Shown here one piece after another: positions 1 to 64,000 of a DNA stretch of 64,000 nt (position 1 is the first letter of the stretch; each line of letters begins with the position of its first letter). The translations under genes and the position numbers were made by a program. The notes beneath the pieces are model-generated. The model was not told the DNA's origin. It searched no databases and saw nothing but the letters and a program-made list of their open reading frames with translations. Origin of the DNA: Mayamaea pseudoterrestris (lineage: Eukaryota); NCBI GenBank assembly GCA_027923505.1, contig BROI01000001.1:1364001-1428000 (forward strand). Reading direction: 5' to 3'.

Positions 1-263
1 TATTGCCATTCGTGTGAGGCCAACCAGCTACTTTAGGCTCATCTGCACGACCAGATTCTGATCGATAGGATACTACTGTATACATAGTTGTATGTTTGGT
101 GCCATTCACTAAGCAGCTACCGCAAAAGGCAGCATCAGTTAGCAAAGTTCATTTTTTAGATCTTTTTGAGAAACGGTGTGACGCAGTTGGCGAGGCTGCC
201 GATCCTCGTCCGCCATCAACTTGTTCTTCCGCAGACAAAAGCAGCATCAAATCCTCGAAAAAC

Positions 264-1575
264 ATGATGCTTGCCAGTCATTCCTTCACTCGTCACGCTC
301 GAAACCTCTTATTACATCGATCATATACAGCAACGAGTATATATCATGACCGCATTGTGGTTGCCGTCGGCGGCAATGCTTTGCAACGTCGCGGCGAGCG
401 TTTGACGATTGAAAACATGCTCAAGGCGGCGGCCGAAATGGCTCCCACCATTGCGTCACTCGCATCCGAGCATGAGGTTGTCTTGACGCATGGAAATGGA
501 CCGCAAGTGGGAGAGTTGGCGCTGGAGCGGTCGGCGGCATCGTACGTATGTGTCATGTCGTTGATTCGATGAGTGTATGTTCTGTGTAACGATATTATGT
601 CACTGCTATCGCACTCAACGATGTAACGGCATCTTATGTATATACTCTATAATATCAGATTCGACGTCCTCGGAGCCGAAAGCATGGGACAGATTGGCTA
701 CGTGCTTGCGCAGGCGCTGGCGAGCGTCGGTTGCCAAACCGTTCCAATCTTGACGCAGGTGGTCGTGGATCAATACTCGGACGCCTTTCGCAATCCAACG
801 AAATACGTTGGTCCCGTCTACGGCGCCAAGGAGGCAATGGCTTTATCCGAGTCACTGGGATGGACGGTTCGAGCCGATGGTGAGTACTGGAGACGAGTGG
901 TTCCTTCGCCTCCGCCGCTGGAAATCTTGCAGGTGCAGGCCGTCACGTGCCTACTGGAGCATGCGCCGAATTTGCTTCCCATTGCCTGCGGCGGAGGCGG
1001 TGTGCCGGTCATGCGAGTGCCGTCGCGACCGGAAACCTTGCTGGGAGTGGAAGCTGTCATTGATAAAGACATGTGTGGAAGCAAACTGGCGATTGAGATT
1101 GAAGCGGATGGCTACATTATTTTGACGGATGGAGGAGGTATATTCAAGGTAAGTGCTGTAACGTACAGGTTCCACTCGCTGTTGTCTACTATTTCGAAAA
1201 CCGGTTCTTAACGCTCTCTTTGTTCTCATCGTTGGTTTCTCATCGCAGAACTTTGGCAAACCAGACGCTGCTGAAATGAAGGAGGTGACTCCGGAATACT
1301 TGCTTGGTACCAAGGCTGGCAAGGGCTTTCCAGGAAGCATGGGGCCAAAGATTGAAGCGGCAATCATGTTTGTTGAGCAATCCAGGAATCCTGACAAGGT
1401 ATGGGCGGCCATTGGTGACTTGAAGGATGCCGCAAAGATTATCAAGCGCGAAGAAGGTACAGTCATCAAGCGAGACGTCAAGGACAATGTGATTTGGTGG
1501 GACAAACCACTGGCGTCGTCAACGTCACCTCCAATGCCTCCCAAGCTGTCCAAGGAGCCACCAAAGTATGGATAG
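264..1575 (+). CDS. arcC: Carbamate kinase, 3 exons (264-541, 659-1148, 1249-1575), probable mitochondrial presequence
   Basis: Motifs VVAVGGNAL, THGNGPQVG, FRNPTKYVGP, WRRVVPSPPP, GGGGVPV, GVEAVIDKD and GSMGPKIEAA. GT-AG introns 542-658 and 1149-1248 join three ORFs in frame. Arg-rich, acid-free N-terminus (MMLASHSFTRHARNLLLHRSY). Confidence 0.93.
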
Positions 1576-1707
1576 TTGCGACTGAACTCTTGGTCTGGGC
1601 TTGCTACAAGGGTTTTGGTTGCGGACACATGTCGCAAAATGCTGGCACATAATTTTGAGCTATTCAACAATGTAAAGTTAACAGCGCCTGCAGTTTTTAA
1701 TGTATCG

Positions 1708-3264
1708 CTAGTAGTCATACTCATCGTCGTCACCAAGATTGTTGCTGCCGTTACCAAACAAGCCAGCGACGCAGTCGCCATTGTCCTCTGCCAGCTCCGT
1801 TGTTTTGACGGCACACTCTCGATCACGTCGAGACACCACGATTACATTAGCGCTGTCAATTTCATCGTTGCTGCCAACTTCACTGATTGGCTTTTGATGT
1901 CGATAGTACCACGAAAGTTGTTCCGACTCGACAGTGTGCTGTTGCGCCACGTGTATCTTTTGCAGCGCCGCTAGCATTGCCCGCAGCTCCATTATATTCC
2001 TGGCCTTGCAAAGATTTTCTCGTACATGTGAATGCGACTGCAAGTCGTCATGCAGTATGCGATGCAAATGCATGCGAATGCACTTGAATCCACTGCCTTG
2101 GCCGCCAAGTTGTGGTGGATGTGTTTCGCACAAGTCGAGATACTCGCGCGCCAGTGACACGCGGGAGCGGCGAGGTGCTGCAACAGCATCCAAAGTGAGC
2201 GGCGCTTCAAAGAGCGCCGGATACTCCAAAATGGCTTCACTCGACATGACGGCGTCGCATTTCGTATATGCGAGACAATCAATGGCATCTTGCCGCGACG
2301 CAATGGATCCATTGGCAACAATTGGAACGTATTCACCCAACTCTTTTACGACGGTTTTGATTGCCTCCATGTCGCATGGTCCAACGTGGTGACCCTTGTG
2401 GTGCCGCGTCCGTCCGTGAATGGTAAGCATGTGGGCCTTTCCCTCATGGACCAAGCGTCGATAGAGCGCGAGGCTGGCAGGTAAATCACTCTGCGGTGCG
2501 TCGTCGTCTGTAATTGTAGCAGGATTGTCATTGACTGACTCGTCATCGTCGTCACTCTCTTCATGTGGCTCGTTGCTGACAGTCGTCGTTGCAATTACCT
2601 TTCGTTTTCTATGCCGCGGCAGCAACCGCACCTTGACTGAAACGGGAATCTGCAAACGATCCGTCAGCAGTTTGACTAGTTGCACCAAATCATCCGGCTG
2701 CTCGAGTAAAAATGCGCCATACTTTCCTCGCTTGGCAATGTTTTGCGGACACCCGCAGTTCAAGTCAATGCCGTGCACAAGTCCCGTGTCTTGCAGCATG
2801 AGGGCCGCCTGCAAGACAAACTGCGGCGCGTGACCTGATCCACACAGTTGCGCAATCAAGGGGCGATCGTAGCAGTCTGGTTGCTGTTGCTGATTTTTAC
2901 TATTGTCGCTACTTTCACTATCATTTCCTTGAATTACTGCTTCAAGTTGCTGTATTTTCCGTGGCAAGAATTTGCTTCGATAGTCGGCCGACTCGACGAG
3001 TAGCCTCGAGTGAATCATTGGCGTGACGGCAATCTGACAGCCGTACTTGCGACAAAGCAGTCGAAAGGGCAAATCGGACTGATCCACCATGGGGGCGAGC
3101 ATGAATATTGGTGGTAAAAGATTTGATTGTAGTAATGACGAAGAAGATGATGAAGAGGCTGTGCTACCGTTACATTCGTACTTTTGCACAAGTTTTCGAA
3201 GCCACTGCCGGTCAACCGGCAGAGGTTCATTACTAGTAGTAGATGTAGCCGTAATGCTGGTCAT
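1708..3264 (-). CDS. DUS1: tRNA-dihydrouridine synthase (Dus1-like)
   Basis: Motifs LAPMVDQSDLPFRLLCRKYG, DRPLIAQL, IDLNCGCPQ..A.RG.YGAFL, PVSVKVR, LTIHGRTR and VANG.I. Confidence 0.9.
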   Translation of the reverse strand: MTSITATSTTSNEPLPVDRQWLRKLVQKYECNGSTASSSSSSSLLQSNLLPPIFMLAPMVDQSDLPFRLLCRKYGCQIAVTPMIHSRLLVESADYRSKFLPRKIQQLEAVIQGNDSESSDNSKNQQQQPDCYDRPLIAQLCGSGHAPQFVLQAALMLQDTGLVHGIDLNCGCPQNIAKRGKYGAFLLEQPDDLVQLVKLLTDRLQIPVSVKVRLLPRHRKRKVIATTTVSNEPHEESDDDDESVNDNPATITDDDAPQSDLPASLALYRRLVHEGKAHMLTIHGRTRHHKGHHVGPCDMEAIKTVVKELGEYVPIVANGSIASRQDAIDCLAYTKCDAVMSSEAILEYPALFEAPLTLDAVAAPRRSRVSLAREYLDLCETHPPQLGGQGSGFKCIRMHLHRILHDDLQSHSHVRENLCKARNIMELRAMLAALQKIHVAQQHTVESEQLSWYYRHQKPISEVGSNDEIDSANVIVVSRRDRECAVKTTELAEDNGDCVAGLFGNGSNNLGDDDEYDY

Positions 3265-3601
3265 GCCGATTGTTTAACGTAGCCTCGTCGTCGAGTAATG
3301 TTGTTGTAGTGATGGAATTGATGAATGGCTGTCACGCTTCAAAGTGTCGCACCACCACATAATGTCACACCATCACTGAAAGAATCGTTACGGTCGGCCG
3401 GCGTGCGCGCTCGCCAATGCGAGGACGTGCCTCGACAATCGCGCATCGTCACCGTGGGTGGAGGCGACAAGCGTTATTGACCATGGTTATAGCTGCGAGC
3501 GACAAGAGTCTCGTCGAGTGAATCATACGTAGTGACGGAATATATAATTATAGACAGACTGCTGCTGCTTCTGCTGGTGCCGCTCATACTGCAATCTGCT
3601 C

Positions 3602-5103
3602 ATGTCGTCCTCCAATAGCAAGGGCCTCTCGCGAAGGTCCGCTGCATCATCGCAGGCTGCATCGGCCAGCAAAAGGTCGTCACTGAGCGACAGTCTCAGC
3701 TACAATAATAACAATCATCAAAATTCCAATACACTCTGCTGCTTGAACTGCTACAATTATCGATCCGAAGTCTTGGAGTACGACTACTCGCGAGTTACTG
3801 ACAATGCATCGTCGCAGCAACCCTTTCCGCGGATTCGCAGTCGAGGCGAGTACTACATTGACTCGTACAATGATCAGCCATGGAGCTGGACCTTTGGGAC
3901 TCATGAAAGTGTACGTTAAAATTTGACAGTGAATTGATGGAGCAAGAGTGTCGTTCTGGGTGAAGAGGCGAGGGGATTGCTGCGTTTGCAGGAGGTGCTG
4001 CCGCTGCTTCTGCATTGCGATCGCTACATTCAGCTCTTTTCGTCCATCTTTCCATATCTTTAAACTTACAAAATGATCCTCCTCTTCATCTTTTATCAGA
4101 ACGGGATCTGGTGCAACTCATCCGACCAAGCTGGCAGCATTATGAGCGCCATGGTTTGGTTGCTCATGATGTACTCGGCCATGACGGTCACCTCCCTGAC
4201 TGTCACGGAGGGCATTCCCGTTCCACTCGGCCTAATGTACAATTGTCTCGTGACCATGTCACTTGCTTGTCACGCCAAGACTTCCTTGACGGACCCCGGT
4301 TCCGTGCCGCACCAAGCCATTCCCAGTGAGCGGCAACGCATGGCAAGAGACTCGCACAGCATGTGCGGACAGTGCCAAACCTTCAAGCCACCAGGCTCGC
4401 ATCACTGCAGAATCTGCAATCGATGTATTGGACGCATGGATCATCATTGTCCGTGGATGAATAACTGCGTTGGTGTCGCCAACTTGAAACACTTTTTACT
4501 ATTCTTGAGCTACACGTGGACGTGCGCCACCTACTCGCTGGTGCTGTTTGGATGGAACTACTTTTTCTGCGCCGACGAGGACTGCACCTTTCACCCGTTG
4601 GTGGTGCACTTGGTGCGCATCATGACGCTGCTGGCGCTCGGGGCATTCTTGTTCACGAGCAGCATGCTGATGAATGTATTATATGGCGTACTGACTGGCA
4701 TTGGAACGATTGATCGGCTCAAGAAAAAGGCGACGAATACAATGAGTCAGAGTGAGGAGGAGCCGATTCAGTTGATTGATGTGAGTGTACTGTTGTAGTT
4801 GAAATGAATGATTCTATCAACCTGTTTGCGTCGTTTCACCTTGCTGACTCACCTTATTTCTCGCTTCGCACATGCCTCTTGTTAATGACGCAGATTTTTG
4901 GAATCGCACCAATATATACATGGTTTCTCCCAATTGATCCAATATTCGAAGACTTTGATCGAGTCATGGGTTACACCATGCCGCAACGATTGGATCGGGA
5001 GCGGCAGTTTTGCGAGGGACAACGGTCCATGCCGCCGGATCTTGACCACTCGCCGTCGCTGGATCACATGCCAAAGTGCGTCAATGACTTACTGCCAGTG
5101 TAG
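3602..5103 (+). CDS. DHHC palmitoyltransferase, 3 exons (3602-3910, 4100-4780, 4894-5103)
   Basis: Cys-rich domain CGQCQTFKPPGSHHCRICNRCIGRMDHHCPWMNNCVG, TDPG motif and four hydrophobic segments. In-frame GT-AG introns 3911-4099 and 4781-4893. Confidence 0.92.
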
Positions 5104-6508
5104 CGAGCTCGCTCTGGAAGCAATGTGGCAGCCGACGTAATTATAGGCTACAAGGCGACTTGCCGCGTCGATGCAAGTAGCAGGGTTTGCACGGATCGTA
5201 GGCCCTTGCGATATTGATTTATAGTAATACGTACTAGACATGACAAGTTATCGTCGACGTTACTACACAATTTACTGCTACCACTAGCCTTTGTACGTTG
5301 GCTACTTATCATTACTGGTGCAAGTGATGTACGTCGACAGTAGACTCGTTTTATACTCCTCGTAGGCTATTTCCACATGCATTGTACCTTGCTAAAGCAG
5401 TTGCGAGCACCTCATTACCCAGTCAGACGATTTATCGATGCATCTGATAGAGGCATACATTTCTCTGCTTGCTTGTAGTCTTTTTGCAGCAAAACATAAC
5501 TCCTCTCTGTTGCTTCTCAATCGGAGTGTAGATTTACGCTCATCAACAACCCACTGGTCGCTCTCACACGTTGTGTTATCTCGCGCGAGCCAAATGTATC
5601 AACAAGTAGGCCGTATGTCTTTGAAGCAACGGTTGACTTTAACAAATGAGCGCAAGTAGGTCCAACGATGGCAAATTTCTCGTGCAACTCGATTACCGAG
5701 CTTATAGCATATTCGAGTGCCAGAGTTTCTGCGATGCGCTCAACAGGCCACGTCAGTCGGTTGACTGCGAGTTGTGAATGAAATCATTGTGAGCGCAGTC
5801 TGTGCTTTGTTTCGTCTATGGTTTGATTGTTCGACAAGGGGATCCAACGACCGACGCGACGACGAGAGTCCGAGAGTGAGTTGAGAGTGAGCAACTCAAA
5901 AAACAAGCGCTGTCAATCTTCAAGCGGCTCTAGAGCCTAGCCGATACTAGCAGAGCCATGGCGGCATGTCAAACTGACATGTAAGACGACTTGCCAACCT
6001 CAAAGATTCAAAAGTTTATCGACGAATGTAACTATAGGATAGGAGATGGGAGATAGGAGGAGATGGGAGTAATGGCTATCCGGAAAACAGCTCTTGCATT
6101 TGCAATTTGCTTTGAGCAGCCGAAAAAACTCAAATCTTGCAAATAAAGGAAGCAATGCCATGCGTATCAAACAGTTTTTAAGTCTTCACCCTTCACCGAG
6201 TGTCTGAATGTTAAAGTCGATTGGTTGTCATGGTCGATTGTCGAACGTCGAAATTCGAAATTCGAAATTGCGACCGCTGCGATATCAAAGAGTCATAAAT
6301 AGGCCCAAACTTACGATTATGACTCATCAAGACCTTTTCACTTCGCAAGGAATTATTGCCCTATGTCAGTTTGCGTTCGCAAGAAAAGCCCTTCAATGTT
6401 TCAAAGTGACTGGCCTCGTTCCATGCGCGATTCCACGATTAGCCCCTTGACGACAGCTTCGCTTACTATTCCCATCCAACCAGATCCTGCGCTGCTCAAC
6501 AACTCACC

Positions 6509-6862
6509 ATGCGCGTCCTCACCAACTCTCTTCTACTGTTACTTGCAACCACCGCATCCGCGCAATATGTTTGCAAAAAGATTGTCGAGCCAGTCGTCTT
6601 GAGCAAGGTGCAACTCACTGCTTCCTACGTGGCCAAGCCACTCGATCCACCCAACTTTGTCTGTCAAACCTCCAAGGGAGTCTGCATGAAGGACAAGGTT
6701 GTACTATGCCACATGCAGGGTGAACCGGTCACTCTATGCATTCCGGAAACGGCAGTGGAGGCTCACATGAAGCAGCACAAGGATGACTTTTGCGGATGCT
6801 GCGGACCGACGGAAAAGACCATTCCGTCGTATTGCAAGGGCAAGGCCAAGTCGGCCTTTTAA
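6509..6862 (+). CDS. Small secreted Cys/His-rich protein (117 aa)
   Basis: Clear signal peptide (MRVLTNSLLLLLATTASA), 9 Cys, and motif KVVLCH..x..TLCIPETAVEAH..H.DDFCGCC. Confidence 0.75.
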   Translation: MRVLTNSLLLLLATTASAQYVCKKIVEPVVLSKVQLTASYVAKPLDPPNFVCQTSKGVCMKDKVVLCHMQGEPVTLCIPETAVEAHMKQHKDDFCGCCGPTEKTIPSYCKGKAKSAF

Positions 6863-7317
6863 TAGCATTGGCAACGACTATTATTTACATGTAACAAGGA
6901 ACTTTACTTAAGGAAAAAATGATTATATATGATACTTGAGGTATACTTTCGTCAGTAGCTTTTAGTTCGTAAAAGATATTTACAAGTATGCAAGTGAATG
7001 GCACTTGAACAAGAACCTGCATTGTCATCAACTATAGTAGCATCCTTGAAAGAAAACGTTACAAGAACCTTTGGAGGTTGCTGCTGCTGCTGCAAGTCGG
7101 CGAAACGTTGTCGCTGGGCTACGATTGACTCGTCCGCCTGTAGCCGCCCTTGCAATCGAAGACGATCAAGAGCATTTATAACGTATGCAAATTACAGTAT
7201 TTACAAAAACGACATGATACGAACGATAACTTTACCACCCGAGTAGTTTGCGCGTCGGTAACAGGACGAGCGCTTGCTTGACGTGCTTGAGCGGCATGTT
7301 GATATTCGTTCACACTC

Positions 7318-8259
7318 TCATCCTTCATCCTGTCCGTCGCGAGACGACAGTATTTCACAGTCGGATTGGAGCGAATCCGGCAAGTCTGCCACGTTTGCTT
7401 CTGCTTGCTGCAATGGACGCGACAGTGATTGTTGCTGTAGCAGTTGCTGATGCTGCTGCAAGCTTTGTTGCTGCAGCTGAGCCTGTTGCTGCAATTGCGC
7501 TTGCACAAGGGCGAGCGCATTGACGTCGAAATGAAAATTCTGCGGCATGAATTGACCAAAGTTGCCGGTATTGTAGGCAGCAGCGGCAAAGAGTTGCTGC
7601 TGCGGAAGGCTGCTACTCAACACATGATGCTGCTGTCCGTTAAAGTGCGACTCCATGTTCAGTGGACTATGCTGCAGCAGTAGCTGCTGCTGCTGAAGTA
7701 GTTGCTGCTGCTGCTGCTGCTCCAATTGCGCATGAGACTGGCGCGCGGAATGAGTTGCAAGCGAATTGCGCTCGTCTGATTGCTGCTGCTGCTCCGGTTG
7801 ACTCCCATTCATATCCGGCTGCACTGACTGCTGCTGTTGCGGTGAAGCCGGGCCATGACTCGAAGACGTTTCATACTGTTGTTGCTGCTGCTGCTGCAAC
7901 AATAGCCGATTCTGCTGCGTCAATACATCTACTTGCGCACGCAAAACGGCAACCTGTCGTTCCAATTCCGCCTTGTCTTGCACAAGCGCTGCATTCTGCG
8001 TCTGCAAGTCTTTCAGCAGCGCCTTGCCTCGCTGTCGCGACTTTAACGCGTGCATGCGATTGGCCTCGCGGCGGGCGGCGACGCGATCCTCCACGGATGA
8101 AAGGTCCGCGTCGGAGGAGGAACGCTTGCGATCGTTGGTGGCAATGGAGCTGGTTGTTGTGCTTTCGTCGGGCGGCTTGGGGAGAATGTCAGCGTTGATT
8201 AGTAACTCATCCTTTGCTGCGTCAGCTTTTTCGCTGGTACTACCAAGAGCTAATGACAT
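7318..8259 (-). CDS. bZIP transcription factor with Gln-rich C-terminal region
   Basis: Basic region RREANRMHALKSRQRGK followed by a leucine heptad (L..LQTQNAALVQDKAELERQVAVLRAQVDVL) and polyQ tracts. First ATG at 8259. Confidence 0.88.
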   Translation of the reverse strand: MSLALGSTSEKADAAKDELLINADILPKPPDESTTTSSIATNDRKRSSSDADLSSVEDRVAARREANRMHALKSRQRGKALLKDLQTQNAALVQDKAELERQVAVLRAQVDVLTQQNRLLLQQQQQQQYETSSSHGPASPQQQQSVQPDMNGSQPEQQQQSDERNSLATHSARQSHAQLEQQQQQQLLQQQQLLLQHSPLNMESHFNGQQHHVLSSSLPQQQLFAAAAYNTGNFGQFMPQNFHFDVNALALVQAQLQQQAQLQQQSLQQHQQLLQQQSLSRPLQQAEANVADLPDSLQSDCEILSSRDGQDEG

Positions 8260-8611
8260 GCTCAATTCTTATATAAATTAGAGAGCGACTGAGTGTGTAA
8301 GAGGACGCTTGACAAGAGGGAAACTAAAAGAGTCAAAAAAGTCCATTCACGCCAAGGCAAGCAACATTCGTACTTTGACTTCTTCAGTGCAAATTGCTTT
8401 GAGCGCAGCAATAAAATTTGGTTTCTTTTAATGCTGCACTGCTCGTCGGCCTTTCTGTCGACTCGAAAGATTCGTTTCTCGCAGCGGCCAAGGTGCGAGA
8501 GCATCAGCGGTCGTGTTTCCTCATGGTGGGTTCGCAGCAACGTTGCGCAACACGCCGATGATATCAGGCTCGTCGTAGCGGTTATCATGTCGCAGTCAGT
8601 CACAGTAGCAG

Positions 8612-9988
8612 AACAGAACTTAAAGTCTAAATGGCCTAGTGAAGAATTGTATTGCACGTTCTATATCTTGAATCAGACCCTAACGTAACTACTAGCTATC
8701 AATTGATACCTATTTGAAGTGGGTTTATGGCAGCCAGCTACTGCAGACAAGCATGGGGCCACAAAATTTTGACAGTCCCTGTTACAGAACTTGAGGACCA
8801 GATGGCCTAGTGAGGAATGCATTGCACTTTCTACATCATGAAACAATGCCCATCAACTGCCAGCAAACAATTGATTCATCTCTAGCTGCTAAAGCGGGTT
8901 ATGGCAGCCAGCTACTATGGACAAACCTGGGGCCAGAAAATTCTGGCAGTCCCTATCACTGAACTTGGAGACTAAAGGGCCTATTGAGGAATGCATTGCA
9001 CTTACTACATCATGAAACAGTGCCTGTCAACTGCCAGCTATCAATTGATACCTCTCTGGCTGCTGGAGTGGGTAATGGCAACAAGCTACTGTGGACAAGC
9101 CTGGGGCCACAAAATTCTGGCAGTCCCTGTCGCAGAACTTGGAGACAAGATGGCCTAGTGAGAAATGCATTGCACTTTCTACATCATGAAACAATGCCTG
9201 TCAACTGCCAGCTATCATTTGTTACCTCTCTAGCTAGTGAAGTGGATTATGGCAGCCAGCTACTGTGGACAAGCCTGGGGCCTTGGAATTCTGGTGGTCC
9301 CTGTCGCAGAACTTGGAGACTAGATGGCCTAGTGAAAAATGCATTGCAGTTTCTGCATCATGAAACAATGCCTATCAACTGCCAGCTATCAATTTTTTAC
9401 CTCTCTAGCTGCTAAAGTGGGTTATGGCAGCCAGCTACTGTGGACAAGCCTGGGGCCACGAAATTCTGGCAGTCCCTGTCACAGAACTTGGAGACTAATA
9501 GACCTGATGATGAATGCATTGCACATTCTACATTATGAAACAATGCATGTCAACTGCCAGCTATCAGATGATACCTCTCTGGCCCCTGGAGTGGCTTATG
9601 GCAGCCAGCTACTGTAAACAAGCCTTGGGCCACGAAATTCTGGCAGTCCCTGTCATAGAACTTGGAGACTAGATAGCCTAGTGAGGAATGCATTGCACTG
9701 TCTACAACATGTTACAATGCCCATCAACTGCCAGCTATCAATTGATACCTCTCTGCCTGCTGGAGTGGGTTATGGCAGCCAGCTACTGTGGACAAGCCTG
9801 GGGACACAAAATTCTGGCAGTCCCTGTTGCAGAACTTGGAGACTAGATGGCCTAGTAATGACTGCATTGCACGTTTGACATCATGAAACAATGCCTGTCA
9901 ACTGCCAGCTGTCTATTGATACCTCTGTAGCTAGTGGAGTGGGTTATGGCAGCCAGCTACTGTGGCCAAGCCTGGGGCCATCAAATTC
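8612..9988. repeat. 174-bp tandem satellite, about 8 diverged copies, strongly CpG-depleted
   Basis: The ATGGCA(G/A)C anchor recurs at 8727, 8901, 9075, 9249, 9424, 9598, 9772 and 9946 (spacing 174, once 175). A degenerate partial unit starts at about 8612. Confidence 0.97.
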
Positions 9989-10253
9989 AGTCAGCTGTCA
10001 GAGAGAGGCGCAACTGGCGATGGTTGTTCCAACGGACTCGTAACTACCTCGGACATGGCACATGTTAAAATTAGAAAAAGCTCAATCTCATCCAAAGCTG
10101 CGATACATTCACTATTATAAAGTTGTGCTTTTGTAACATCCATTCTTTTAGCTATTGACAGATTGAGAGATAGATCATTTTTTCAAAACATGTATATCTA
10201 TAATAACGTTGTGCGACTACTAGCCACCGTCTCGCACATTAGGTTGAAAGTGG

Positions 10254-11673
10254 CTAATAAAACTGCCACCAGTTTGTCGTCCATTGTTGCGACAATGAGC
10301 ATTTCCATACATACATCATTTCTCCGTACTTCGGATTATGCTGGACTCCGGCACATCCGTCTTGTATTGTCACGGGATGCAGCTCAAAGCGGTCGTTCCA
10401 AGATGGACTGCCATTCTCCGCGGAATATTGCTGGCGATGATTGCTAGAGTCACAAAGGTCAACATACAGTGGTTCCTCCAAAATGTTTTCCGGAATGGTC
10501 AAGCAAAGATTCGAGTTGGTGTCTTTCACTTGAAAGACACTGTCCGACATGTAGTTGAATTTCCACTGCGTCACCATGCCATCAACGGCACAATTGGTCA
10601 TGTAGACGCGGTGACCAGCTGTGCAAGCCACACCACTCGAGTCGCAACGCATGCACCTGTTTGTAAAACGTGAAAGTGATAAGCGCTGGTCAGTGCCACC
10701 CGGGGAAACCCCAACAACTCCTATTCAAACAACATCACTCCGCTTACCATTGGCGTTCAATTTCTTCACCCTGCCACTTGTATCCATCCTCCCAAAAGAT
10801 TTTCAAGCCAAACTCATCGCCTCCACTTCTTCCATCCTGATCATTGTTGTTTTCGGGGGGAATGCTTCTCAACATGTACGGATCAATGCAGTAGTCAGTG
10901 TCCGCCGCAGTGTCGATGCCGTCGCAACCAGGCACCGACTCGCCGGCGTTGCGAAAGTAGCAGGCCAATCCGGATTCGCAGTCGCCACTATCATCGCAGT
11001 CCCCTTGGCAGATACCAAGCGGAAAGGCGGAACTTGGATTGTTGTTATTGCCAATGTACTCAATGTCAGGAGCAGAAATTGGAATGCAGTAGTCACTCTC
11101 GGTAAGTTCGTCTCCTCCACTGCAGCCAGGAACAGCCTCGCCCACATTCCGCTGGTAGCAGAACAACCCAGAGGCACAGTCGGAATCATCATCACAGTCA
11201 CCTTGGCAATTTCCAAGGGGAAAGACGTCGGCAGGACTTCCATTGTCCCCCATGATTTGCAGCCGAGGCATGGTTGTCCTCGTGCCCGAGGTAGATGATG
11301 ATGATACATCTGCAGCTGCGGCATACGCTCCCGACGATGAGTCATCGTGGCAAGTATCAGGATTGCATGCTCCACAAGCATCCGGATAAGCGTTGGCTAC
11401 CTCGCGACAAGCATTTTTGTTGGACATTGTCTGCGCCAGTGTATTTCGGTGCTTTCCACAAGTGGAGCTGCCGGCTTGTGCGTTCCATACGTCAGTGTCG
11501 CAGCTGGGGCAAGTGCAGTAGGATCGTGACTGTAAATGTCGCTGTCTGGATGCAATGTTACTCTGCGCTTGGTCGGCTGTCTTCGAATTCGACGACGAAA
11601 GAAATGCCATGGTGCAAAGGACTGCCGAGGCGATTAATAGGACGGCAACAGCAAGAGAAGTAGGCTTCTTCAT
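10254..11673 (-). CDS. Frustulin-family cell-wall protein (extra Cys domain, 2 ACR repeats, Trp-rich C-terminal domain), 2 exons (11673-10748, 10656-10254)
   Basis: Two acidic Cys-rich repeats with CQGDCD..DC..GL.C..R....VPGC, and a hydrophobic N-terminus followed by RHL. GT-AG intron 10747-10657 splits the Trp codon of RQW|CMRC and restores colinearity with the neighbouring paralog. Confidence 0.88.
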
Positions 11674-12322
11674 CGTGGCAAATTAGTGTGCGAGTAGAAG
11701 AGTCTTGCTTGTCCTTGCCCGACCGAATGGAAGACTTGCAACAAATGAAGGGATGAGTTTGTGACAAATGAGCAAGGTGCAGCGGAAGCGACGAAAGAAA
11801 ATGTGCGACTAATTCGTGAGTGTTGTACCTCGACGCCGAAAAGCCGGGCGAGGCAAAATGTGGCCGAGCCGAGCTCTTTTATTAAGTATTCTTGTTGCCG
11901 GACCTTCCGTTGCATCGGCCGGCTCGACATGTTTTCTATCAAACCGACTTTGAACGGGTATCGCACACAAGTCGGCCAAAGATTCGAAATCTTGCCTGGC
12001 GCAACGTGAGTCGGCAGTCCAACTTGTTTATCTTCAAGTAGTTGAACACAACCTTTTTACTTAAGAAGCTCGCCGAAGCTGCGTAGACCCATTAGCGCGG
12101 CGAGAAGGTGACAGATGTAATGGCTTTCTCCGCGAGAGATAGCTCAACGGATGCACAGGCACTCGCTGTGGCCTGGCCGCAGCCACAGTGGCCATGATTT
12201 GACCGGCAAGAGACATCGATAAAACGTTGCTAAGATCATTTTATAATGCTAGGTTGGTAGTACAGCAGTAACATTACTAAAGATTATTTAGAAAGGCATA
12301 CGACATACCGACACGCGTAACA

Positions 12323-13702
12323 TTAGTAAAAGTTCCAAGCATTTGTCGTCCACTTGCGCGACGTTTCGCACTTCCAAACGTAGACCGTTTCTCCGTATTT
12401 GGGGTGGTGAGTATCTCCAACACATCCGTCGCTGGCCCAGACGGGGTTGAGTTCAAAGTGGCTGCCCCAAGCGGCTTGACCATTTTGGGCGCGAAAGAGC
12501 TGGTGGTCATTGCTCGAGTCGCAAGTGTCGACAATAATGGGTTCCTTGTCGTCATCAGGGACCGTTAAACAATTGTTTGATGTGCTAACTTTGACCTGAA
12601 ACACATCTCCTGAAACATAGTTAAATATCCACTCGGTCGTCAATGTATCAATGTCGCAGTTTGTAATGTAGATGCGGTTGCCTGCGCTGCAGCTGGGATT
12701 GTCATTGTTGCATCGCATGCACCACTTGCGTTCAAACGTTTCACCCTGCCACTTGTATCCCGGTTGCCAGTAAATCTTGAGCGCAAAGACGCTTCCGCTG
12801 TGGCCTCTGTTGTCACTGTTTTGCGGCGGAATGGACTGGAGCTCGTATGGATCAATGCAGTAGTCAGTGTCCGTATTGTCCATCGCGCCGCCAAGGCAGC
12901 CCGGGACAGATTCGCCCGCGCTTCGCTGGTAGCAAAACAAACCCTTTTCGCAGTCAGAGTTGGAGTCACAATCACCTTGACACTGGCCAAGAGGAAAGGC
13001 TGAGCCTGGACTGCCGTTTTCGCCCTTCATGGAGACTGTCGGAAGGTTTCCGGAGGAGGTGCCACCCGTTCCGCTCGTCGTCGTGTTGCTGCTGGTGGTG
13101 CCGCTTGGGTCAATGCAAAAGTCTTTGCCGCTGTATTTCGATGCACCAGAGCAGCCAGGAACACTTTCGGTGTTCAAGCGCTGGTAGCAAACGAGACCCG
13201 GCTGGCAGTCTGAGTCAGAGTCGCAATCGCCTTGACATTTTCCGAGCGGAAAGGCTGAAAGTGGACTTTTATTGTCACCCGTGATGACAATGGCTGATCC
13301 GCTGTTCGTAGTGCCGCCGCCTGTCGAAGTGCCTCCATTGCCGCTGCTGCTGCTGCTGCTGCTGCTGTTCGGGTCGACGCAAAAGTCAAGCCCTGAGTAC
13401 TTCGAAGCTGCGGAACATCCAGGAACTGCTTCAGTGCCGGAACGCTGAAAGCAAACCAAACCGGTGGCGCACTCGCTGTCCGAGTCGCAGTCACCTTGGC
13501 ATTTACCGAGCGGAAAAACAGTTTTCGGACTTCCATTGTTGCCCTTGACAGTCAGACTCGTAGAAGACAAGAGACGACTTCGAGTGAAGGATGAGTTCGT
13601 CACATTTCCTTCTTTGATAGACGTCGTCCCGATGAGAACAATGGCGCCAATGACAGCGGTGGCGATTGCGATGTTGAAGGCAGCGCGCGATGGAGTCTTC
13701 AT
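12323..13702 (-). CDS. Frustulin-family cell-wall protein (3 ACR repeats, Trp-rich C-terminal domain), intronless
   Basis: Three FPLG.CQGDCDS.S.C..GL.C.QR...VPGC repeats with S/T/G linkers. The C-terminal Trp-rich domain (LKIYWQPGYKWQGE..ERKWCMRC...W..Y) is homologous to the neighbour. First ATG at 13702. Confidence 0.9.
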   Translation of the reverse strand: MKTPSRAAFNIAIATAVIGAIVLIGTTSIKEGNVTNSSFTRSRLLSSTSLTVKGNNGSPKTVFPLGKCQGDCDSDSECATGLVCFQRSGTEAVPGCSAASKYSGLDFCVDPNSSSSSSSSGNGGTSTGGGTTNSGSAIVITGDNKSPLSAFPLGKCQGDCDSDSDCQPGLVCYQRLNTESVPGCSGASKYSGKDFCIDPSGTTSSNTTTSGTGGTSSGNLPTVSMKGENGSPGSAFPLGQCQGDCDSNSDCEKGLFCYQRSAGESVPGCLGGAMDNTDTDYCIDPYELQSIPPQNSDNRGHSGSVFALKIYWQPGYKWQGETFERKWCMRCNNDNPSCSAGNRIYITNCDIDTLTTEWIFNYVSGDVFQVKVSTSNNCLTVPDDDKEPIIVDTCDSSNDHQLFRAQNGQAAWGSHFELNPVWASDGCVGDTHHPKYGETVYVWKCETSRKWTTNAWNFY

Positions 13703-14771
13703 GGTGCTTGCTGCTGCAGTAGGCAAGTGAAAGTTATGTATGGATGCGTCTTCCTCTGGCTTTTAAGTGCAGTGCGCACTTCCTTTCGCTGCTTGTTAAC
13801 AATAGAAACATGAGGTCCAGCGTGAGAGGATACCTCGAACTAGCTCGCGAGTCTGGCGACTATTTCAACTCGGCTCGAGTTTTAAGAACGGTCACGACTG
13901 CTAAATCGCTAACGCGCCGGTGCAGTATTTTGCTCGGTATGCTTGATTTCAGTCACATTGAATGAAGCAACGGACAAGAAACGGCTACTTTCACGGACTT
14001 CTACCACGCAACGAGCAAAATCGTAGCTAATGTTCTGGTAGTTCGCAATAGCCTATTGCGAGTAAGAAGCTTGTCGAAGCGACGCCATCACCGCAATTCC
14101 TGCAAATCCGCTTTTGCATAGCGTTGAAACAACAGCGTGCGTGTACCTTTCGCTACGTAGCTTGCGATGTTTCATCCGTACCGTATCACTTTCACACTAC
14201 GCGTTTAAACCTGAATCATAGACCGGCAAGTTACCGGTATTGGAAGGTCATGCAATAACTTCATGCTGATGGAAAAACTACCGGTAGCATGTCGTGTTCG
14301 TGGTCTTGCGCCATGCTGGCGACGTTTCATGTCTGCCATGCGTCGCCACGCGTCAGCTCGCATTCTTGCTCACTCGGAGCAAATGATTCCATGTGACGGC
14401 TAATTTACGGCCGGCCTTAGGATAACTTCAATGAGACTGCGCAATTGCCTACCGGTAGTTTGATTGGCGAGTTCATGCGGATAAATGCCTTTGTATCATC
14501 ACAGCAAACTCTCCTGCCGTCTTAGCTAAAGAAGACGCGGGCGTTCATTCTTATCGACGAGCGAAATGCTCTTGTTTTGTGCCAGTGATCCATCAAATTT
14601 TGCGAAATATGAAGTCAATCTATCGCTGCACGATAGTAGTCTTTCACGTTATAATAGCAAACATAAATTTGTGCGTTTATTGCGTTAATTAACATAGTTG
14701 ACGCAATCCAGTAATCGGGCGACGCGTGCAACTTGATGTCAGCTTGCAGCACCAAGACATCGCGTTTACTG

Positions 14772-16382
14772 TCAGCGTGCGACACTCAGCCATTCGTTTT
14801 TCAATCGCAAAACCTTTACCGTCCGCTTCATTGAGTCAATCTGATCTCTTTGAACACGGTTTTCATAGCGAAGCATAGCCATCGCTTCTCGGAGCTCATC
14901 CCGCGATTGTGTGACTTTCAGGAGGCGGTCCTCCGTCGTCATGGCCGTCAGCGCCGTAGGATGGTTACATAGCAGGTTGCGGAGCTTGCTTGGGTGGGAG
15001 CGCACGTACATTAACTCATCATGCACCGCCGAAAGGCAGTTGTCAGCTGGGGCGAGCTTAACATGATGAAAGCGGTTCAGCTTCAAACGGCGATCAACAT
15101 GTTTTCGCCAAAATCGGGACATGCCAGCAAGTTCCAGCAAGCGAGTAGGGAGCCTAATAGTGTGGATGAATCGATTCTTTTCCAAGCACTCTCCCATAAT
15201 TTCAATCGCATGTTTCATGCTACTCCAAGGCATGTCACGCAAGTCGCCCGGATCACTGACGTCAAAATGATATTGGATACAGAGGGACCGTAGGACGCAG
15301 TTACTCTGCATAACAGACGAGAGCCAAAGATGTGCCCAAGCGCTGCGACTTGTAAACATTCCAGCCACTGACAAGTGTTCCACGCGGCAGAGTATGTCGC
15401 GAAAGGCAATCGCTTCTTCATTTGAGCGTAGTATAATGTCTCCGTCTATTGATACTTTCTTGATCGGTGTTTGACGCATCCGCAGCCCCGATAGAGCCAC
15501 GTCAATTGCATCCTTTCTCCAGGGAGGCGCGTTTAATCCCTCATAACAATCAAATGTGACATGTCGCGCACGGGTGTTTCGCCAAAACATTTCGGGAACA
15601 AAAACATTCATGAACTCGATTGCTTTGCAGGGCAGAGTCTGAAGAATTAACCAATGCTCTTCGTCCAATCCAATCCGGTCCAGCACGAGCTCCATATGAG
15701 CCCATGCGATTAAACTCAAAATGTCGCAAAAACTTGAGGTGTTCAGGAAATCGCTTGCATTAAATAATGGCTCTCGGGAAGAGATGATTCTGATGGTGGA
15801 ACTCACGCGCTCAAGCTTTGCTGCGCTTGTTATAAAGCTAAACATACAGTCACAATCCATTTTCCGGCGCGCTACGTCAAGGTCATCAGGTGGAAGAAAC
15901 AGTGTAGCTCGCACCGTTCCATGCGAAACGTCAAACTCAAGTCCAGTTTCAATGTAAGTCTCGTCATTAATGACAATGTCATGAACGCTAAAGCCAACGT
16001 CGTCCCAAGTAACCAAAAACAGTGCACCGCCATTGAGTCGAAGCATGACAAACAAATCCGAGTCTTCGTGGTACTCGTACTCGCGATTATGTGACCGAAA
16101 CATGACGAGACTCTTCGTCGCCATGGCCAAGCTGTCATCCTCGTCTTTGAGCTGGTAAACCACTTCCATGTCATTAGTTTCGGGATCATCTAAAGTCACA
16201 ATGTCTCCAGCCGTATCTTGGACGCGCAAAGTACTATTTGGAATTGGCTCGAAATACTCGTCGCGCCAGGAGCGAAACTGCGTAAAGAATGCTTCACGCT
16301 CGGCCCGGGCCCGAAAAAGTTCCTCAATATCCGCAATAGGTAAAATGTCGTCTTCTTCGTCTAGTTGTTCGATGATGTCCAT
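14772..16382 (-). CDS. Hypothetical protein with degenerate RNI-like leucine-rich region and C-terminal coiled coil
   Basis: Long uninterrupted ORF. The LEKNRFIHTIRL...W...V..RLKLNR...LRNLL.NHP pattern is typical of expanded diatom LRR-like families. First ATG at 16382. Confidence 0.65.
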   Translation of the reverse strand: MDIIEQLDEEDDILPIADIEELFRARAEREAFFTQFRSWRDEYFEPIPNSTLRVQDTAGDIVTLDDPETNDMEVVYQLKDEDDSLAMATKSLVMFRSHNREYEYHEDSDLFVMLRLNGGALFLVTWDDVGFSVHDIVINDETYIETGLEFDVSHGTVRATLFLPPDDLDVARRKMDCDCMFSFITSAAKLERVSSTIRIISSREPLFNASDFLNTSSFCDILSLIAWAHMELVLDRIGLDEEHWLILQTLPCKAIEFMNVFVPEMFWRNTRARHVTFDCYEGLNAPPWRKDAIDVALSGLRMRQTPIKKVSIDGDIILRSNEEAIAFRDILCRVEHLSVAGMFTSRSAWAHLWLSSVMQSNCVLRSLCIQYHFDVSDPGDLRDMPWSSMKHAIEIMGECLEKNRFIHTIRLPTRLLELAGMSRFWRKHVDRRLKLNRFHHVKLAPADNCLSAVHDELMYVRSHPSKLRNLLCNHPTALTAMTTEDRLLKVTQSRDELREAMAMLRYENRVQRDQIDSMKRTVKVLRLKNEWLSVAR

Positions 16383-16827
16383 GGTGCTAGTGTACAATGA
16401 GCGGTGTTCTTGTTGAGAGTCGAGCTTTTGTGGAACGGAGAATGTGCGCGCTTTGCGGATTGCGGATGCGAATCGTTCCGTCGCAAGTCATAACCACTGC
16501 GATGCGCCGTTTCCCGTCGAAACCTGTACCGACAATTGACTGTTCATTCATTATATAAACAGTGTACGGTCGCTTGCAAAAAGTAGTGTCTCTATTGCTG
16601 ATAAACATAGTTACTGTATTGAAGCGAATCGTTAGAGATGCGTGATTACCACGATGAAAAAGGAAGAAATTGGGAGGTGCAAAGATGACGTCCGTCCGGT
16701 ACTGATTAGAACTGGTGCGACAATCGATGAGCTTCTGCTCGACGACCATGATGGCCTCGCAACTTCCATCCACGCGCTGCTGATTTTTCGTTTCACTCGC
16801 TACATTCGATACACGAATATATAAAAC

Positions 16828-17802
16828 ATGTCAGACTCATCAGAACTCAAGGCTGCCGTCCAATTCTCCGTGATTCGTTGCTGCCTGGAGCAGCAGCAGC
16901 AACAACAACAAGATGGTGACAGCCGCAACAATGCAGTGGAGCTTTCGCCTCGCGCCATTGCGTCCCTGTCGGAACTAACGTTTCTATTCGCCACGACACT
17001 CCTTGGTCCCGACTTGGACGACTTTCGCAAGCATGCCAATCGCACAAAAATTACAGTTGACGATGTCAAGCTCTTTGTCCGACGAAATCCAATGCTCTTG
17101 GCGCAGCTGCAAGCCTTTCAAGAAAGGAACAGTCATGCAAGTACTACCGGTAGTCATACGAATACAAAAATGACAAAATCAACAGCAGCAGCAGCCGCAA
17201 TTACGGAACGTCGAGTCAAACCAAAGCCAACGGCGCGAAAGACGGCACCAAAAAAGCAAAAGCAAGTGCCACTTGCTCGCTACGAAAATGCACTCGACTC
17301 CGACTCGGACAGTTCCGTGTCACTGGCGGCGCGCATCAAACGAAAGGATGCGTTGCCAGGCAATGCCGGCGAGAAGAAGACGCCGCACGAAACGATTGAA
17401 CTGCAAGACTCATCTGATTCCGAGTCTAACGATGCGCCAGCTTCCAAGAAGCAACCTGGCCACCCCAAAAACACGCTTTCATCGAGTAGTGGTAGTAGCA
17501 GTGACGGCAGTCGTGACGGCGACATGCCAACCAGGGCAGCAGCTGGATTGAAACGTAGCAAGCCGACGCTACTGAAACGGCGGTTTCGCTTGTCAATGTT
17601 GGACAAGGCAGATGGTGATGGTGGTTCCAGCAGCGAACAATACTCGGACGCGTCAAATGATAATACCAATAGTAGAAGTGACTCGGACGAACTCGCGTCA
17701 AATCGTCACTTGCCGCCGCATCGTTCGCAGGGCGTTTCCTGGCGCGTGCAGCAAACGCTGGATGCCCAAGGTGACAATAGTGCGCCGTCGGACGATGATT
17801 GA
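16828..17802 (+). CDS. CENPS: CENP-S/MHF1 histone-fold protein with long disordered tail
   Basis: LKAAVQFSV...SPRAIASLSEL...LGPDLDDFRKHANRTKITVDDVKLFVRRNP matches the CENP-S histone fold. Confidence 0.85.
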   Translation: MSDSSELKAAVQFSVIRCCLEQQQQQQQDGDSRNNAVELSPRAIASLSELTFLFATTLLGPDLDDFRKHANRTKITVDDVKLFVRRNPMLLAQLQAFQERNSHASTTGSHTNTKMTKSTAAAAAITERRVKPKPTARKTAPKKQKQVPLARYENALDSDSDSSVSLAARIKRKDALPGNAGEKKTPHETIELQDSSDSESNDAPASKKQPGHPKNTLSSSSGSSSDGSRDGDMPTRAAAGLKRSKPTLLKRRFRLSMLDKADGDGGSSSEQYSDASNDNTNSRSDSDELASNRHLPPHRSQGVSWRVQQTLDAQGDNSAPSDDD

Positions 17803-18229
17803 ATAGCGCGAGTAACATTGAAATCTTTAGCATTATTACATCGTAGCTATGAAAATGTATGTTCTATACACTACTACGGTAGAATTGCTGAGTGGACTGC
17901 CCTCGCAAGCATCATTGGCGCAACTACTACCGTAGGTAGCTCCGTTGATCGTTTAGCTATAAGCTGTGCACTTTCTTGTTAGCATCGCACCATTACTCAC
18001 CTGAGTGACGTCAACGGATAGTTTTCATCGTCCGTCCGTCCGTCGCTTGCGAGCCAATGACCGGGTCCACCATGATGAGAGCACGCGTTGCGGCCCAAGT
18101 CGTGGATCGCACGCAGCGTTATTTTGTACTTCTCGGTACCGTATATTGCTTGAATCGAGCTGCTGCTGCAAGTCTTTTCTTCTGAACCATATTATCAGAA
18201 GAAGAGAATAGTTTATTCGTGACAAGAGA

Positions 18230-21200
18230 ATGGCAAAGTACGCGTATGCGCCATTGTCAGTGGTGAGTGCTTGATCTTGCATGGATGTAGCCGATGCATG
18301 GCAGAGGGCGAGCAAATTACAAGCAATCATGAATCAAATGCGTCAGTACCTCATGAAGCAAGTCCAACTCTCACAAATATCATTTAATATCATTTATATT
18401 ATTTTTACAGGACGACCGCCGAGGCCGCAGCAGTGGCGGAGCAGCCGCAAACGCTTCCTCATCGCACCACCATCATCATCATTCCGACGTTCAGCAGGAC
18501 CACTTGGTGCAGGAGCGCATGCCCATGTGCATTGGGCTATGCGTCTTGCTGGCCATTGTCTACGTCTTGAGCAAGACGGGAGATGGCGCCACGGCGCTGC
18601 ATCAAAATGTTCGGACTTCCAATGAGCAACTGCAGCAGCACGGTTATCCCAATCAGCAGCAAGCAGGAGCATATGAATCCGTTCCAGCGACCAGTACGGG
18701 AGGAGGAACGACTCTAGCATCTCCAACGACGATTGCAACTACTAGCAGTAAAACTCCTCTTACAGACTGCCCCGTGTGTCCAGCCAATCCCCAGTCTGGC
18801 GATAATCACGCCGACTTGCTCGGCCAGCTGCGCGCCGCGGCATTGGCGAAAACGCCGCCGCACATTATCGAATGCTCCGCCGCTTCCGCCGGTGAATCGC
18901 AAGCCGCCTGCCACTTGCCAGCCGCCACTAGATTCGCTGCATTGAAACAAAAGGGCGCCGTCTTGTGGATGACTGGTTGCAGCGGCGCCGGCAAGACGAC
19001 ACTGGCCACGGCGCTGGAGGAGAAACTAGTCAAACTCTACGGCAAGCACGTGTATCGCTTGGACGGTGACAATCTGCGAACGGGTTTGAACCGTGACTTG
19101 GGCTTCAGCGAAGCGGATCGCGCCGAAAGTGTGCGGCGGACGGGAGAGTTGGCCACGCTCTTTGCCGACGCCGGTGTGGTGACGCTGGTGGGTTTGATTT
19201 CGCCGTATCGAGCGGATCGTGACGCCGTGCGTAAGCGACATGAGGATCAAGGAATTCCGTTTTACGAAGTCTTTTTGGATGTGCCAGTGGAGGAACTCAA
19301 GAAGCGAGACCCCAAGGGACAGTATGCGCGCGTGGAGGCGGGGGAGTTGAAACACTTTACCTGCATTGACGATCCATACGAAGAGCCACTACATCCGGAG
19401 ATTGTATTGAAAACGCACGAGTTGGCGATTGAAGAGTCGGTGGAAATATTGTTTCGGACATTGGAGCGAGATGGAATTTTGATTGGAGCGCCAAAGGTTT
19501 CGCCGCCGGGGTTGCCCAATCCGGACGGTGACGAGATTGTCGACTTGCACGTTCCGGATGCGCTCAAAGAGGAGCGAAGATTGGAAGCTGCCACACTTCC
19601 CAAGGTACTCATTTCCGACATTGAATTGAATTGGTTGCAAACAATTGGAGAAGGCTGGGCGAGTCCGCTCAAGGGTTTCATGCGCGAAGGAACGTTGCTG
19701 GAAACGCTTCACTTTAATTCGATTTTGGTGGATCCGTTCAACTTGACTGGAAACGCTGGCCGCCACACGAGACAGTCCGACTTGACGCACTTTACGCCAC
19801 GCCCGGCACCCGATCGAGTGAGCATGTCGGTGCCAATCACATTGTCGTGCACGTCATACACCAAGGATGCGATTGAATCGTCTGGCAAGCGGGCAGTGGC
19901 GCTGGTGACGCAAATGGGTCAGACGGTGGCCATACTGCGCGATCCGGAGATTTACGCGCACCGCAAGGAGGAGATTGTCACACGCATGTTTGGTGTTATC
20001 GATCCTGGCCATCCCTATATTAAACACATTTACGCTGGAGGCGACTGGTTGATTGGTGGTGAGGTGGAGTTGCTGGATCGTATTCGCTACAATGATGGAC
20101 TCGATCAGTGGCGCAAGTCTGTGACGGAGCTCATGCAGGAGTTTCAGCAAAAGGGAGCCGATACAGTGTACGCCTTTCAGACGCGCAATCCGACTCATGC
20201 TGGCCATGCCTACCTTATGCGATCGGCTGGTGAGGACTTGCGCAAGCAAGGCTACAAAAAGCCAGTGCTCTGGCTCAGTCCACTTGGTGGCTGGACCAAG
20301 GAAGATGACGTTCCACTCGACGTTCGAGTAAGGCAACATGAGCAAGTCTTGGCGGCTGGTACGACGCATCCTGGTGGATTGGATCCAGAGACGACCGTCA
20401 TGGCTATTTGGCCGGCACCAATGGTTTACGCTGGGCCGACGGAAGTGGAGTTTCATGCCAAGTCGCGTCGAGTGGGAGGAGCATCCTACTTTGTCGTTGG
20501 CCGCGATCCAGCAGGCATGAAGGGATCGTTGGAAGCGTGGGCGCATCGCGATGAAGACTTGTACGACGGTGATCACGGACGATACGTGCTACAAAACTCG
20601 CCGGGCATTGGCGACATGCAAATGCTCAGTTTCACCAAGGTCATGTACGATATTACGGACAATGTCATGAAGGAACCCGACGAAAGTAGGCCAGACGACT
20701 TTATTAGTATTTCGGGTACCAAGATGCGAGCGCTGGCTCGACAAGGTGCGACGCCATGCAGCGCCACAAACATTCCGACTGATCTCTTGGGGGCCAACTG
20801 TGTTCCAAGTGGGTTCATGGTTCCCGATGGATGGGGCACTGTCGTGGATTACTACAGTCACATTGAGGATTCAACGCGCTGGATTCCGTGGAGTCGTCCG
20901 CAGATTGAACCTTTGCTCGATGCAGGAGTGACGTACGATGGAAAGTTTGGCACGCAAACGTTCCAGCTAAGGAGCAGCCAGTATGCTAGCTGGTGGCACG
21001 ACCCACCCTTGCGGCCGTCCAAAGCGGATGAGACCATTATCTCGTATGTGTCTGAAATACCAATGTTTTACACGCCCAAGTTGGAAGTGCGAAAGAATTG
21101 GCCCAACAATCCGATTGTTCAAGACATCAACAAGGATGGTTCCAACCGTTATTACACGTATGGTACACCTTTTTTCAATTACGGTCTGATTCCTCAGACA

Positions 21201-21674
21201 TGGGAGGACCCCAACGTTAAGTCGAGTACAGGTTATGGCGGCGACAATGATCCTTTGGACGTCATCGAGCTTGGATCAGCTCAGCTCGCCATTGGAAGTA
21301 TAACGCCTTGTCGCGTCTTGGGTTCACTCGAGCTAATCGATGAGGGCGAGACGGATCACAAGATTCTATGCATAGCGCTAACCGACAAGGATGCATCGTC
21401 AATCAAGTCGATGGATGACCTTGAGCGCGTCAAGCCGGGCCACATGGATAGACTGAGAGATTGGTTGAAGCGATACAAGACTAGCGACGGCAAATTGGAG
21501 AATTCGCTAGCGTCGGAAACTCCCAAGACCGTGGGCGAAGCTCTGGCTGTGATTAACGAAACCCACTTGCGTTGGAGAGCCCTCTGTGGGCATGATGGCA
21601 CCTCGCTCTATTCGCTGACGAGCACGGCGTCCGAATTTTGGCTGGACAGCCCAAACTGCCGAGGGAAGAAGTAA
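18230..21674 (+). CDS. Trifunctional APS kinase - ATP sulfurylase - inorganic pyrophosphatase (PAPS synthase) with N-terminal membrane anchor, 2 exons (18230-18262, 18411-21674)
   Basis: APK: WMTGCSGAGKTT, LDGDNLR, RDPKG.Y, IDDPYEEP. ATPS: EGWASPL.GFM, AFQTRNPTHAGH, VGRDPAG. Family I PPase: NYGLIPQTWEDP, GDNDPLDV, IDEGETDHK. Upstream mini-exon MAKYAYAPLSV is joined in frame by intron 18263-18410 (gtgagt...tttttacag). Confidence 0.93.
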
Positions 21675-23178
21675 TTATATAAGTGAAAAAATACTTGAAG
21701 ATTGTCCGAATGTCCTTTGCGTTATAGTACAGTTAGAATTTGCAATCGCTACGAAGTTTTTGCATCAAATGAGGTCCCAAATATACTAAGCATTATACCT
21801 GCTTTAGTTTACACTTACAAAAGAATGTGTACAGTATATAAGGATTACGTACTAGCAAAGCGGATGCGCTCATTAGCCATGGCGCGAAATAGCATCAATA
21901 GCAACTACGCGAGTCGATTGCCTGCGTTAATTGTACCAAGATGTATCTTCGTCAGCCAACGATTGGGTGTTTGGTTTGGGTTTAGCTCGCATGTCTATAG
22001 GAGCGCCCGATGGCGACAAGTATTGGATGCTAAGACGTGCGTCACCATAGTATTCTCGTCCGTTCATCTGCATCGCCCGAGCGGCAGATTCGGCATTACC
22101 AAACTCAATAGTTGCACTACCAGAACTTCTGCCATCTCCTTGAACTTGCAAGTTACATGAATTAATTGGTCCAAAAGTGGAAAAGTAGTCCATCAAGTCT
22201 TGCTTTTGCGTTCGCCATGGAAGCCCGCCAATCTGTATCTTTCTGTAAGGTGGTACGACGCGGTCACTCGCTGCTGCTGCACCGCCAGTCGGCGCGGCAT
22301 GATGAGAACCATATCGCTCGTTGCCACTTCGTGAACTAACAACGCTTTGTCTCGGGGAAGCTCTGGCTGTGATTAACGAAACCCACTTGCGTTGGAGAGC
22401 CCTCTGTGGGCATGATGGCACCTCGCTCTATTCGCTGACGAGCACGGCGTCCGAATTTTGGCTGGACAGCCCAAACTGCCGAGGGAAGAAGTAATTATAT
22501 AAGTGAAAAAATACTTGAAGATTGTCCGAATGTCCTTTGCGTTATAGTACAGTTAGAATTTGCAATCGCTACGAAGTTTTTGCATCAAATGAGGTCCCAA
22601 ATATACTAAGCATTATACCTGCTTTAGTTTACACTTACAAAAGAATGTGTACAGTATATAAGGATTACGTACTAGCAAAGCGGATGCGCTCATTAGCCAT
22701 GGCGCGAAATAGCATCAATAGCAACTACGCGAGTCGATTGCCTGCGTTAATTGTACCAAGATGTATCTTCGTCAGCCAACGATTGGGTGTTTGGTTTGGG
22801 TTTAGCTCGCATGTCTATAGGAGCGCCCGATGGCGACAAGTATTGGATGCTAAGACGTGCGTCACCATAGTATTCTCGTCCGTTCATCTGCATCGCCCGA
22901 GCGGCAGATTCGGCATTACCAAACTCAATAGTTGCACTACCAGAACTTCTGCCATCTCCTTGAACTTGCAAGTTACATGAATTAATTGGTCCAAAAGTGG
23001 AAAAGTAGTCCATCAAGTCTTGCTTTTGCGTTCGCCATGGAAGCCCGCCAATCTGTATCTTTCTGTAAGGTGGTACGACGCGGTCACTCGCTGCTGCTGC
23101 ACCGCCAGTCGGCGCGGCATGATGAGAACCATATCGCTCGTTGCCACTTCGTGAACTAACAACGCTTTGTCTCGGGGA
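21537..23178. repeat. Exact 820-bp tandem duplication covering the convergent 3' ends of the PAPS synthase and bilin reductase-RRM genes
   Basis: 21537-22358 is repeated at 22357-23178 with no differences seen by eye. 2-bp GA microhomology at the junction. Confidence 0.96.
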
Positions 23179-26100
23179 TGCAGGTCGATTCGATGGCTTT
23201 GCCGAGGAAGTGTCGAACTGGATGCTCAGCGTGCCCGGTCCGAATATGTCGCCGTTCATCATCATTGCGCGCTGTGCTGATTCTGGATCAGCAAATTCCA
23301 GAAGAGCTTTCCCTACTGGTTGGCCATCAGCATGCAGTGGCAGTTCGCAACTGACCAATTCTCCAAAGGTTGAGAATTGCTGATAAACTTCTTCTCGCGA
23401 CATTCTCCAATTCAATCCTGTAACGACAAGTTTAACCGATCCGCCACGTGACGATGCCCGACCTTGTTCAGGTGGCGGTCTGTCGCCAGCTCTCTCTTGC
23501 ATACGGCGCTCTTCTCGTGCAATCTTTTCCTCCAAGAACCTTATCTTTGCCTCCATCTCGGCTTCGAGTTCGGCCTCTTCGCGGGGTTGCGCTTCGGAAC
23601 GTTGATTGTTACGGGCAGGTGTTTCTCTTTCATCTGGTCGCCCTTGCGAAACGAAAAAATCGTCTCTCGTGCTGCCTTTTGACGAAGAAGATGTGGACTG
23701 TCCTTCCGCTGACGGAAGACTGGCTATATACTCTTCTCGTTCTTTCTCCAGTGCCATGTATTTTTCTTTCCACAAGGAGACTTCCTCACTCGTCAACTTT
23801 ACCTTCTCTTCAAGACCTTTATTTTCGCTTTCCTGCTGGTCAATCAAAGCTAGCATATTCTTTCTCTCTTCAAATAAATCCTTTACATCTTCATCGGACT
23901 GGGATGCTTTGGCGGATATACTAGTCAACTCTCGTTTGATATTCGTGTTTTCCTTTTCGAGTGCATCGGCCCGCTTTTGCAGCTTTCTGCGCGCTTCTTC
24001 GAGACCGATGGACTTTTGAAATTCATTCGACGCCACTTCGCTTGAAGACGCCAGCTCAGTCTTTAGTTCTGTATTCTCCTTTCCCAAGGTATCAACACGC
24101 TCTAAAAGTTTTGTCTGATTGTACTGTAACAACTTGAGCTTGTCGTCGATTTCTGATTGTGCTTCTGATGCTGATACGTTAGCAGTCTTTAGTTTACCAT
24201 TCTCGTTCTCAAGCGTCTCGACGCGCTGAAGCAGCTCGTCCCTCTCCGACTCTACCTTTTTGTACTTCTCATCCGATATTACCGTAGCATTCTTGCTGAT
24301 AGACATGCGGTTCTGTAGCTCAGCATTTTTTTTCTCCAGCATCTCCAATCTCGCATCGGCATCCTTTTGCTTCGCAACAATCTCGTTGTATTTCTGATCC
24401 GCAATGGCGGCTGTTTCGTTTGCTTTATCTAGCAAAGATTGCAGATTGAGGTTTTCCTTTTCGAGCGATTCAACTCGTGCGTTCATTTTCTCGCGTAGCG
24501 CCTCTAGTTCCTTGCTTGTAACGCCAGACTGAGAAACAACATCGTTAACTGAAGAAAGTTCTTTGCGAAGGCCTTCGTTTTCCTTTTGCAACGTCTCGGA
24601 TCGACTTGAAAAGCTGTCGCGGTCAACGCTCATCTTATTGTACTTATCCTCCCACTGCGATACCACCACGCTTGTAGCAGATAGTTCTTGGTGTAACGCT
24701 TTATTCTCCTGCTCCAATGTATCCAATCGCGAGCGAAGAGTAACAAGTTCCTGCTTGTCTCCTTCCAAAGCCTTGTAGATTTCGTCCCATTGTGTCACAA
24801 CGTCGTACGCCTCCGATAGTTCCGCCTTTGGTGGCTCTGAATGGGACTCGCTTTCATCGTTTAGTGACACGGAGACAGCCTCCAATTCCTCCGGAACGTC
24901 AGGCTCGGTGGAATTACGAAACTCAATATTATCGCCAGCTAACTCCCCTTGTACCATGCTAGCCGCATCCACGGACGATTCTCGGAGCTGCTGTGGCTCT
25001 TCAACTTTATCAACTACATCCTTGTCGACGTTGGTGGTAATGGTCGATTCCGCACTCTTCAACGGCGCCATATCTGCTGTTTGATCCTTGTCGAAACTAG
25101 ACGAGGACGTTTGCTTCGTGTCTGGCGGCGGCAATTCATACTGCACACTGAGTCGACCGTATCCATAGTAGTCGGATCCATCCATTTTTAATGCCGCGGC
25201 CGCTCCATCGGCGTGCGCAAACTCCATGGACGCTTCGCCCTTGGCCAAACCGTCGCCACCAAGCGTCAATTTGCAGGCGAAAATCTCGCCGCACGAAGCA
25301 AAATGCTGAATCACTTCTTGGTTCGAAAGCTTCCAGGGCAGTCCACGAATATAGATTTTGGTGTCTGACGACGTCTCTGGTTGACGTTTCGATGCAGTGC
25401 GGCTGGAGCGAAAGACTGGCGACGCTTGGTTCAGCCGCGTGACGGTTGGCTTTTCTTTTGCAATATAGTGACCATACTTGATACTTAGTATACCTTCACC
25501 AAAGTAGTCCATGCCATTCGTCTTGACGGCTTGTATTGCCGCTCCAACGTCCCGAAACTCTAATAGCGCCGTGCCCGTCGTTTGTCCGTCGTTTCCTGCC
25601 AAGACTTTGCAAAAGACCAATTGTCCAAAGGAGGAAAAGTGCTGCACAATCTCCTGCTGACTCGCCTTCCACGGCAGTCCGCTGACTTGAATCTTGGTGC
25701 TGATGGTGCTTGTTTCGTCGACTTTGTTTTCGTCATCGTCATGATCGACTGAATCGTTGTTGTTGACCGAGTCGACAAAGAACTTGCTAGGCAATGGGGG
25801 CGGTGGCACAGTGGACGAGTTGTCGTCCACAGACGCGACAGAAGAAAAGTTACTTTCACCAGCACCACTACTACTAGTAACATTCGTCTTGCTTTCTTGT
25901 TGCGGAAACAATACTTGATGCAGCATGTAGTCGGTCCACTCTTGGCCAAAGAGCGACTTGAGCATGGGCTTGGCCGGGTCATTGTTGACGCGATATGTGA
26001 TATAGTCGGCTTGATGGTTGATTGAGTTGGCGCCACCTTCGGCAGCTGTAGCAACCACTATATTATCCTTTTGCTCACTGAGCAGTTGCAAGTAAATGTG

Positions 26101-26982
26101 TAAATGTTCCTCAAAGGCTTGCAGCAGTGGTCCTTGTATGGTTGGCAGTGGATTGTCGTCCTTGTCGCCGTCCTTGCCGCCAAAGCGCGTCCACAAGGCA
26201 TGCTTGGAAACATACGGCAGCACCGCCTCCGGCATGGTGCCACCCCACGGAAACTGCTGATTGACGTGAGTCTCGTGCCAAGATTGAAACTTTCGCGCAT
26301 ACACTTCGTTAGCATCAACATCCAACGCCATTGGCTGCGCGTCCAGTAGAATGAGGTGCTTGTTTCCCGGCAGACTGACAAAGTCGGCGCCCCAGACTGG
26401 TAGATTGGAGTTGGTGTTTGGAAAAATGACCAAGTTGAGCACTTGAATGCCGGCAGTGCTAACGTTAGTTGATAGTGACGTTGACTCTGCAGTTGCAGTT
26501 GTTGTGGAAAAGGGTATCGTTTCAAGCAGCACCATGCGCGCGTAGCGAATTGGAATACTGCTGCTGCCACTACTGCTACTCGACGACGCCTGCAACGCCC
26601 GCGCCGTCATGCGCACCACGTAGTCTTCCTTGGGTGTCTTGGCGGGAACGAGCCGACTGGTGTAGTCGGGATCCAAATCGACGGGTTCCAATCCGGGCGT
26701 TTGCTCCAGCTGCTTCCAAGCGGTTTCGGCAAAGGCAGAGTATGTTCCTGAATAGTAGTTGTTGCTTGATGATGACTTCAATGACGACGATTTTGATGAT
26801 TCAAATGCTGCTCCTTCCGTATTGTGACTCGCAAGAGCCGTTAGCTCTGCTGCACCTTTGCTGGTCCGCCTCCATCCGGTCGAAACATGGAGGCAGCTGC
26901 TGCGACGAGGTGCGACAAAGGCATGCGCCACTTGGGTCCATGGTAGCAGCAGCGCAATTTTCATGGCGTCTACTACTTTCAT
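22747..26982 (-). CDS. Plastid-targeted ferredoxin-dependent bilin reductase (PebB/HY2 type) fused to four RRM domains and a long coiled coil
   Basis: Signal peptide ending AHA-FVAP. FDBR motifs IQVLNLVIFP, LPVWGADFVSLP, LDAQP, PWGG.MP, ALWTR and Q.DY..YR..NDPA..ML..LFG.EW. Four RRMs with RNP2 (IQVSGL, IYIRGL, LVVTGL, IQIGGL) and RNP1-like G.A..EF. Single open frame. Confidence 0.85.
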   Translation of the reverse strand: MKVVDAMKIALLLPWTQVAHAFVAPRRSSCLHVSTGWRRTSKGAAELTALASHNTEGAAFESSKSSSLKSSSSNNYYSGTYSAFAETAWKQLEQTPGLEPVDLDPDYTSRLVPAKTPKEDYVVRMTARALQASSSSSSGSSSIPIRYARMVLLETIPFSTTTATAESTSLSTNVSTAGIQVLNLVIFPNTNSNLPVWGADFVSLPGNKHLILLDAQPMALDVDANEVYARKFQSWHETHVNQQFPWGGTMPEAVLPYVSKHALWTRFGGKDGDKDDNPLPTIQGPLLQAFEEHLHIYLQLLSEQKDNIVVATAAEGGANSINHQADYITYRVNNDPAKPMLKSLFGQEWTDYMLHQVLFPQQESKTNVTSSSGAGESNFSSVASVDDNSSTVPPPPLPSKFFVDSVNNNDSVDHDDDENKVDETSTISTKIQVSGLPWKASQQEIVQHFSSFGQLVFCKVLAGNDGQTTGTALLEFRDVGAAIQAVKTNGMDYFGEGILSIKYGHYIAKEKPTVTRLNQASPVFRSSRTASKRQPETSSDTKIYIRGLPWKLSNQEVIQHFASCGEIFACKLTLGGDGLAKGEASMEFAHADGAAAALKMDGSDYYGYGRLSVQYELPPPDTKQTSSSSFDKDQTADMAPLKSAESTITTNVDKDVVDKVEEPQQLRESSVDAASMVQGELAGDNIEFRNSTEPDVPEELEAVSVSLNDESESHSEPPKAELSEAYDVVTQWDEIYKALEGDKQELVTLRSRLDTLEQENKALHQELSATSVVVSQWEDKYNKMSVDRDSFSSRSETLQKENEGLRKELSSVNDVVSQSGVTSKELEALREKMNARVESLEKENLNLQSLLDKANETAAIADQKYNEIVAKQKDADARLEMLEKKNAELQNRMSISKNATVISDEKYKKVESERDELLQRVETLENENGKLKTANVSASEAQSEIDDKLKLLQYNQTKLLERVDTLGKENTELKTELASSSEVASNEFQKSIGLEEARRKLQKRADALEKENTNIKRELTSISAKASQSDEDVKDLFEERKNMLALIDQQESENKGLEEKVKLTSEEVSLWKEKYMALEKEREEYIASLPSAEGQSTSSSSKGSTRDDFFVSQGRPDERETPARNNQRSEAQPREEAELEAEMEAKIRFLEEKIAREERRMQERAGDRPPPEQGRASSRGGSVKLVVTGLNWRMSREEVYQQFSTFGELVSCELPLHADGQPVGKALLEFADPESAQRAMMMNGDIFGPGTLSIQFDTSSAKPSNRPASPRQSVVSSRSGNERYGSHHAAPTGGAAAASDRVVPPYRKIQIGGLPWRTQKQDLMDYFSTFGPINSCNLQVQGDGRSSGSATIEFGNAESAARAMQMNGREYYGDARLSIQYLSPSGAPIDMRAKPKPNTQSLADEDTSWYN

Positions 26983-27666
26983 CTTCCTTGCTGTCTTGTC
27001 AAGAAGCAAGCAGAGTATAGTATAATATGCAAGCGTACCGGTATCTCTCTGTTGATTGAATTTTGCGAGTGATGGATGGATCATGGATCCTCGTCGGCGA
27101 GGCATGCGTGTCACACTTCATGTCGTACTGCGATCGACTGACGATGTCATACCGTTACTAACTGTAAACACGGTTCGACGCTAGCAACTCGCTCAAGAGA
27201 TACCGTATATGTGCAAGGCCCTGTACACTCATTGTCGCGACGATGGCTGCGGTAGGTATTTGTGTATAGTGTTGGACTCGACCGTCATTGCTCTAATGAA
27301 TATCCAATTGATCCCGTTGCCTTGTACTAGCGCTGGAGTGCAACGAGTTGTATCAAGACTGATGATTTGAGTAACGCACGAATGGAGGCTATAATCGAAA
27401 AACTGATCCACATGGTTTTGTTGAGTCATGACTTATCTTACTCGCAAAGCACATGGGCTCATCATCACAGCCCCTTGCCAATGCGAAGAATTCGACAGTT
27501 AACCACGGGATTAGTTCTTGTCTTGTTTATGGATGCCATCCTTTATTCCTTCGTACGTTGTTCCTAATCTTCCATGCAGAATTCGCCTCGCCAATAACAA
27601 AGCGCCGGTTCCACTTGCTCTCATAAAATCAGTTTCCCACTTGCACACAATCACATTAAGATCACC

Positions 27667-28113
27667 ATGAAGACCATCATCTGCAACTTCCTCTTCGCCT
27701 TGACGCTCGCCGCTTCCACAAACGCCGCGCCGGCGCTCCGTGGTCTCGCCCGGAGCTGCAACTCTGAATGCTCCGCCGTCTTTACCACGTGCATTCGCGC
27801 ACCGGGAGCTGACAAGTCCGTTTGCAGGACTGCCAAAAAGGCGTGCCAGCTTGTCTGCAAGACGACGACTGACGTGAGTGTTCCATTGGAGGACGTTGAT
27901 CAAGTCGTCGATGATACCGAGAAGGACGTTGACGAAATCGTCGATGAGGTTGAGGATGTTGTTGATGAGGTCGTCGATGTTCCAAAGGTCGAATCCAAGG
28001 GCAAGTGCGTCAGCACGTGCGCCAAAGTCAAGAACGCTTGCATGAAGGCGGCTACTAGTAAGGAGAAGAAGGAGTGCATGCCAATCTTCAAGACCTGCAA
28101 GGAGGCATGTTAA
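27667..28113 (+). CDS. Small secreted protein with two six-cysteine units and an acidic spacer
   Basis: Signal peptide, then LRGL; two Cx3Cx6Cx10-11Cx6Cx3C units flank a D/E/V-rich linker; C/G-ending codon bias. Confidence 0.82.
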   Translation: MKTIICNFLFALTLAASTNAAPALRGLARSCNSECSAVFTTCIRAPGADKSVCRTAKKACQLVCKTTTDVSVPLEDVDQVVDDTEKDVDEIVDEVEDVVDEVVDVPKVESKGKCVSTCAKVKNACMKAATSKEKKECMPIFKTCKEAC

Positions 28114-28646
28114 GCGGTGGATTTGTTTGAGTGGACACGCGAGAACTATACAATCATAACCTTCTACTTTATAACGAGTATACAAAATAACTAGACTTAA
28201 TGTACATGAACAATATATATCATCTGATAGCTCGGACTTGTGACAGTATAATCCTACCGGTACCGGTAGTACAGCATTTGCTAACAATAGTCCGCGCAAC
28301 AAAGTTCTGTGGAACAAAAGTAAGACATCATGACGAGTGAGTGCTGGACAGTTGTCAATAGGTTACAATCTTTGCATGTCTCTTTGCGGCGGCGTTGACA
28401 GCTGTGGCTGGCAGCTACGTAGGTATCGAGATGCAATATTAGCTACCGTAGCTTGTCGACGCCGCGGAATTGTCGCAGCGTCGCTAAAAGTCGCACCATT
28501 ACTGCTGCGACATCTTCCATCGAGATCTTCGAAATCCATTCGAGAGAACGTCACCATGGTAATTCTCCGTTCATATCCTTTCAGTGCTCCTGCTATCGAG
28601 CTAAGCTACTCCAGTCGTAATTCAATTAATTTGCTTGCTATTAAGG

Positions 28647-31600
28647 ATGCGGCGAAACGATTACCACGATGAGCATGATGCTGCGGAAGGCACGCCTCTT
28701 CTCCTGCAATCAATATCCGTTTCAAAGCTTCCCCTTCATTTCCACCAAAAGCATGCAACGATGAAACGGCCGTCGCATTCTTGTCGTTCAGCAGCAGGAC
28801 TGACTGCTAGCCTGATACTCGTTGTTGCCATGTTGCTCATGGTGGTTCCATTCTTGACGCAACATGGTAACTCCATGTCGGCATCCGCAGTCATGGATAT
28901 TGTACAACCTGGAATTTATCATTTAGAACCAATCGAAACAAAAGATACGACCAATCAAACAAACAATGAACAGCCGCAGCAGAAGCCACGAGAAGCGAAT
29001 GTGACAGTCGAGGAAGAGAAAACTCCAGTCGCGAATGCTTCAGCTGCAGCCGATATTCCAAACGATCAAGCAGACAACGACGGAGGCGATGAGCAAGAGC
29101 AGCAAACCAAAGATACTACAGTACCCAAGACGAGCCTCAAGTTTCCAGTACCCCTTTCACCGCTCGTGAGACCTAACAATTTGCCGCCGACGTTCATGAA
29201 TGAAACTGTGGACGTTGCGGAGGATTCTGGAGCAGACGAACATGTTACGGTGATTGCCACTCCCACCGTTACGCAGGCTCCTACCGCCGCTCCGAGTAAG
29301 TCCATAGCACCAGTTCCTACTTCAAACCAAGACGAGTCTAAAAATATTGGCCAGGAAGAACAAGATGAGGTAACCGATGATGAGGAGGAAGAAACATTCG
29401 CCGAGCTAGCAGTTCGACTCCTTCCGCTCTACTACCAGCGAATGCTTGCCACGCTTGACGCGCTCACACCCACGGTCCAGCCAGGCCAAGTCTACGTTTC
29501 GCGCAAGGCAATACTCAAGGTTCGAGACTTGTTGGACGTATTTGCTCCCATTTATCCGAATCGCAAGATGGAAGTGCATGATGACGTTGCTGTAGCGCAG
29601 ACGCAGCGCCAGCAAACGTCATTTGACCATGCTGCGATTCACGAGGAGCAAGAGAATGCGAGATACGATCATCGCCGGCATCATCATCACCACCACCACA
29701 ATGCTCGACGTCACGACGGGGAAAGCAAACATCCCCATCACCACCATGATCATCATCGCGTCCTTTCATCCAAGCACAAGCATGACAAGAACAAGCACCA
29801 TCATCATCACTCCGACAGTAGCAAGACAGACTCACGCCATGCGGACAAGACTGACCCTTGGTGGGAACTCCGGCGTTTGCTCGACGGTGGATACGAAACG
29901 ATTGGTACATTTTTGGATCTGGACCACTCGCGCGTCAAATACACGACCAAAATGGAAACCAAGCATCGCGACAAAGTCTTGGATTGGCTCGAAGAGTTTC
30001 GCAAGTACGCCTTTACGCACGACGTGTTGAGCATGTTTCAGCCACCCCCAAGTCACTTTGGAACCTACGAACACTACAAGGAGTCGCACTTGTTTTGGGG
30101 CAGCGCCAAGGAAACCAAGCGTCCCAGTCCCGACGAACCGGCAGCAGCGGTGCTGCGACGACTTTTGAAACATCAAGCCAAGGCTGCTGCAAAGTACTTG
30201 GATGTGTCGCTTGACTTTCGTACCGTCATGGAAAAGAAGCGACACGAGGAATATCACAATCTGCGCAAGGTGCTGCGATCCATGGTGGATGAGTTTGAAA
30301 TTATGGGCGACGTCATTGATCCGTATGGAATATTGTCAGAGGAAGTAAGCGTGCTAAAGAGGGCGAGGAGCAGTCTCGGAGATTTGAACGACGATTACAC
30401 GGCGTTTAGCATTTACGACGGCGGTGATGGACATCGACGCAGGAAACATGGACGAGAGGATAGCATCCACGATAAGTGGCTTGACTTTAAGAAGTGGGCG
30501 GTCCAAAAGGGAGGGCTCAAGGACACACTGAAAAGCTTGGAAGAAAAACTTGACGAAGCCAAGTAAGTGCGGAATCCATCTACATCACAATAGTTATTCA
30601 ACAACGCAACGCACGTACTAACGATAATCAACACTTCATTACAATCATTATTTCGTTTTTGTAGTGAAATGTCTACTCTTTCGTTGACAGGTTTTCTCGA
30701 ATCTGTAAAGCGCCGACCTACTCATCACATTGTGATCGGAAACGGAGCTGGAGATGCCGACTCCATCGTTAGCGCCGTAACACTGGCTTATATTGAATCG
30801 TTGGGAAAGAATTCGGTCGTCAAGACTCCCATTGTATCCGTTTCAAGACGGGCGCTTGAAAGACAACGACCTGAGGTGAAGCTGCTCTTTCAGCTTGCTG
30901 AAGTTTCGGTCGACTCTTTGATATGCACCGACGATTACTTGATGCAGCAGAGGGATATGAGCGACTACGATGTCACGCTTGTGGACCACAACGCCATTGA
31001 ATCAACATTCCAAGACAGAGGCTGGACAGTGCGGGAGATTGTTGATCACCACAAAGATCAAGGCTTGTACCGCACAACAACCTGCTGCGGCTCGAACCGC
31101 ACCATCGCCTTTGCCCATGGCAAGCCCACCGCCGTGTCAACGTGCGTTCTGGTCTTTGAGCGCATGCAAAAACTAGCGAAGGAGCCGTATCCATCCTCGG
31201 TGGGGCTCTTGCTCCTTGGAGTCATATTGCTGGACTCGCTCAACTTGTCGACTGACACCCGGCAAGTTTCGCGCCGCGACAAGGATGCAGTTAGCAATTT
31301 ACAAAAGAGCGTTGACTGGGAGAGCTTGCCAGAGTCGACGAAGCGAAGGCTGGTCATGATAAATTCTACCCAGCCTGACCTGACGACTCTTTTTCGCGTG
31401 TTGCAATCGGCCCGATATGACCCAGAGTTTTGGGATGCATTGTCCGTCAACGAGGCGCTCGACTACGATTTCAAAGAGTACTCGTACGGCAGCGGCTCCT
31501 TTGGAGTATCAACCATTCTCGTGCCATTGAACCGGTTTTTGACCAAGCCTTATCTGGAGGAAAACATTCTTGCATTCATGGCGGCAGTCAACACTGACTT

Positions 31601-31877
31601 CTTGGCGATTATGCTCGCAAACGAATCGGGAACGGGCAGCGAGCAGCGACGCCAGCTCATGCTATGTGGTACAAACTACTTTCCCATGCACGATCTTGTC
31701 AATTTCTTGACGAGCGATCAGTACAAGGGCGAGCCATTGCAACTAAAAGAGATCCCTCACACCCGCTACAGTTCCATCCTGACGATGCGATTCTTTGACC
31801 AAGGCAATGTACTGAGCAGTCGCAAGCAAATTGGTCCCATTTTGGTGCAGTTCTTTGAGGAGTTTTGGCAGGCGTAA
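28647..31877 (+). CDS. Predicted single gene: type II membrane CHAD-domain plus Ppx1/Prune-type exopolyphosphatase fusion, 2 exons (28647-30562, 30665-31877), 1042 aa
   Basis: CHAD-like helices SRKAILKVRDLLDVFAP and HEEYHNLRKVLR...LKRARSSLGDLND. DHH/DHHA2 motifs GN..GDADS, LVDHN, IVDHH, ILLDS.NL, DFKEY and SRKQI.P. Intron 30563-30664 has a GTAAGT donor, TACTAAC branch point (30616-30622), pyrimidine tract and TAG, and gives in-frame AA|T GAA ATG. Confidence 0.82.
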
Positions 31878-32252
31878 TGTAACATTGTTACTTGGTTCCG
31901 CGCGAATTAGAGATACTACTGCCGACTCATACACTACCTCCTTTCGAATATTCCTTAATGCTGATCCGTTCGTCTTACTTATCGGCTGGTAACTTGGTGC
32001 CGCAACGCTCTTGTCAGACTGCTGGTTGCCAAGTGGATCGAGGACGCGACAAATGTCGTCCCGATGACTACGTTAGGCCGTCTCGCCGACGAGGATATAT
32101 CGTCTATTGCAATACATAATATACAATTGCTAATTATAGCTCCTATTCAAGATTGACAAAGCTGCACGCTTCGCCAGGTAGGAAAGCTTGTCGATCAACT
32201 GTCATCAATCTCCATTCCGTCGACCTTCCTCCACGAACCATCTACCGGTATA

Positions 32253-32840
32253 CTATATGAGACCACTCATTCTCCTCCTCATGAATCCCGAAGCAACATC
32301 TCGCGCAAATGGAATATAGCTGAGCGTATACCATGTAATGGCAACATACTGACAAAGCACCAAGACGATCAGCAAGAATGCTCCACCCGTCGTGACTGTC
32401 ACCAGCAGCGTCAAAAACAACGACCCCAAGTACAAGCACGTCGCCACGCGACGCACACTATGCAACATTTTCTGAAACTGCGTCCTCGGACCCGACAAAA
32501 AGAAGCTTCCCGCCAATGCAATCAAATTGCCAACCGTTGTGTTTAGCACAAAGGGAACGGCGTCGCCCTGCACCAAACTCTTGATGCGCCAAAAGGACCC
32601 CATGCTCAAAATGTAGCCGGCAATCATGCACGTGGCGCATCCAATCAAGCGCTCGCGCCACGATAGTTCGGGAAAGTATGTACATAGAAAGCATTCGTCA
32701 TCCTCGGCGTCGCTGAAGGAATCACTCGCGCTGCTGCTGCGCGTCGGAAGAAGACTTCGATAGTCAAAGTCAAGCATGGAGTTGCCGCCGGCTGCTGCTG
32801 TTGTGCTGCCGTCGGTACTAAAGGCTGTCGAGTGCATCAT
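32253..32840 (-). CDS. SFT2: Sft2/Got1-family vesicle transport protein
   Basis: LSWRERLIG...TVGNLIALAGSFFLSGP..Q..KM....R.VAT...Q..A..WY.LSYIPFAR with four TM segments. First plausible ATG at 32840. Confidence 0.88.
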   Translation of the reverse strand: MMHSTAFSTDGSTTAAAGGNSMLDFDYRSLLPTRSSSASDSFSDAEDDECFLCTYFPELSWRERLIGCATCMIAGYILSMGSFWRIKSLVQGDAVPFVLNTTVGNLIALAGSFFLSGPRTQFQKMLHSVRRVATCLYLGSLFLTLLVTVTTGGAFLLIVLVLCQYVAITWYTLSYIPFARDVASGFMRRRMSGLI

Positions 32841-33109
32841 GCTTGCTGTAAAATAAGAGTACTTATAGAACTGCGATATGGATTGGAAGGAAGAAAAAGG
32901 AGTTGGTAGAACCGTTGCGCTGAATGGGATCGGGCCAAGTCGTTCCATCCGTTTTGTTCTTCGGCGAAACCGCCGCGCCTCGCCACGCGCCGATTGGAAA
33001 TATCTTACCGGTTATGCCTCAATCGTACCGGCACTCATTCTGACTGCCACGTGGCGTCCCCAATGGCATCGCTTCCTCATCGCCTTCACAGTTTCGTCAC
33101 GTCGTCACC

Positions 33110-33634
33110 ATGGCAGTCTTCCCTCGCGGCGCAGCAATACTCATCGCCCTGTTGCTCTCCATGACTTCGAATAGCTTGTCCGCCGACGCTTTTGTAGCTG
33201 CTGTTCCTGGTAATGCTGCTAAAACATCTCGGGCGACTGCAGTAAACGGTGCATCGACGGCTGCTAGTCCAGCAACAGAAACAGAGGCTGCCGCTGCTGC
33301 ATCGTCCAACGACCAGCTACAAGTCCCTCTACTACCTGCATCCACTAGCAATGATCCAAGTATACCTCGCATTCAATTGGGAGGCGAAGGAATTTCCTTT
33401 GACCATATCGGTCCCATCATTATCAACGCGGACGGAACCACCAAGACGATTGACAACTGGAAGGACTTGTCATTGCAGGAGCAGCAAACCGCCTGGCGAC
33501 GCATCGCAAAACGCAACGAGGAACGACGAGCGGCACTACTGATAAAGCAGCAAGAGCAGACTGAAACTGATCAAGTGCTTGAACGTGAAATTGCAGAAGC
33601 AGAAGCAGCAGTAAAGGCGGATCAGGAGCTATAG
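33110..33634 (+). CDS. Conserved hypothetical protein with signal peptide and ASAF-like plastid motif
   Basis: Signal peptide ending ADA-FV. Compact conserved-looking domain GPIIINADGT...I.NW..L...EQ..AWRRIAKRN..R. Confidence 0.75.
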   Translation: MAVFPRGAAILIALLLSMTSNSLSADAFVAAVPGNAAKTSRATAVNGASTAASPATETEAAAAASSNDQLQVPLLPASTSNDPSIPRIQLGGEGISFDHIGPIIINADGTTKTIDNWKDLSLQEQQTAWRRIAKRNEERRAALLIKQQEQTETDQVLEREIAEAEAAVKADQEL

Positions 33635-33988
33635 CATGGCATATGTCATGTGCCATGCCATCGCTTGATACTCATGCTGCTTTTTTCAAGCAAACAGTCT
33701 TGCTGCATTCCGTATTTAGTTATTGTTTGGCATTGGAAGTGTCAAGCTCTCCAATCTGCGAACATGAAGAAAGTACAGTAGGTGCGCAGACTTGTATCAG
33801 CCTCTACTTGTTCCCTTTAAAAGTGCTTCTAATGTAAATGACGCAAAAGATACATAACATAAAACTCTTTGTCTCTATTATATGACTCGAGTAGCTAGCA
33901 AAGTGCTATTGACTACTCTGACAAAGCCCAATCCTTTATACAATTCGGACCTCAATCTCTTTGTACATGCAGCACCATCGCCGCTAAT

Positions 33989-34429
33989 TCAACAAGTAGT
34001 CTTGTCGGATATACTTGGCATGCGCGGCAAATTCAATGTTCGCGACACTGACGATTGCGGGCTCCGTCGCAAACCAGCAAAAGGTCGGCCGAGTGGAGGC
34101 TTGCTTCGTTTGGCCTCCATGAAGAAGCCCCATCCGTTCGAGTCAACATGGTCCTCCATCTGACGCAATCGAGAGTGATTGTCACTGTCATCGACTTGAA
34201 CCAAATCTTGCAGACACATGATGGACTCTCGCTTGCGCAGCTGCTGCCGACTGATGGATCGACTTTGTTGATGCACGGGCGACTTGCGCAGCTGCTCGAG
34301 CGTTTCCAAGGCTTGCTGATACTCAAAGTCCTCCACGTCGCTCATGCTCGAGCTGCTGGAGAGTGAAGTTGTACTTCCAAAGTCGGTAACGTTGCCGTCT
34401 TCGTTGCAGCTACTCATGTGAAAGCTCAT
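33989..34429 (-). CDS. Small hypothetical low-complexity protein
   Basis: ATG-initiated 146-aa ORF, Ser-rich, with a WGFF motif seen in small diatom proteins. Positioned as a gene between intergenic spacers. Confidence 0.55.
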   Translation of the reverse strand: MSFHMSSCNEDGNVTDFGSTTSLSSSSSMSDVEDFEYQQALETLEQLRKSPVHQQSRSISRQQLRKRESIMCLQDLVQVDDSDNHSRLRQMEDHVDSNGWGFFMEAKRSKPPLGRPFAGLRRSPQSSVSRTLNLPRMPSISDKTTC

Positions 34430-35020
34430 GCTGTAAAAGGAATCTGATGTGATTCTTGATGGAAGGAGGCTTTGTATGATTGTATGACGAGGGAGGAATC
34501 AAGCGAAGCGATAGACAATAGGAAGGTTGTAGTCAATCTATCGAAACAGTATGCGTTTCGTCTCTTTCGCTTGGAAGCTCGTTAAAATAATAGCAGGAGG
34601 AGGAGATCGGAGACAATCCAGAGACATCAACCAAGCAATGCCATCGACGCGATGATGCGCCTCGGCCTGTTTCTTCGCCTCGTGGTTGAAACCGCTGGCT
34701 CCGAGCCATCGACTACACTCTGCGAGATACTCGCAAGTGGGTTCGGAACCTGTGACGAACGTCGGCCTGCTTCGCGTCGATGCAAGGTGTCAAACAGTGA
34801 CGACGCGGAGGTTCCGGTTTTTCCGTCCGTGCGTCAGAATGGTGACGCACGTGTGACTGAAAACCGGAGACTGACGCACGAACGTGGGACACGGTGCGAC
34901 GTGAGGAACTTGAAGATGGTGACCATGACAAATCCGACTTTCGAGGCAGCTGCTGAGTGATGATTGGGCATCGTTGCAGTGAGATTCGTCCAAACGAAAC
35001 TCCATCTTTGCTTACTCTGC

Positions 35021-36121
35021 ATGCTTGCTAGCATTCTAGCAATTCGAGTTGGAGGTTTTGCTGTTCATCGGGGCGTAATTCCGCTTCGTTTCGTCGTCAC
35101 CATGCCACCTCGCCGATCCGCTCGACTGTCAGGGGGTTCATCAAGCGATGATCTTGATAGTGATACTCTATTCAACAAAGTGGAGCACAAGCCAAGAAGA
35201 AAGAGAAACGTTTCTACCCTTAACAAGAAGCAAAAGATTGAAGATTCATCAGCAGCGTTGACAAGCGGTGTCATCTCCGAAACCGAAACAGCCGACAGCA
35301 GCACCTCATCATCATCGTCTACCTCAACACTCGATTCCTACTGCTTGCCTCGGACGCGTGAGTCAAGTCTACTACTCGCCAAGAAGTACACGCATGTGAT
35401 TGGTATTGACGAAGCCGGTCGAGGTCCATTGGCTGGACCCGTGGTGGCAGCCGCCGCTTACGCACCCATTAACGTTGGCGGCATTGTCGACAGCAAGAAA
35501 ATAACAAAGGAAAGTGAGCGAGAGCGACTATACGAGGAAATTACTCATGCGGATAGTCAAGCACATTGGGCTGTAGCAGTCGTTTCGGCGGCGCGCATTG
35601 ACGAAATCAACATTTTGCAAGCAACCTTGGAAGCCATGACCATGGCGGCAACGGCGCTAGTTGCTGCGAAAGAAGATGCCACTGTTTACCAGGAATGGGC
35701 GAGTATTGAGCATGACGGCTGCTACGTGGTACGGAGTCGATGCGAAACAGTTGCAGCAGCCGTTGGAGCGAGCACTACAACGTTGTCGACTGGCGCACTG
35801 CCACGCGAAACCACCATTGCCTTGATTGACGGAAACCAACTTCCACCACGCATGCCGATTGCAGCCGAATCCATTGTCAAGGGTGACTCCAAGGAGTATT
35901 GTATCGCCGTGGCAAGTATATTGGCAAAGGTGACGCGAGATCGACTCATGAATGCGTACGCCACAAAATTTCCAATCTACAACTTTGCGCAGCACAAGGG
36001 ATATCCAACCAAGGCGCACAAGGAGGCCATTGCCAAGCATGGAGCGATTGCGATTCATCGACGGACATTTGCGCCATTAAAGTACATGGATTTTGGTAAT
36101 GGAGTGTCAAACGCAACGTGA
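35021..36121 (+). CDS. rnhB: Ribonuclease HII, bacterial type, possibly organelle-targeted
   Basis: Motifs GIDEAGRGPLAGPVVAAA, DSKK, IDEINILQAT, IDGN, IVKGD..., ASILAKVTRD and HKGYPT..H. The start could alternatively be 35102. Confidence 0.92.
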   Translation: MLASILAIRVGGFAVHRGVIPLRFVVTMPPRRSARLSGGSSSDDLDSDTLFNKVEHKPRRKRNVSTLNKKQKIEDSSAALTSGVISETETADSSTSSSSSTSTLDSYCLPRTRESSLLLAKKYTHVIGIDEAGRGPLAGPVVAAAAYAPINVGGIVDSKKITKESERERLYEEITHADSQAHWAVAVVSAARIDEINILQATLEAMTMAATALVAAKEDATVYQEWASIEHDGCYVVRSRCETVAAAVGASTTTLSTGALPRETTIALIDGNQLPPRMPIAAESIVKGDSKEYCIAVASILAKVTRDRLMNAYATKFPIYNFAQHKGYPTKAHKEAIAKHGAIAIHRRTFAPLKYMDFGNGVSNAT

Positions 36122-36370
36122 CAAACGACGATGTCATTGTTGCCTGGAGCCCCCTGTGGATTATTGGTGCCACTATTGATGCCAGTTAATTGCAGCAGAC
36201 AAGAAGAAGGAGCAGTTACGAAAAGCACGACAGGACGATGACGATGCTGATTCGAATAGTTACTAATTAGTGAAATTGTTAATATGCATGCGTTTGCTTC
36301 ATTCCATCCTTTTGCTGGTAATAGCATGAAACATCGATAGGGCTATGCAGCATCTACTTTAGCTATGTAA

Positions 36371-37935
36371 CTAGTTGAGTCGACATCTTCCACCCTGGCA
36401 GTTCTTCAGTCGAGTTAGTCTCTGCCTTAGAATTCGTTTTGGCGCGCCTCGCAACTCGTTGGCTCGATTGTCGAGCTGCCATGGGTCCGTTGCGAGGTCA
36501 TAGTACTCCACAAAGTTTTCATCGTCGTCAAATTCGCAGTACATGGAGTTGGTTGCATCATTGCGGATGGTTCTTACGCAATGGTACGTATTGTTGAGGG
36601 CATCTACATTGCCATTGCCATACAGCCCAGTGATCGCATTGCCTTCGCCAAAGTATGAGACGAGAAAGTCGGATCGCCAGGGCTTGGCAGCAAGCTCGTT
36701 TCGTTGGGCGGGCAAGAGTGGGAGGAAGGATCTTCCGTCCATCATGACTGCCGCCGCTTCCGATCCAGTCGCAAGTTCCGCAATTGTCGGAGCCAAATCA
36801 ATGTTGAGTACAATGTTGCCGTTGATAGCATTCTTGGGCACCCCTGGTCCACGAACAATCATGGGTACTCGAATATCGTGCTCATACAAATGCCTCTTGT
36901 CATTAGTAAGCCGATGTTGTCCAAGCTGATAACCATTGTCGCTCGTGAAAATGATGATGGTGTTGTCTAGCTGGTTCAGCCGCTTTAGCTCCGCAATAAA
37001 TGTGGCAACATGTCGGTCAACGGATTGCAGCATTTCCTGTCGGCATCGAAACGCACCATCCACTGCGTTTGCCATGCCTCCGTTCAAAGCTCGCTTTTGC
37101 CGCAGCAGCCAGTGCTTTTGAGCATTCTGTTCCGCGGTTGCATTCCAGTTTGGCGTTCGCGGCGCTTGACGGCCAGAAAACTTTCTTTATCCTGCGGGGC
37201 TGGTGCACAAGGTGCATGTGGTGCCGGCCACGCCGCGACGATTAAGAATGGCTCCTCCTGCTGCGAAAAGGTGCGAATGGAGCGAATCGTCATGTTGGCG
37301 ACCACATCCGAAAAGTAATCATCTTCGTAAGACATTCCATACTGCTTAACGTAAACATTTCCATCCGTTCCGTTTCGATTGATAGTCAGACAGTTGTAGT
37401 AGCGGCTATTGCCGATCAAACCCATCCATCGATCCCATCCGGGAGGCACAGGACAGTCCTTCTCACCAGCATTTTTACGACAAGCGTACTGATTGAGGTA
37501 CTTTCCGGCGTACGCCGTCTGATAGCCAGCCTTTTGCGCAATGACAGCAAACGTCTTTTTTTCAGTGTTGGCCCTCCAAGCGGTTCCGTAGCAATTCCCG
37601 TCAATTGAATTGTCAGTCATTGCCATGTTGTGTAGATAACGCCCACTCAATATGCTGGCACGACTCGGACAGCAAACTGGCGTATGAACGAAAAAGTTGT
37701 TGAAGGTTGTCCCTTGCTTGGCCATGAGCTGTCGAAGGCGAGGCATGTACTTTGTTCCTTCCAAGACAACATCCTGATCGTCAGTAAGAAGCAACAGGAT
37801 ATTGGGGCGGCGAGTACTGCTGCTCTGGGCGTGCGCTTGAATACTTAGAAGGATGAGCCAATACGTAATTATTGTTGAAAGACTGCTGCCTCGCCCATTG
37901 AGTCTATTGCCGCGATTGGAAATTGACTTGGGCAT
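36371..37935 (-). CDS. Secreted N-acetylglucosamine-6-sulfatase-like arylsulfatase with a 1-nt frameshift near 37177-37180
   Basis: Motifs RPNILLLLTDDQD, CCPSRASILSGRY.HN, GKYLN and PAPHAP in the first frame. APRTPNWN, KHWLL, SVD, FTSDNGYQLGQH, DKR..YEHDIRVP and YYDL..DPWQL.N in the second frame. Confidence 0.88.
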
Positions 37936-38339
37936 GGATGGGCCTCGTATTGCTCACGTCGCTGCAATGTCGTAGCTGTTAATGCAATTGGTTATTGCTG
38001 GAAAGAATTATTCCGTGTCAGCATCAACACTGCAATGGACAGAGGCGGCGCATTTTACTAGGAGGATGGAGGTACGTTGACAAAATCGGCGACTACGGAG
38101 AAATATCAAACTGCGAGAAATACTCCGAATTTCAAAAGATTTGCGGTATTCATTCGTGCATATAGGACACAATTTCTCACAGTCAGTCAATTATCATAAT
38201 ATCGCAGCAGGTGCATGAGCTTGCACCTTGTCAAGCATCAAGGGTTTATCTACCAGAAGTCCAGTGTTGTCTGCTGCACATGAAATGATGTAGGCACCAA
38301 TCTGATTAATTTGGTTGTGAACAAAGCTTATTGTATGAG

Positions 38340-38712
38340 AATTTGAATCTCAGAGCAGCATCTGTGGTCTTCTCACCAGTCACATTGCAGTCTACTGAGA
38401 CACTAGCCAAGCAAACCATCTTGTAGCGCATCCATTTCAAATTGATGTTGGCACCATACTGGTTGGTGTGATTTGGGCATACCGGTACACATGGCTCAAT
38501 GTATGGACATTTGAATGTCAAGGCATCTGCGGGCTGAGAGCTAAGACTGGTGACAAGTTGTCACCAATCACATTGCAGTCTACTGAGACACTAACCAAGC
38601 ATACCATCTTGTAGTGCATGCTTATTAATGATGGTGGCGCCATTCTGGTGTAATTTGGGTGTATACATGGCTTGCTGTAGGGGCCTTTGAATGTCAAGGC
38701 ATCTGCGGGCTG
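38340..38712. repeat. Degenerate tandem repeat, about 2.2 copies of roughly 170-190 bp, CpG-poor
   Basis: CACATTGCAGTCTACTGAGACACTA at 38381 and 38569; TTGAATGTCAAGGCATCTGCGGGCTG at 38511 and 38687; degenerate copy at 38343. Confidence 0.85.
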
Positions 38713-38934
38713 CGCCCCATGCCCTGGCCACTCAACGACCCAATGAGTCAGGCAAAACCTGTTCAGGGTATGCCATTGACAGGTGCAGAGTCTCAAATGG
38801 TGCACAAAAGATTGCCATGCTTGCCGGTCCGGTCCGACTTTTATTTTCACGGTGCGCGCAATCCATCTTGTATGCCGGTCCGACATGCATAACATCAAAA
38901 CCATTATTTGAACGCTCATTGTATAAACAGCAGA

Positions 38935-40149
38935 ATGAAGCAGATACAATGGCAATATGCCTTGATATTTACATGCTCTTCGTGTTCAAGTAGTAGTCGA
39001 GCGTTAGCGTTCTCATCGCTAATGCCCAAGACAATTGTATTTCGATCTCGATCAAGCAATCATCAGGCGACGATTCGATTGGCGGCAGCTGCAGCAAGCT
39101 CATCTTCTTCACTATCACAAGTGACTACTACTAGTACAACTCCATCATTTTCTTTTGAAGACTTTGTTACATTCTTGGAAGAAAAGCAGACGGCCATCAT
39201 TCACGATTTGGAAGAATTGGAAGAAGGCGCGGCAACCTTTTCCAACGACCCATGGGGTGCGTATTGCAATGAAAATGCCACGATCCAAACTGATGATTCA
39301 TCGACACGCAGCGGAGGACGGACGCGCGTCATGCAAGGCGGCAACGTGGTTGAAAAGGGCGCCTGCAGCTTGACCGTCATTCGGAATGGCACGCTGACGG
39401 CGGAGCGCGCCGCTGCCATCAGTGGTCGCCAAACAACAACGTCATCCAACGCTACTGTAGCAGCTGGATCTAGCTATTGCGCCGCCGCACTCAGCATGGT
39501 GCTGCACAGCAAGTCACCCATGGTGCCAACCTTTCGGTCCGATGTCCGCGTCTTTTGCGTCGCGACGCCAGACAATGGCGAAGTGGCGTGGTTTGGTGGA
39601 GGTGCCGACCTGACGCCCTACTACTTGATGGAGGACGACGTACGCTTCTTTCATAATATATACAAACACTTGTGCGATTACTACAGTAACAATACCACGA
39701 AAGGAGAAAACGACAACCGATACGACTACGCCAACATGAAAAAGGCCTGCGACGACTACTTTTACTTGCCGGCGCGGCAGGAGCATCGAGGCACCGGCGG
39801 CATTTTCTACGACGACTTGACAGCGACACCAGACTCGCTCGCCTTTACGAAACAAGTCGTTGCGTCGTGGATGCCGTCGTGGATACCCATTGTCCAAAAG
39901 CGCCGACAAATGAACTATACAAGTGACGAAAAGTACTGGCAAATGCTGCGGCGGGGTCGCTACTTGGAGTTCAATCTCTTGTACGACCGGGGCGTCAAGT
40001 TTGGTTTAATGACGGCCAATCCTCGCGTCGAGGGAGTCATGGTGTCCGCTCCGCCGCAGATTGCCTTCGAGTACAATCATGTGGTGGCAGCTGGTAGTCG
40101 CGAGGAAACGCTCATGCAAGTGCTCAAGTCACCGAGAGAGTGGGTGTAG
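38935..40149 (+). CDS. hemF: Oxygen-dependent coproporphyrinogen III oxidase, plastid presequence
   Basis: Motifs GG.TRV.QGG.V.EKG, SMVLH..SP.VPT, WFGGGADLTPYY, K..CDDYFYLP.R.EHRG.GGIF.DD and RRGRYLEFNLLYDRGVKFGL. N-terminal ALA-F. Confidence 0.93.
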   Translation: MKQIQWQYALIFTCSSCSSSSRALAFSSLMPKTIVFRSRSSNHQATIRLAAAAASSSSSLSQVTTTSTTPSFSFEDFVTFLEEKQTAIIHDLEELEEGAATFSNDPWGAYCNENATIQTDDSSTRSGGRTRVMQGGNVVEKGACSLTVIRNGTLTAERAAAISGRQTTTSSNATVAAGSSYCAAALSMVLHSKSPMVPTFRSDVRVFCVATPDNGEVAWFGGGADLTPYYLMEDDVRFFHNIYKHLCDYYSNNTTKGENDNRYDYANMKKACDDYFYLPARQEHRGTGGIFYDDLTATPDSLAFTKQVVASWMPSWIPIVQKRRQMNYTSDEKYWQMLRRGRYLEFNLLYDRGVKFGLMTANPRVEGVMVSAPPQIAFEYNHVVAAGSREETLMQVLKSPREWV

Positions 40150-40315
40150 GTGGTGCTATTGACGCTGCGGCTGTCATGTATAGTGCCATTGTATTCGTCA
40201 AAACTGGGCGTAGCCGATACATGGAATGTGCCATAGCACGCAATACTGTATCGTGCTAATAAAATTTTGTTGCGCTATACAACGAGTATTGTACATGCAG
40301 CTGCTACCACAGAGT

Positions 40316-41614
40316 TTAACTTTGCTTTTGGTATAGTAAGGCGTTGAGCTTGGCCACGTTCACCATTGTACCCATGCCGTTCCAAGGCAGCAAGTCAATG
40401 TCTTCTGGCACAATGTCTAGATTCTTCATCAAGGCAATCTTCTTTTTAAAGGCAGTTTTTCCAGGTTGCGCCAGTTTCGAGTACCAACTGTAGGCTCGCT
40501 GCGTGCGCGCCTTGTCGGAATTGTCCACTGGCTTTGGTGCTTGCGCCGCGGCAGCCTCTTCGTCCTTTTTGCGTTGAATCTTTAGTTTCGCTTCCGCCTC
40601 CTCGGCGGCAATGCGTAATCGAATTTGTTCCTGCCGCTGCTTTCGGTCCTCCTGCATCTTTTGACGAGCCTTTTCCAATGTTTGCTTGCGAGTATCTTCC
40701 TCCTGCTGGCGTTTCTCCTTTTCCTTCATTCGTTGGGCTTCGTCAGCCTTTTTGGCTTCGCCGACAATGTCCAGACTCTCCTCCTCGAGTACAATTTCTG
40801 GTGGATTTGTTCCTCCGCCGATGCGATTTCGTAGCGTGTGATTAGCAGTTGGATTCAACTTGCCAATGGGTTCTTTGCCATTTGCATATGGCTTGACCAA
40901 TTGACTAGAGCTGCGGTTAATGTCACTACTCTGCGACCGCGTTGGTTTACTATACGTGGTTGTGATTGCGTCGTGCGCCGACGCCGCCCGCATATCCGCC
41001 AAGTCGCTGCTCTTGCTGCGCACGTTTCCGTTCACCAAAACATCACTCCGCTTGGCCGCTCGTCGTTTAGCCCGCTCCTCCTTTTCCCGCAGACGCTCCG
41101 TTGACATTAATTCGCTGCTCAAGTCACCCGTGCTGCGCGTGGACATGCGATCCTTGATTTTCTTTTTCAGTTTCGGCGTCGTTGGCGTTGGCGTGACGCC
41201 GTCCGTTTCCTCGTCGCGCGCCCGGAGTCGCCGACGCTCCTTCTCCAGTTGCTTGCGCTCCTCGGCCAACTTGAGTCGCTCTGCCTCCAATTTTTGTCGC
41301 TCCGTCTGCAGCAACTGTCGCTCGGCGCCGTAGAGTTCATTGTTGCTATTGCTGTTGTTAACGGCTCCCCCGGCAACGCCACCCGACTTGGTGCTCTTGC
41401 TGCGAGGTGCGACGGAAACGGATGCGTCCGTGAAGACGTGAAAGGTGTCGCCGCTACTGTCCGTGAGACTGGAGCAGTCTTGCTCGTCGTCGTCGTCCGC
41501 TTCGGATGGGTCCATGGTGGGCAGCAAGCCTTTGGAATGATTGTTGGCAGCATCCGGCATGTGAGTTGATCTACTGCTGAGAATGGTCGTGTTTTCCATG
41601 GAATCACCAATCAT
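40316..41614 (-). CDS. Hypothetical coiled-coil protein with compact C-terminal domain
   Basis: 432-aa ORF with E/K/R coiled coils and C-terminal RAYSWY.KLAQP....K..I......I..EDIDLLPW. Confidence 0.72.
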   Translation of the reverse strand: MIGDSMENTTILSSRSTHMPDAANNHSKGLLPTMDPSEADDDDEQDCSSLTDSSGDTFHVFTDASVSVAPRSKSTKSGGVAGGAVNNSNSNNELYGAERQLLQTERQKLEAERLKLAEERKQLEKERRRLRARDEETDGVTPTPTTPKLKKKIKDRMSTRSTGDLSSELMSTERLREKEERAKRRAAKRSDVLVNGNVRSKSSDLADMRAASAHDAITTTYSKPTRSQSSDINRSSSQLVKPYANGKEPIGKLNPTANHTLRNRIGGGTNPPEIVLEEESLDIVGEAKKADEAQRMKEKEKRQQEEDTRKQTLEKARQKMQEDRKQRQEQIRLRIAAEEAEAKLKIQRKKDEEAAAAQAPKPVDNSDKARTQRAYSWYSKLAQPGKTAFKKKIALMKNLDIVPEDIDLLPWNGMGTMVNVAKLNALLYQKQS

Positions 41615-42451
41615 GTAGATTGTAGTCTGTAGGCTGTATGTGGTATCGAATGGAGTATTCTTGCTGAATGTTTAGCGAATGCGTCTAACAATGATCAATA
41701 AACTGATGCAATGAGATAAATGAGAATGACTCGAGAGGAATTTTTTCGTGCTGCAGCCAGGGAGCCAAAACTTTGAGAAGTTGAATCAGAAGAGTCTTTC
41801 GTTTTTGCTTTGCTGAATATATGATGGACCAAGTCGAACTGGGTCTACTGTTGCAGAGTTATGCAGGTTTTGGTTCAAGATTCTAGAAAACGGAAACCGA
41901 GCTGCCTCGACTAACCAAAGAGTTTAAAGAATTCCTTAATAGCTTCTTCTGATTCTTTCTAGTGCAATTACTACTCTCTCAAGTCAGCCGCTCGCCCTGT
42001 CTCTGCTCCGCTTTAGCAATGCTTGAGGCTCTTGGTTGCTCTTGGTTTGGATGACAATGGATCGATATTCATGTTGTGACGGTCGGTCACGAGATGTCGA
42101 GCATGACTCCACGAAGGTTTGGGTTGCATGTTCTACTATTGCCTGCTGACTGTTCTAGTATTGCCTGAGTCATTTGGTCCTTTCACTGGTATATGCCTTG
42201 TTCTACGATCACTCTTTGTGGCATACGCATGACTTTTTACCGCGCGACTGACGTTTGCAAAACGATTAACGAGTCATTGCGATGACTCGTTCTTTGTCGA
42301 TCTTGGTGCGACATCTTTGCGACGAGACATCTCTGCGACACGACTGCGACAATCGTCTAGCGAGCGAGCAGTTTTCCTGTCATCAACCAAGTCGTCTTTG
42401 TATATCTTCATATCCTTTCAATTTTCCTCAAGCTAGCAGTATAGTAACAGC

Positions 42452-43783
42452 ATGGGTAACTTTACTAGCTCTCCCGAACAACAGAAAGCCCGAAAGCTCA
42501 AGAAGGAATTGGAGAAACGCAAGAAAGACATGGAAACGCGCGGCGTCCTCGTTCCGCCCTCCTTTCTTCTGAACGAATCCTTGAGCATTCAAAATCGACT
42601 GCCGCTGCAGCCATCCTTGTTTGATGAGCTCTATGCGCATGACGCTTCGAATCGATTGTTTCTCGATTACATGCGACCTGGATTATGGATATCGGCGCAA
42701 GATTCGTTGCATGGAACGCGCGTGGCAGCGTCGGTGCCGTTTGATAGCAAGAGTAATCCCAACTTGAATGCATCCACCTATTTATCGTCGCTCACTGGAA
42801 CATCTTCCTTGTTTCTGATGGAACGAGTCGGAGGTAACAATACGTTGCAGTTGCGCGTCGGAAACGATTTGCAGCCAACCGTTTCGGCTAGTTACTCGTT
42901 GCTGAAAAATAACAAGTGCACCCTCTTTGGACACGTCAAACCAAACGGCTATGGCTGGACGGGAACGCACATGGAGTACACGTTGCGCGAAGATGAAAAT
43001 CAACCAACAAAGAGTATGCAGCTGTCATTGGGAACCTACGTCAAGGGACATGTTACAATGCCGCAGCAGCAGCCATACAAGTCTCCAGTGCATACCGCTC
43101 CGCTGGTGGCCGATCAAGTCACGGCGTACGCCGCTGCGCAGTTTCTAGGCATCACAGCTGCCGTGGAGACGCAAGTGCCATTGCATCACCGTCACCCAGA
43201 CTTGAGCAACGTGCTGACGCGTTCCTACGTTACCATGAACGTGGCTGGAGAAGGTCCACCGCTCCAAGTTTCATTGTCGAAAACACCATTAAATCAATCG
43301 TTGAGCATTTCGCAGGAGATTCCCTTTGATCGCTACCAGTTCAATCCTAGTGAGGATCGAGCCCCAAAGGTGCGAAACTCGTTCGCCTGGACGATCAAGC
43401 TGGAGCAGTCGCAGTCGCAAGTGGCTGGTGAAGCGGAAGCAGTAGCAGCAGCATCTACTATTATCAACACGACATCATCACTACCATCATCATCACCTCG
43501 CTTGTCCATTGGCGCTGCCTGGCAAATCAATCGCGCCGTTGGAGTCAAGACAGTGATGGATGATAGCGGCTGCACCATGGCCTTGGTGCTGCGTCGCTGG
43601 AGCCAGCCCCGACTCGCTTGCAGCCTCATTTTGCAGCACGACGCCATGATGGGAGTGGCGTTGGAGCTCGAGTCGGGGCACTTGCGGAGTGTCAACTACA
43701 TATCAGAACATGATCAAGTCGTTGGAGGAGGAGCGGATAGTGTTGCGGAAACGCGAACGACCATTCCCATGATGGAAACGTGA
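42452..43783 (+). CDS. OM47-like mitochondrial outer-membrane beta-barrel protein
   Basis: MGN start, VLVPP..., LF.DY, NP.ED, AAWQIN and W..P motifs in the order recalled for plant OM47. Many alternating amphipathic beta-strands. Confidence 0.7.
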   Translation: MGNFTSSPEQQKARKLKKELEKRKKDMETRGVLVPPSFLLNESLSIQNRLPLQPSLFDELYAHDASNRLFLDYMRPGLWISAQDSLHGTRVAASVPFDSKSNPNLNASTYLSSLTGTSSLFLMERVGGNNTLQLRVGNDLQPTVSASYSLLKNNKCTLFGHVKPNGYGWTGTHMEYTLREDENQPTKSMQLSLGTYVKGHVTMPQQQPYKSPVHTAPLVADQVTAYAAAQFLGITAAVETQVPLHHRHPDLSNVLTRSYVTMNVAGEGPPLQVSLSKTPLNQSLSISQEIPFDRYQFNPSEDRAPKVRNSFAWTIKLEQSQSQVAGEAEAVAAASTIINTTSSLPSSSPRLSIGAAWQINRAVGVKTVMDDSGCTMALVLRRWSQPRLACSLILQHDAMMGVALELESGHLRSVNYISEHDQVVGGGADSVAETRTTIPMMET

Positions 43784-44152
43784 GTGGAAATGAAACAGAG
43801 ACAATTGAGCGAACGGTGATTTTGATGGTGTCTGTAACTTTACTATATGACCGAATTAATACTTCATATGATATTCTTTGAAAGAGTTGAACGAAATCAT
43901 TGAGTAGCATGACTGCTTTAGCTATGTTAACCTTAAAAATCAGATTCACTTGGCGTTACGTGGTTGACGTTGGTGTCGAATTCGCCCAAGCGAGGAATCC
44001 TTTGCGACGACAAACGGCCATTGAGCAATCGACTTCTTGACGCTGCTCAGCTCTGATCACCACGACTACCGTAGAACGTCTCTCCGTCTTGTCGTCGTCG
44101 TCTATACCTACCTGCTTGCTTGCCTAGTCTGCTGAAATATCATAATAAAAAT

Positions 44153-45370
44153 ATGAAGCAAGCATCGCTACGCTTCTTGCTACTGCTGCTTCCATGGCAT
44201 GTCTCGGTTCGAGCCCACACGCCCTTTCGACGCAGCTCATTGACGGCAGACATTCATAGCAGCACCTCAGCGTCAAAAGAACTCGACAATCTACTAGACG
44301 GTCCAGCTGACGCTGCATCGCCCGTATTGTCACGAGGCGGATCGATTCGGACGGCATCCTTTGCCGCCGACGACGAGCGCTTGGGTTTGAAAGTGAGCAG
44401 CCAGGCAAAAGAAACCAAGGTTAACGAGTCTTTAGCGCCGGGTAATGCAGCAGCAGCTGTTACAGAAGCGTCTATTTCGTCTCGCATGCGCGGCGGAGAC
44501 AGCAGCAAAGACAGCATTGACAATACGTCCAAGTCCCTCTACCCCAAGAAAAAGCTGCATCTGCCGTGGCGCAAGGAGAAGCGTCACGACCAAATTGCCA
44601 AGCAGCTCAAGAACCGCAACAATGTCAACATTCGCCGCAAACTCATGCACGCCACCTTTGGCTTGACCTTTGCGTTCTTGAATCATGTCATTCCACGTAA
44701 TCGCTTTGTTCCAGGCATGGCTCTATTGAGTACCGCTACGTTAATCATGGAACTCTTGCGCTACCGCAAGGGCTTTGGCTGGATGAACGAGGCGCTGCAC
44801 TTTTGCTTGGGGTCATCCTTGCGCAAGAACGAAATGGCCGGCGGCTTCACCGGATCGTTTTACTTTTTCACGGGCGTGACACTCACCGCCTACTTGTTTC
44901 CCGGCACACCGGCTACCCTCGGCATGGCGCAGCTGGCGCTGGCGGATCCGAGCGCCAGCTACTTTGGCAGACGTACGCGGCACGTTTACTGGAGCCGGAT
45001 TGAGAATGGCTTGGGCGGCGTCGGACGCAACAAGGGGTGGCTGGGTTTCTTGGGCGGTGCGCTCTTTTGCTTTCCGTTCAATTACTATGTCTTGAGCAAG
45101 GCGGCGCAGCGCTGCGCGACGAGAGTGATAAGTGTCAACGCCGTCGTTGGCGTGTCGCTGCTATTGGGATTGGCGGGTGCACTGGCCGATTTGGCCGTGC
45201 CGACGCCAGCCTTGACGCTGCCGAAAAAGGTGCTGGGCGTACCGGTGCCGCCCTTTCACGTGGACGACAACATGGTGGTCCCCATCTTTTCGGCCTTTGC
45301 GTGTACGAAAGTGTTTCAGTTTTATGAATGGCCGCTGGACTTGGCGCTCGCCAAGTGGATTGTGTTGTAG
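44153..45370 (+). CDS. CTP-dependent lipid kinase (Dgk1/phytol/dolichol kinase family), copy A
   Basis: Motifs RRKLMH, LRKNE...TGSFYFF.G, ADP.AS.FGR, NK...G..GG and DDN.VVP. Signal peptide and multiple TM segments. Confidence 0.85.
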   Translation: MKQASLRFLLLLLPWHVSVRAHTPFRRSSLTADIHSSTSASKELDNLLDGPADAASPVLSRGGSIRTASFAADDERLGLKVSSQAKETKVNESLAPGNAAAAVTEASISSRMRGGDSSKDSIDNTSKSLYPKKKLHLPWRKEKRHDQIAKQLKNRNNVNIRRKLMHATFGLTFAFLNHVIPRNRFVPGMALLSTATLIMELLRYRKGFGWMNEALHFCLGSSLRKNEMAGGFTGSFYFFTGVTLTAYLFPGTPATLGMAQLALADPSASYFGRRTRHVYWSRIENGLGGVGRNKGWLGFLGGALFCFPFNYYVLSKAAQRCATRVISVNAVVGVSLLLGLAGALADLAVPTPALTLPKKVLGVPVPPFHVDDNMVVPIFSAFACTKVFQFYEWPLDLALAKWIVL

Positions 45371-45874
45371 AGGATGCGCGTGGTCGCATGAGAGTGCGCT
45401 CGTGCTACAAGTTAATGATTGCTGACAGATACAAGCTGATTGGTGTAAATACAAAGGCTAAATTTGTTTACAAAGGTTATAATGCAATGTACATACTAAA
45501 TAGTGCTCAAAATGTTGGCCATTGTTCTTTCGAGCTCCAAGTAAGCAACGACGCGAATCCGCATGTCGTAGCGGTCAGTTAATATCGTAGTGGTAATGAC
45601 CACGTCAGCCAAATTCTCGTCAGCGAGCGAGGCGACTCGATGGAAAACGGAGGCCGAAACCATGATGATGGGTCCGATCCGAGAGAACACCTTCACGACC
45701 AGCTCATTCACATGAATAACCCGCAATTAAAGACATTGTAATTTAATATTGGGGTGAATAAGTTTGCTGATACTTAAAACTAGCGTGAGAGAAGTTTTAG
45801 CACGAAAGAAGAACAGTTTGCTCACATTTTGGGCTCACATTTTTGAAGATCGAAAGCACACATTCCAGTGAACA

Positions 45875-47599
45875 ATGTCACGACTAGACAGACATTTCAT
45901 TCGCAGCACTTTATGCATCATTCTTGCTCTAAGCACTAGCCATGCATGGTTGCCTCCCTTTTTATCGACTGTAACCTCAAGGCCGCCTTCCGAAACGGAG
46001 TCACCCGCACCTCCGCAATCACCCCAGGAACTTGCCGAGGAACAAGCTCGCGCGCGACACAACAATGAAGCCTTTAACGCCCTCTTTGCTCACGCCGACG
46101 AGCACTTGCAGCCAACGCCGCTTACGTTTACGGCACCACTTCCAGCCGACCTTGCGCCTGGCTGTCTGTTGCGCATGGGTCCCAACGGTGCGCCACCTGA
46201 AGACGCATTCTTGGATGGTGACGGCATGATACATTCCATTAGCTTTCCACCAGCGTCCTCTGGTCTGCAGCCGCAATACTCGTGCGCCTATGTCAATACG
46301 GCCGGACGGCAAATGGAAGCCGTTTCCAACGGCAAGCGATTCATTGGAACACTTGGCGCGGCGCCCCAGGGCTGGCCCTTGCTGGGAGCCTTGGTGCGAA
46401 ACATGATCAACTTTCGAACCATTCAAGGATTGGAAGATTCGTGCAACACTGCCGTTGCGCAGCATGGATCCACCGTCTTGGCACTGATGGAGCAAGGTCT
46501 GCCGAGTGAAATACGAATCAAGCAAGACTCGAGCATGGAAACGGTGCAAGCGAAAACAACGTTGAATGGCGCCATTCCAAACAATGACATACTGAGCGGA
46601 GGTCAATTGAGTGCGCATGGTCGCACATGTCCAATCACGGGCGAGCGCATTCACGTCAGCTACTGCTCGGCGACGAAACCGTACGCTCGGGTGGACATTT
46701 TTGGTGTCGAGCGTGACTTGGATAGTGGCAACGTTCAAGGCTGGAAGTTAAAGCGGAGCATTCCAGTCAATGACATTGATGTTCCAGTCATGATTCATGA
46801 CAGTGCCATTACCGAAAACTATGTCATTATATTAGACTTTCCATTGACCATTCGACCCGAGCGAATGATTCGTAACATGTTTCCAGTCGAGTACGAACCA
46901 GCACACGGAGCGCGAATAGGATTGGTGCATCGGCATGACGAGAGTCGGCAGACGCAGTGGTATGATGTGGAGGCAGGCGTCGTGCTGCATACAATGAATG
47001 CATACGAAGATGCAAATGGGCGAGTGGTGCTGCAAGCCCTTCGAAGCGAGCCTCGTTGTGACGAGAGCTACTTGAGCCAATACGCTAGTGCCTTTCTATA
47101 CGAATGGGTACTGGACCCAACAACTAACAAGTTGTCGGAATACTTTTTGAACAAAGACACTCTGGTTGAGTTTCCGGTCATTGACGATCGTTACACAGGC
47201 ATGGACGCCAAGGAAGGATACGCTGTATCGGTCGCCTCAATTGGAGGTCCGCTGCGGGTCAACCGAAATCCAAAAGTCGGGATTACGCTCGATGGTGTCG
47301 TCAAGTTATCTTTGTCGGGCGATGATAATGGCCGAGTGCTGAGTCGCTACACGCTTCCGCAACGTTGGTACGGTGTCTCTGAACCGACAGTCGTCCCAAA
47401 GAAAGATTCTGAGGGTTGCTACGTCTTCGTCGTGGCTACCCAAGTTCCGTTGGAGGCACCAACTAATATGGAAACTTCTCGTGTGATCCTTCTGGACGGA
47501 GATGACTTGTCAAGAGTGGTCTGGGAGGCGGAACTTCCATTCACTGTGCCGTATGGACTCCATTCGAGCTACATCCCTTGGGATGAGCTGGTGCAGTGA
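45875..47599 (+). CDS. Carotenoid cleavage oxygenase (RPE65/CCD family), plastid presequence, copy A
   Basis: Motifs R.GPN, DGDGMIH, NTA, SAH, MIHD.AITENY, H..NAYE, EFP.ID.R, EP..VP and PYGLH (four iron-ligand His). Signal ending SHA-W. Confidence 0.92.
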   Translation: MSRLDRHFIRSTLCIILALSTSHAWLPPFLSTVTSRPPSETESPAPPQSPQELAEEQARARHNNEAFNALFAHADEHLQPTPLTFTAPLPADLAPGCLLRMGPNGAPPEDAFLDGDGMIHSISFPPASSGLQPQYSCAYVNTAGRQMEAVSNGKRFIGTLGAAPQGWPLLGALVRNMINFRTIQGLEDSCNTAVAQHGSTVLALMEQGLPSEIRIKQDSSMETVQAKTTLNGAIPNNDILSGGQLSAHGRTCPITGERIHVSYCSATKPYARVDIFGVERDLDSGNVQGWKLKRSIPVNDIDVPVMIHDSAITENYVIILDFPLTIRPERMIRNMFPVEYEPAHGARIGLVHRHDESRQTQWYDVEAGVVLHTMNAYEDANGRVVLQALRSEPRCDESYLSQYASAFLYEWVLDPTTNKLSEYFLNKDTLVEFPVIDDRYTGMDAKEGYAVSVASIGGPLRVNRNPKVGITLDGVVKLSLSGDDNGRVLSRYTLPQRWYGVSEPTVVPKKDSEGCYVFVVATQVPLEAPTNMETSRVILLDGDDLSRVVWEAELPFTVPYGLHSSYIPWDELVQ

Positions 47600-47699
47600 C
47601 TCGTCGCGACGAGATTTGATAAGAAACTTAAACTTTACATATAATTACATGCATTTAATTTTTGTTGGTTCGTGCAATTACTTGAGCGCAATATATTGG

Positions 47700-47830
47700 A
47701 CGATTATACTTCAGCAAGTAAAGCATCCGGAATTGGGCAACGCTGTGCTGCACAATCGGTTGAGACAACACAACGGGGTTTTGGTCTCCCGAACAAACTT
47801 CTTCTTCGTAGTGTCATAGCATGTGCAAAG
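47700..47830 (-). pseudogene. Decayed fragment of a MYND-finger gene paralog (also at 52999-53129)
   Basis: CTCYDTTKKKFVRETKTPLCCLNRLCSTALPNSGCFTC-stop aligns to CSCFEAKKKELVRKTQTSFHCLNKLCTTALHSTNFFTC of the adjacent MYND gene. Confidence 0.7.
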
Positions 47831-48013
47831 AGTGTGCTTCGTTGTTGTTGCTATTCGACGGTCAAGTGAGATCTCGCTTTGCCTCGTCTGTGTAGGTGCC
47901 AAATCCGTTTCGGTCTGACTCTCGTCAGATCGGTCCCTTCCGCCTGTGGCAAAGTGCAAATTCCGGCGCGCAGCAATCATGAGGCGTCTAATTATTGCCC
48001 ACTAACTTAAAAA

Positions 48014-49217
48014 TCAACGTCTTGACTTCTTTCCTTTTGGTCTCGCTCGCAGTTTGTTGACATTGCAAAACACCTTGTGAGCGTACCAATCAGCTCTCTG
48101 GCAGTCTGCAGAACAATCTACAGCTACATCGCAGCCATTGCACGTGAAAAAGTTCGTCGAGTGTAGTGCGGTGGTGCACAATTTGTTAAGGCAATGAAAT
48201 GACGTTTGGGTCTTTCGAACCAATTCTTTCTTCTTAGCCTCAAAACAAGAGCATGGGGCACGATGGATGAGGAAAAGCGACAAGCACTCGAACCCATTCA
48301 GGCCGATGGAGTTTGAAATGCTCGCTTCGTCAGCAGCCGGCGGTATCTCCATCGCTTGTTCTAAAAGTATCAAGATCAAGCCAATCGGTAAAGTTTGAGT
48401 CACAATAAGCTTCTCCTCCTCCTCTTCTCCAATCAGAGTAAACAGCATATTAAGACCTTTTGCAGTCAGCTTCTGTAAGAAAGTGGGACCGTCAGAGAGA
48501 CAAGGCAGAAGGATATTTCTGGCACGCGACCGGCCAATTGTCTCCCATTCTTCGATGTTAAACAATCTCACTTGTTGCAAAATTGCAGCCATTCGCTCTT
48601 CGTACGGATCACATCCGTCGGCCTGCATTGTGTCATATCCATGTTTGCAGTTGGGCGGCGAGTTGACTAACTTGACCTTTGCTGACGTGAATAATTTGCA
48701 CTTGAACCTGTGTCGCGGCCAATCCCTCTCTTGACAAGAGACAGAACAATATGTGATGGAACAATTCTCACATTCAAATACATCTAGACCTTTGATTATT
48801 TTAAAGCACCCTCGGTGTTGGCAAAAGTGCCCAGTGGGTGTGTCCTTTAATTTCGCCTTGACGTGATCAAAGCATGAGCACGGAGCCCGCTCAACGTAAA
48901 ACAATAAGAGGTTCGCCGGGTACATCAGATCACCGATCCCGTATTGCTCTTGTTCTGTTATCGATCCCTCTCCATTTCTCTCTACGTGGGTAACAAGCGT
49001 ACATAGCACATTCAGTTGATTGCAGTTTGGTTCCAGACAAGTCCATAGTCGAAGACCTGTCGCGACGATTTTTCGGATCATCGTTTCATCAAGGTTATTG
49101 ATAATGTCAACAATTGATGACCCCATATTTGCTACCACGTTATCGCAGTTGGTTCCTTGGATTTGACTAAACAGTATGATTACGTGCCTCATTACGTTGT
49201 TCATCTTGTCCTTGTAG
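48014..49217 (-). pseudogene. 5'-truncated copy of the tandem MYND zinc-finger gene (in-frame ATG remains at 49204)
   Basis: Identical to the 3' part of 53313..54665 but cut by the duplication junction. Lacks the first 50 codons. Confidence 0.8.
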
Positions 49218-49451
49218 TAGCTACGTTAACCTTAGTAATCTGTTTCACTTGGCGTTACGAGGTTGACGTTGGTGTCGAATTCGCCCAAGCGAGGAATCCT
49301 TTTGCGACGACAACGGCCAGTGAGCGATTGACTTCTTGACGCTGCTCAGCTCTGATCACCACGACTACCGTAGAACGTCTCTCCGTCTTGTCGTCGTCGT
49401 CTATACCTACCTGCTTGCTTGCCTAGTCTGCTGAAATATCATAATAAAAAT

Positions 49452-50669
49452 ATGAAGCAAGCATCGCTACGCTTCTTGCTACTGCTGCTTCCATGGCATG
49501 TCTCGGTTCGAGCCCACACGCCCTTTCGACGCAGCTCATTGACGGCAGACATTCATAGCAGCACCTCAGCGTCAAAAGAACTCGACAATCTACTAGACGG
49601 TCCAGCTGACGCTGCATCGCCCGTATTGTCACGAGGCGGATCGATTCGGACGGCATCCTTTGCCGCCGACGACGAGCGCTTGGGTTTGAAAGTGAGCAGC
49701 CAGGCAAAAGAAACCAAGGTTAACGAGTCTTTAGCGCCGGGTAATGCAGCAGCAGCTGTTACAGAAGCGTCTATTTCGTCTCGCATGCGCGGCGGAGACA
49801 GCAGCAAAGACAGCATTGACAATACGTCCAAGTCCCTCTACCCCAAGAAAAAGCTGCATCTGCCGTGGCGCAAGGAGAAGCGTCACGACCAAATTGCCAA
49901 GCAGCTCAAGAACCGCAACAATGTCAACATTCGCCGCAAACTCATGCACGCCACCTTTGGCTTGACCTTTGCGTTCTTGAATCATGTCATTCCACGTAAT
50001 CGCTTTGTTCCAGGCATGGCTCTATTGAGTACCGCTACGTTAATCATGGAACTCTTGCGCTACCGCAAGGGCTTTGGCTGGATGAACGAGGCGCTGCACT
50101 TTTGCTTGGGGTCATCCTTGCGCAAGAACGAAATGGCCGGCGGCTTCACCGGATCGTTTTACTTTTTCACGGGCGTGACACTCACCGCCTACTTGTTTCC
50201 CGGCACACCGGCTACCCTCGGCATGGCGCAGCTGGCGCTGGCGGATCCGAGCGCCAGCTACTTTGGCAGACGTACGCGGCACGTTTACTGGAGCCGGATT
50301 GAGAATGGCTTGGGCGGCGTCGGACGCAACAAGGGGTGGCTGGGTTTCTTGGGCGGTGCGCTCTTTTGCTTTCCGTTCAATTACTATGTCTTGAGCAAGG
50401 CGGCGCAGCGCTGCGCGACGAGAGTGATAAGTGTCAACGCCGTCGTTGGCGTGTCGCTGCTATTGGGATTGGCGGGTGCACTGGCCGATTTGGCCGTGCC
50501 GACGCCAGCCTTGACGCTGCCGAAAAAGGTGCTGGGCGTACCGGTGCCGCCCTTTCACGTGGACGACAACATGGTGGTCCCCATCTTTTCGGCCTTTGCG
50601 TGTACGAAAGTGTTTCAGTTTTATGAATGGCCGCTGGACTTGGCGCTCGCCAAGTGGATTGTGTTGTAG
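49452..50669 (+). CDS. CTP-dependent lipid kinase (Dgk1/phytol/dolichol kinase family), copy B
   Basis: Identical translation to copy A. Confidence 0.85.
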   Translation: MKQASLRFLLLLLPWHVSVRAHTPFRRSSLTADIHSSTSASKELDNLLDGPADAASPVLSRGGSIRTASFAADDERLGLKVSSQAKETKVNESLAPGNAAAAVTEASISSRMRGGDSSKDSIDNTSKSLYPKKKLHLPWRKEKRHDQIAKQLKNRNNVNIRRKLMHATFGLTFAFLNHVIPRNRFVPGMALLSTATLIMELLRYRKGFGWMNEALHFCLGSSLRKNEMAGGFTGSFYFFTGVTLTAYLFPGTPATLGMAQLALADPSASYFGRRTRHVYWSRIENGLGGVGRNKGWLGFLGGALFCFPFNYYVLSKAAQRCATRVISVNAVVGVSLLLGLAGALADLAVPTPALTLPKKVLGVPVPPFHVDDNMVVPIFSAFACTKVFQFYEWPLDLALAKWIVL

Positions 50670-51173
50670 AGGATGCGCGTGGTCGCATGAGAGTGCGCTC
50701 GTGCTACAAGTTAATGATTGCTGACAGATACAAGCTGATTGGTGTAAATACAAAGGCTAAATTTGTTTACAAAGGTTATAATGCAATGTACATACTAAAT
50801 AGTGCTCAAAATGTTGGCCATTGTTCTTTCGAGCTCCAAGTAAGCAACGACGCGAATCCGCATGTCGTAGCGGTCAGTTAATATCGTAGTGGTAATGACC
50901 ACGTCAGCCAAATTCTCGTCAGCGAGCGAGGCGACTCGATGGAAAACGGAGGCCGAAACCATGATGATGGGTCCGATCCGAGAGAACACCTTCACGACCA
51001 GCTCATTCACATGAATAACCCGCAATTAAAGACATTGTAATTTAATATTGGGGTGAATAAGTTTGCTGATACTTAAAACTAGCGTGAGAGAAGTTTTAGC
51101 ACGAAAGAAGAACAGTTTGCTCACATTTTGGGCTCACATTTTTGAAGATCGAAAGCACACATTCCAGTGAACA

Positions 51174-52898
51174 ATGTCACGACTAGACAGACATTTCATT
51201 CGCAGCACTTTATGCATCATTCTTGCTCTAAGCACTAGCCATGCATGGTTGCCTCCCTTTTTATCGACTGTAACCTCAAGGCCGCCTTCCGAAACGGAGT
51301 CACCCGCACCTCCGCAATCACCCCAGGAACTTGCCGAGGAACAAGCTCGCGCGCGACACAACAATGAAGCCTTTAACGCCCTCTTTGCTCACGCCGACGA
51401 GCACTTGCAGCCAACGCCGCTTACGTTTACGGCACCACTTCCAGCCGACCTTGCGCCTGGCTGTCTGTTGCGCATGGGTCCCAACGGTGCGCCACCTGAA
51501 GACGCATTCTTGGATGGTGACGGCATGATACATTCCATTAGCTTTCCACCAGCGTCCTCTGGTCTGCAGCCGCAATACTCGTGCGCCTATGTCAATACGG
51601 CCGGACGGCAAATGGAAGCCGTTTCCAACGGCAAGCGATTCATTGGAACACTTGGCGCGGCGCCCCAGGGCTGGCCCTTGCTGGGAGCCTTGGTGCGAAA
51701 CATGATCAACTTTCGAACCATTCAAGGATTGGAAGATTCGTGCAACACTGCCGTTGCGCAGCATGGATCCACCGTCTTGGCACTGATGGAGCAAGGTCTG
51801 CCGAGTGAAATACGAATCAAGCAAGACTCGAGCATGGAAACGGTGCAAGCGAAAACAACGTTGAATGGCGCCATTCCAAACAATGACATACTGAGCGGAG
51901 GTCAATTGAGTGCGCATGGTCGCACATGTCCAATCACGGGCGAGCGCATTCACGTCAGCTACTGCTCGGCGACGAAACCGTACGCTCGGGTGGACATTTT
52001 TGGTGTCGAGCGTGACTTGGATAGTGGCAACGTTCAAGGCTGGAAGTTAAAGCGGAGCATTCCAGTCAATGACATTGATGTTCCAGTCATGATTCATGAC
52101 AGTGCCATTACCGAAAACTATGTCATTATATTAGACTTTCCATTGACCATTCGACCCGAGCGAATGATTCGTAACATGTTTCCAGTCGAGTACGAACCAG
52201 CACACGGAGCGCGAATAGGATTGGTGCATCGGCATGACGAGAGTCGGCAGACGCAGTGGTATGATGTGGAGGCAGGCGTCGTGCTGCATACAATGAATGC
52301 ATACGAAGATGCAAATGGGCGAGTGGTGCTGCAAGCCCTTCGAAGCGAGCCTCGTTGTGACGAGAGCTACTTGAGCCAATACGCTAGTGCCTTTCTATAC
52401 GAATGGGTACTGGACCCAACAACTAACAAGTTGTCGGAATACTTTTTGAACAAAGACACTCTGGTTGAGTTTCCGGTCATTGACGATCGTTACACAGGCA
52501 TGGACGCCAAGGAAGGATACGCTGTATCGGTCGCCTCAATTGGAGGTCCGCTGCGGGTCAACCGAAATCCAAAAGTCGGGATTACGCTCGATGGTGTCGT
52601 CAAGTTATCTTTGTCGGGCGATGATAATGGCCGAGTGCTGAGTCGCTACACGCTTCCGCAACGTTGGTACGGTGTCTCTGAACCGACAGTCGTCCCAAAG
52701 AAAGATTCTGAGGGTTGCTACGTCTTCGTCGTGGCTACCCAAGTTCCGTTGGAGGCACCAACTAATATGGAAACTTCTCGTGTGATCCTTCTGGACGGAG
52801 ATGACTTGTCAAGAGTGGTCTGGGAGGCGGAACTTCCATTCACTGTGCCGTATGGACTCCATTCGAGCTACATCCCTTGGGATGAGCTGGTGCAGTGA
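51174..52898 (+). CDS. Carotenoid cleavage oxygenase, copy B
   Basis: Identical translation to copy A. Confidence 0.92.
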   Translation: MSRLDRHFIRSTLCIILALSTSHAWLPPFLSTVTSRPPSETESPAPPQSPQELAEEQARARHNNEAFNALFAHADEHLQPTPLTFTAPLPADLAPGCLLRMGPNGAPPEDAFLDGDGMIHSISFPPASSGLQPQYSCAYVNTAGRQMEAVSNGKRFIGTLGAAPQGWPLLGALVRNMINFRTIQGLEDSCNTAVAQHGSTVLALMEQGLPSEIRIKQDSSMETVQAKTTLNGAIPNNDILSGGQLSAHGRTCPITGERIHVSYCSATKPYARVDIFGVERDLDSGNVQGWKLKRSIPVNDIDVPVMIHDSAITENYVIILDFPLTIRPERMIRNMFPVEYEPAHGARIGLVHRHDESRQTQWYDVEAGVVLHTMNAYEDANGRVVLQALRSEPRCDESYLSQYASAFLYEWVLDPTTNKLSEYFLNKDTLVEFPVIDDRYTGMDAKEGYAVSVASIGGPLRVNRNPKVGITLDGVVKLSLSGDDNGRVLSRYTLPQRWYGVSEPTVVPKKDSEGCYVFVVATQVPLEAPTNMETSRVILLDGDDLSRVVWEAELPFTVPYGLHSSYIPWDELVQ

Positions 52899-53312
52899 CT
52901 CGTCGCGACGAGATTTGATAAGAAACTTAAACTTTACATATAATTACATGCATTTAATTTTTGTTGGTTCGTGCAATTACTTGAGCGCAATATATTGGAC
53001 GATTATACTTCAGCAAGTAAAGCATCCGGAATTGGGCAACGCTGTGCTGCACAATCGGTTGAGACAACACAACGGGGTTTTGGTCTCCCGAACAAACTTC
53101 TTCTTCGTAGTGTCATAGCATGTGCAAAGAGTGTGCTTCGTTGTTGTTGCTATTCGACGGTCAAGTGAGATCTCGCTTTGCCTCGTCTGTGTAGGTGCCA
53201 AATCCGTTTCGGTCTGACTCTCGTCAGATCGGTCCCTTCCGCCTGTGGCAAAGTGCAAATTCCGGCGCGCAGCAATCATGAGGCGTCTAATTATTGCCCA
53301 CTAACTTAAAAA

Positions 53313-54665
53313 TCAACGTCTTGACTTCTTTCCTTTTGGTCTCGCTCGCAGTTTGTTGACATTGCAAAACACCTTGTGAGCGTACCAATCAGCTCTCTGG
53401 CAGTCTGCAGAACAATCTACAGCTACATCGCAGCCATTGCACGTGAAAAAGTTCGTCGAGTGTAGTGCGGTGGTGCACAATTTGTTAAGGCAATGAAATG
53501 ACGTTTGGGTCTTTCGAACCAATTCTTTCTTCTTAGCCTCAAAACAAGAGCATGGGGCACGATGGATGAGGAAAAGCGACAAGCACTCGAACCCATTCAG
53601 GCCGATGGAGTTTGAAATGCTCGCTTCGTCAGCAGCCGGCGGTATCTCCATCGCTTGTTCTAAAAGTATCAAGATCAAGCCAATCGGTAAAGTTTGAGTC
53701 ACAATAAGCTTCTCCTCCTCCTCTTCTCCAATCAGAGTAAACAGCATATTAAGACCTTTTGCAGTCAGCTTCTGTAAGAAAGTGGGACCGTCAGAGAGAC
53801 AAGGCAGAAGGATATTTCTGGCACGCGACCGGCCAATTGTCTCCCATTCTTCGATGTTAAACAATCTCACTTGTTGCAAAATTGCAGCCATTCGCTCTTC
53901 GTACGGATCACATCCGTCGGCCTGCATTGTGTCATATCCATGTTTGCAGTTGGGCGGCGAGTTGACTAACTTGACCTTTGCTGACGTGAATAATTTGCAC
54001 TTGAACCTGTGTCGCGGCCAATCCCTCTCTTGACAAGAGACAGAACAATATGTGATGGAACAATTCTCACATTCAAATACATCTAGACCTTTGATTATTT
54101 TAAAGCACCCTCGGTGTTGGCAAAAGTGCCCAGTGGGTGTGTCCTTTAATTTCGCCTTGACGTGATCAAAGCATGAGCACGGAGCCCGCTCAACGTAAAA
54201 CAATAAGAGGTTCGCCGGGTACATCAGATCACCGATCCCGTATTGCTCTTGTTCTGTTATCGATCCCTCTCCATTTCTCTCTACGTGGGTAACAAGCGTA
54301 CATAGCACATTCAGTTGATTGCAGTTTGGTTCCAGACAAGTCCATAGTCGAAGACCTGTCGCGACGATTTTTCGGATCATCGTTTCATCAAGGTTATTGA
54401 TAATGTCAACAATTGATGACCCCATATTTGCTACCACGTTATCGCAGTTGGTTCCTTGGATTTGACTAAACAGTATGATTACGTGCCTCATTACGTTGTT
54501 CATCTTGTCCTTGTAGGGATCTGATCCGTCTGGGAGAGTCGTGTCATATCCGTGGTCGCATGGTGGAGTCGTCGGCGTGTAGCATTCCTTGATGAGGTTA
54601 CATGCACGTTCCATCGATTCATGTAACGACTCGCCGTCCTTCATTTTGTTCTTTCTGCGGCTCAT
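53313..54665 (-). CDS. Protein of two internally duplicated modules, each ending in a MYND zinc finger
   Basis: Two repeats of PP.C.HGYDT...DG.DPY ... RAPCSCF ... C...C...C..C...CS..CQ..DW..H...C. Confidence 0.85.
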   Translation of the reverse strand: MSRRKNKMKDGESLHESMERACNLIKECYTPTTPPCDHGYDTTLPDGSDPYKDKMNNVMRHVIILFSQIQGTNCDNVVANMGSSIVDIINNLDETMIRKIVATGLRLWTCLEPNCNQLNVLCTLVTHVERNGEGSITEQEQYGIGDLMYPANLLLFYVERAPCSCFDHVKAKLKDTPTGHFCQHRGCFKIIKGLDVFECENCSITYCSVSCQERDWPRHRFKCKLFTSAKVKLVNSPPNCKHGYDTMQADGCDPYEERMAAILQQVRLFNIEEWETIGRSRARNILLPCLSDGPTFLQKLTAKGLNMLFTLIGEEEEEKLIVTQTLPIGLILILLEQAMEIPPAADEASISNSIGLNGFECLSLFLIHRAPCSCFEAKKKELVRKTQTSFHCLNKLCTTALHSTNFFTCNGCDVAVDCSADCQRADWYAHKVFCNVNKLRARPKGKKSRR

Positions 54666-55459
54666 CGTGTCAAAAACAAGTCCGGAGCTGTTGGAGGAGA
54701 GAGGAGAAGAGGTGATGAGATGTTATGATTGCTCAGGACACGGTTCGGTCTCAGGCAAGCATGCACAACAACACACACAGCTTCAATAGCTTGCCTCGTT
54801 TGCAATGCTTGATACGATCCGAATCTATGGCAATAAGGTCTACCGGTATCCAATCTGAAGATTTATCGCGCTTGAGAAAGGCCTTTTGATCGCCCTCAAT
54901 AAGCCGCGTTGCAGCCGCAGGAAATAACAATTTTTCTTCCCTTTTCCAAGCAAGGAGAAGTGCTTGAGCTTGATATAGAATGGCGATGGTAATACTAACT
55001 AACTCTGCGGCTTTTTATGGATACAATCAAGGGTCATCTTCTTTCCAAAAGCTGCAAGAAGTCGCTCGCAAAAGAAGAAACGGACTCGCGCGTTACGCGG
55101 TCATGCGAGTCCCGGAACGATCTTGGCGAGCGCGCCGGCGACGTGCCGCGGCAGTTTTCAATGCCGCTGCGAGTAACCGTCACTCGCTGAAAGCGACGAT
55201 TGTTGGAGGAACCATGGCAAGTAATGCAACAACGGCTGCAGCTGCTAATCACCTACCGGTATACACTTCTTGCCAGCTCTTGACTAACCTATTGAAAGCC
55301 TGCTAGTCTAATTTTGCTCGAATCTGATAGATTCGTGACTATTAGCTGATCGAGAGCTTCTAGCAAAGCCTTCAGGACCGCCCAGGTTTTCATCCGCACC
55401 TCCGAATACATTTTCGAACAGCCCTCGTTAACAATCATCTTTACTATCCGCTACAAACA

Positions 55460-58009
55460 ATGGGACAATCCGCTTCCAAAGTCAAATTCCGCGAATCCGT
55501 CAGCGCCCTGATTCAAGTCGACGTTTCCGCCGACGATGCCGACTTTTGGGACGAGCTTTGGAAGATTCCATCATCGGCGGCCGAAGTCTTTGAGCTGCTT
55601 CCAGCCGCCAGTGCCCGCAAGCTGCGGGACGAAAAGTTTGACAATCTGGCGACGCTCTTTACGCAGGCAGTGGCGCAGCTATGTCAAATTGTAGAGACGC
55701 CGTATAGTATTTACTTTGATCAAGCGCTGAATTGTGTCAGAGTTTTGACGAGGATTCTGCCATTCTTGCTGGAAAAGGGTGAGTAGGGAAAGGAGAAAAT
55801 TTTCTAGTGCTTGTCAAAAATTTTATCTTACTTTATTCCATCGGTTATTCATTTCACTACAGGAGACTTGGGAGAAGCCGACGAAAATGTAGAGCAGCTT
55901 TGCTGGGGAACGGGTGGACCCAGTCCAACCGACGAGCGGATCGGCCTCATGATTGGCGGAAACGAAATCGGCACAAGCCAGCAGGCTCCTCCATCCGTCG
56001 CCAAGCATCGAGCGGCTCTACTCAAGGAGCAGGAGGACGAGTTGAACCATCGCAACGACAATGAGGATGAGCAGGAACCATTGGCACTGCTAGTGGTGCA
56101 TGCGGCCATGCACATGCTCTTTCTGCCGCAATTCACATGCGACTTTTACGAGGATGCGTCCATTTCCAAGGATCCGCGCGGCAAGAATGCCGTCAAGACG
56201 AAGCGGCGCGCGGAAGATCCAGCGGCGGCCAAGGATGATCGCGAACTCAAGGCGGAAGCTGGATTGCGCGAGCGCAAGGTTGACTGGGGCGTTTCACTTG
56301 ACGCGGTTCCGGCCAGCATTGTGTGGGCACCAGGCGCGGGCGTGGTAGCGGCGGACATGGGTTACGATGCCAGCACGCGCAAGTATGATAAGAATCGAGT
56401 CGAAGTGTTGCGACTCATGCTGGCGGCGTGCTGCGATCCACTCTTTAGTCCGGCGGACGAGTACAATCCGCTGGCGAGCCGATGGTTGGCGGTGGCGACC
56501 GCAGCGGATGCGCCGAATGCGATTTGTCTCTTTTACAGTTTATTGAATACCATTGTAACGTATGATACGAGGCATTTGCCCGTGGCGGCTGGGTTTTCGG
56601 AGGGACATCACGTGAAACTTGTGGAACTGTCGGCGCAAGTGCTTTGCGTCTTGCTGGACTGCGGACTACCTGGCCATCCTGATCCAGTCATTGATCAGAA
56701 TGAGTCGCCATGCGTCGAGTTTGAAATAGCCTCCAAGGGTGGATTCAATATTTTTCGGACACTCTTAGCGAGGATTGATACGAGTCGTGAACTGACCTTG
56801 ATATACGAAGGGTTCGCCCGGTTATTGCGCAACGTATACGAAGCCGAGTCGACGTACATGGGTGGTGTCAAGTTGCAGTGCTTTCAAGAATTGCTCGTCT
56901 TGTTTTGGAAGTTTTTGGAGGAGAATCCCCTCTTTATGAGTCACATTCTCACCAGGTGCAATGTGAATGATATTATAGTACCAATTTGTTTCCTCATGTA
57001 CAAGAGTCGACGCGATCCAGCACAAATCGGTTTGGTGCATATCTGCACGTTTGTACTCCTGAAGCTATCTGGTGAGCGCTCATTTGGAGTGTGCTTGAAC
57101 AAGCCTTTCAACGTCAAACTTCCAACGGACTTGCCACTTTTTCACGGGTGTCATGCCGACTTGCTGACGATTACTTTGCACAAATTGGTTGTCAATGGTG
57201 CATACAAACTGGTACCACTGTATTCGTGCTTTTTGACGATCATTGCTAACACTTCTCCGTACTGGAAGTCGATGAGTCTGGTCGCTGCAGTCAAGTTGGT
57301 CAATCTGTTTGAGCTATTTTCGTCACCCAAGTTTCTTTACTCAGGCGAGTTTGCCTACCGCCACCTTGCACTGTTATTGGAGGTCTTTAACAATATTGCC
57401 CAGTACCAGTACCATGGGAATGCCCATCTTGTCTATGCGATTGTTCGACGAAAGGATGCGTTCGGACAGCTTGTTTCCTTGAGTTTGCAGAAGGCACAGG
57501 CGCAATGTCACAAGGTATACGGTGATCAAACTACTGTTGCAAGAGACGTTGACGCGCAGCCAGTGAGTTTGGATACAAAAGGCATTCCAAATTTGACGAA
57601 TATGCCTTCGGACGAAGACAACTCGCAATCGCAGTCGAGTAGTGTAATCGGAACACCCTTTCAGCCGACGGCCGAGTGGCTTGAGGAACTGAAGGCAAAT
57701 CTACCAATGGAGACCGTCACTCGTCTCCTCCAGCATCTCGTGCCGGTGGTGGATGAAATTGTTGCGCGCAAAGCGGGTGTCGTCGACGAACAGGAGATAC
57801 TTAACGTACTCAATGAGATTACCATGGTTGGACTTTTGCCGGTACCACACCCAATTGTCATTCGCAAGTACCAACCAAACCAATACACCGCATTGTGGTT
57901 CACGGCGTTCATGTGGGGCGTCATCTTTCTTCGTAACCAGTCATTGCCGCTGTTCGACGGACAGTGTATCGAGTTGTTCCAAGTGTCCGTGCAAGATGAA
58001 GAAGACTAG
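55460..58009 (+). CDS. HID1: HID1 / Dymeclin-family Golgi protein, 2 exons (55460-55778, 55863-58009)
   Basis: Myristoylation-type MGQSASK; motifs LNCVRVLTRILPFLLE, NRVEVLRL, LSGERSFGV.LN, QYQY.GN.HLVYAIVR and PVPHPIVIRKYQPN. Intron 55779-55862. Confidence 0.92.
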
Positions 58010-58414
58010 TGTCGAGATGCTTTTGGGTGACCTTCATGTTTCGTCTACTACATACACGTATTTCAATGCTACTATAATCGTATCCTTTATAGTTTACCCG
58101 TTAGCTATTTAATAGCTACAGTTAGCATAAAATGTGCGAACAACAGACGCCAACGTTCGTAAAAAAATGGGACTCGTGCCCCTTACATGCATCGCTCGAC
58201 AAACTCGGCATGTAAAAGCACATTCTTTCTCGCCTCCCAAAGTTCAAGCAATATATGTCTTCGAGACAATGGTAGTGGGTCAACTCCATTATTTTTGGCC
58301 TTTGCACACCAAAATTGCTATTGTCAAAGGGTTGCGGCGAATCCGCAATTATAAGTTATTCTTCCGCGACAAGAGCAGCAAACAGTCCAAGCATAAACAT
58401 TCAAAGGCGAGAGA

Positions 58415-59180
58415 ATGAACATTTGTCCGGGCGATCATGTCTATCGTTGGGTGCGTTGCAACTCAAGTGGGCATTTCCAAACCTCGCAGCATCATCGTAT
58501 CGTCTTGGATGCATACTTTGACTCCGTCATTCATGATTGGATAATTCTGACAGCCGACTTTTCCAAAGAGCGTCGCGCAAAGTATTATGCCTCTTATGCC
58601 AGCTTCCTTAACCTTCCTTTGCAAGGAAATCGTCGCCTTGCGGCGCGCAAATCGCTTGCGTGCGATTGGACCAAGGTGACATACAGCTCGCGCAATGTTG
58701 AAAAGATATTCATTCAAAGCGGCTCCAGCACAACTGTGGCAAGCGACTCACCAACGCGGGTGCTACAGCGAGTTAATTTACTACTGAAAAGCCATGCCAA
58801 GGTCTCCAACACGTTTCGTAGTAGCTGCGAGTGCCTTTGCGTTTGGTGCAAGACTGGCATATTCAAGACGCTGCAGGCTGCATCCTTTGCGCACATTATG
58901 CGACGAGAGCGCCTCGACACGGCAAAGATGCTGGCTGGTGCCGCCGCCTTGGCAGCCGCCGCACAGTTTGCGGTTTGGCAGTGCATTGGAAGAGACGTGG
59001 AAGCTTCCATTGACATTGGCTTTTCCAGACCTAGTGGCAGCCTCAGAGGTCAGTGAAATGGTAACCAAGGCAGTCTTGTGCTGGATTGTGATTGCCACCA
59101 AAGATTGGGATACACTGGCCATGGAGAAAAAAGTTGATGCTCAGTCGACGCAGCCGGCACGAAGAATTCGCAAACAGTCG
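58415..59180 (+). pseudogene. Degenerate LRAT/NC-domain gene, probably frameshifted near 58960-59000
   Basis: PGDHVYRW...HHRIV...SCECLCVWCKTG resembles PGDH..W...HHGI...NCE.F..WCKTG, with the conserved Gly and Asn altered. The hydrophobic tail seems to continue in another frame. Confidence 0.55.
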
Positions 59181-60446
59181 AATCATCGGTTAACAGCAAG
59201 GCAGGAGCAATATAAAGCTGTGAGTGTTCAAAGATCCATTTTACAGCCGAAACCAATTCGACGTTTAGTATAATCTTTTGAGTAAAGTCCACACGCGTCT
59301 TTCCTTGTATGCACTATAGACAAGAGAGGTGTCGGGTTCGCCCTCTGCTTTTTCTCCGGCAAGCTGCCTAATGTTCGTTTTCCAGCGTTTTGTCAAACTG
59401 CCATCAGTGCTTTTCTTGCTGAATAAATAACAGCACATTTTTAGTTCTGCAAGAAAGGCTCGCAGTGATCATCCCCTTGTGTCGGTTCCAATTGTTGTGT
59501 GCTTTGTGTGATGATGTGTCGAGTGACGACGTGACAACGAGTCAATGTGGATTGTCAATGGCGAGAGGTGCATAGCCTGCCAACTAAATCACATTCACTA
59601 ATGACGAACGTCTGCATGCAGCTTATAAAAGAAGACTTGAACGATCGTCTGCCCATCAAGTGCCATGGTATGATTGCGGAGCGAGCTGCTCTCAAGTGTC
59701 GTGTGTTTTATGGGGCGGTTGTCGTTTCAATCGTGTCACGCATGTCGCACAAGCACTCAATTCGCTTACTGTAAGTAGCTAATCTTCTGTGCAATCTTGA
59801 CTTGAGTGTCCATATAGACTGGTCTTTGAGGTGAAAGTAATAGAGTTAATTACAGCAGTACAAAGTCTCTGCACATAATAGAGAGGAAAGTCAAACAGTA
59901 GATTATGATGCATCAAAGTCGCGACATGATTGACACCACACTTTGTGGGAGGTTTGAGTAGTGTTCGCGAATGAGTAGCCAAACTCTGCTCATCGTCGCG
60001 CACTTGTCTGCCGACCAATAATTCTATTCGCTCGCAGAACCGCGGAGTATACACGGATGGAGTAAAACGACTCAATTGTATGGCCCTCATCGAAGGGCAA
60101 TGACTCACAGCTGTCCTGGAGTGTACGCATCAGTAGTACTCAAATACCTTCCTGGCGTCGGCGTGACGCCCATGACATCACAGCTTATTATCAAAAGCTC
60201 GAAGTTGTTTTCGGGCAATAGCGGAAACATCGTGCCATTTTATCAGAAGCTGCGCCTTCGCGTTCCCTTTTCACTGTCATCGATCAAACATGACATGCCA
60301 TGCACCCACACGATTTGTACTCGCTCCACGGGCCGATCAACAAGACGAAAGCACGGCCGCGATACCGAAGCCATACTCCTCCATCCACTGACGATAAACA
60401 CTATTGCCTACGCACAAACACCATTATACCGGCAATTTGAAAGCAA

Positions 60447-61766
60447 ATGAGTAACTCACAGCTTCCTTGTGCAGATTTAGATGCGCATGTCATGCGAAAA
60501 GGCACCTTTAGATCGCCGCTGCTGAGTCCGGAAAGTCCAGAAGGAAAGGAAGCAGAGATGCAAAACTCTGCGAGCTCGAGCAACAGCGAGTCAAAAGGTG
60601 CTGGCTCATTGAGTGAGCAGCAGGAAGCTGTCAGTCCAGCTGCAATGGCTTCTCAGAGTGCCGTTCCAAATCATAAGTCAAATCATGTTGAGGAAGGAGC
60701 ATCGATAACTGCTGCTGCGCAGGAGCCTGCCATTGTTGACTCATCCGATGCGCGATATGAAAACATGATCCAGGGTCTCATTGATTTTCAGCGTCAGCAC
60801 AACTCGCTTCAGATTCCTCGAGGTTATCGTTGGAACAATCGCAATCTCTACGAGTTTTGCAGAAACCAACGAAAGCATTACTTAAATGGCTTGCGAGGCA
60901 AGACACCGGCGCTCCTTCCGAAACGTATCGCACGACTCAGATCGATTGGGTTTGAGCTTGATCCAACGGGAGTGCAGGGACACAATGATGCTTTCGATGA
61001 TCGTCGCTGGGCAGTCATGTTCCAAGGCTTGCATGAGTTTTACACCAAGCATGGATCAGGAACAATCGTTCCGACTGGCTACCTTTGTGACAATAAGAGC
61101 TTGCATGATTGGTGTCGCCATCAGCGCAAACAATACTCCACCATTGTAGACGGAAAACCTGTATTGTCAGCCGAGCGAATCAAGCGTCTCCGGTCCATTG
61201 GGTTTGATTTGGATCCAACCAACCGGCGTCAGGACAGTCGATCGGAAAGTGAGCGCTGGGAATCAATGTTCCAGGCTCTGCTGGAGTTTCGTAGACAGTT
61301 TGGCTCCTTTTCGATACCTGAAGGCTACATGCACGACGGTCGCTCGCTGTCTAGCTGGATTCAGAATCAACGCCGCTTGTATACAAATCATTTGAAGCAT
61401 CACTCCCCGGCCCTGCTGCCGGAGAGAGCCATGCGTCTTGAAGCCATTGGATTCGATTTGATGCCTCGTCGATCTAGTACGAATTCTCCGAGCTTGAAAC
61501 GCAAGAGTAGCAATGATTCGTCCGAGTGTGGTGACGCTGCAGAAGGCGTAGAACACGCCGTACCGAAACATCCAGCTTGGTCTGGTCAGTCGACTCCTGG
61601 AGCTGTCGCACAGACGTATCCGTCACATTTGCGGCCAAATCCCTTACATATGACTCCTGCATGGGTCTTGCCACTTGTGAATGACACAATCGCCAAGTAC
61701 CAAGCCATGTCGCTTGAGGAGCGACTGCAGATTGTCAAGTCCTTCGACAAGAGCTTGCACCTTTAG
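60447..61766 (+). CDS. Helicase-associated (HA) domain repeat protein, three repeats
   Basis: Three copies of W..MF..L..F...HG...VP.GY.....L..W...QR..Y.......L..ERI.RL..IGF. Confidence 0.88.
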   Translation: MSNSQLPCADLDAHVMRKGTFRSPLLSPESPEGKEAEMQNSASSSNSESKGAGSLSEQQEAVSPAAMASQSAVPNHKSNHVEEGASITAAAQEPAIVDSSDARYENMIQGLIDFQRQHNSLQIPRGYRWNNRNLYEFCRNQRKHYLNGLRGKTPALLPKRIARLRSIGFELDPTGVQGHNDAFDDRRWAVMFQGLHEFYTKHGSGTIVPTGYLCDNKSLHDWCRHQRKQYSTIVDGKPVLSAERIKRLRSIGFDLDPTNRRQDSRSESERWESMFQALLEFRRQFGSFSIPEGYMHDGRSLSSWIQNQRRLYTNHLKHHSPALLPERAMRLEAIGFDLMPRRSSTNSPSLKRKSSNDSSECGDAAEGVEHAVPKHPAWSGQSTPGAVAQTYPSHLRPNPLHMTPAWVLPLVNDTIAKYQAMSLEERLQIVKSFDKSLHL

Positions 61767-62860
61767 TAAACTTTGACCGTGGTTCCGTAATGGAGCAAGC
61801 GAGAACGAGGTCCATTACTTAACAGATATCCACGCTTTAGATGCCTCATTGTTCTGGATTAGAGAGATCGGAAAAGTAGAATCAATGTCATTGTGCCGGT
61901 AAACTGAGACGCTGCAGCCGACAGCCAGTCACTCGCTTAGCTTGCCGGCAGGGAGTCCGGTCACCGACATACCAATCGCTTTTGCTTCTTTTTGCAAAAG
62001 GCGAAACGCATCCATGTCAGAAATCATGGTTTGTCCAAGGATGGTTATTACTTGGATGGACATCCATCGAATAATGCGTTGCCTATTCGTCTTCCAATGT
62101 GCCGGTACTCCTCCTACCGGTAGATAAGGTTGCGTCTCGGATGCTGTGAGCAAGAAGCAAGACCGCCACAAGACCGAACGCACTCCAAAACCACATGAAA
62201 CTAATAAGCCCCCAGAATATTTCCCGCGTCACTGCTGCTCCAAAACTTAAGCCTCCTTTTCACGTTTGAAGGGCACGTCAAAGGTTTGACGCAAACTCTT
62301 CCCAAGCGTCAAACGGTTCCATCGAGTTTGCTACTGGTACTAATTAGCTAATGGAGCACACAAGTATTGTAATGCTGCACATGAAGCTAGGTTATACATG
62401 TATTGGTAGAGACCATTACTTTTTTTATGTCCAAAAGATTTTATTCGTGCTTCGGCGGGGCTGGAAAAGAAGAAACGGACTCGCGCGTTGCGTCGTGCGA
62501 GTCCCGGAACGATCTTGGCGACCGCGCCGGCGGCCTGCCGCGGCAGTTTTTAGTGCCGCTGCGAGTAACCGTCACTCGCTGAAAGCGACGATTGTTGGAG
62601 GAACCATGGCAAGTAGTGCAACAACGGCTGCAGCTGCTAATCACCTACCGGTATACTCTTCTTGCCAGCTCTTGACTAACCTATTGAAAGCCTGCTAGTC
62701 TAGTTTTGCTCGAATCTGATAGATTCGTGACTATTAGCTGATCGAGAGCTTCTAGCAAAGCCTTCAGGACCGCCCAAGTTTTCATCCGCACCGCAGAATA
62801 CATTATCGAACAGCCCTCGTCAACAATCCGCTACAGCAGCTAAAAAAACCTCCACAAACA

Positions 62861-64000
62861 ATGGGTCAATCCGCTTCCAAAGTCAAATTCCGCGAATCCG
62901 TCAGCGCCTTGATTCAGGTCGACGTTTCCGCCGACGATGCCGACTTTTGGGACGAGCTTTGGAAGATTCCATCCTCGGCGGCCGAAGTCTTTGAGTTGCT
63001 TCCAGCCGCCAGCGCCCGCAAGCTGCGGGACGAAAAGTTTGACAATTTAGCGACGCTCTTTACGCAGGCAGTGGCGCAGCTATGTCAGATTGTGGAGACG
63101 CCGTATAGTATTTACTTTGATCAGGCGTTGAATTGTGTCAGAGTCTTGACGAGGATTCTGCCATTTCTGCTGGAAAAGGGTACGTAGAGAGAAGAGAAGA
63201 TGTTTATTCTTTGTAAAATCAAATGCTAATATATTCAATTCCCATTTTCCATTTCACTGCAGGAGACTTGGGAGAAGCCGACGAAAATGTAGAGCAGCTT
63301 TGCTGGGGAACGGGTGGACCCAATCCAACCGACGAGCGGATCGGTCTCATGATTGGCGGAAACGAACTAGGCACAAGCCAGCAGGCTCCTCCATCCGTCG
63401 CCAAGCATCGAGCAGCTCTGCTCAAGGAGCAGGAGGACGAATTGAACCATCGCAACGACAATGAGGATGAGCAGGAACCATTGGCACTGCTGGTGGTGCA
63501 TGCGGCCATGCACATGCTGTTTCTGCCGCAATTCACATGCGACTTTTACGAGGATGCGTCCATTTCCAAGGACCCCCGCGGCAAGAATGCCGTCAAGACG
63601 AAGCGGCGCGCGGAAGATCCAGCGGCAGCCAAGGATGATCGCGAACTAAAGGCGGAAGCTGGATTGCGCGAGCGCAAGGTGGACTGGGGCGTTTCACTTG
63701 ACGCGGTTCCGGCCAGCATTGTGTGGGCACCAGGCGCTGGCGTTGTGGCGGCGGATATGGGCTACGATGCCAGCACGCGCAAGTATGATAAGAATCGAGT
63801 AGAAGTGTTGCGACTCATGCTGGCGGCGTGCTGCGATCCACTCTTTAGTCCGGCGGACGAGTACAATCCGCTGGCGAGTCGATGGTTGGCGGTGGCAACC
63901 GCAGCGGATGCGCCGAATGCAATTTGTCTCTTTTACAGTTTATTGAATACCATTGTAACGTATGATACAAGGCATTTGCCCGTGGCGGCTGGGTTCTCGG
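62861..64000 (+). CDS. HID1: HID1 second copy, partial at window edge (exons 62861-63179, 63263->64000)
   Basis: Near-identical protein to the first copy, mostly synonymous differences, and a diverged intron 63180-63262 at the same position. Confidence 0.9.

Follow-up and report, generated by a model that had tools for sequence, protein, structure and literature searches.

Why algae without phycobiliproteins retain bilin reductases is an open question, and the enzyme activity of stramenopile bilin reductases (FDBRs) is described as not reconstituted so far (PMC10156173). In the raphid freshwater diatom Mayamaea pseudoterrestris, one locus adds a question of its own, as an FDBR stands there in one frame with four RNA-recognition motifs (RRMs) and a long helical rod. 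Is this a real gene, and what could a bilin reductase have to do with RRMs? We analysed the locus within a stretch of 64,000 nucleotides (the window, positions 1,364,001 to 1,428,000 of contig BROI01000001.1). The gene is a real, lineage-restricted gene fusion, and the role of the fusion protein is weighed below in more tentative terms.

One frame, one gene

The reverse strand of the window carries a single unbroken frame with its stop codon at 22747-22749 (Table 1). This open frame and the Pfam matches confirm what the initial annotation had read here, one frame with an FDBR, four RRMs and a coiled coil, and the domain limits given then differ from ours by no more than a few tens of bases, except that the helical part extends 3' beyond 23740. 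The translation is a 100% match to an NCBI "hypothetical protein" of the same species (MPSEU_000047800), from which it differs at the extreme N-terminus, and this deposited gene model covers the whole frame.

Table 1. Features of the fusion gene in the window (aa, residues of the 1452-codon frame)
Feature	Position	Strand	Description and evidence
Whole open frame	22747..27105	-	1452 codons plus stop; equals MPSEU_000047800 save for the extreme N-terminus
Probable start codon (26980-26982) and signal peptide MKVVDAMKIALLLPWTQVAHA	26920..26982	-	followed by F at +1 (AHA/FVAP)
Transit-peptide-like stretch, aa 63-116	26758..26919	-	54 residues: 18 Ser/Thr, 7 Lys/Arg, 3 Asp/Glu
PEBB-type FDBR domain, aa 117-402	25900..26757	-	Pfam, solved relatives, model, fold match
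Key FDBR residues	D241 26383-26385; D255 26341-26343; R372 25990-25992; D376 25978-25980	-	alignment
Linker, aa 403-469	25699..25899	-	acidic, Ser/Thr/Asn/Pro-rich, without Met, predicted disordered; motif SKFFVD
RRM1, aa 470-544	25474..25698	-	GLPW loop; RNP1 TGTALLEF
RRM2, aa 582-656	25138..25362	-	top solved match hnRNP H quasi-RRM
Helical rod, aa 760-1128	23722..24828	-	modelled as three helices with two short breaks
Further helix, aa 1168-1207, EMEAKIRFLEEKIAREE	23485..23604	-	conserved; directly before RRM3
RRM3, aa 1225-1298	23212..23433	-	Pfam, model
RRM4, aa 1349-1421	22843..23061	-	Pfam, model
C-terminal tail	22750..22842	-	ends D-x-S-W-Y-N; S-W-Y invariant in all three fused proteins

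It could be argued that two adjacent genes were joined here through a fault in assembly or base calling, or because an intron bearing a stop was missed. The assembly derives from Nanopore reads according to the genome paper (PMC9724779), and several tandem duplications in the window look suspicious, one of them touching the fusion gene at its 3' end. Against this, short-read contigs of four runs (X1-X4) are colinear with the junction between the FDBR and RRM1, covering 25672-25969 (X1 and X2), 25415-25969 (X3) and 25705-26388 (X4), and match the window there without a joint. The initial annotation had regarded a stop or an indel at this point as decisive against a single gene, and the contigs of X1-X4 contain neither. 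The four runs belong to one study, are of a kind not on record and may be of the assembly's own strain, and their contigs verify bases and not transcript structure. A contig of a divergent allele in X4 differs by indels of net 0, -3 and +6 bases and is thus in frame; 21 of the 35 base differences listed are synonymous, as are eight of the nine within RRM1. Two loose-end strings from the run contigs were not found in the window. At the 5' side the contigs of X1-X4 end at 27023-27051 and none covers 27167-27584, which is not evidence on transcript start or expression.

The strongest argument comes from other organisms. The same architecture was found in two further lineages, P0003 (1353 aa, 51% identity) and P0004 (1242 aa, 41% identity; a cluster of five members from ENA, JGI/IMG and Logan), with the order of the parts identical from the presequence to the final SWY. 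As noted initially, no Met lies between the FDBR and RRM1 (Met at aa 381 and 394, the next at 532). A random linker of 67 codons would be open by chance with a probability of about 0.04, and since other organisms have the entire architecture as well, chance can be set aside. The initial view that these are not two merged genes therefore holds, the fusion being kept in P0003 and P0004 and the fused forms making up one clade. With the same fusion encoded by three independent clusters from other assemblies, and the deposited gene model, made with RNA-seq support according to the genome paper (PMC9724779), spanning the entire frame, a joining artefact is very improbable.

The start proposed at 26982, with MKVVDAMKIALLLPWTQVAHA followed by FVAP, is plausible, as a signal peptide is followed by AHA/FVAP; the frame stays open for 41 codons upstream of it, up to another in-frame ATG at 27105. 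In diatoms, an aromatic residue (Phe) at +1 after the signal peptide marks plastid import. The features of a bipartite presequence were read by eye, AHA/FVAP being followed by a stretch rich in Ser/Thr and poor in Asp/Glu, and both P0003 and P0004 have DA/FV at the aligned position. In all three fused proteins the N-terminus resembles a diatom plastid presequence, in line with the plastid-type N-terminus first suggested. The fusion protein is thus probably located in the plastid, which it would reach via the signal peptide and a transit peptide with Phe at +1.

The bilin reductase domain and its relatives

Pfam places Fe_bilin_red (PF05996) at aa 219-401 with 120.7 bits (cut-off 31). Pfam leaves the first, N-terminal third of the profile unmatched, but this part is included in the modelled fold. 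The AlphaFold2 model (pLDDT mostly 85-98 over aa 113-406) has an alpha/beta/alpha sandwich like that of the solved FDBRs. Guillardia theta PEBB (GtPEBB, 6QWQ/6QX6) is the closest of these in sequence (6QWQ, E 3.2e-26), followed by HY2 (3e-11) and PebA (5.6e-9). It also tops the Foldseek list (TM on target 0.77-0.78), where GtPEBB, HY2, PebA and PcyA take ranks 1-7 (0.68-0.78). Chlamydomonas PCYA1 is likewise a sequence and fold match (8xqw_H).

In GtPEBB, D99, D219 and R215 are each reported as essential by mutagenesis (PMC6755814). They align with D241 (WGADFV), D376 and R372 (YRVNNDPA) of the window protein, and the columns of all three are invariant in 56 of 56 aligned FDBRs. Of the acidic motifs pointed out in the initial annotation, both LDAQP (D255) and DPA (D376) are present, but the counterpart of GtPEBB Asp-99 is D241 in WGADFV and not the Asp of LDAQP. 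In plant HY2, Asp-116 is described as taking over the role of the catalytic Asp (PMC6755814), and D255 looks like the equivalent of that residue, judged by the motif in an alignment with tomato HY2. PEBB-type A-ring reducers have a small residue where an aromatic would otherwise stand (Ala-151 in GtPEBB); V295, which aligns there, is non-aromatic but larger than Ala. The three best NCBIfam models are all PebB (114.1, 112.2 and 101.5 bits), above PebA (76.7) and PcyA (47.7); the PebB equivalog cut-offs (283-327) are missed by a wide margin, as they are by the stand-alone orthologue of Seminavis. Alignment, the 56-sequence columns and the ranking of the NCBIfam models thus agree with the earlier assignment to the PebB/HY2 type, that is, a PEBB-like enzyme with its acidic residues intact. 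With the catalytic residues retained, the domain is probably active, and as a catalytically competent PEBB-type FDBR it would perform the two-electron reduction of the A-ring of a bilin. PEBA is the supplier of the PEBB substrate. Like the window protein, GtPEBB is nucleus-encoded in an alga with a red-type secondary plastid; unlike it, GtPEBB is a stand-alone protein of about 275 aa, whereas about 1050 extra C-terminal residues follow in the window protein, and Guillardia uses phycobiliproteins, whereas Mayamaea is without them.

FDBRs are otherwise stand-alone enzymes, as the initial annotation had assumed: 146 of the best 150 relatives are at most 575 aa long, and 120 of the 120 shorter relatives listed carry PF05996 alone. 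The stand-alone diatom PEBBs (Seminavis robusta P0170, Nitzschia inconspicua P0185, Entomoneis P0025 and many others) are 41-56% identical over the enzyme domain and share the presequence type and the invariant residues with the window protein. However, they stop at or a few residues past VLFPQ (0-6 residues past VLFPQ/K; 329 aa in Seminavis, 325 aa in Nitzschia), whereas the three fused proteins continue into the RRM/rod module. In a tree of 87 FDBR rows, the four fused rows form one clade among the stand-alone FDBRs (SH-aLRT 99), giving the fusion a single origin. The end branch of the window FDBR is 0.38 against a median of 0.49, indicating that the enzyme domain is not fast-evolving. The domain search and the ortholog comparison proposed at the outset thus returned the FDBR with four RRMs by Pfam and the fusion in P0003 and P0004. 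Among the relatives searched, the fused form occurs in three sequence clusters only, so it is not a general diatom feature, and judged by these sequences it apparently arose within a single small lineage of diatoms.

A search for a free-standing RRM/rod/RRM protein (query aa 700-1452, lengths 798-2541, 7997 word-sharing candidates) gave only P0002 and P0003, which is no evidence of absence, and scans of metagenome contigs with the FDBR alignment A1 and with P0004 gave no confirmed locus. In the literature searched, 'bilin reductase' and 'RRM' occurred together nowhere and broader searches gave no such fusion, an earlier mention being possible. The available text of the Mayamaea genome paper does not contain 'bilin', and the gene id is absent from two of its supplement files (PMC9724779).

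The RRMs and the helical rod

Pfam RRM_1 (PF00076) matches four stretches with 163.8 bits in total (cut-off 20.7), and in all four domains the order of strands and helices is as expected for the beta-alpha-beta-beta-alpha-beta fold (pLDDT about 66-95 by ten-residue block). The canonical RRM consensus has aromatics at positions 3 and 5 of RNP1 and at position 2 of RNP2. Here RNP1 reads TGTALLEF, KGEASMEF, VGKALLEF and SGSATIEF, with aromatics at positions 3 and 5 in none of the four, and position 2 of RNP2 (Q, Y, V and Q) is aromatic in RRM2 only. RNA binding by these RRMs is therefore uncertain and its canonical mode doubtful. Among solved structures, RRM1-2 come closest to hnRNP H (6DHS, E 3.6e-10), and the likeness to the hnRNP F/H quasi-RRMs includes the G-L-P-W loop after strand 1, G-E-A for the start of RNP1 in RRM2 and the absence of aromatics from the RNPs. 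The GLPW loop is found in three of the four RRMs of the window protein (GLNW in RRM3) and in all four of P0004. On the other hand, identity is low, and RRM3-4 are nearer to generic RRMs (PABP, hnRNP D/A1). hnRNP F/H bind G-tracts, and the quasi-RRMs of hnRNP H do so through loops, without RNP aromatics.

Between the two RRM pairs lies a near-continuous helix of about 370 residues, which would be about 55 nm long if straight. Its three helices (aa 760-859, 864-1060 and 1072-1128) are modelled with pLDDT of about 80-90, and it contains eight 42-residue repeats (126-nt spacing) with L-E-x-E-N cores at aa 797, 839, 881, 923, 965, 1007, 1049 and 1091. A search of the ESM Atlas with the RRM/rod part gave no usable match. 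The DBHS proteins (NONO, SFPQ, PSPC1) also have tandem RRMs followed by a long coiled coil for dimerisation/polymerisation, and their structures 3SDE, 5IFM and 7PU5 are among the fold matches, the comparison being one of how the proteins work only. In contrast to the window protein, they are nuclear and lack an enzyme domain and a second RRM pair, and their NOPS domain is absent among the Pfam matches of the window protein at E up to 0.01.

The linker of 67 residues that joins the enzyme to this module is of low complexity and has pLDDT of 25-41 in the model, and its length and sequence vary among the fused orthologues apart from a short K/N-F-F-V/A motif. In the model (pTM 0.54), the FDBR and the RRMs have no set position relative to each other. 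Complex prediction of the FDBR domain against RRM1-RRM2, run without controls, gave a score of 0.00 and a mark of 0.34, which is no answer either way.

Possible roles of the fusion protein

The combination of an FDBR with RRMs in a few relatives hints at a link between bilin chemistry and plastid RNA. As a tentative reading, to which we give somewhat less than an even chance, a single fused gene encodes an active plastid FDBR that a dimeric rod ties to RNA or ribonucleoprotein. The disordered linker of about 65 residues would join the enzyme to two non-canonical RRMs, the rod and two more RRMs; two rods would associate as a coiled-coil dimer, with an RRM pair at either end that would keep the enzyme attached to plastid RNA or to a ribonucleoprotein body (nucleoid, ribosomes or RNA granule), so that bilin would be made at that site. 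Alternatively, what the fusion achieves would be plastid import of the tethered RNA-binding module and its coordination with the enzyme. The dimeric state of the rod, RNA binding by the RRMs and a tethering role of the RRM/rod module are thus putative.

The two halves could also be independent, as in the polyprotein that the initial annotation offered as an alternative. The presequence of the FDBR might import an RRM/coiled-coil protein in equal amounts, with a stromal protease cutting the linker, whose low complexity, predicted disorder and variability between orthologues would suit such a fate, as would its K/N-F-F-V/A motif as a possible processing mark. The lack of a set orientation between FDBR and RRMs points the same way, and the RRM part, without a presequence of its own and without a Met before RRM1, is not makeable alone. 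However, no processing site is known, and the plastid polyproteins described to our knowledge are those of euglenids and dinoflagellates, with none from diatoms. Even if the linker were cleaved, retention of the fusion across lineages that are about 50-60% different in sequence argues for a functional link, and we consider this explanation unlikely, though not negligible. A little less likely still is that the RRM-like domains bind protein and not RNA, the module being a long dimeric scaffold that anchors the FDBR to a protein complex, for which the import motor, an enzyme of chlorophyll synthesis and the thylakoid surface would be candidates. This would account for the aromatics missing from RNP1 in all four RRMs and from RNP2 in three, and for the invariant C-terminal S-W-Y, which is like a docking peptide; the weaker Pfam matches are to RRM families of the Nup35 and 'occluded' types, which are known to dimerise or not to bind RNA. 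RRM_1 is nevertheless by far the strongest match, and the GLPW loops and the hnRNP H quasi-RRM as the top solved match of RRM2 favour RNA. There is a precedent for protein partners in Chlamydomonas PCYA1, which is reported to interact with LPOR (PMC5974162) and, via its terminal extensions, to sit in the Orf2971(Ycf2)-FtsHi import motor (8XKS/8XQW; bioRxiv 10.1101/2024.09.02.610899). For the enzyme tether of the main reading it is a precedent as well, being an algal FDBR without a phycobiliprotein client that keeps its catalytic residues and is held at a plastid machine by extensions, but it belongs to the PcyA subfamily, and its extensions are described as short and touching membrane proteins, with no RRM and no coiled coil.

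The FDBR could, on the other hand, be mainly a bilin- or ferredoxin-sensing head that switches an RNA-binding module, so that plastid RNA stability or translation would track heme breakdown or photosynthetic redox, in line with the coupling of bilin/heme status or ferredoxin redox state to plastid RNA metabolism first suggested for the protein. The conservation of the fusion in three lineages fits this by Rosetta-stone logic, bilins are described as signals in algae without phycobiliproteins (PMC5974162, PMC9393634), and the role of FDBRs in stramenopiles is described as yet to be tested (PMC10156173). But the catalytic residues are fully kept, as in an ordinary enzyme, the FDBR and the RRMs are not predicted to touch across the roughly 65 disordered residues between them, and close relatives do with a stand-alone enzyme, making this the least probable of the functional alternatives. 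Speculative to nearly the same degree is the wider proposal that in diatoms the fusion physically and directly couples the synthesis of bilins to the expression of plastid genes. The enzyme head would then signal the state of bilin or ferredoxin to a dimeric RNA-binding rod, which would control the stability or translation of particular plastid transcripts.

As a Rosetta stone, the conserved fusion names a concrete partner for the bilin reductase, the RRM/coiled-coil module, in a diatom with a small genome. An active enzyme stationed at plastid RNA or at a protein complex would, if true, be new for the FDBR family and parallel the PCYA1 of Chlamydomonas on the plastid import motor (bioRxiv 10.1101/2024.09.02.610899). 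If the link between bilins and plastid gene expression is true, it would provide a function for the 'orphan' bilin reductases retained by diatoms, which have no phycobiliproteins.

Reading frame and domain anatomy

The fusion gene lies on the minus strand, and the frame is 100% identical to a database entry of 1420 aa, the NCBI 'hypothetical protein MPSEU_000047800 [Mayamaea pseudoterrestris]', the difference being confined to the first nine residues of that model. By our reading this difference is why two tiny 5' exons are needed: the deposited model begins MKEIPT/ARKMKVV, which presupposes exons of 5 nt and 10 nt and two short introns immediately before the ATG at 26982 (window 26985-27125, minus). 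At 26680-27045 a contig of X2, one of the four sequencing runs (X1-X4) compared with the window, is colinear with it and has no joint. These micro-exons appear to be an artefact of the annotation. The most plausible start is the ATG at 26982. It opens MKVVDAMKIALLLPWTQVAHA followed by FVAP, a presequence judged by eye. A Phe directly after the signal-peptide cleavage site (position +1) is the mark of plastid import in diatoms. Both fused orthologues (P0003 and P0004) have a signal-peptide-like start and DA/FV at the position aligned to the FVAP junction, and of the 54 residues after the signal peptide, 18 are Ser or Thr and just 3 are acidic.

The domain search proposed in the initial annotation placed in the frame one ferredoxin-dependent bilin reductase (FDBR) domain, at aa 219-401 (PF05996; 120.7 bits where the cut-off is 31), and four RRM_1 stretches (163.8 bits summed), with weak coiled-coil-type Pfam matches between the RRM stretches. 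Two AlphaFold2 models, of aa 100-700 (59 aligned sequences) and aa 701-1452 (5 aligned sequences), suggest 'beads on a string'; their pTM values of 0.54 and 0.22, respectively, mean that no fixed inter-domain arrangement is predicted. The rod has L-E-x-E-N-like cores with a 42-residue period (aa 797, 839, 881, 923, 965, 1007, 1049 and 1091), in agreement with the 126-nt and 504-nt spacings in a DNA repeat family.

Features of the fusion gene, its product (aa from the ATG at 27105; confidence from AlphaFold2) and its surroundings
Feature	Position	Strand	Remarks
Open frame	ATG at 27105 to stop 22747-22749	minus	1452 codons, uninterrupted
FDBR domain	aa 113-406		pLDDT mostly 85-98
Linker	aa 407-465		pLDDT 25-41
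RRM1	aa about 466-545		confident
RRM1-RRM2 spacer			about 30 residues, low confidence
RRM2	aa about 577-660		confident
Stretch between RRM2 and helices			about 100 residues, low confidence
Rod helices	aa 760-859, 864-1060, 1072-1128		pLDDT about 80-90
Conserved helix	aa 1168-1207		confident
RRM3, spacer, RRM4	to aa 1421		both RRMs confident
C-terminal tail	aa 1422-1452		31 residues
Tandem duplication	21537-22358, 22357-23178		about 820 bp, exact (100%)
Truncated extra RRM4 copy	21927-22358
Sulfate-activation frame	18519-21674	plus	1051 aa; APS kinase, PUA-like domain + ATP sulfurylase, inorganic pyrophosphatase
Tandem duplication	44013-49311, 49312-54610		period 5299 bp, 99% identity where compared
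Direct repeat pair	55100-56144, 62492-63544		spacing about 7400 bp, identity 95-97%
Six-copy array	8722-10066		174-bp period, 69-85% identity to reference copy
Divergent ORF	27667-28113	plus	148 aa, signal-peptide-like start, Cys-rich, acidic repeat (VDEIVDEVEDVVDEVVD); no Pfam family found

Neighbouring genes and repeats

The sulfate-activation frame is convergent with the fusion gene, and each copy of the 820-bp duplication holds the last 138 bases of the sulfate-activation gene, the intergenic spacer and the RRM4/tail end of the fusion gene, hence the truncated extra RRM4. The duplication junction has two shared bases (GA). X1 has one contig of exactly 820 nt over 22358-23177, with a depth of 72 compared to 40.7 alongside, and contigs of X2-X4 continue unbroken through 23177; the duplication may be a real recent event or an assembly artefact. 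Three genes lie in each 5299-bp copy: one for an RPE65-type carotenoid oxygenase of 574 aa, one for a zf-MYND protein and a 405-aa ORF. As the genome paper reports 2.97% heterozygosity for the strain (PMC9724779), the direct repeat pair at 55100-56144 and 62492-63544 could be two haplotypes set in tandem by the assembler.

Continuity and distribution of the fusion

The one-frame fusion recognized in the initial annotation is supported by the continuous frame, by a clean junction in the sequencing contigs and by the recurrence of the architecture in P0003 and P0004. The 67-residue linker between FDBR and RRM1 is stop-free, for which the chance in random sequence is about 0.04. X1-X4 are runs from one study, their kind not on record, and possibly of the same strain as the assembly. 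Their contigs cover the junction (X1 and X2 25672-25969, X3 25415-25969, X4 25705-26388) with no indel, stop or joint, and no joints were reported across 22360-28600. In a divergent-allele contig the indels sum to 0, -3 and +6 bases, and 21 of the 35 single-base differences listed (from 39) are synonymous, as are 8/9 within RRM1. The full architecture is found end to end in P0003 (1353 aa, Logan) and in P0004 (1242 aa), a five-member cluster (ENA, JGI/IMG, Logan) with one member named 'phycoerythrobilin:ferredoxin oxidoreductase' by JGI; a C-terminal S-W-Y is invariant among the three fused proteins. That the fusion is an artefact seems extremely improbable.

A full HMMER scan (query aa 42-470) gave 397 relatives at E up to 0.001, and among the best 150 only P0003, P0004, P0052 and P0132 are longer than 575 aa. 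A Pfam search of seven of the longer relatives found no RRM. P0052 (967 aa, 7-member cluster) is a different FDBR fusion in a separate lineage, an ATG22-like membrane-transporter part (aa 264-554) preceding the bilin reductase domain (aa 775-956). FDBRs are normally stand-alone, as previously noted: PF05996 is the sole domain in 120/120 shorter relatives listed. The shorter relatives include proteins of Seminavis robusta (329 aa), Nitzschia inconspicua (325 aa) and Entomoneis, and stand-alone relatives terminate 0-6 residues past 'VLFPQ/K'.

In a quick IQ-TREE search on a subset of 87 rows (4 fused, first 470 residues; 56 best HMMER matches; 12 stand-alone and 15 distant relatives; remaining matches omitted), the fused rows formed one clade (SH-aLRT 99) within the diatom-type group, amounting to three lineages because P0004 and P0156 share a 90% cluster. 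We infer from these sequences one fusion event in one sub-lineage, which could have arisen when PEBB lost its stop codon and was read through into a downstream gene. The public record of the gene is a hypothetical protein only. Bilins are not mentioned in the genome paper and the gene is absent from its examined supplements (PMC9724779). Our literature search found no paper with 'bilin reductase' and 'RRM' together, an earlier remark in a 2017 algal-FDBR review being possible. We rate the protein as a member of a known enzyme family with an undescribed domain architecture, restricted to few lineages.

The enzyme, the RRMs and their possible role

Among solved structures the FDBR domain matched best Guillardia theta PEBB (GtPEBB; E 3.2e-26), followed by tomato HY2 (3e-11), PebA (5.6e-9) and PcyA, and the fold search gave the identical ranking. 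Three PebB models were top in NCBIfam, yet far under their equivalog cut-offs, as was the stand-alone Seminavis orthologue. According to PMC6755814, GtPEBB activity requires Asp-99, Asp-219 and Arg-215, the last a hallmark of A-ring reducers; by sequence alignment (chain numbering offset 2) these correspond to D241 (WGAD), D376 and R372. Both acidic motifs of the initial annotation are present, and the columns of these residues and of D255 in 'LDAQP' are invariant across 56 FDBRs, but the proximal catalytic Asp is D241 and not that of LDAQP. The terminal branch of the window protein is shorter (0.38) than the median of the FDBR tree (0.49). Nothing in the sequence points to a dead enzyme.

The four RRMs share 38-49% pairwise identity and so look like products of internal duplication. 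RRM1-2 are best matched by the hnRNP H quasi-RRM (6DHS, E 3.6e-10), whereas RRM3-4 match generic RRMs (PABP, hnRNP D/A1). RNP1 positions 3 and 5 are non-aromatic in all four and the RNP2 aromatic occurs only in RRM2, a departure from the RRM consensus, on which the quasi-RRM comparison also partly relies. The RRM-like domains might be protein-binding modules on a scaffold, which these substitutions would fit, and we regard this as rather unlikely. That the protein is cut once imported, leaving two halves that work independently, is also unlikely, though somewhat less so; the linker is modelled with low confidence, and the whole architecture is kept in the orthologues. That the enzyme head senses bilin or redox state and thereby gates RNA binding appears doubtful, set beside the conserved catalytic residues and the lack of a predicted domain arrangement.

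Stramenopile FDBRs are described as PebA and/or PebB homologues, not PcyA or HY2, with activities awaiting reconstitution (PMC10156173), and PEBA-like diatom sequences cluster with red-algal and cryptophyte PEBA (PMC13193486). Chlamydomonas PCYA1 keeps its catalytic residues and sits on the Orf2971-FtsHi import motor at the stromal face via N- and C-terminal extensions (bioRxiv 10.1101/2024.09.02.610899). Tentatively, we favour an active PEBB-type enzyme in the stroma with a C-terminal module acting as a tether: the protein would form dimers through its rod, and the pair of RRMs at each rod end may attach to RNA of the plastid or to a ribonucleoprotein body.
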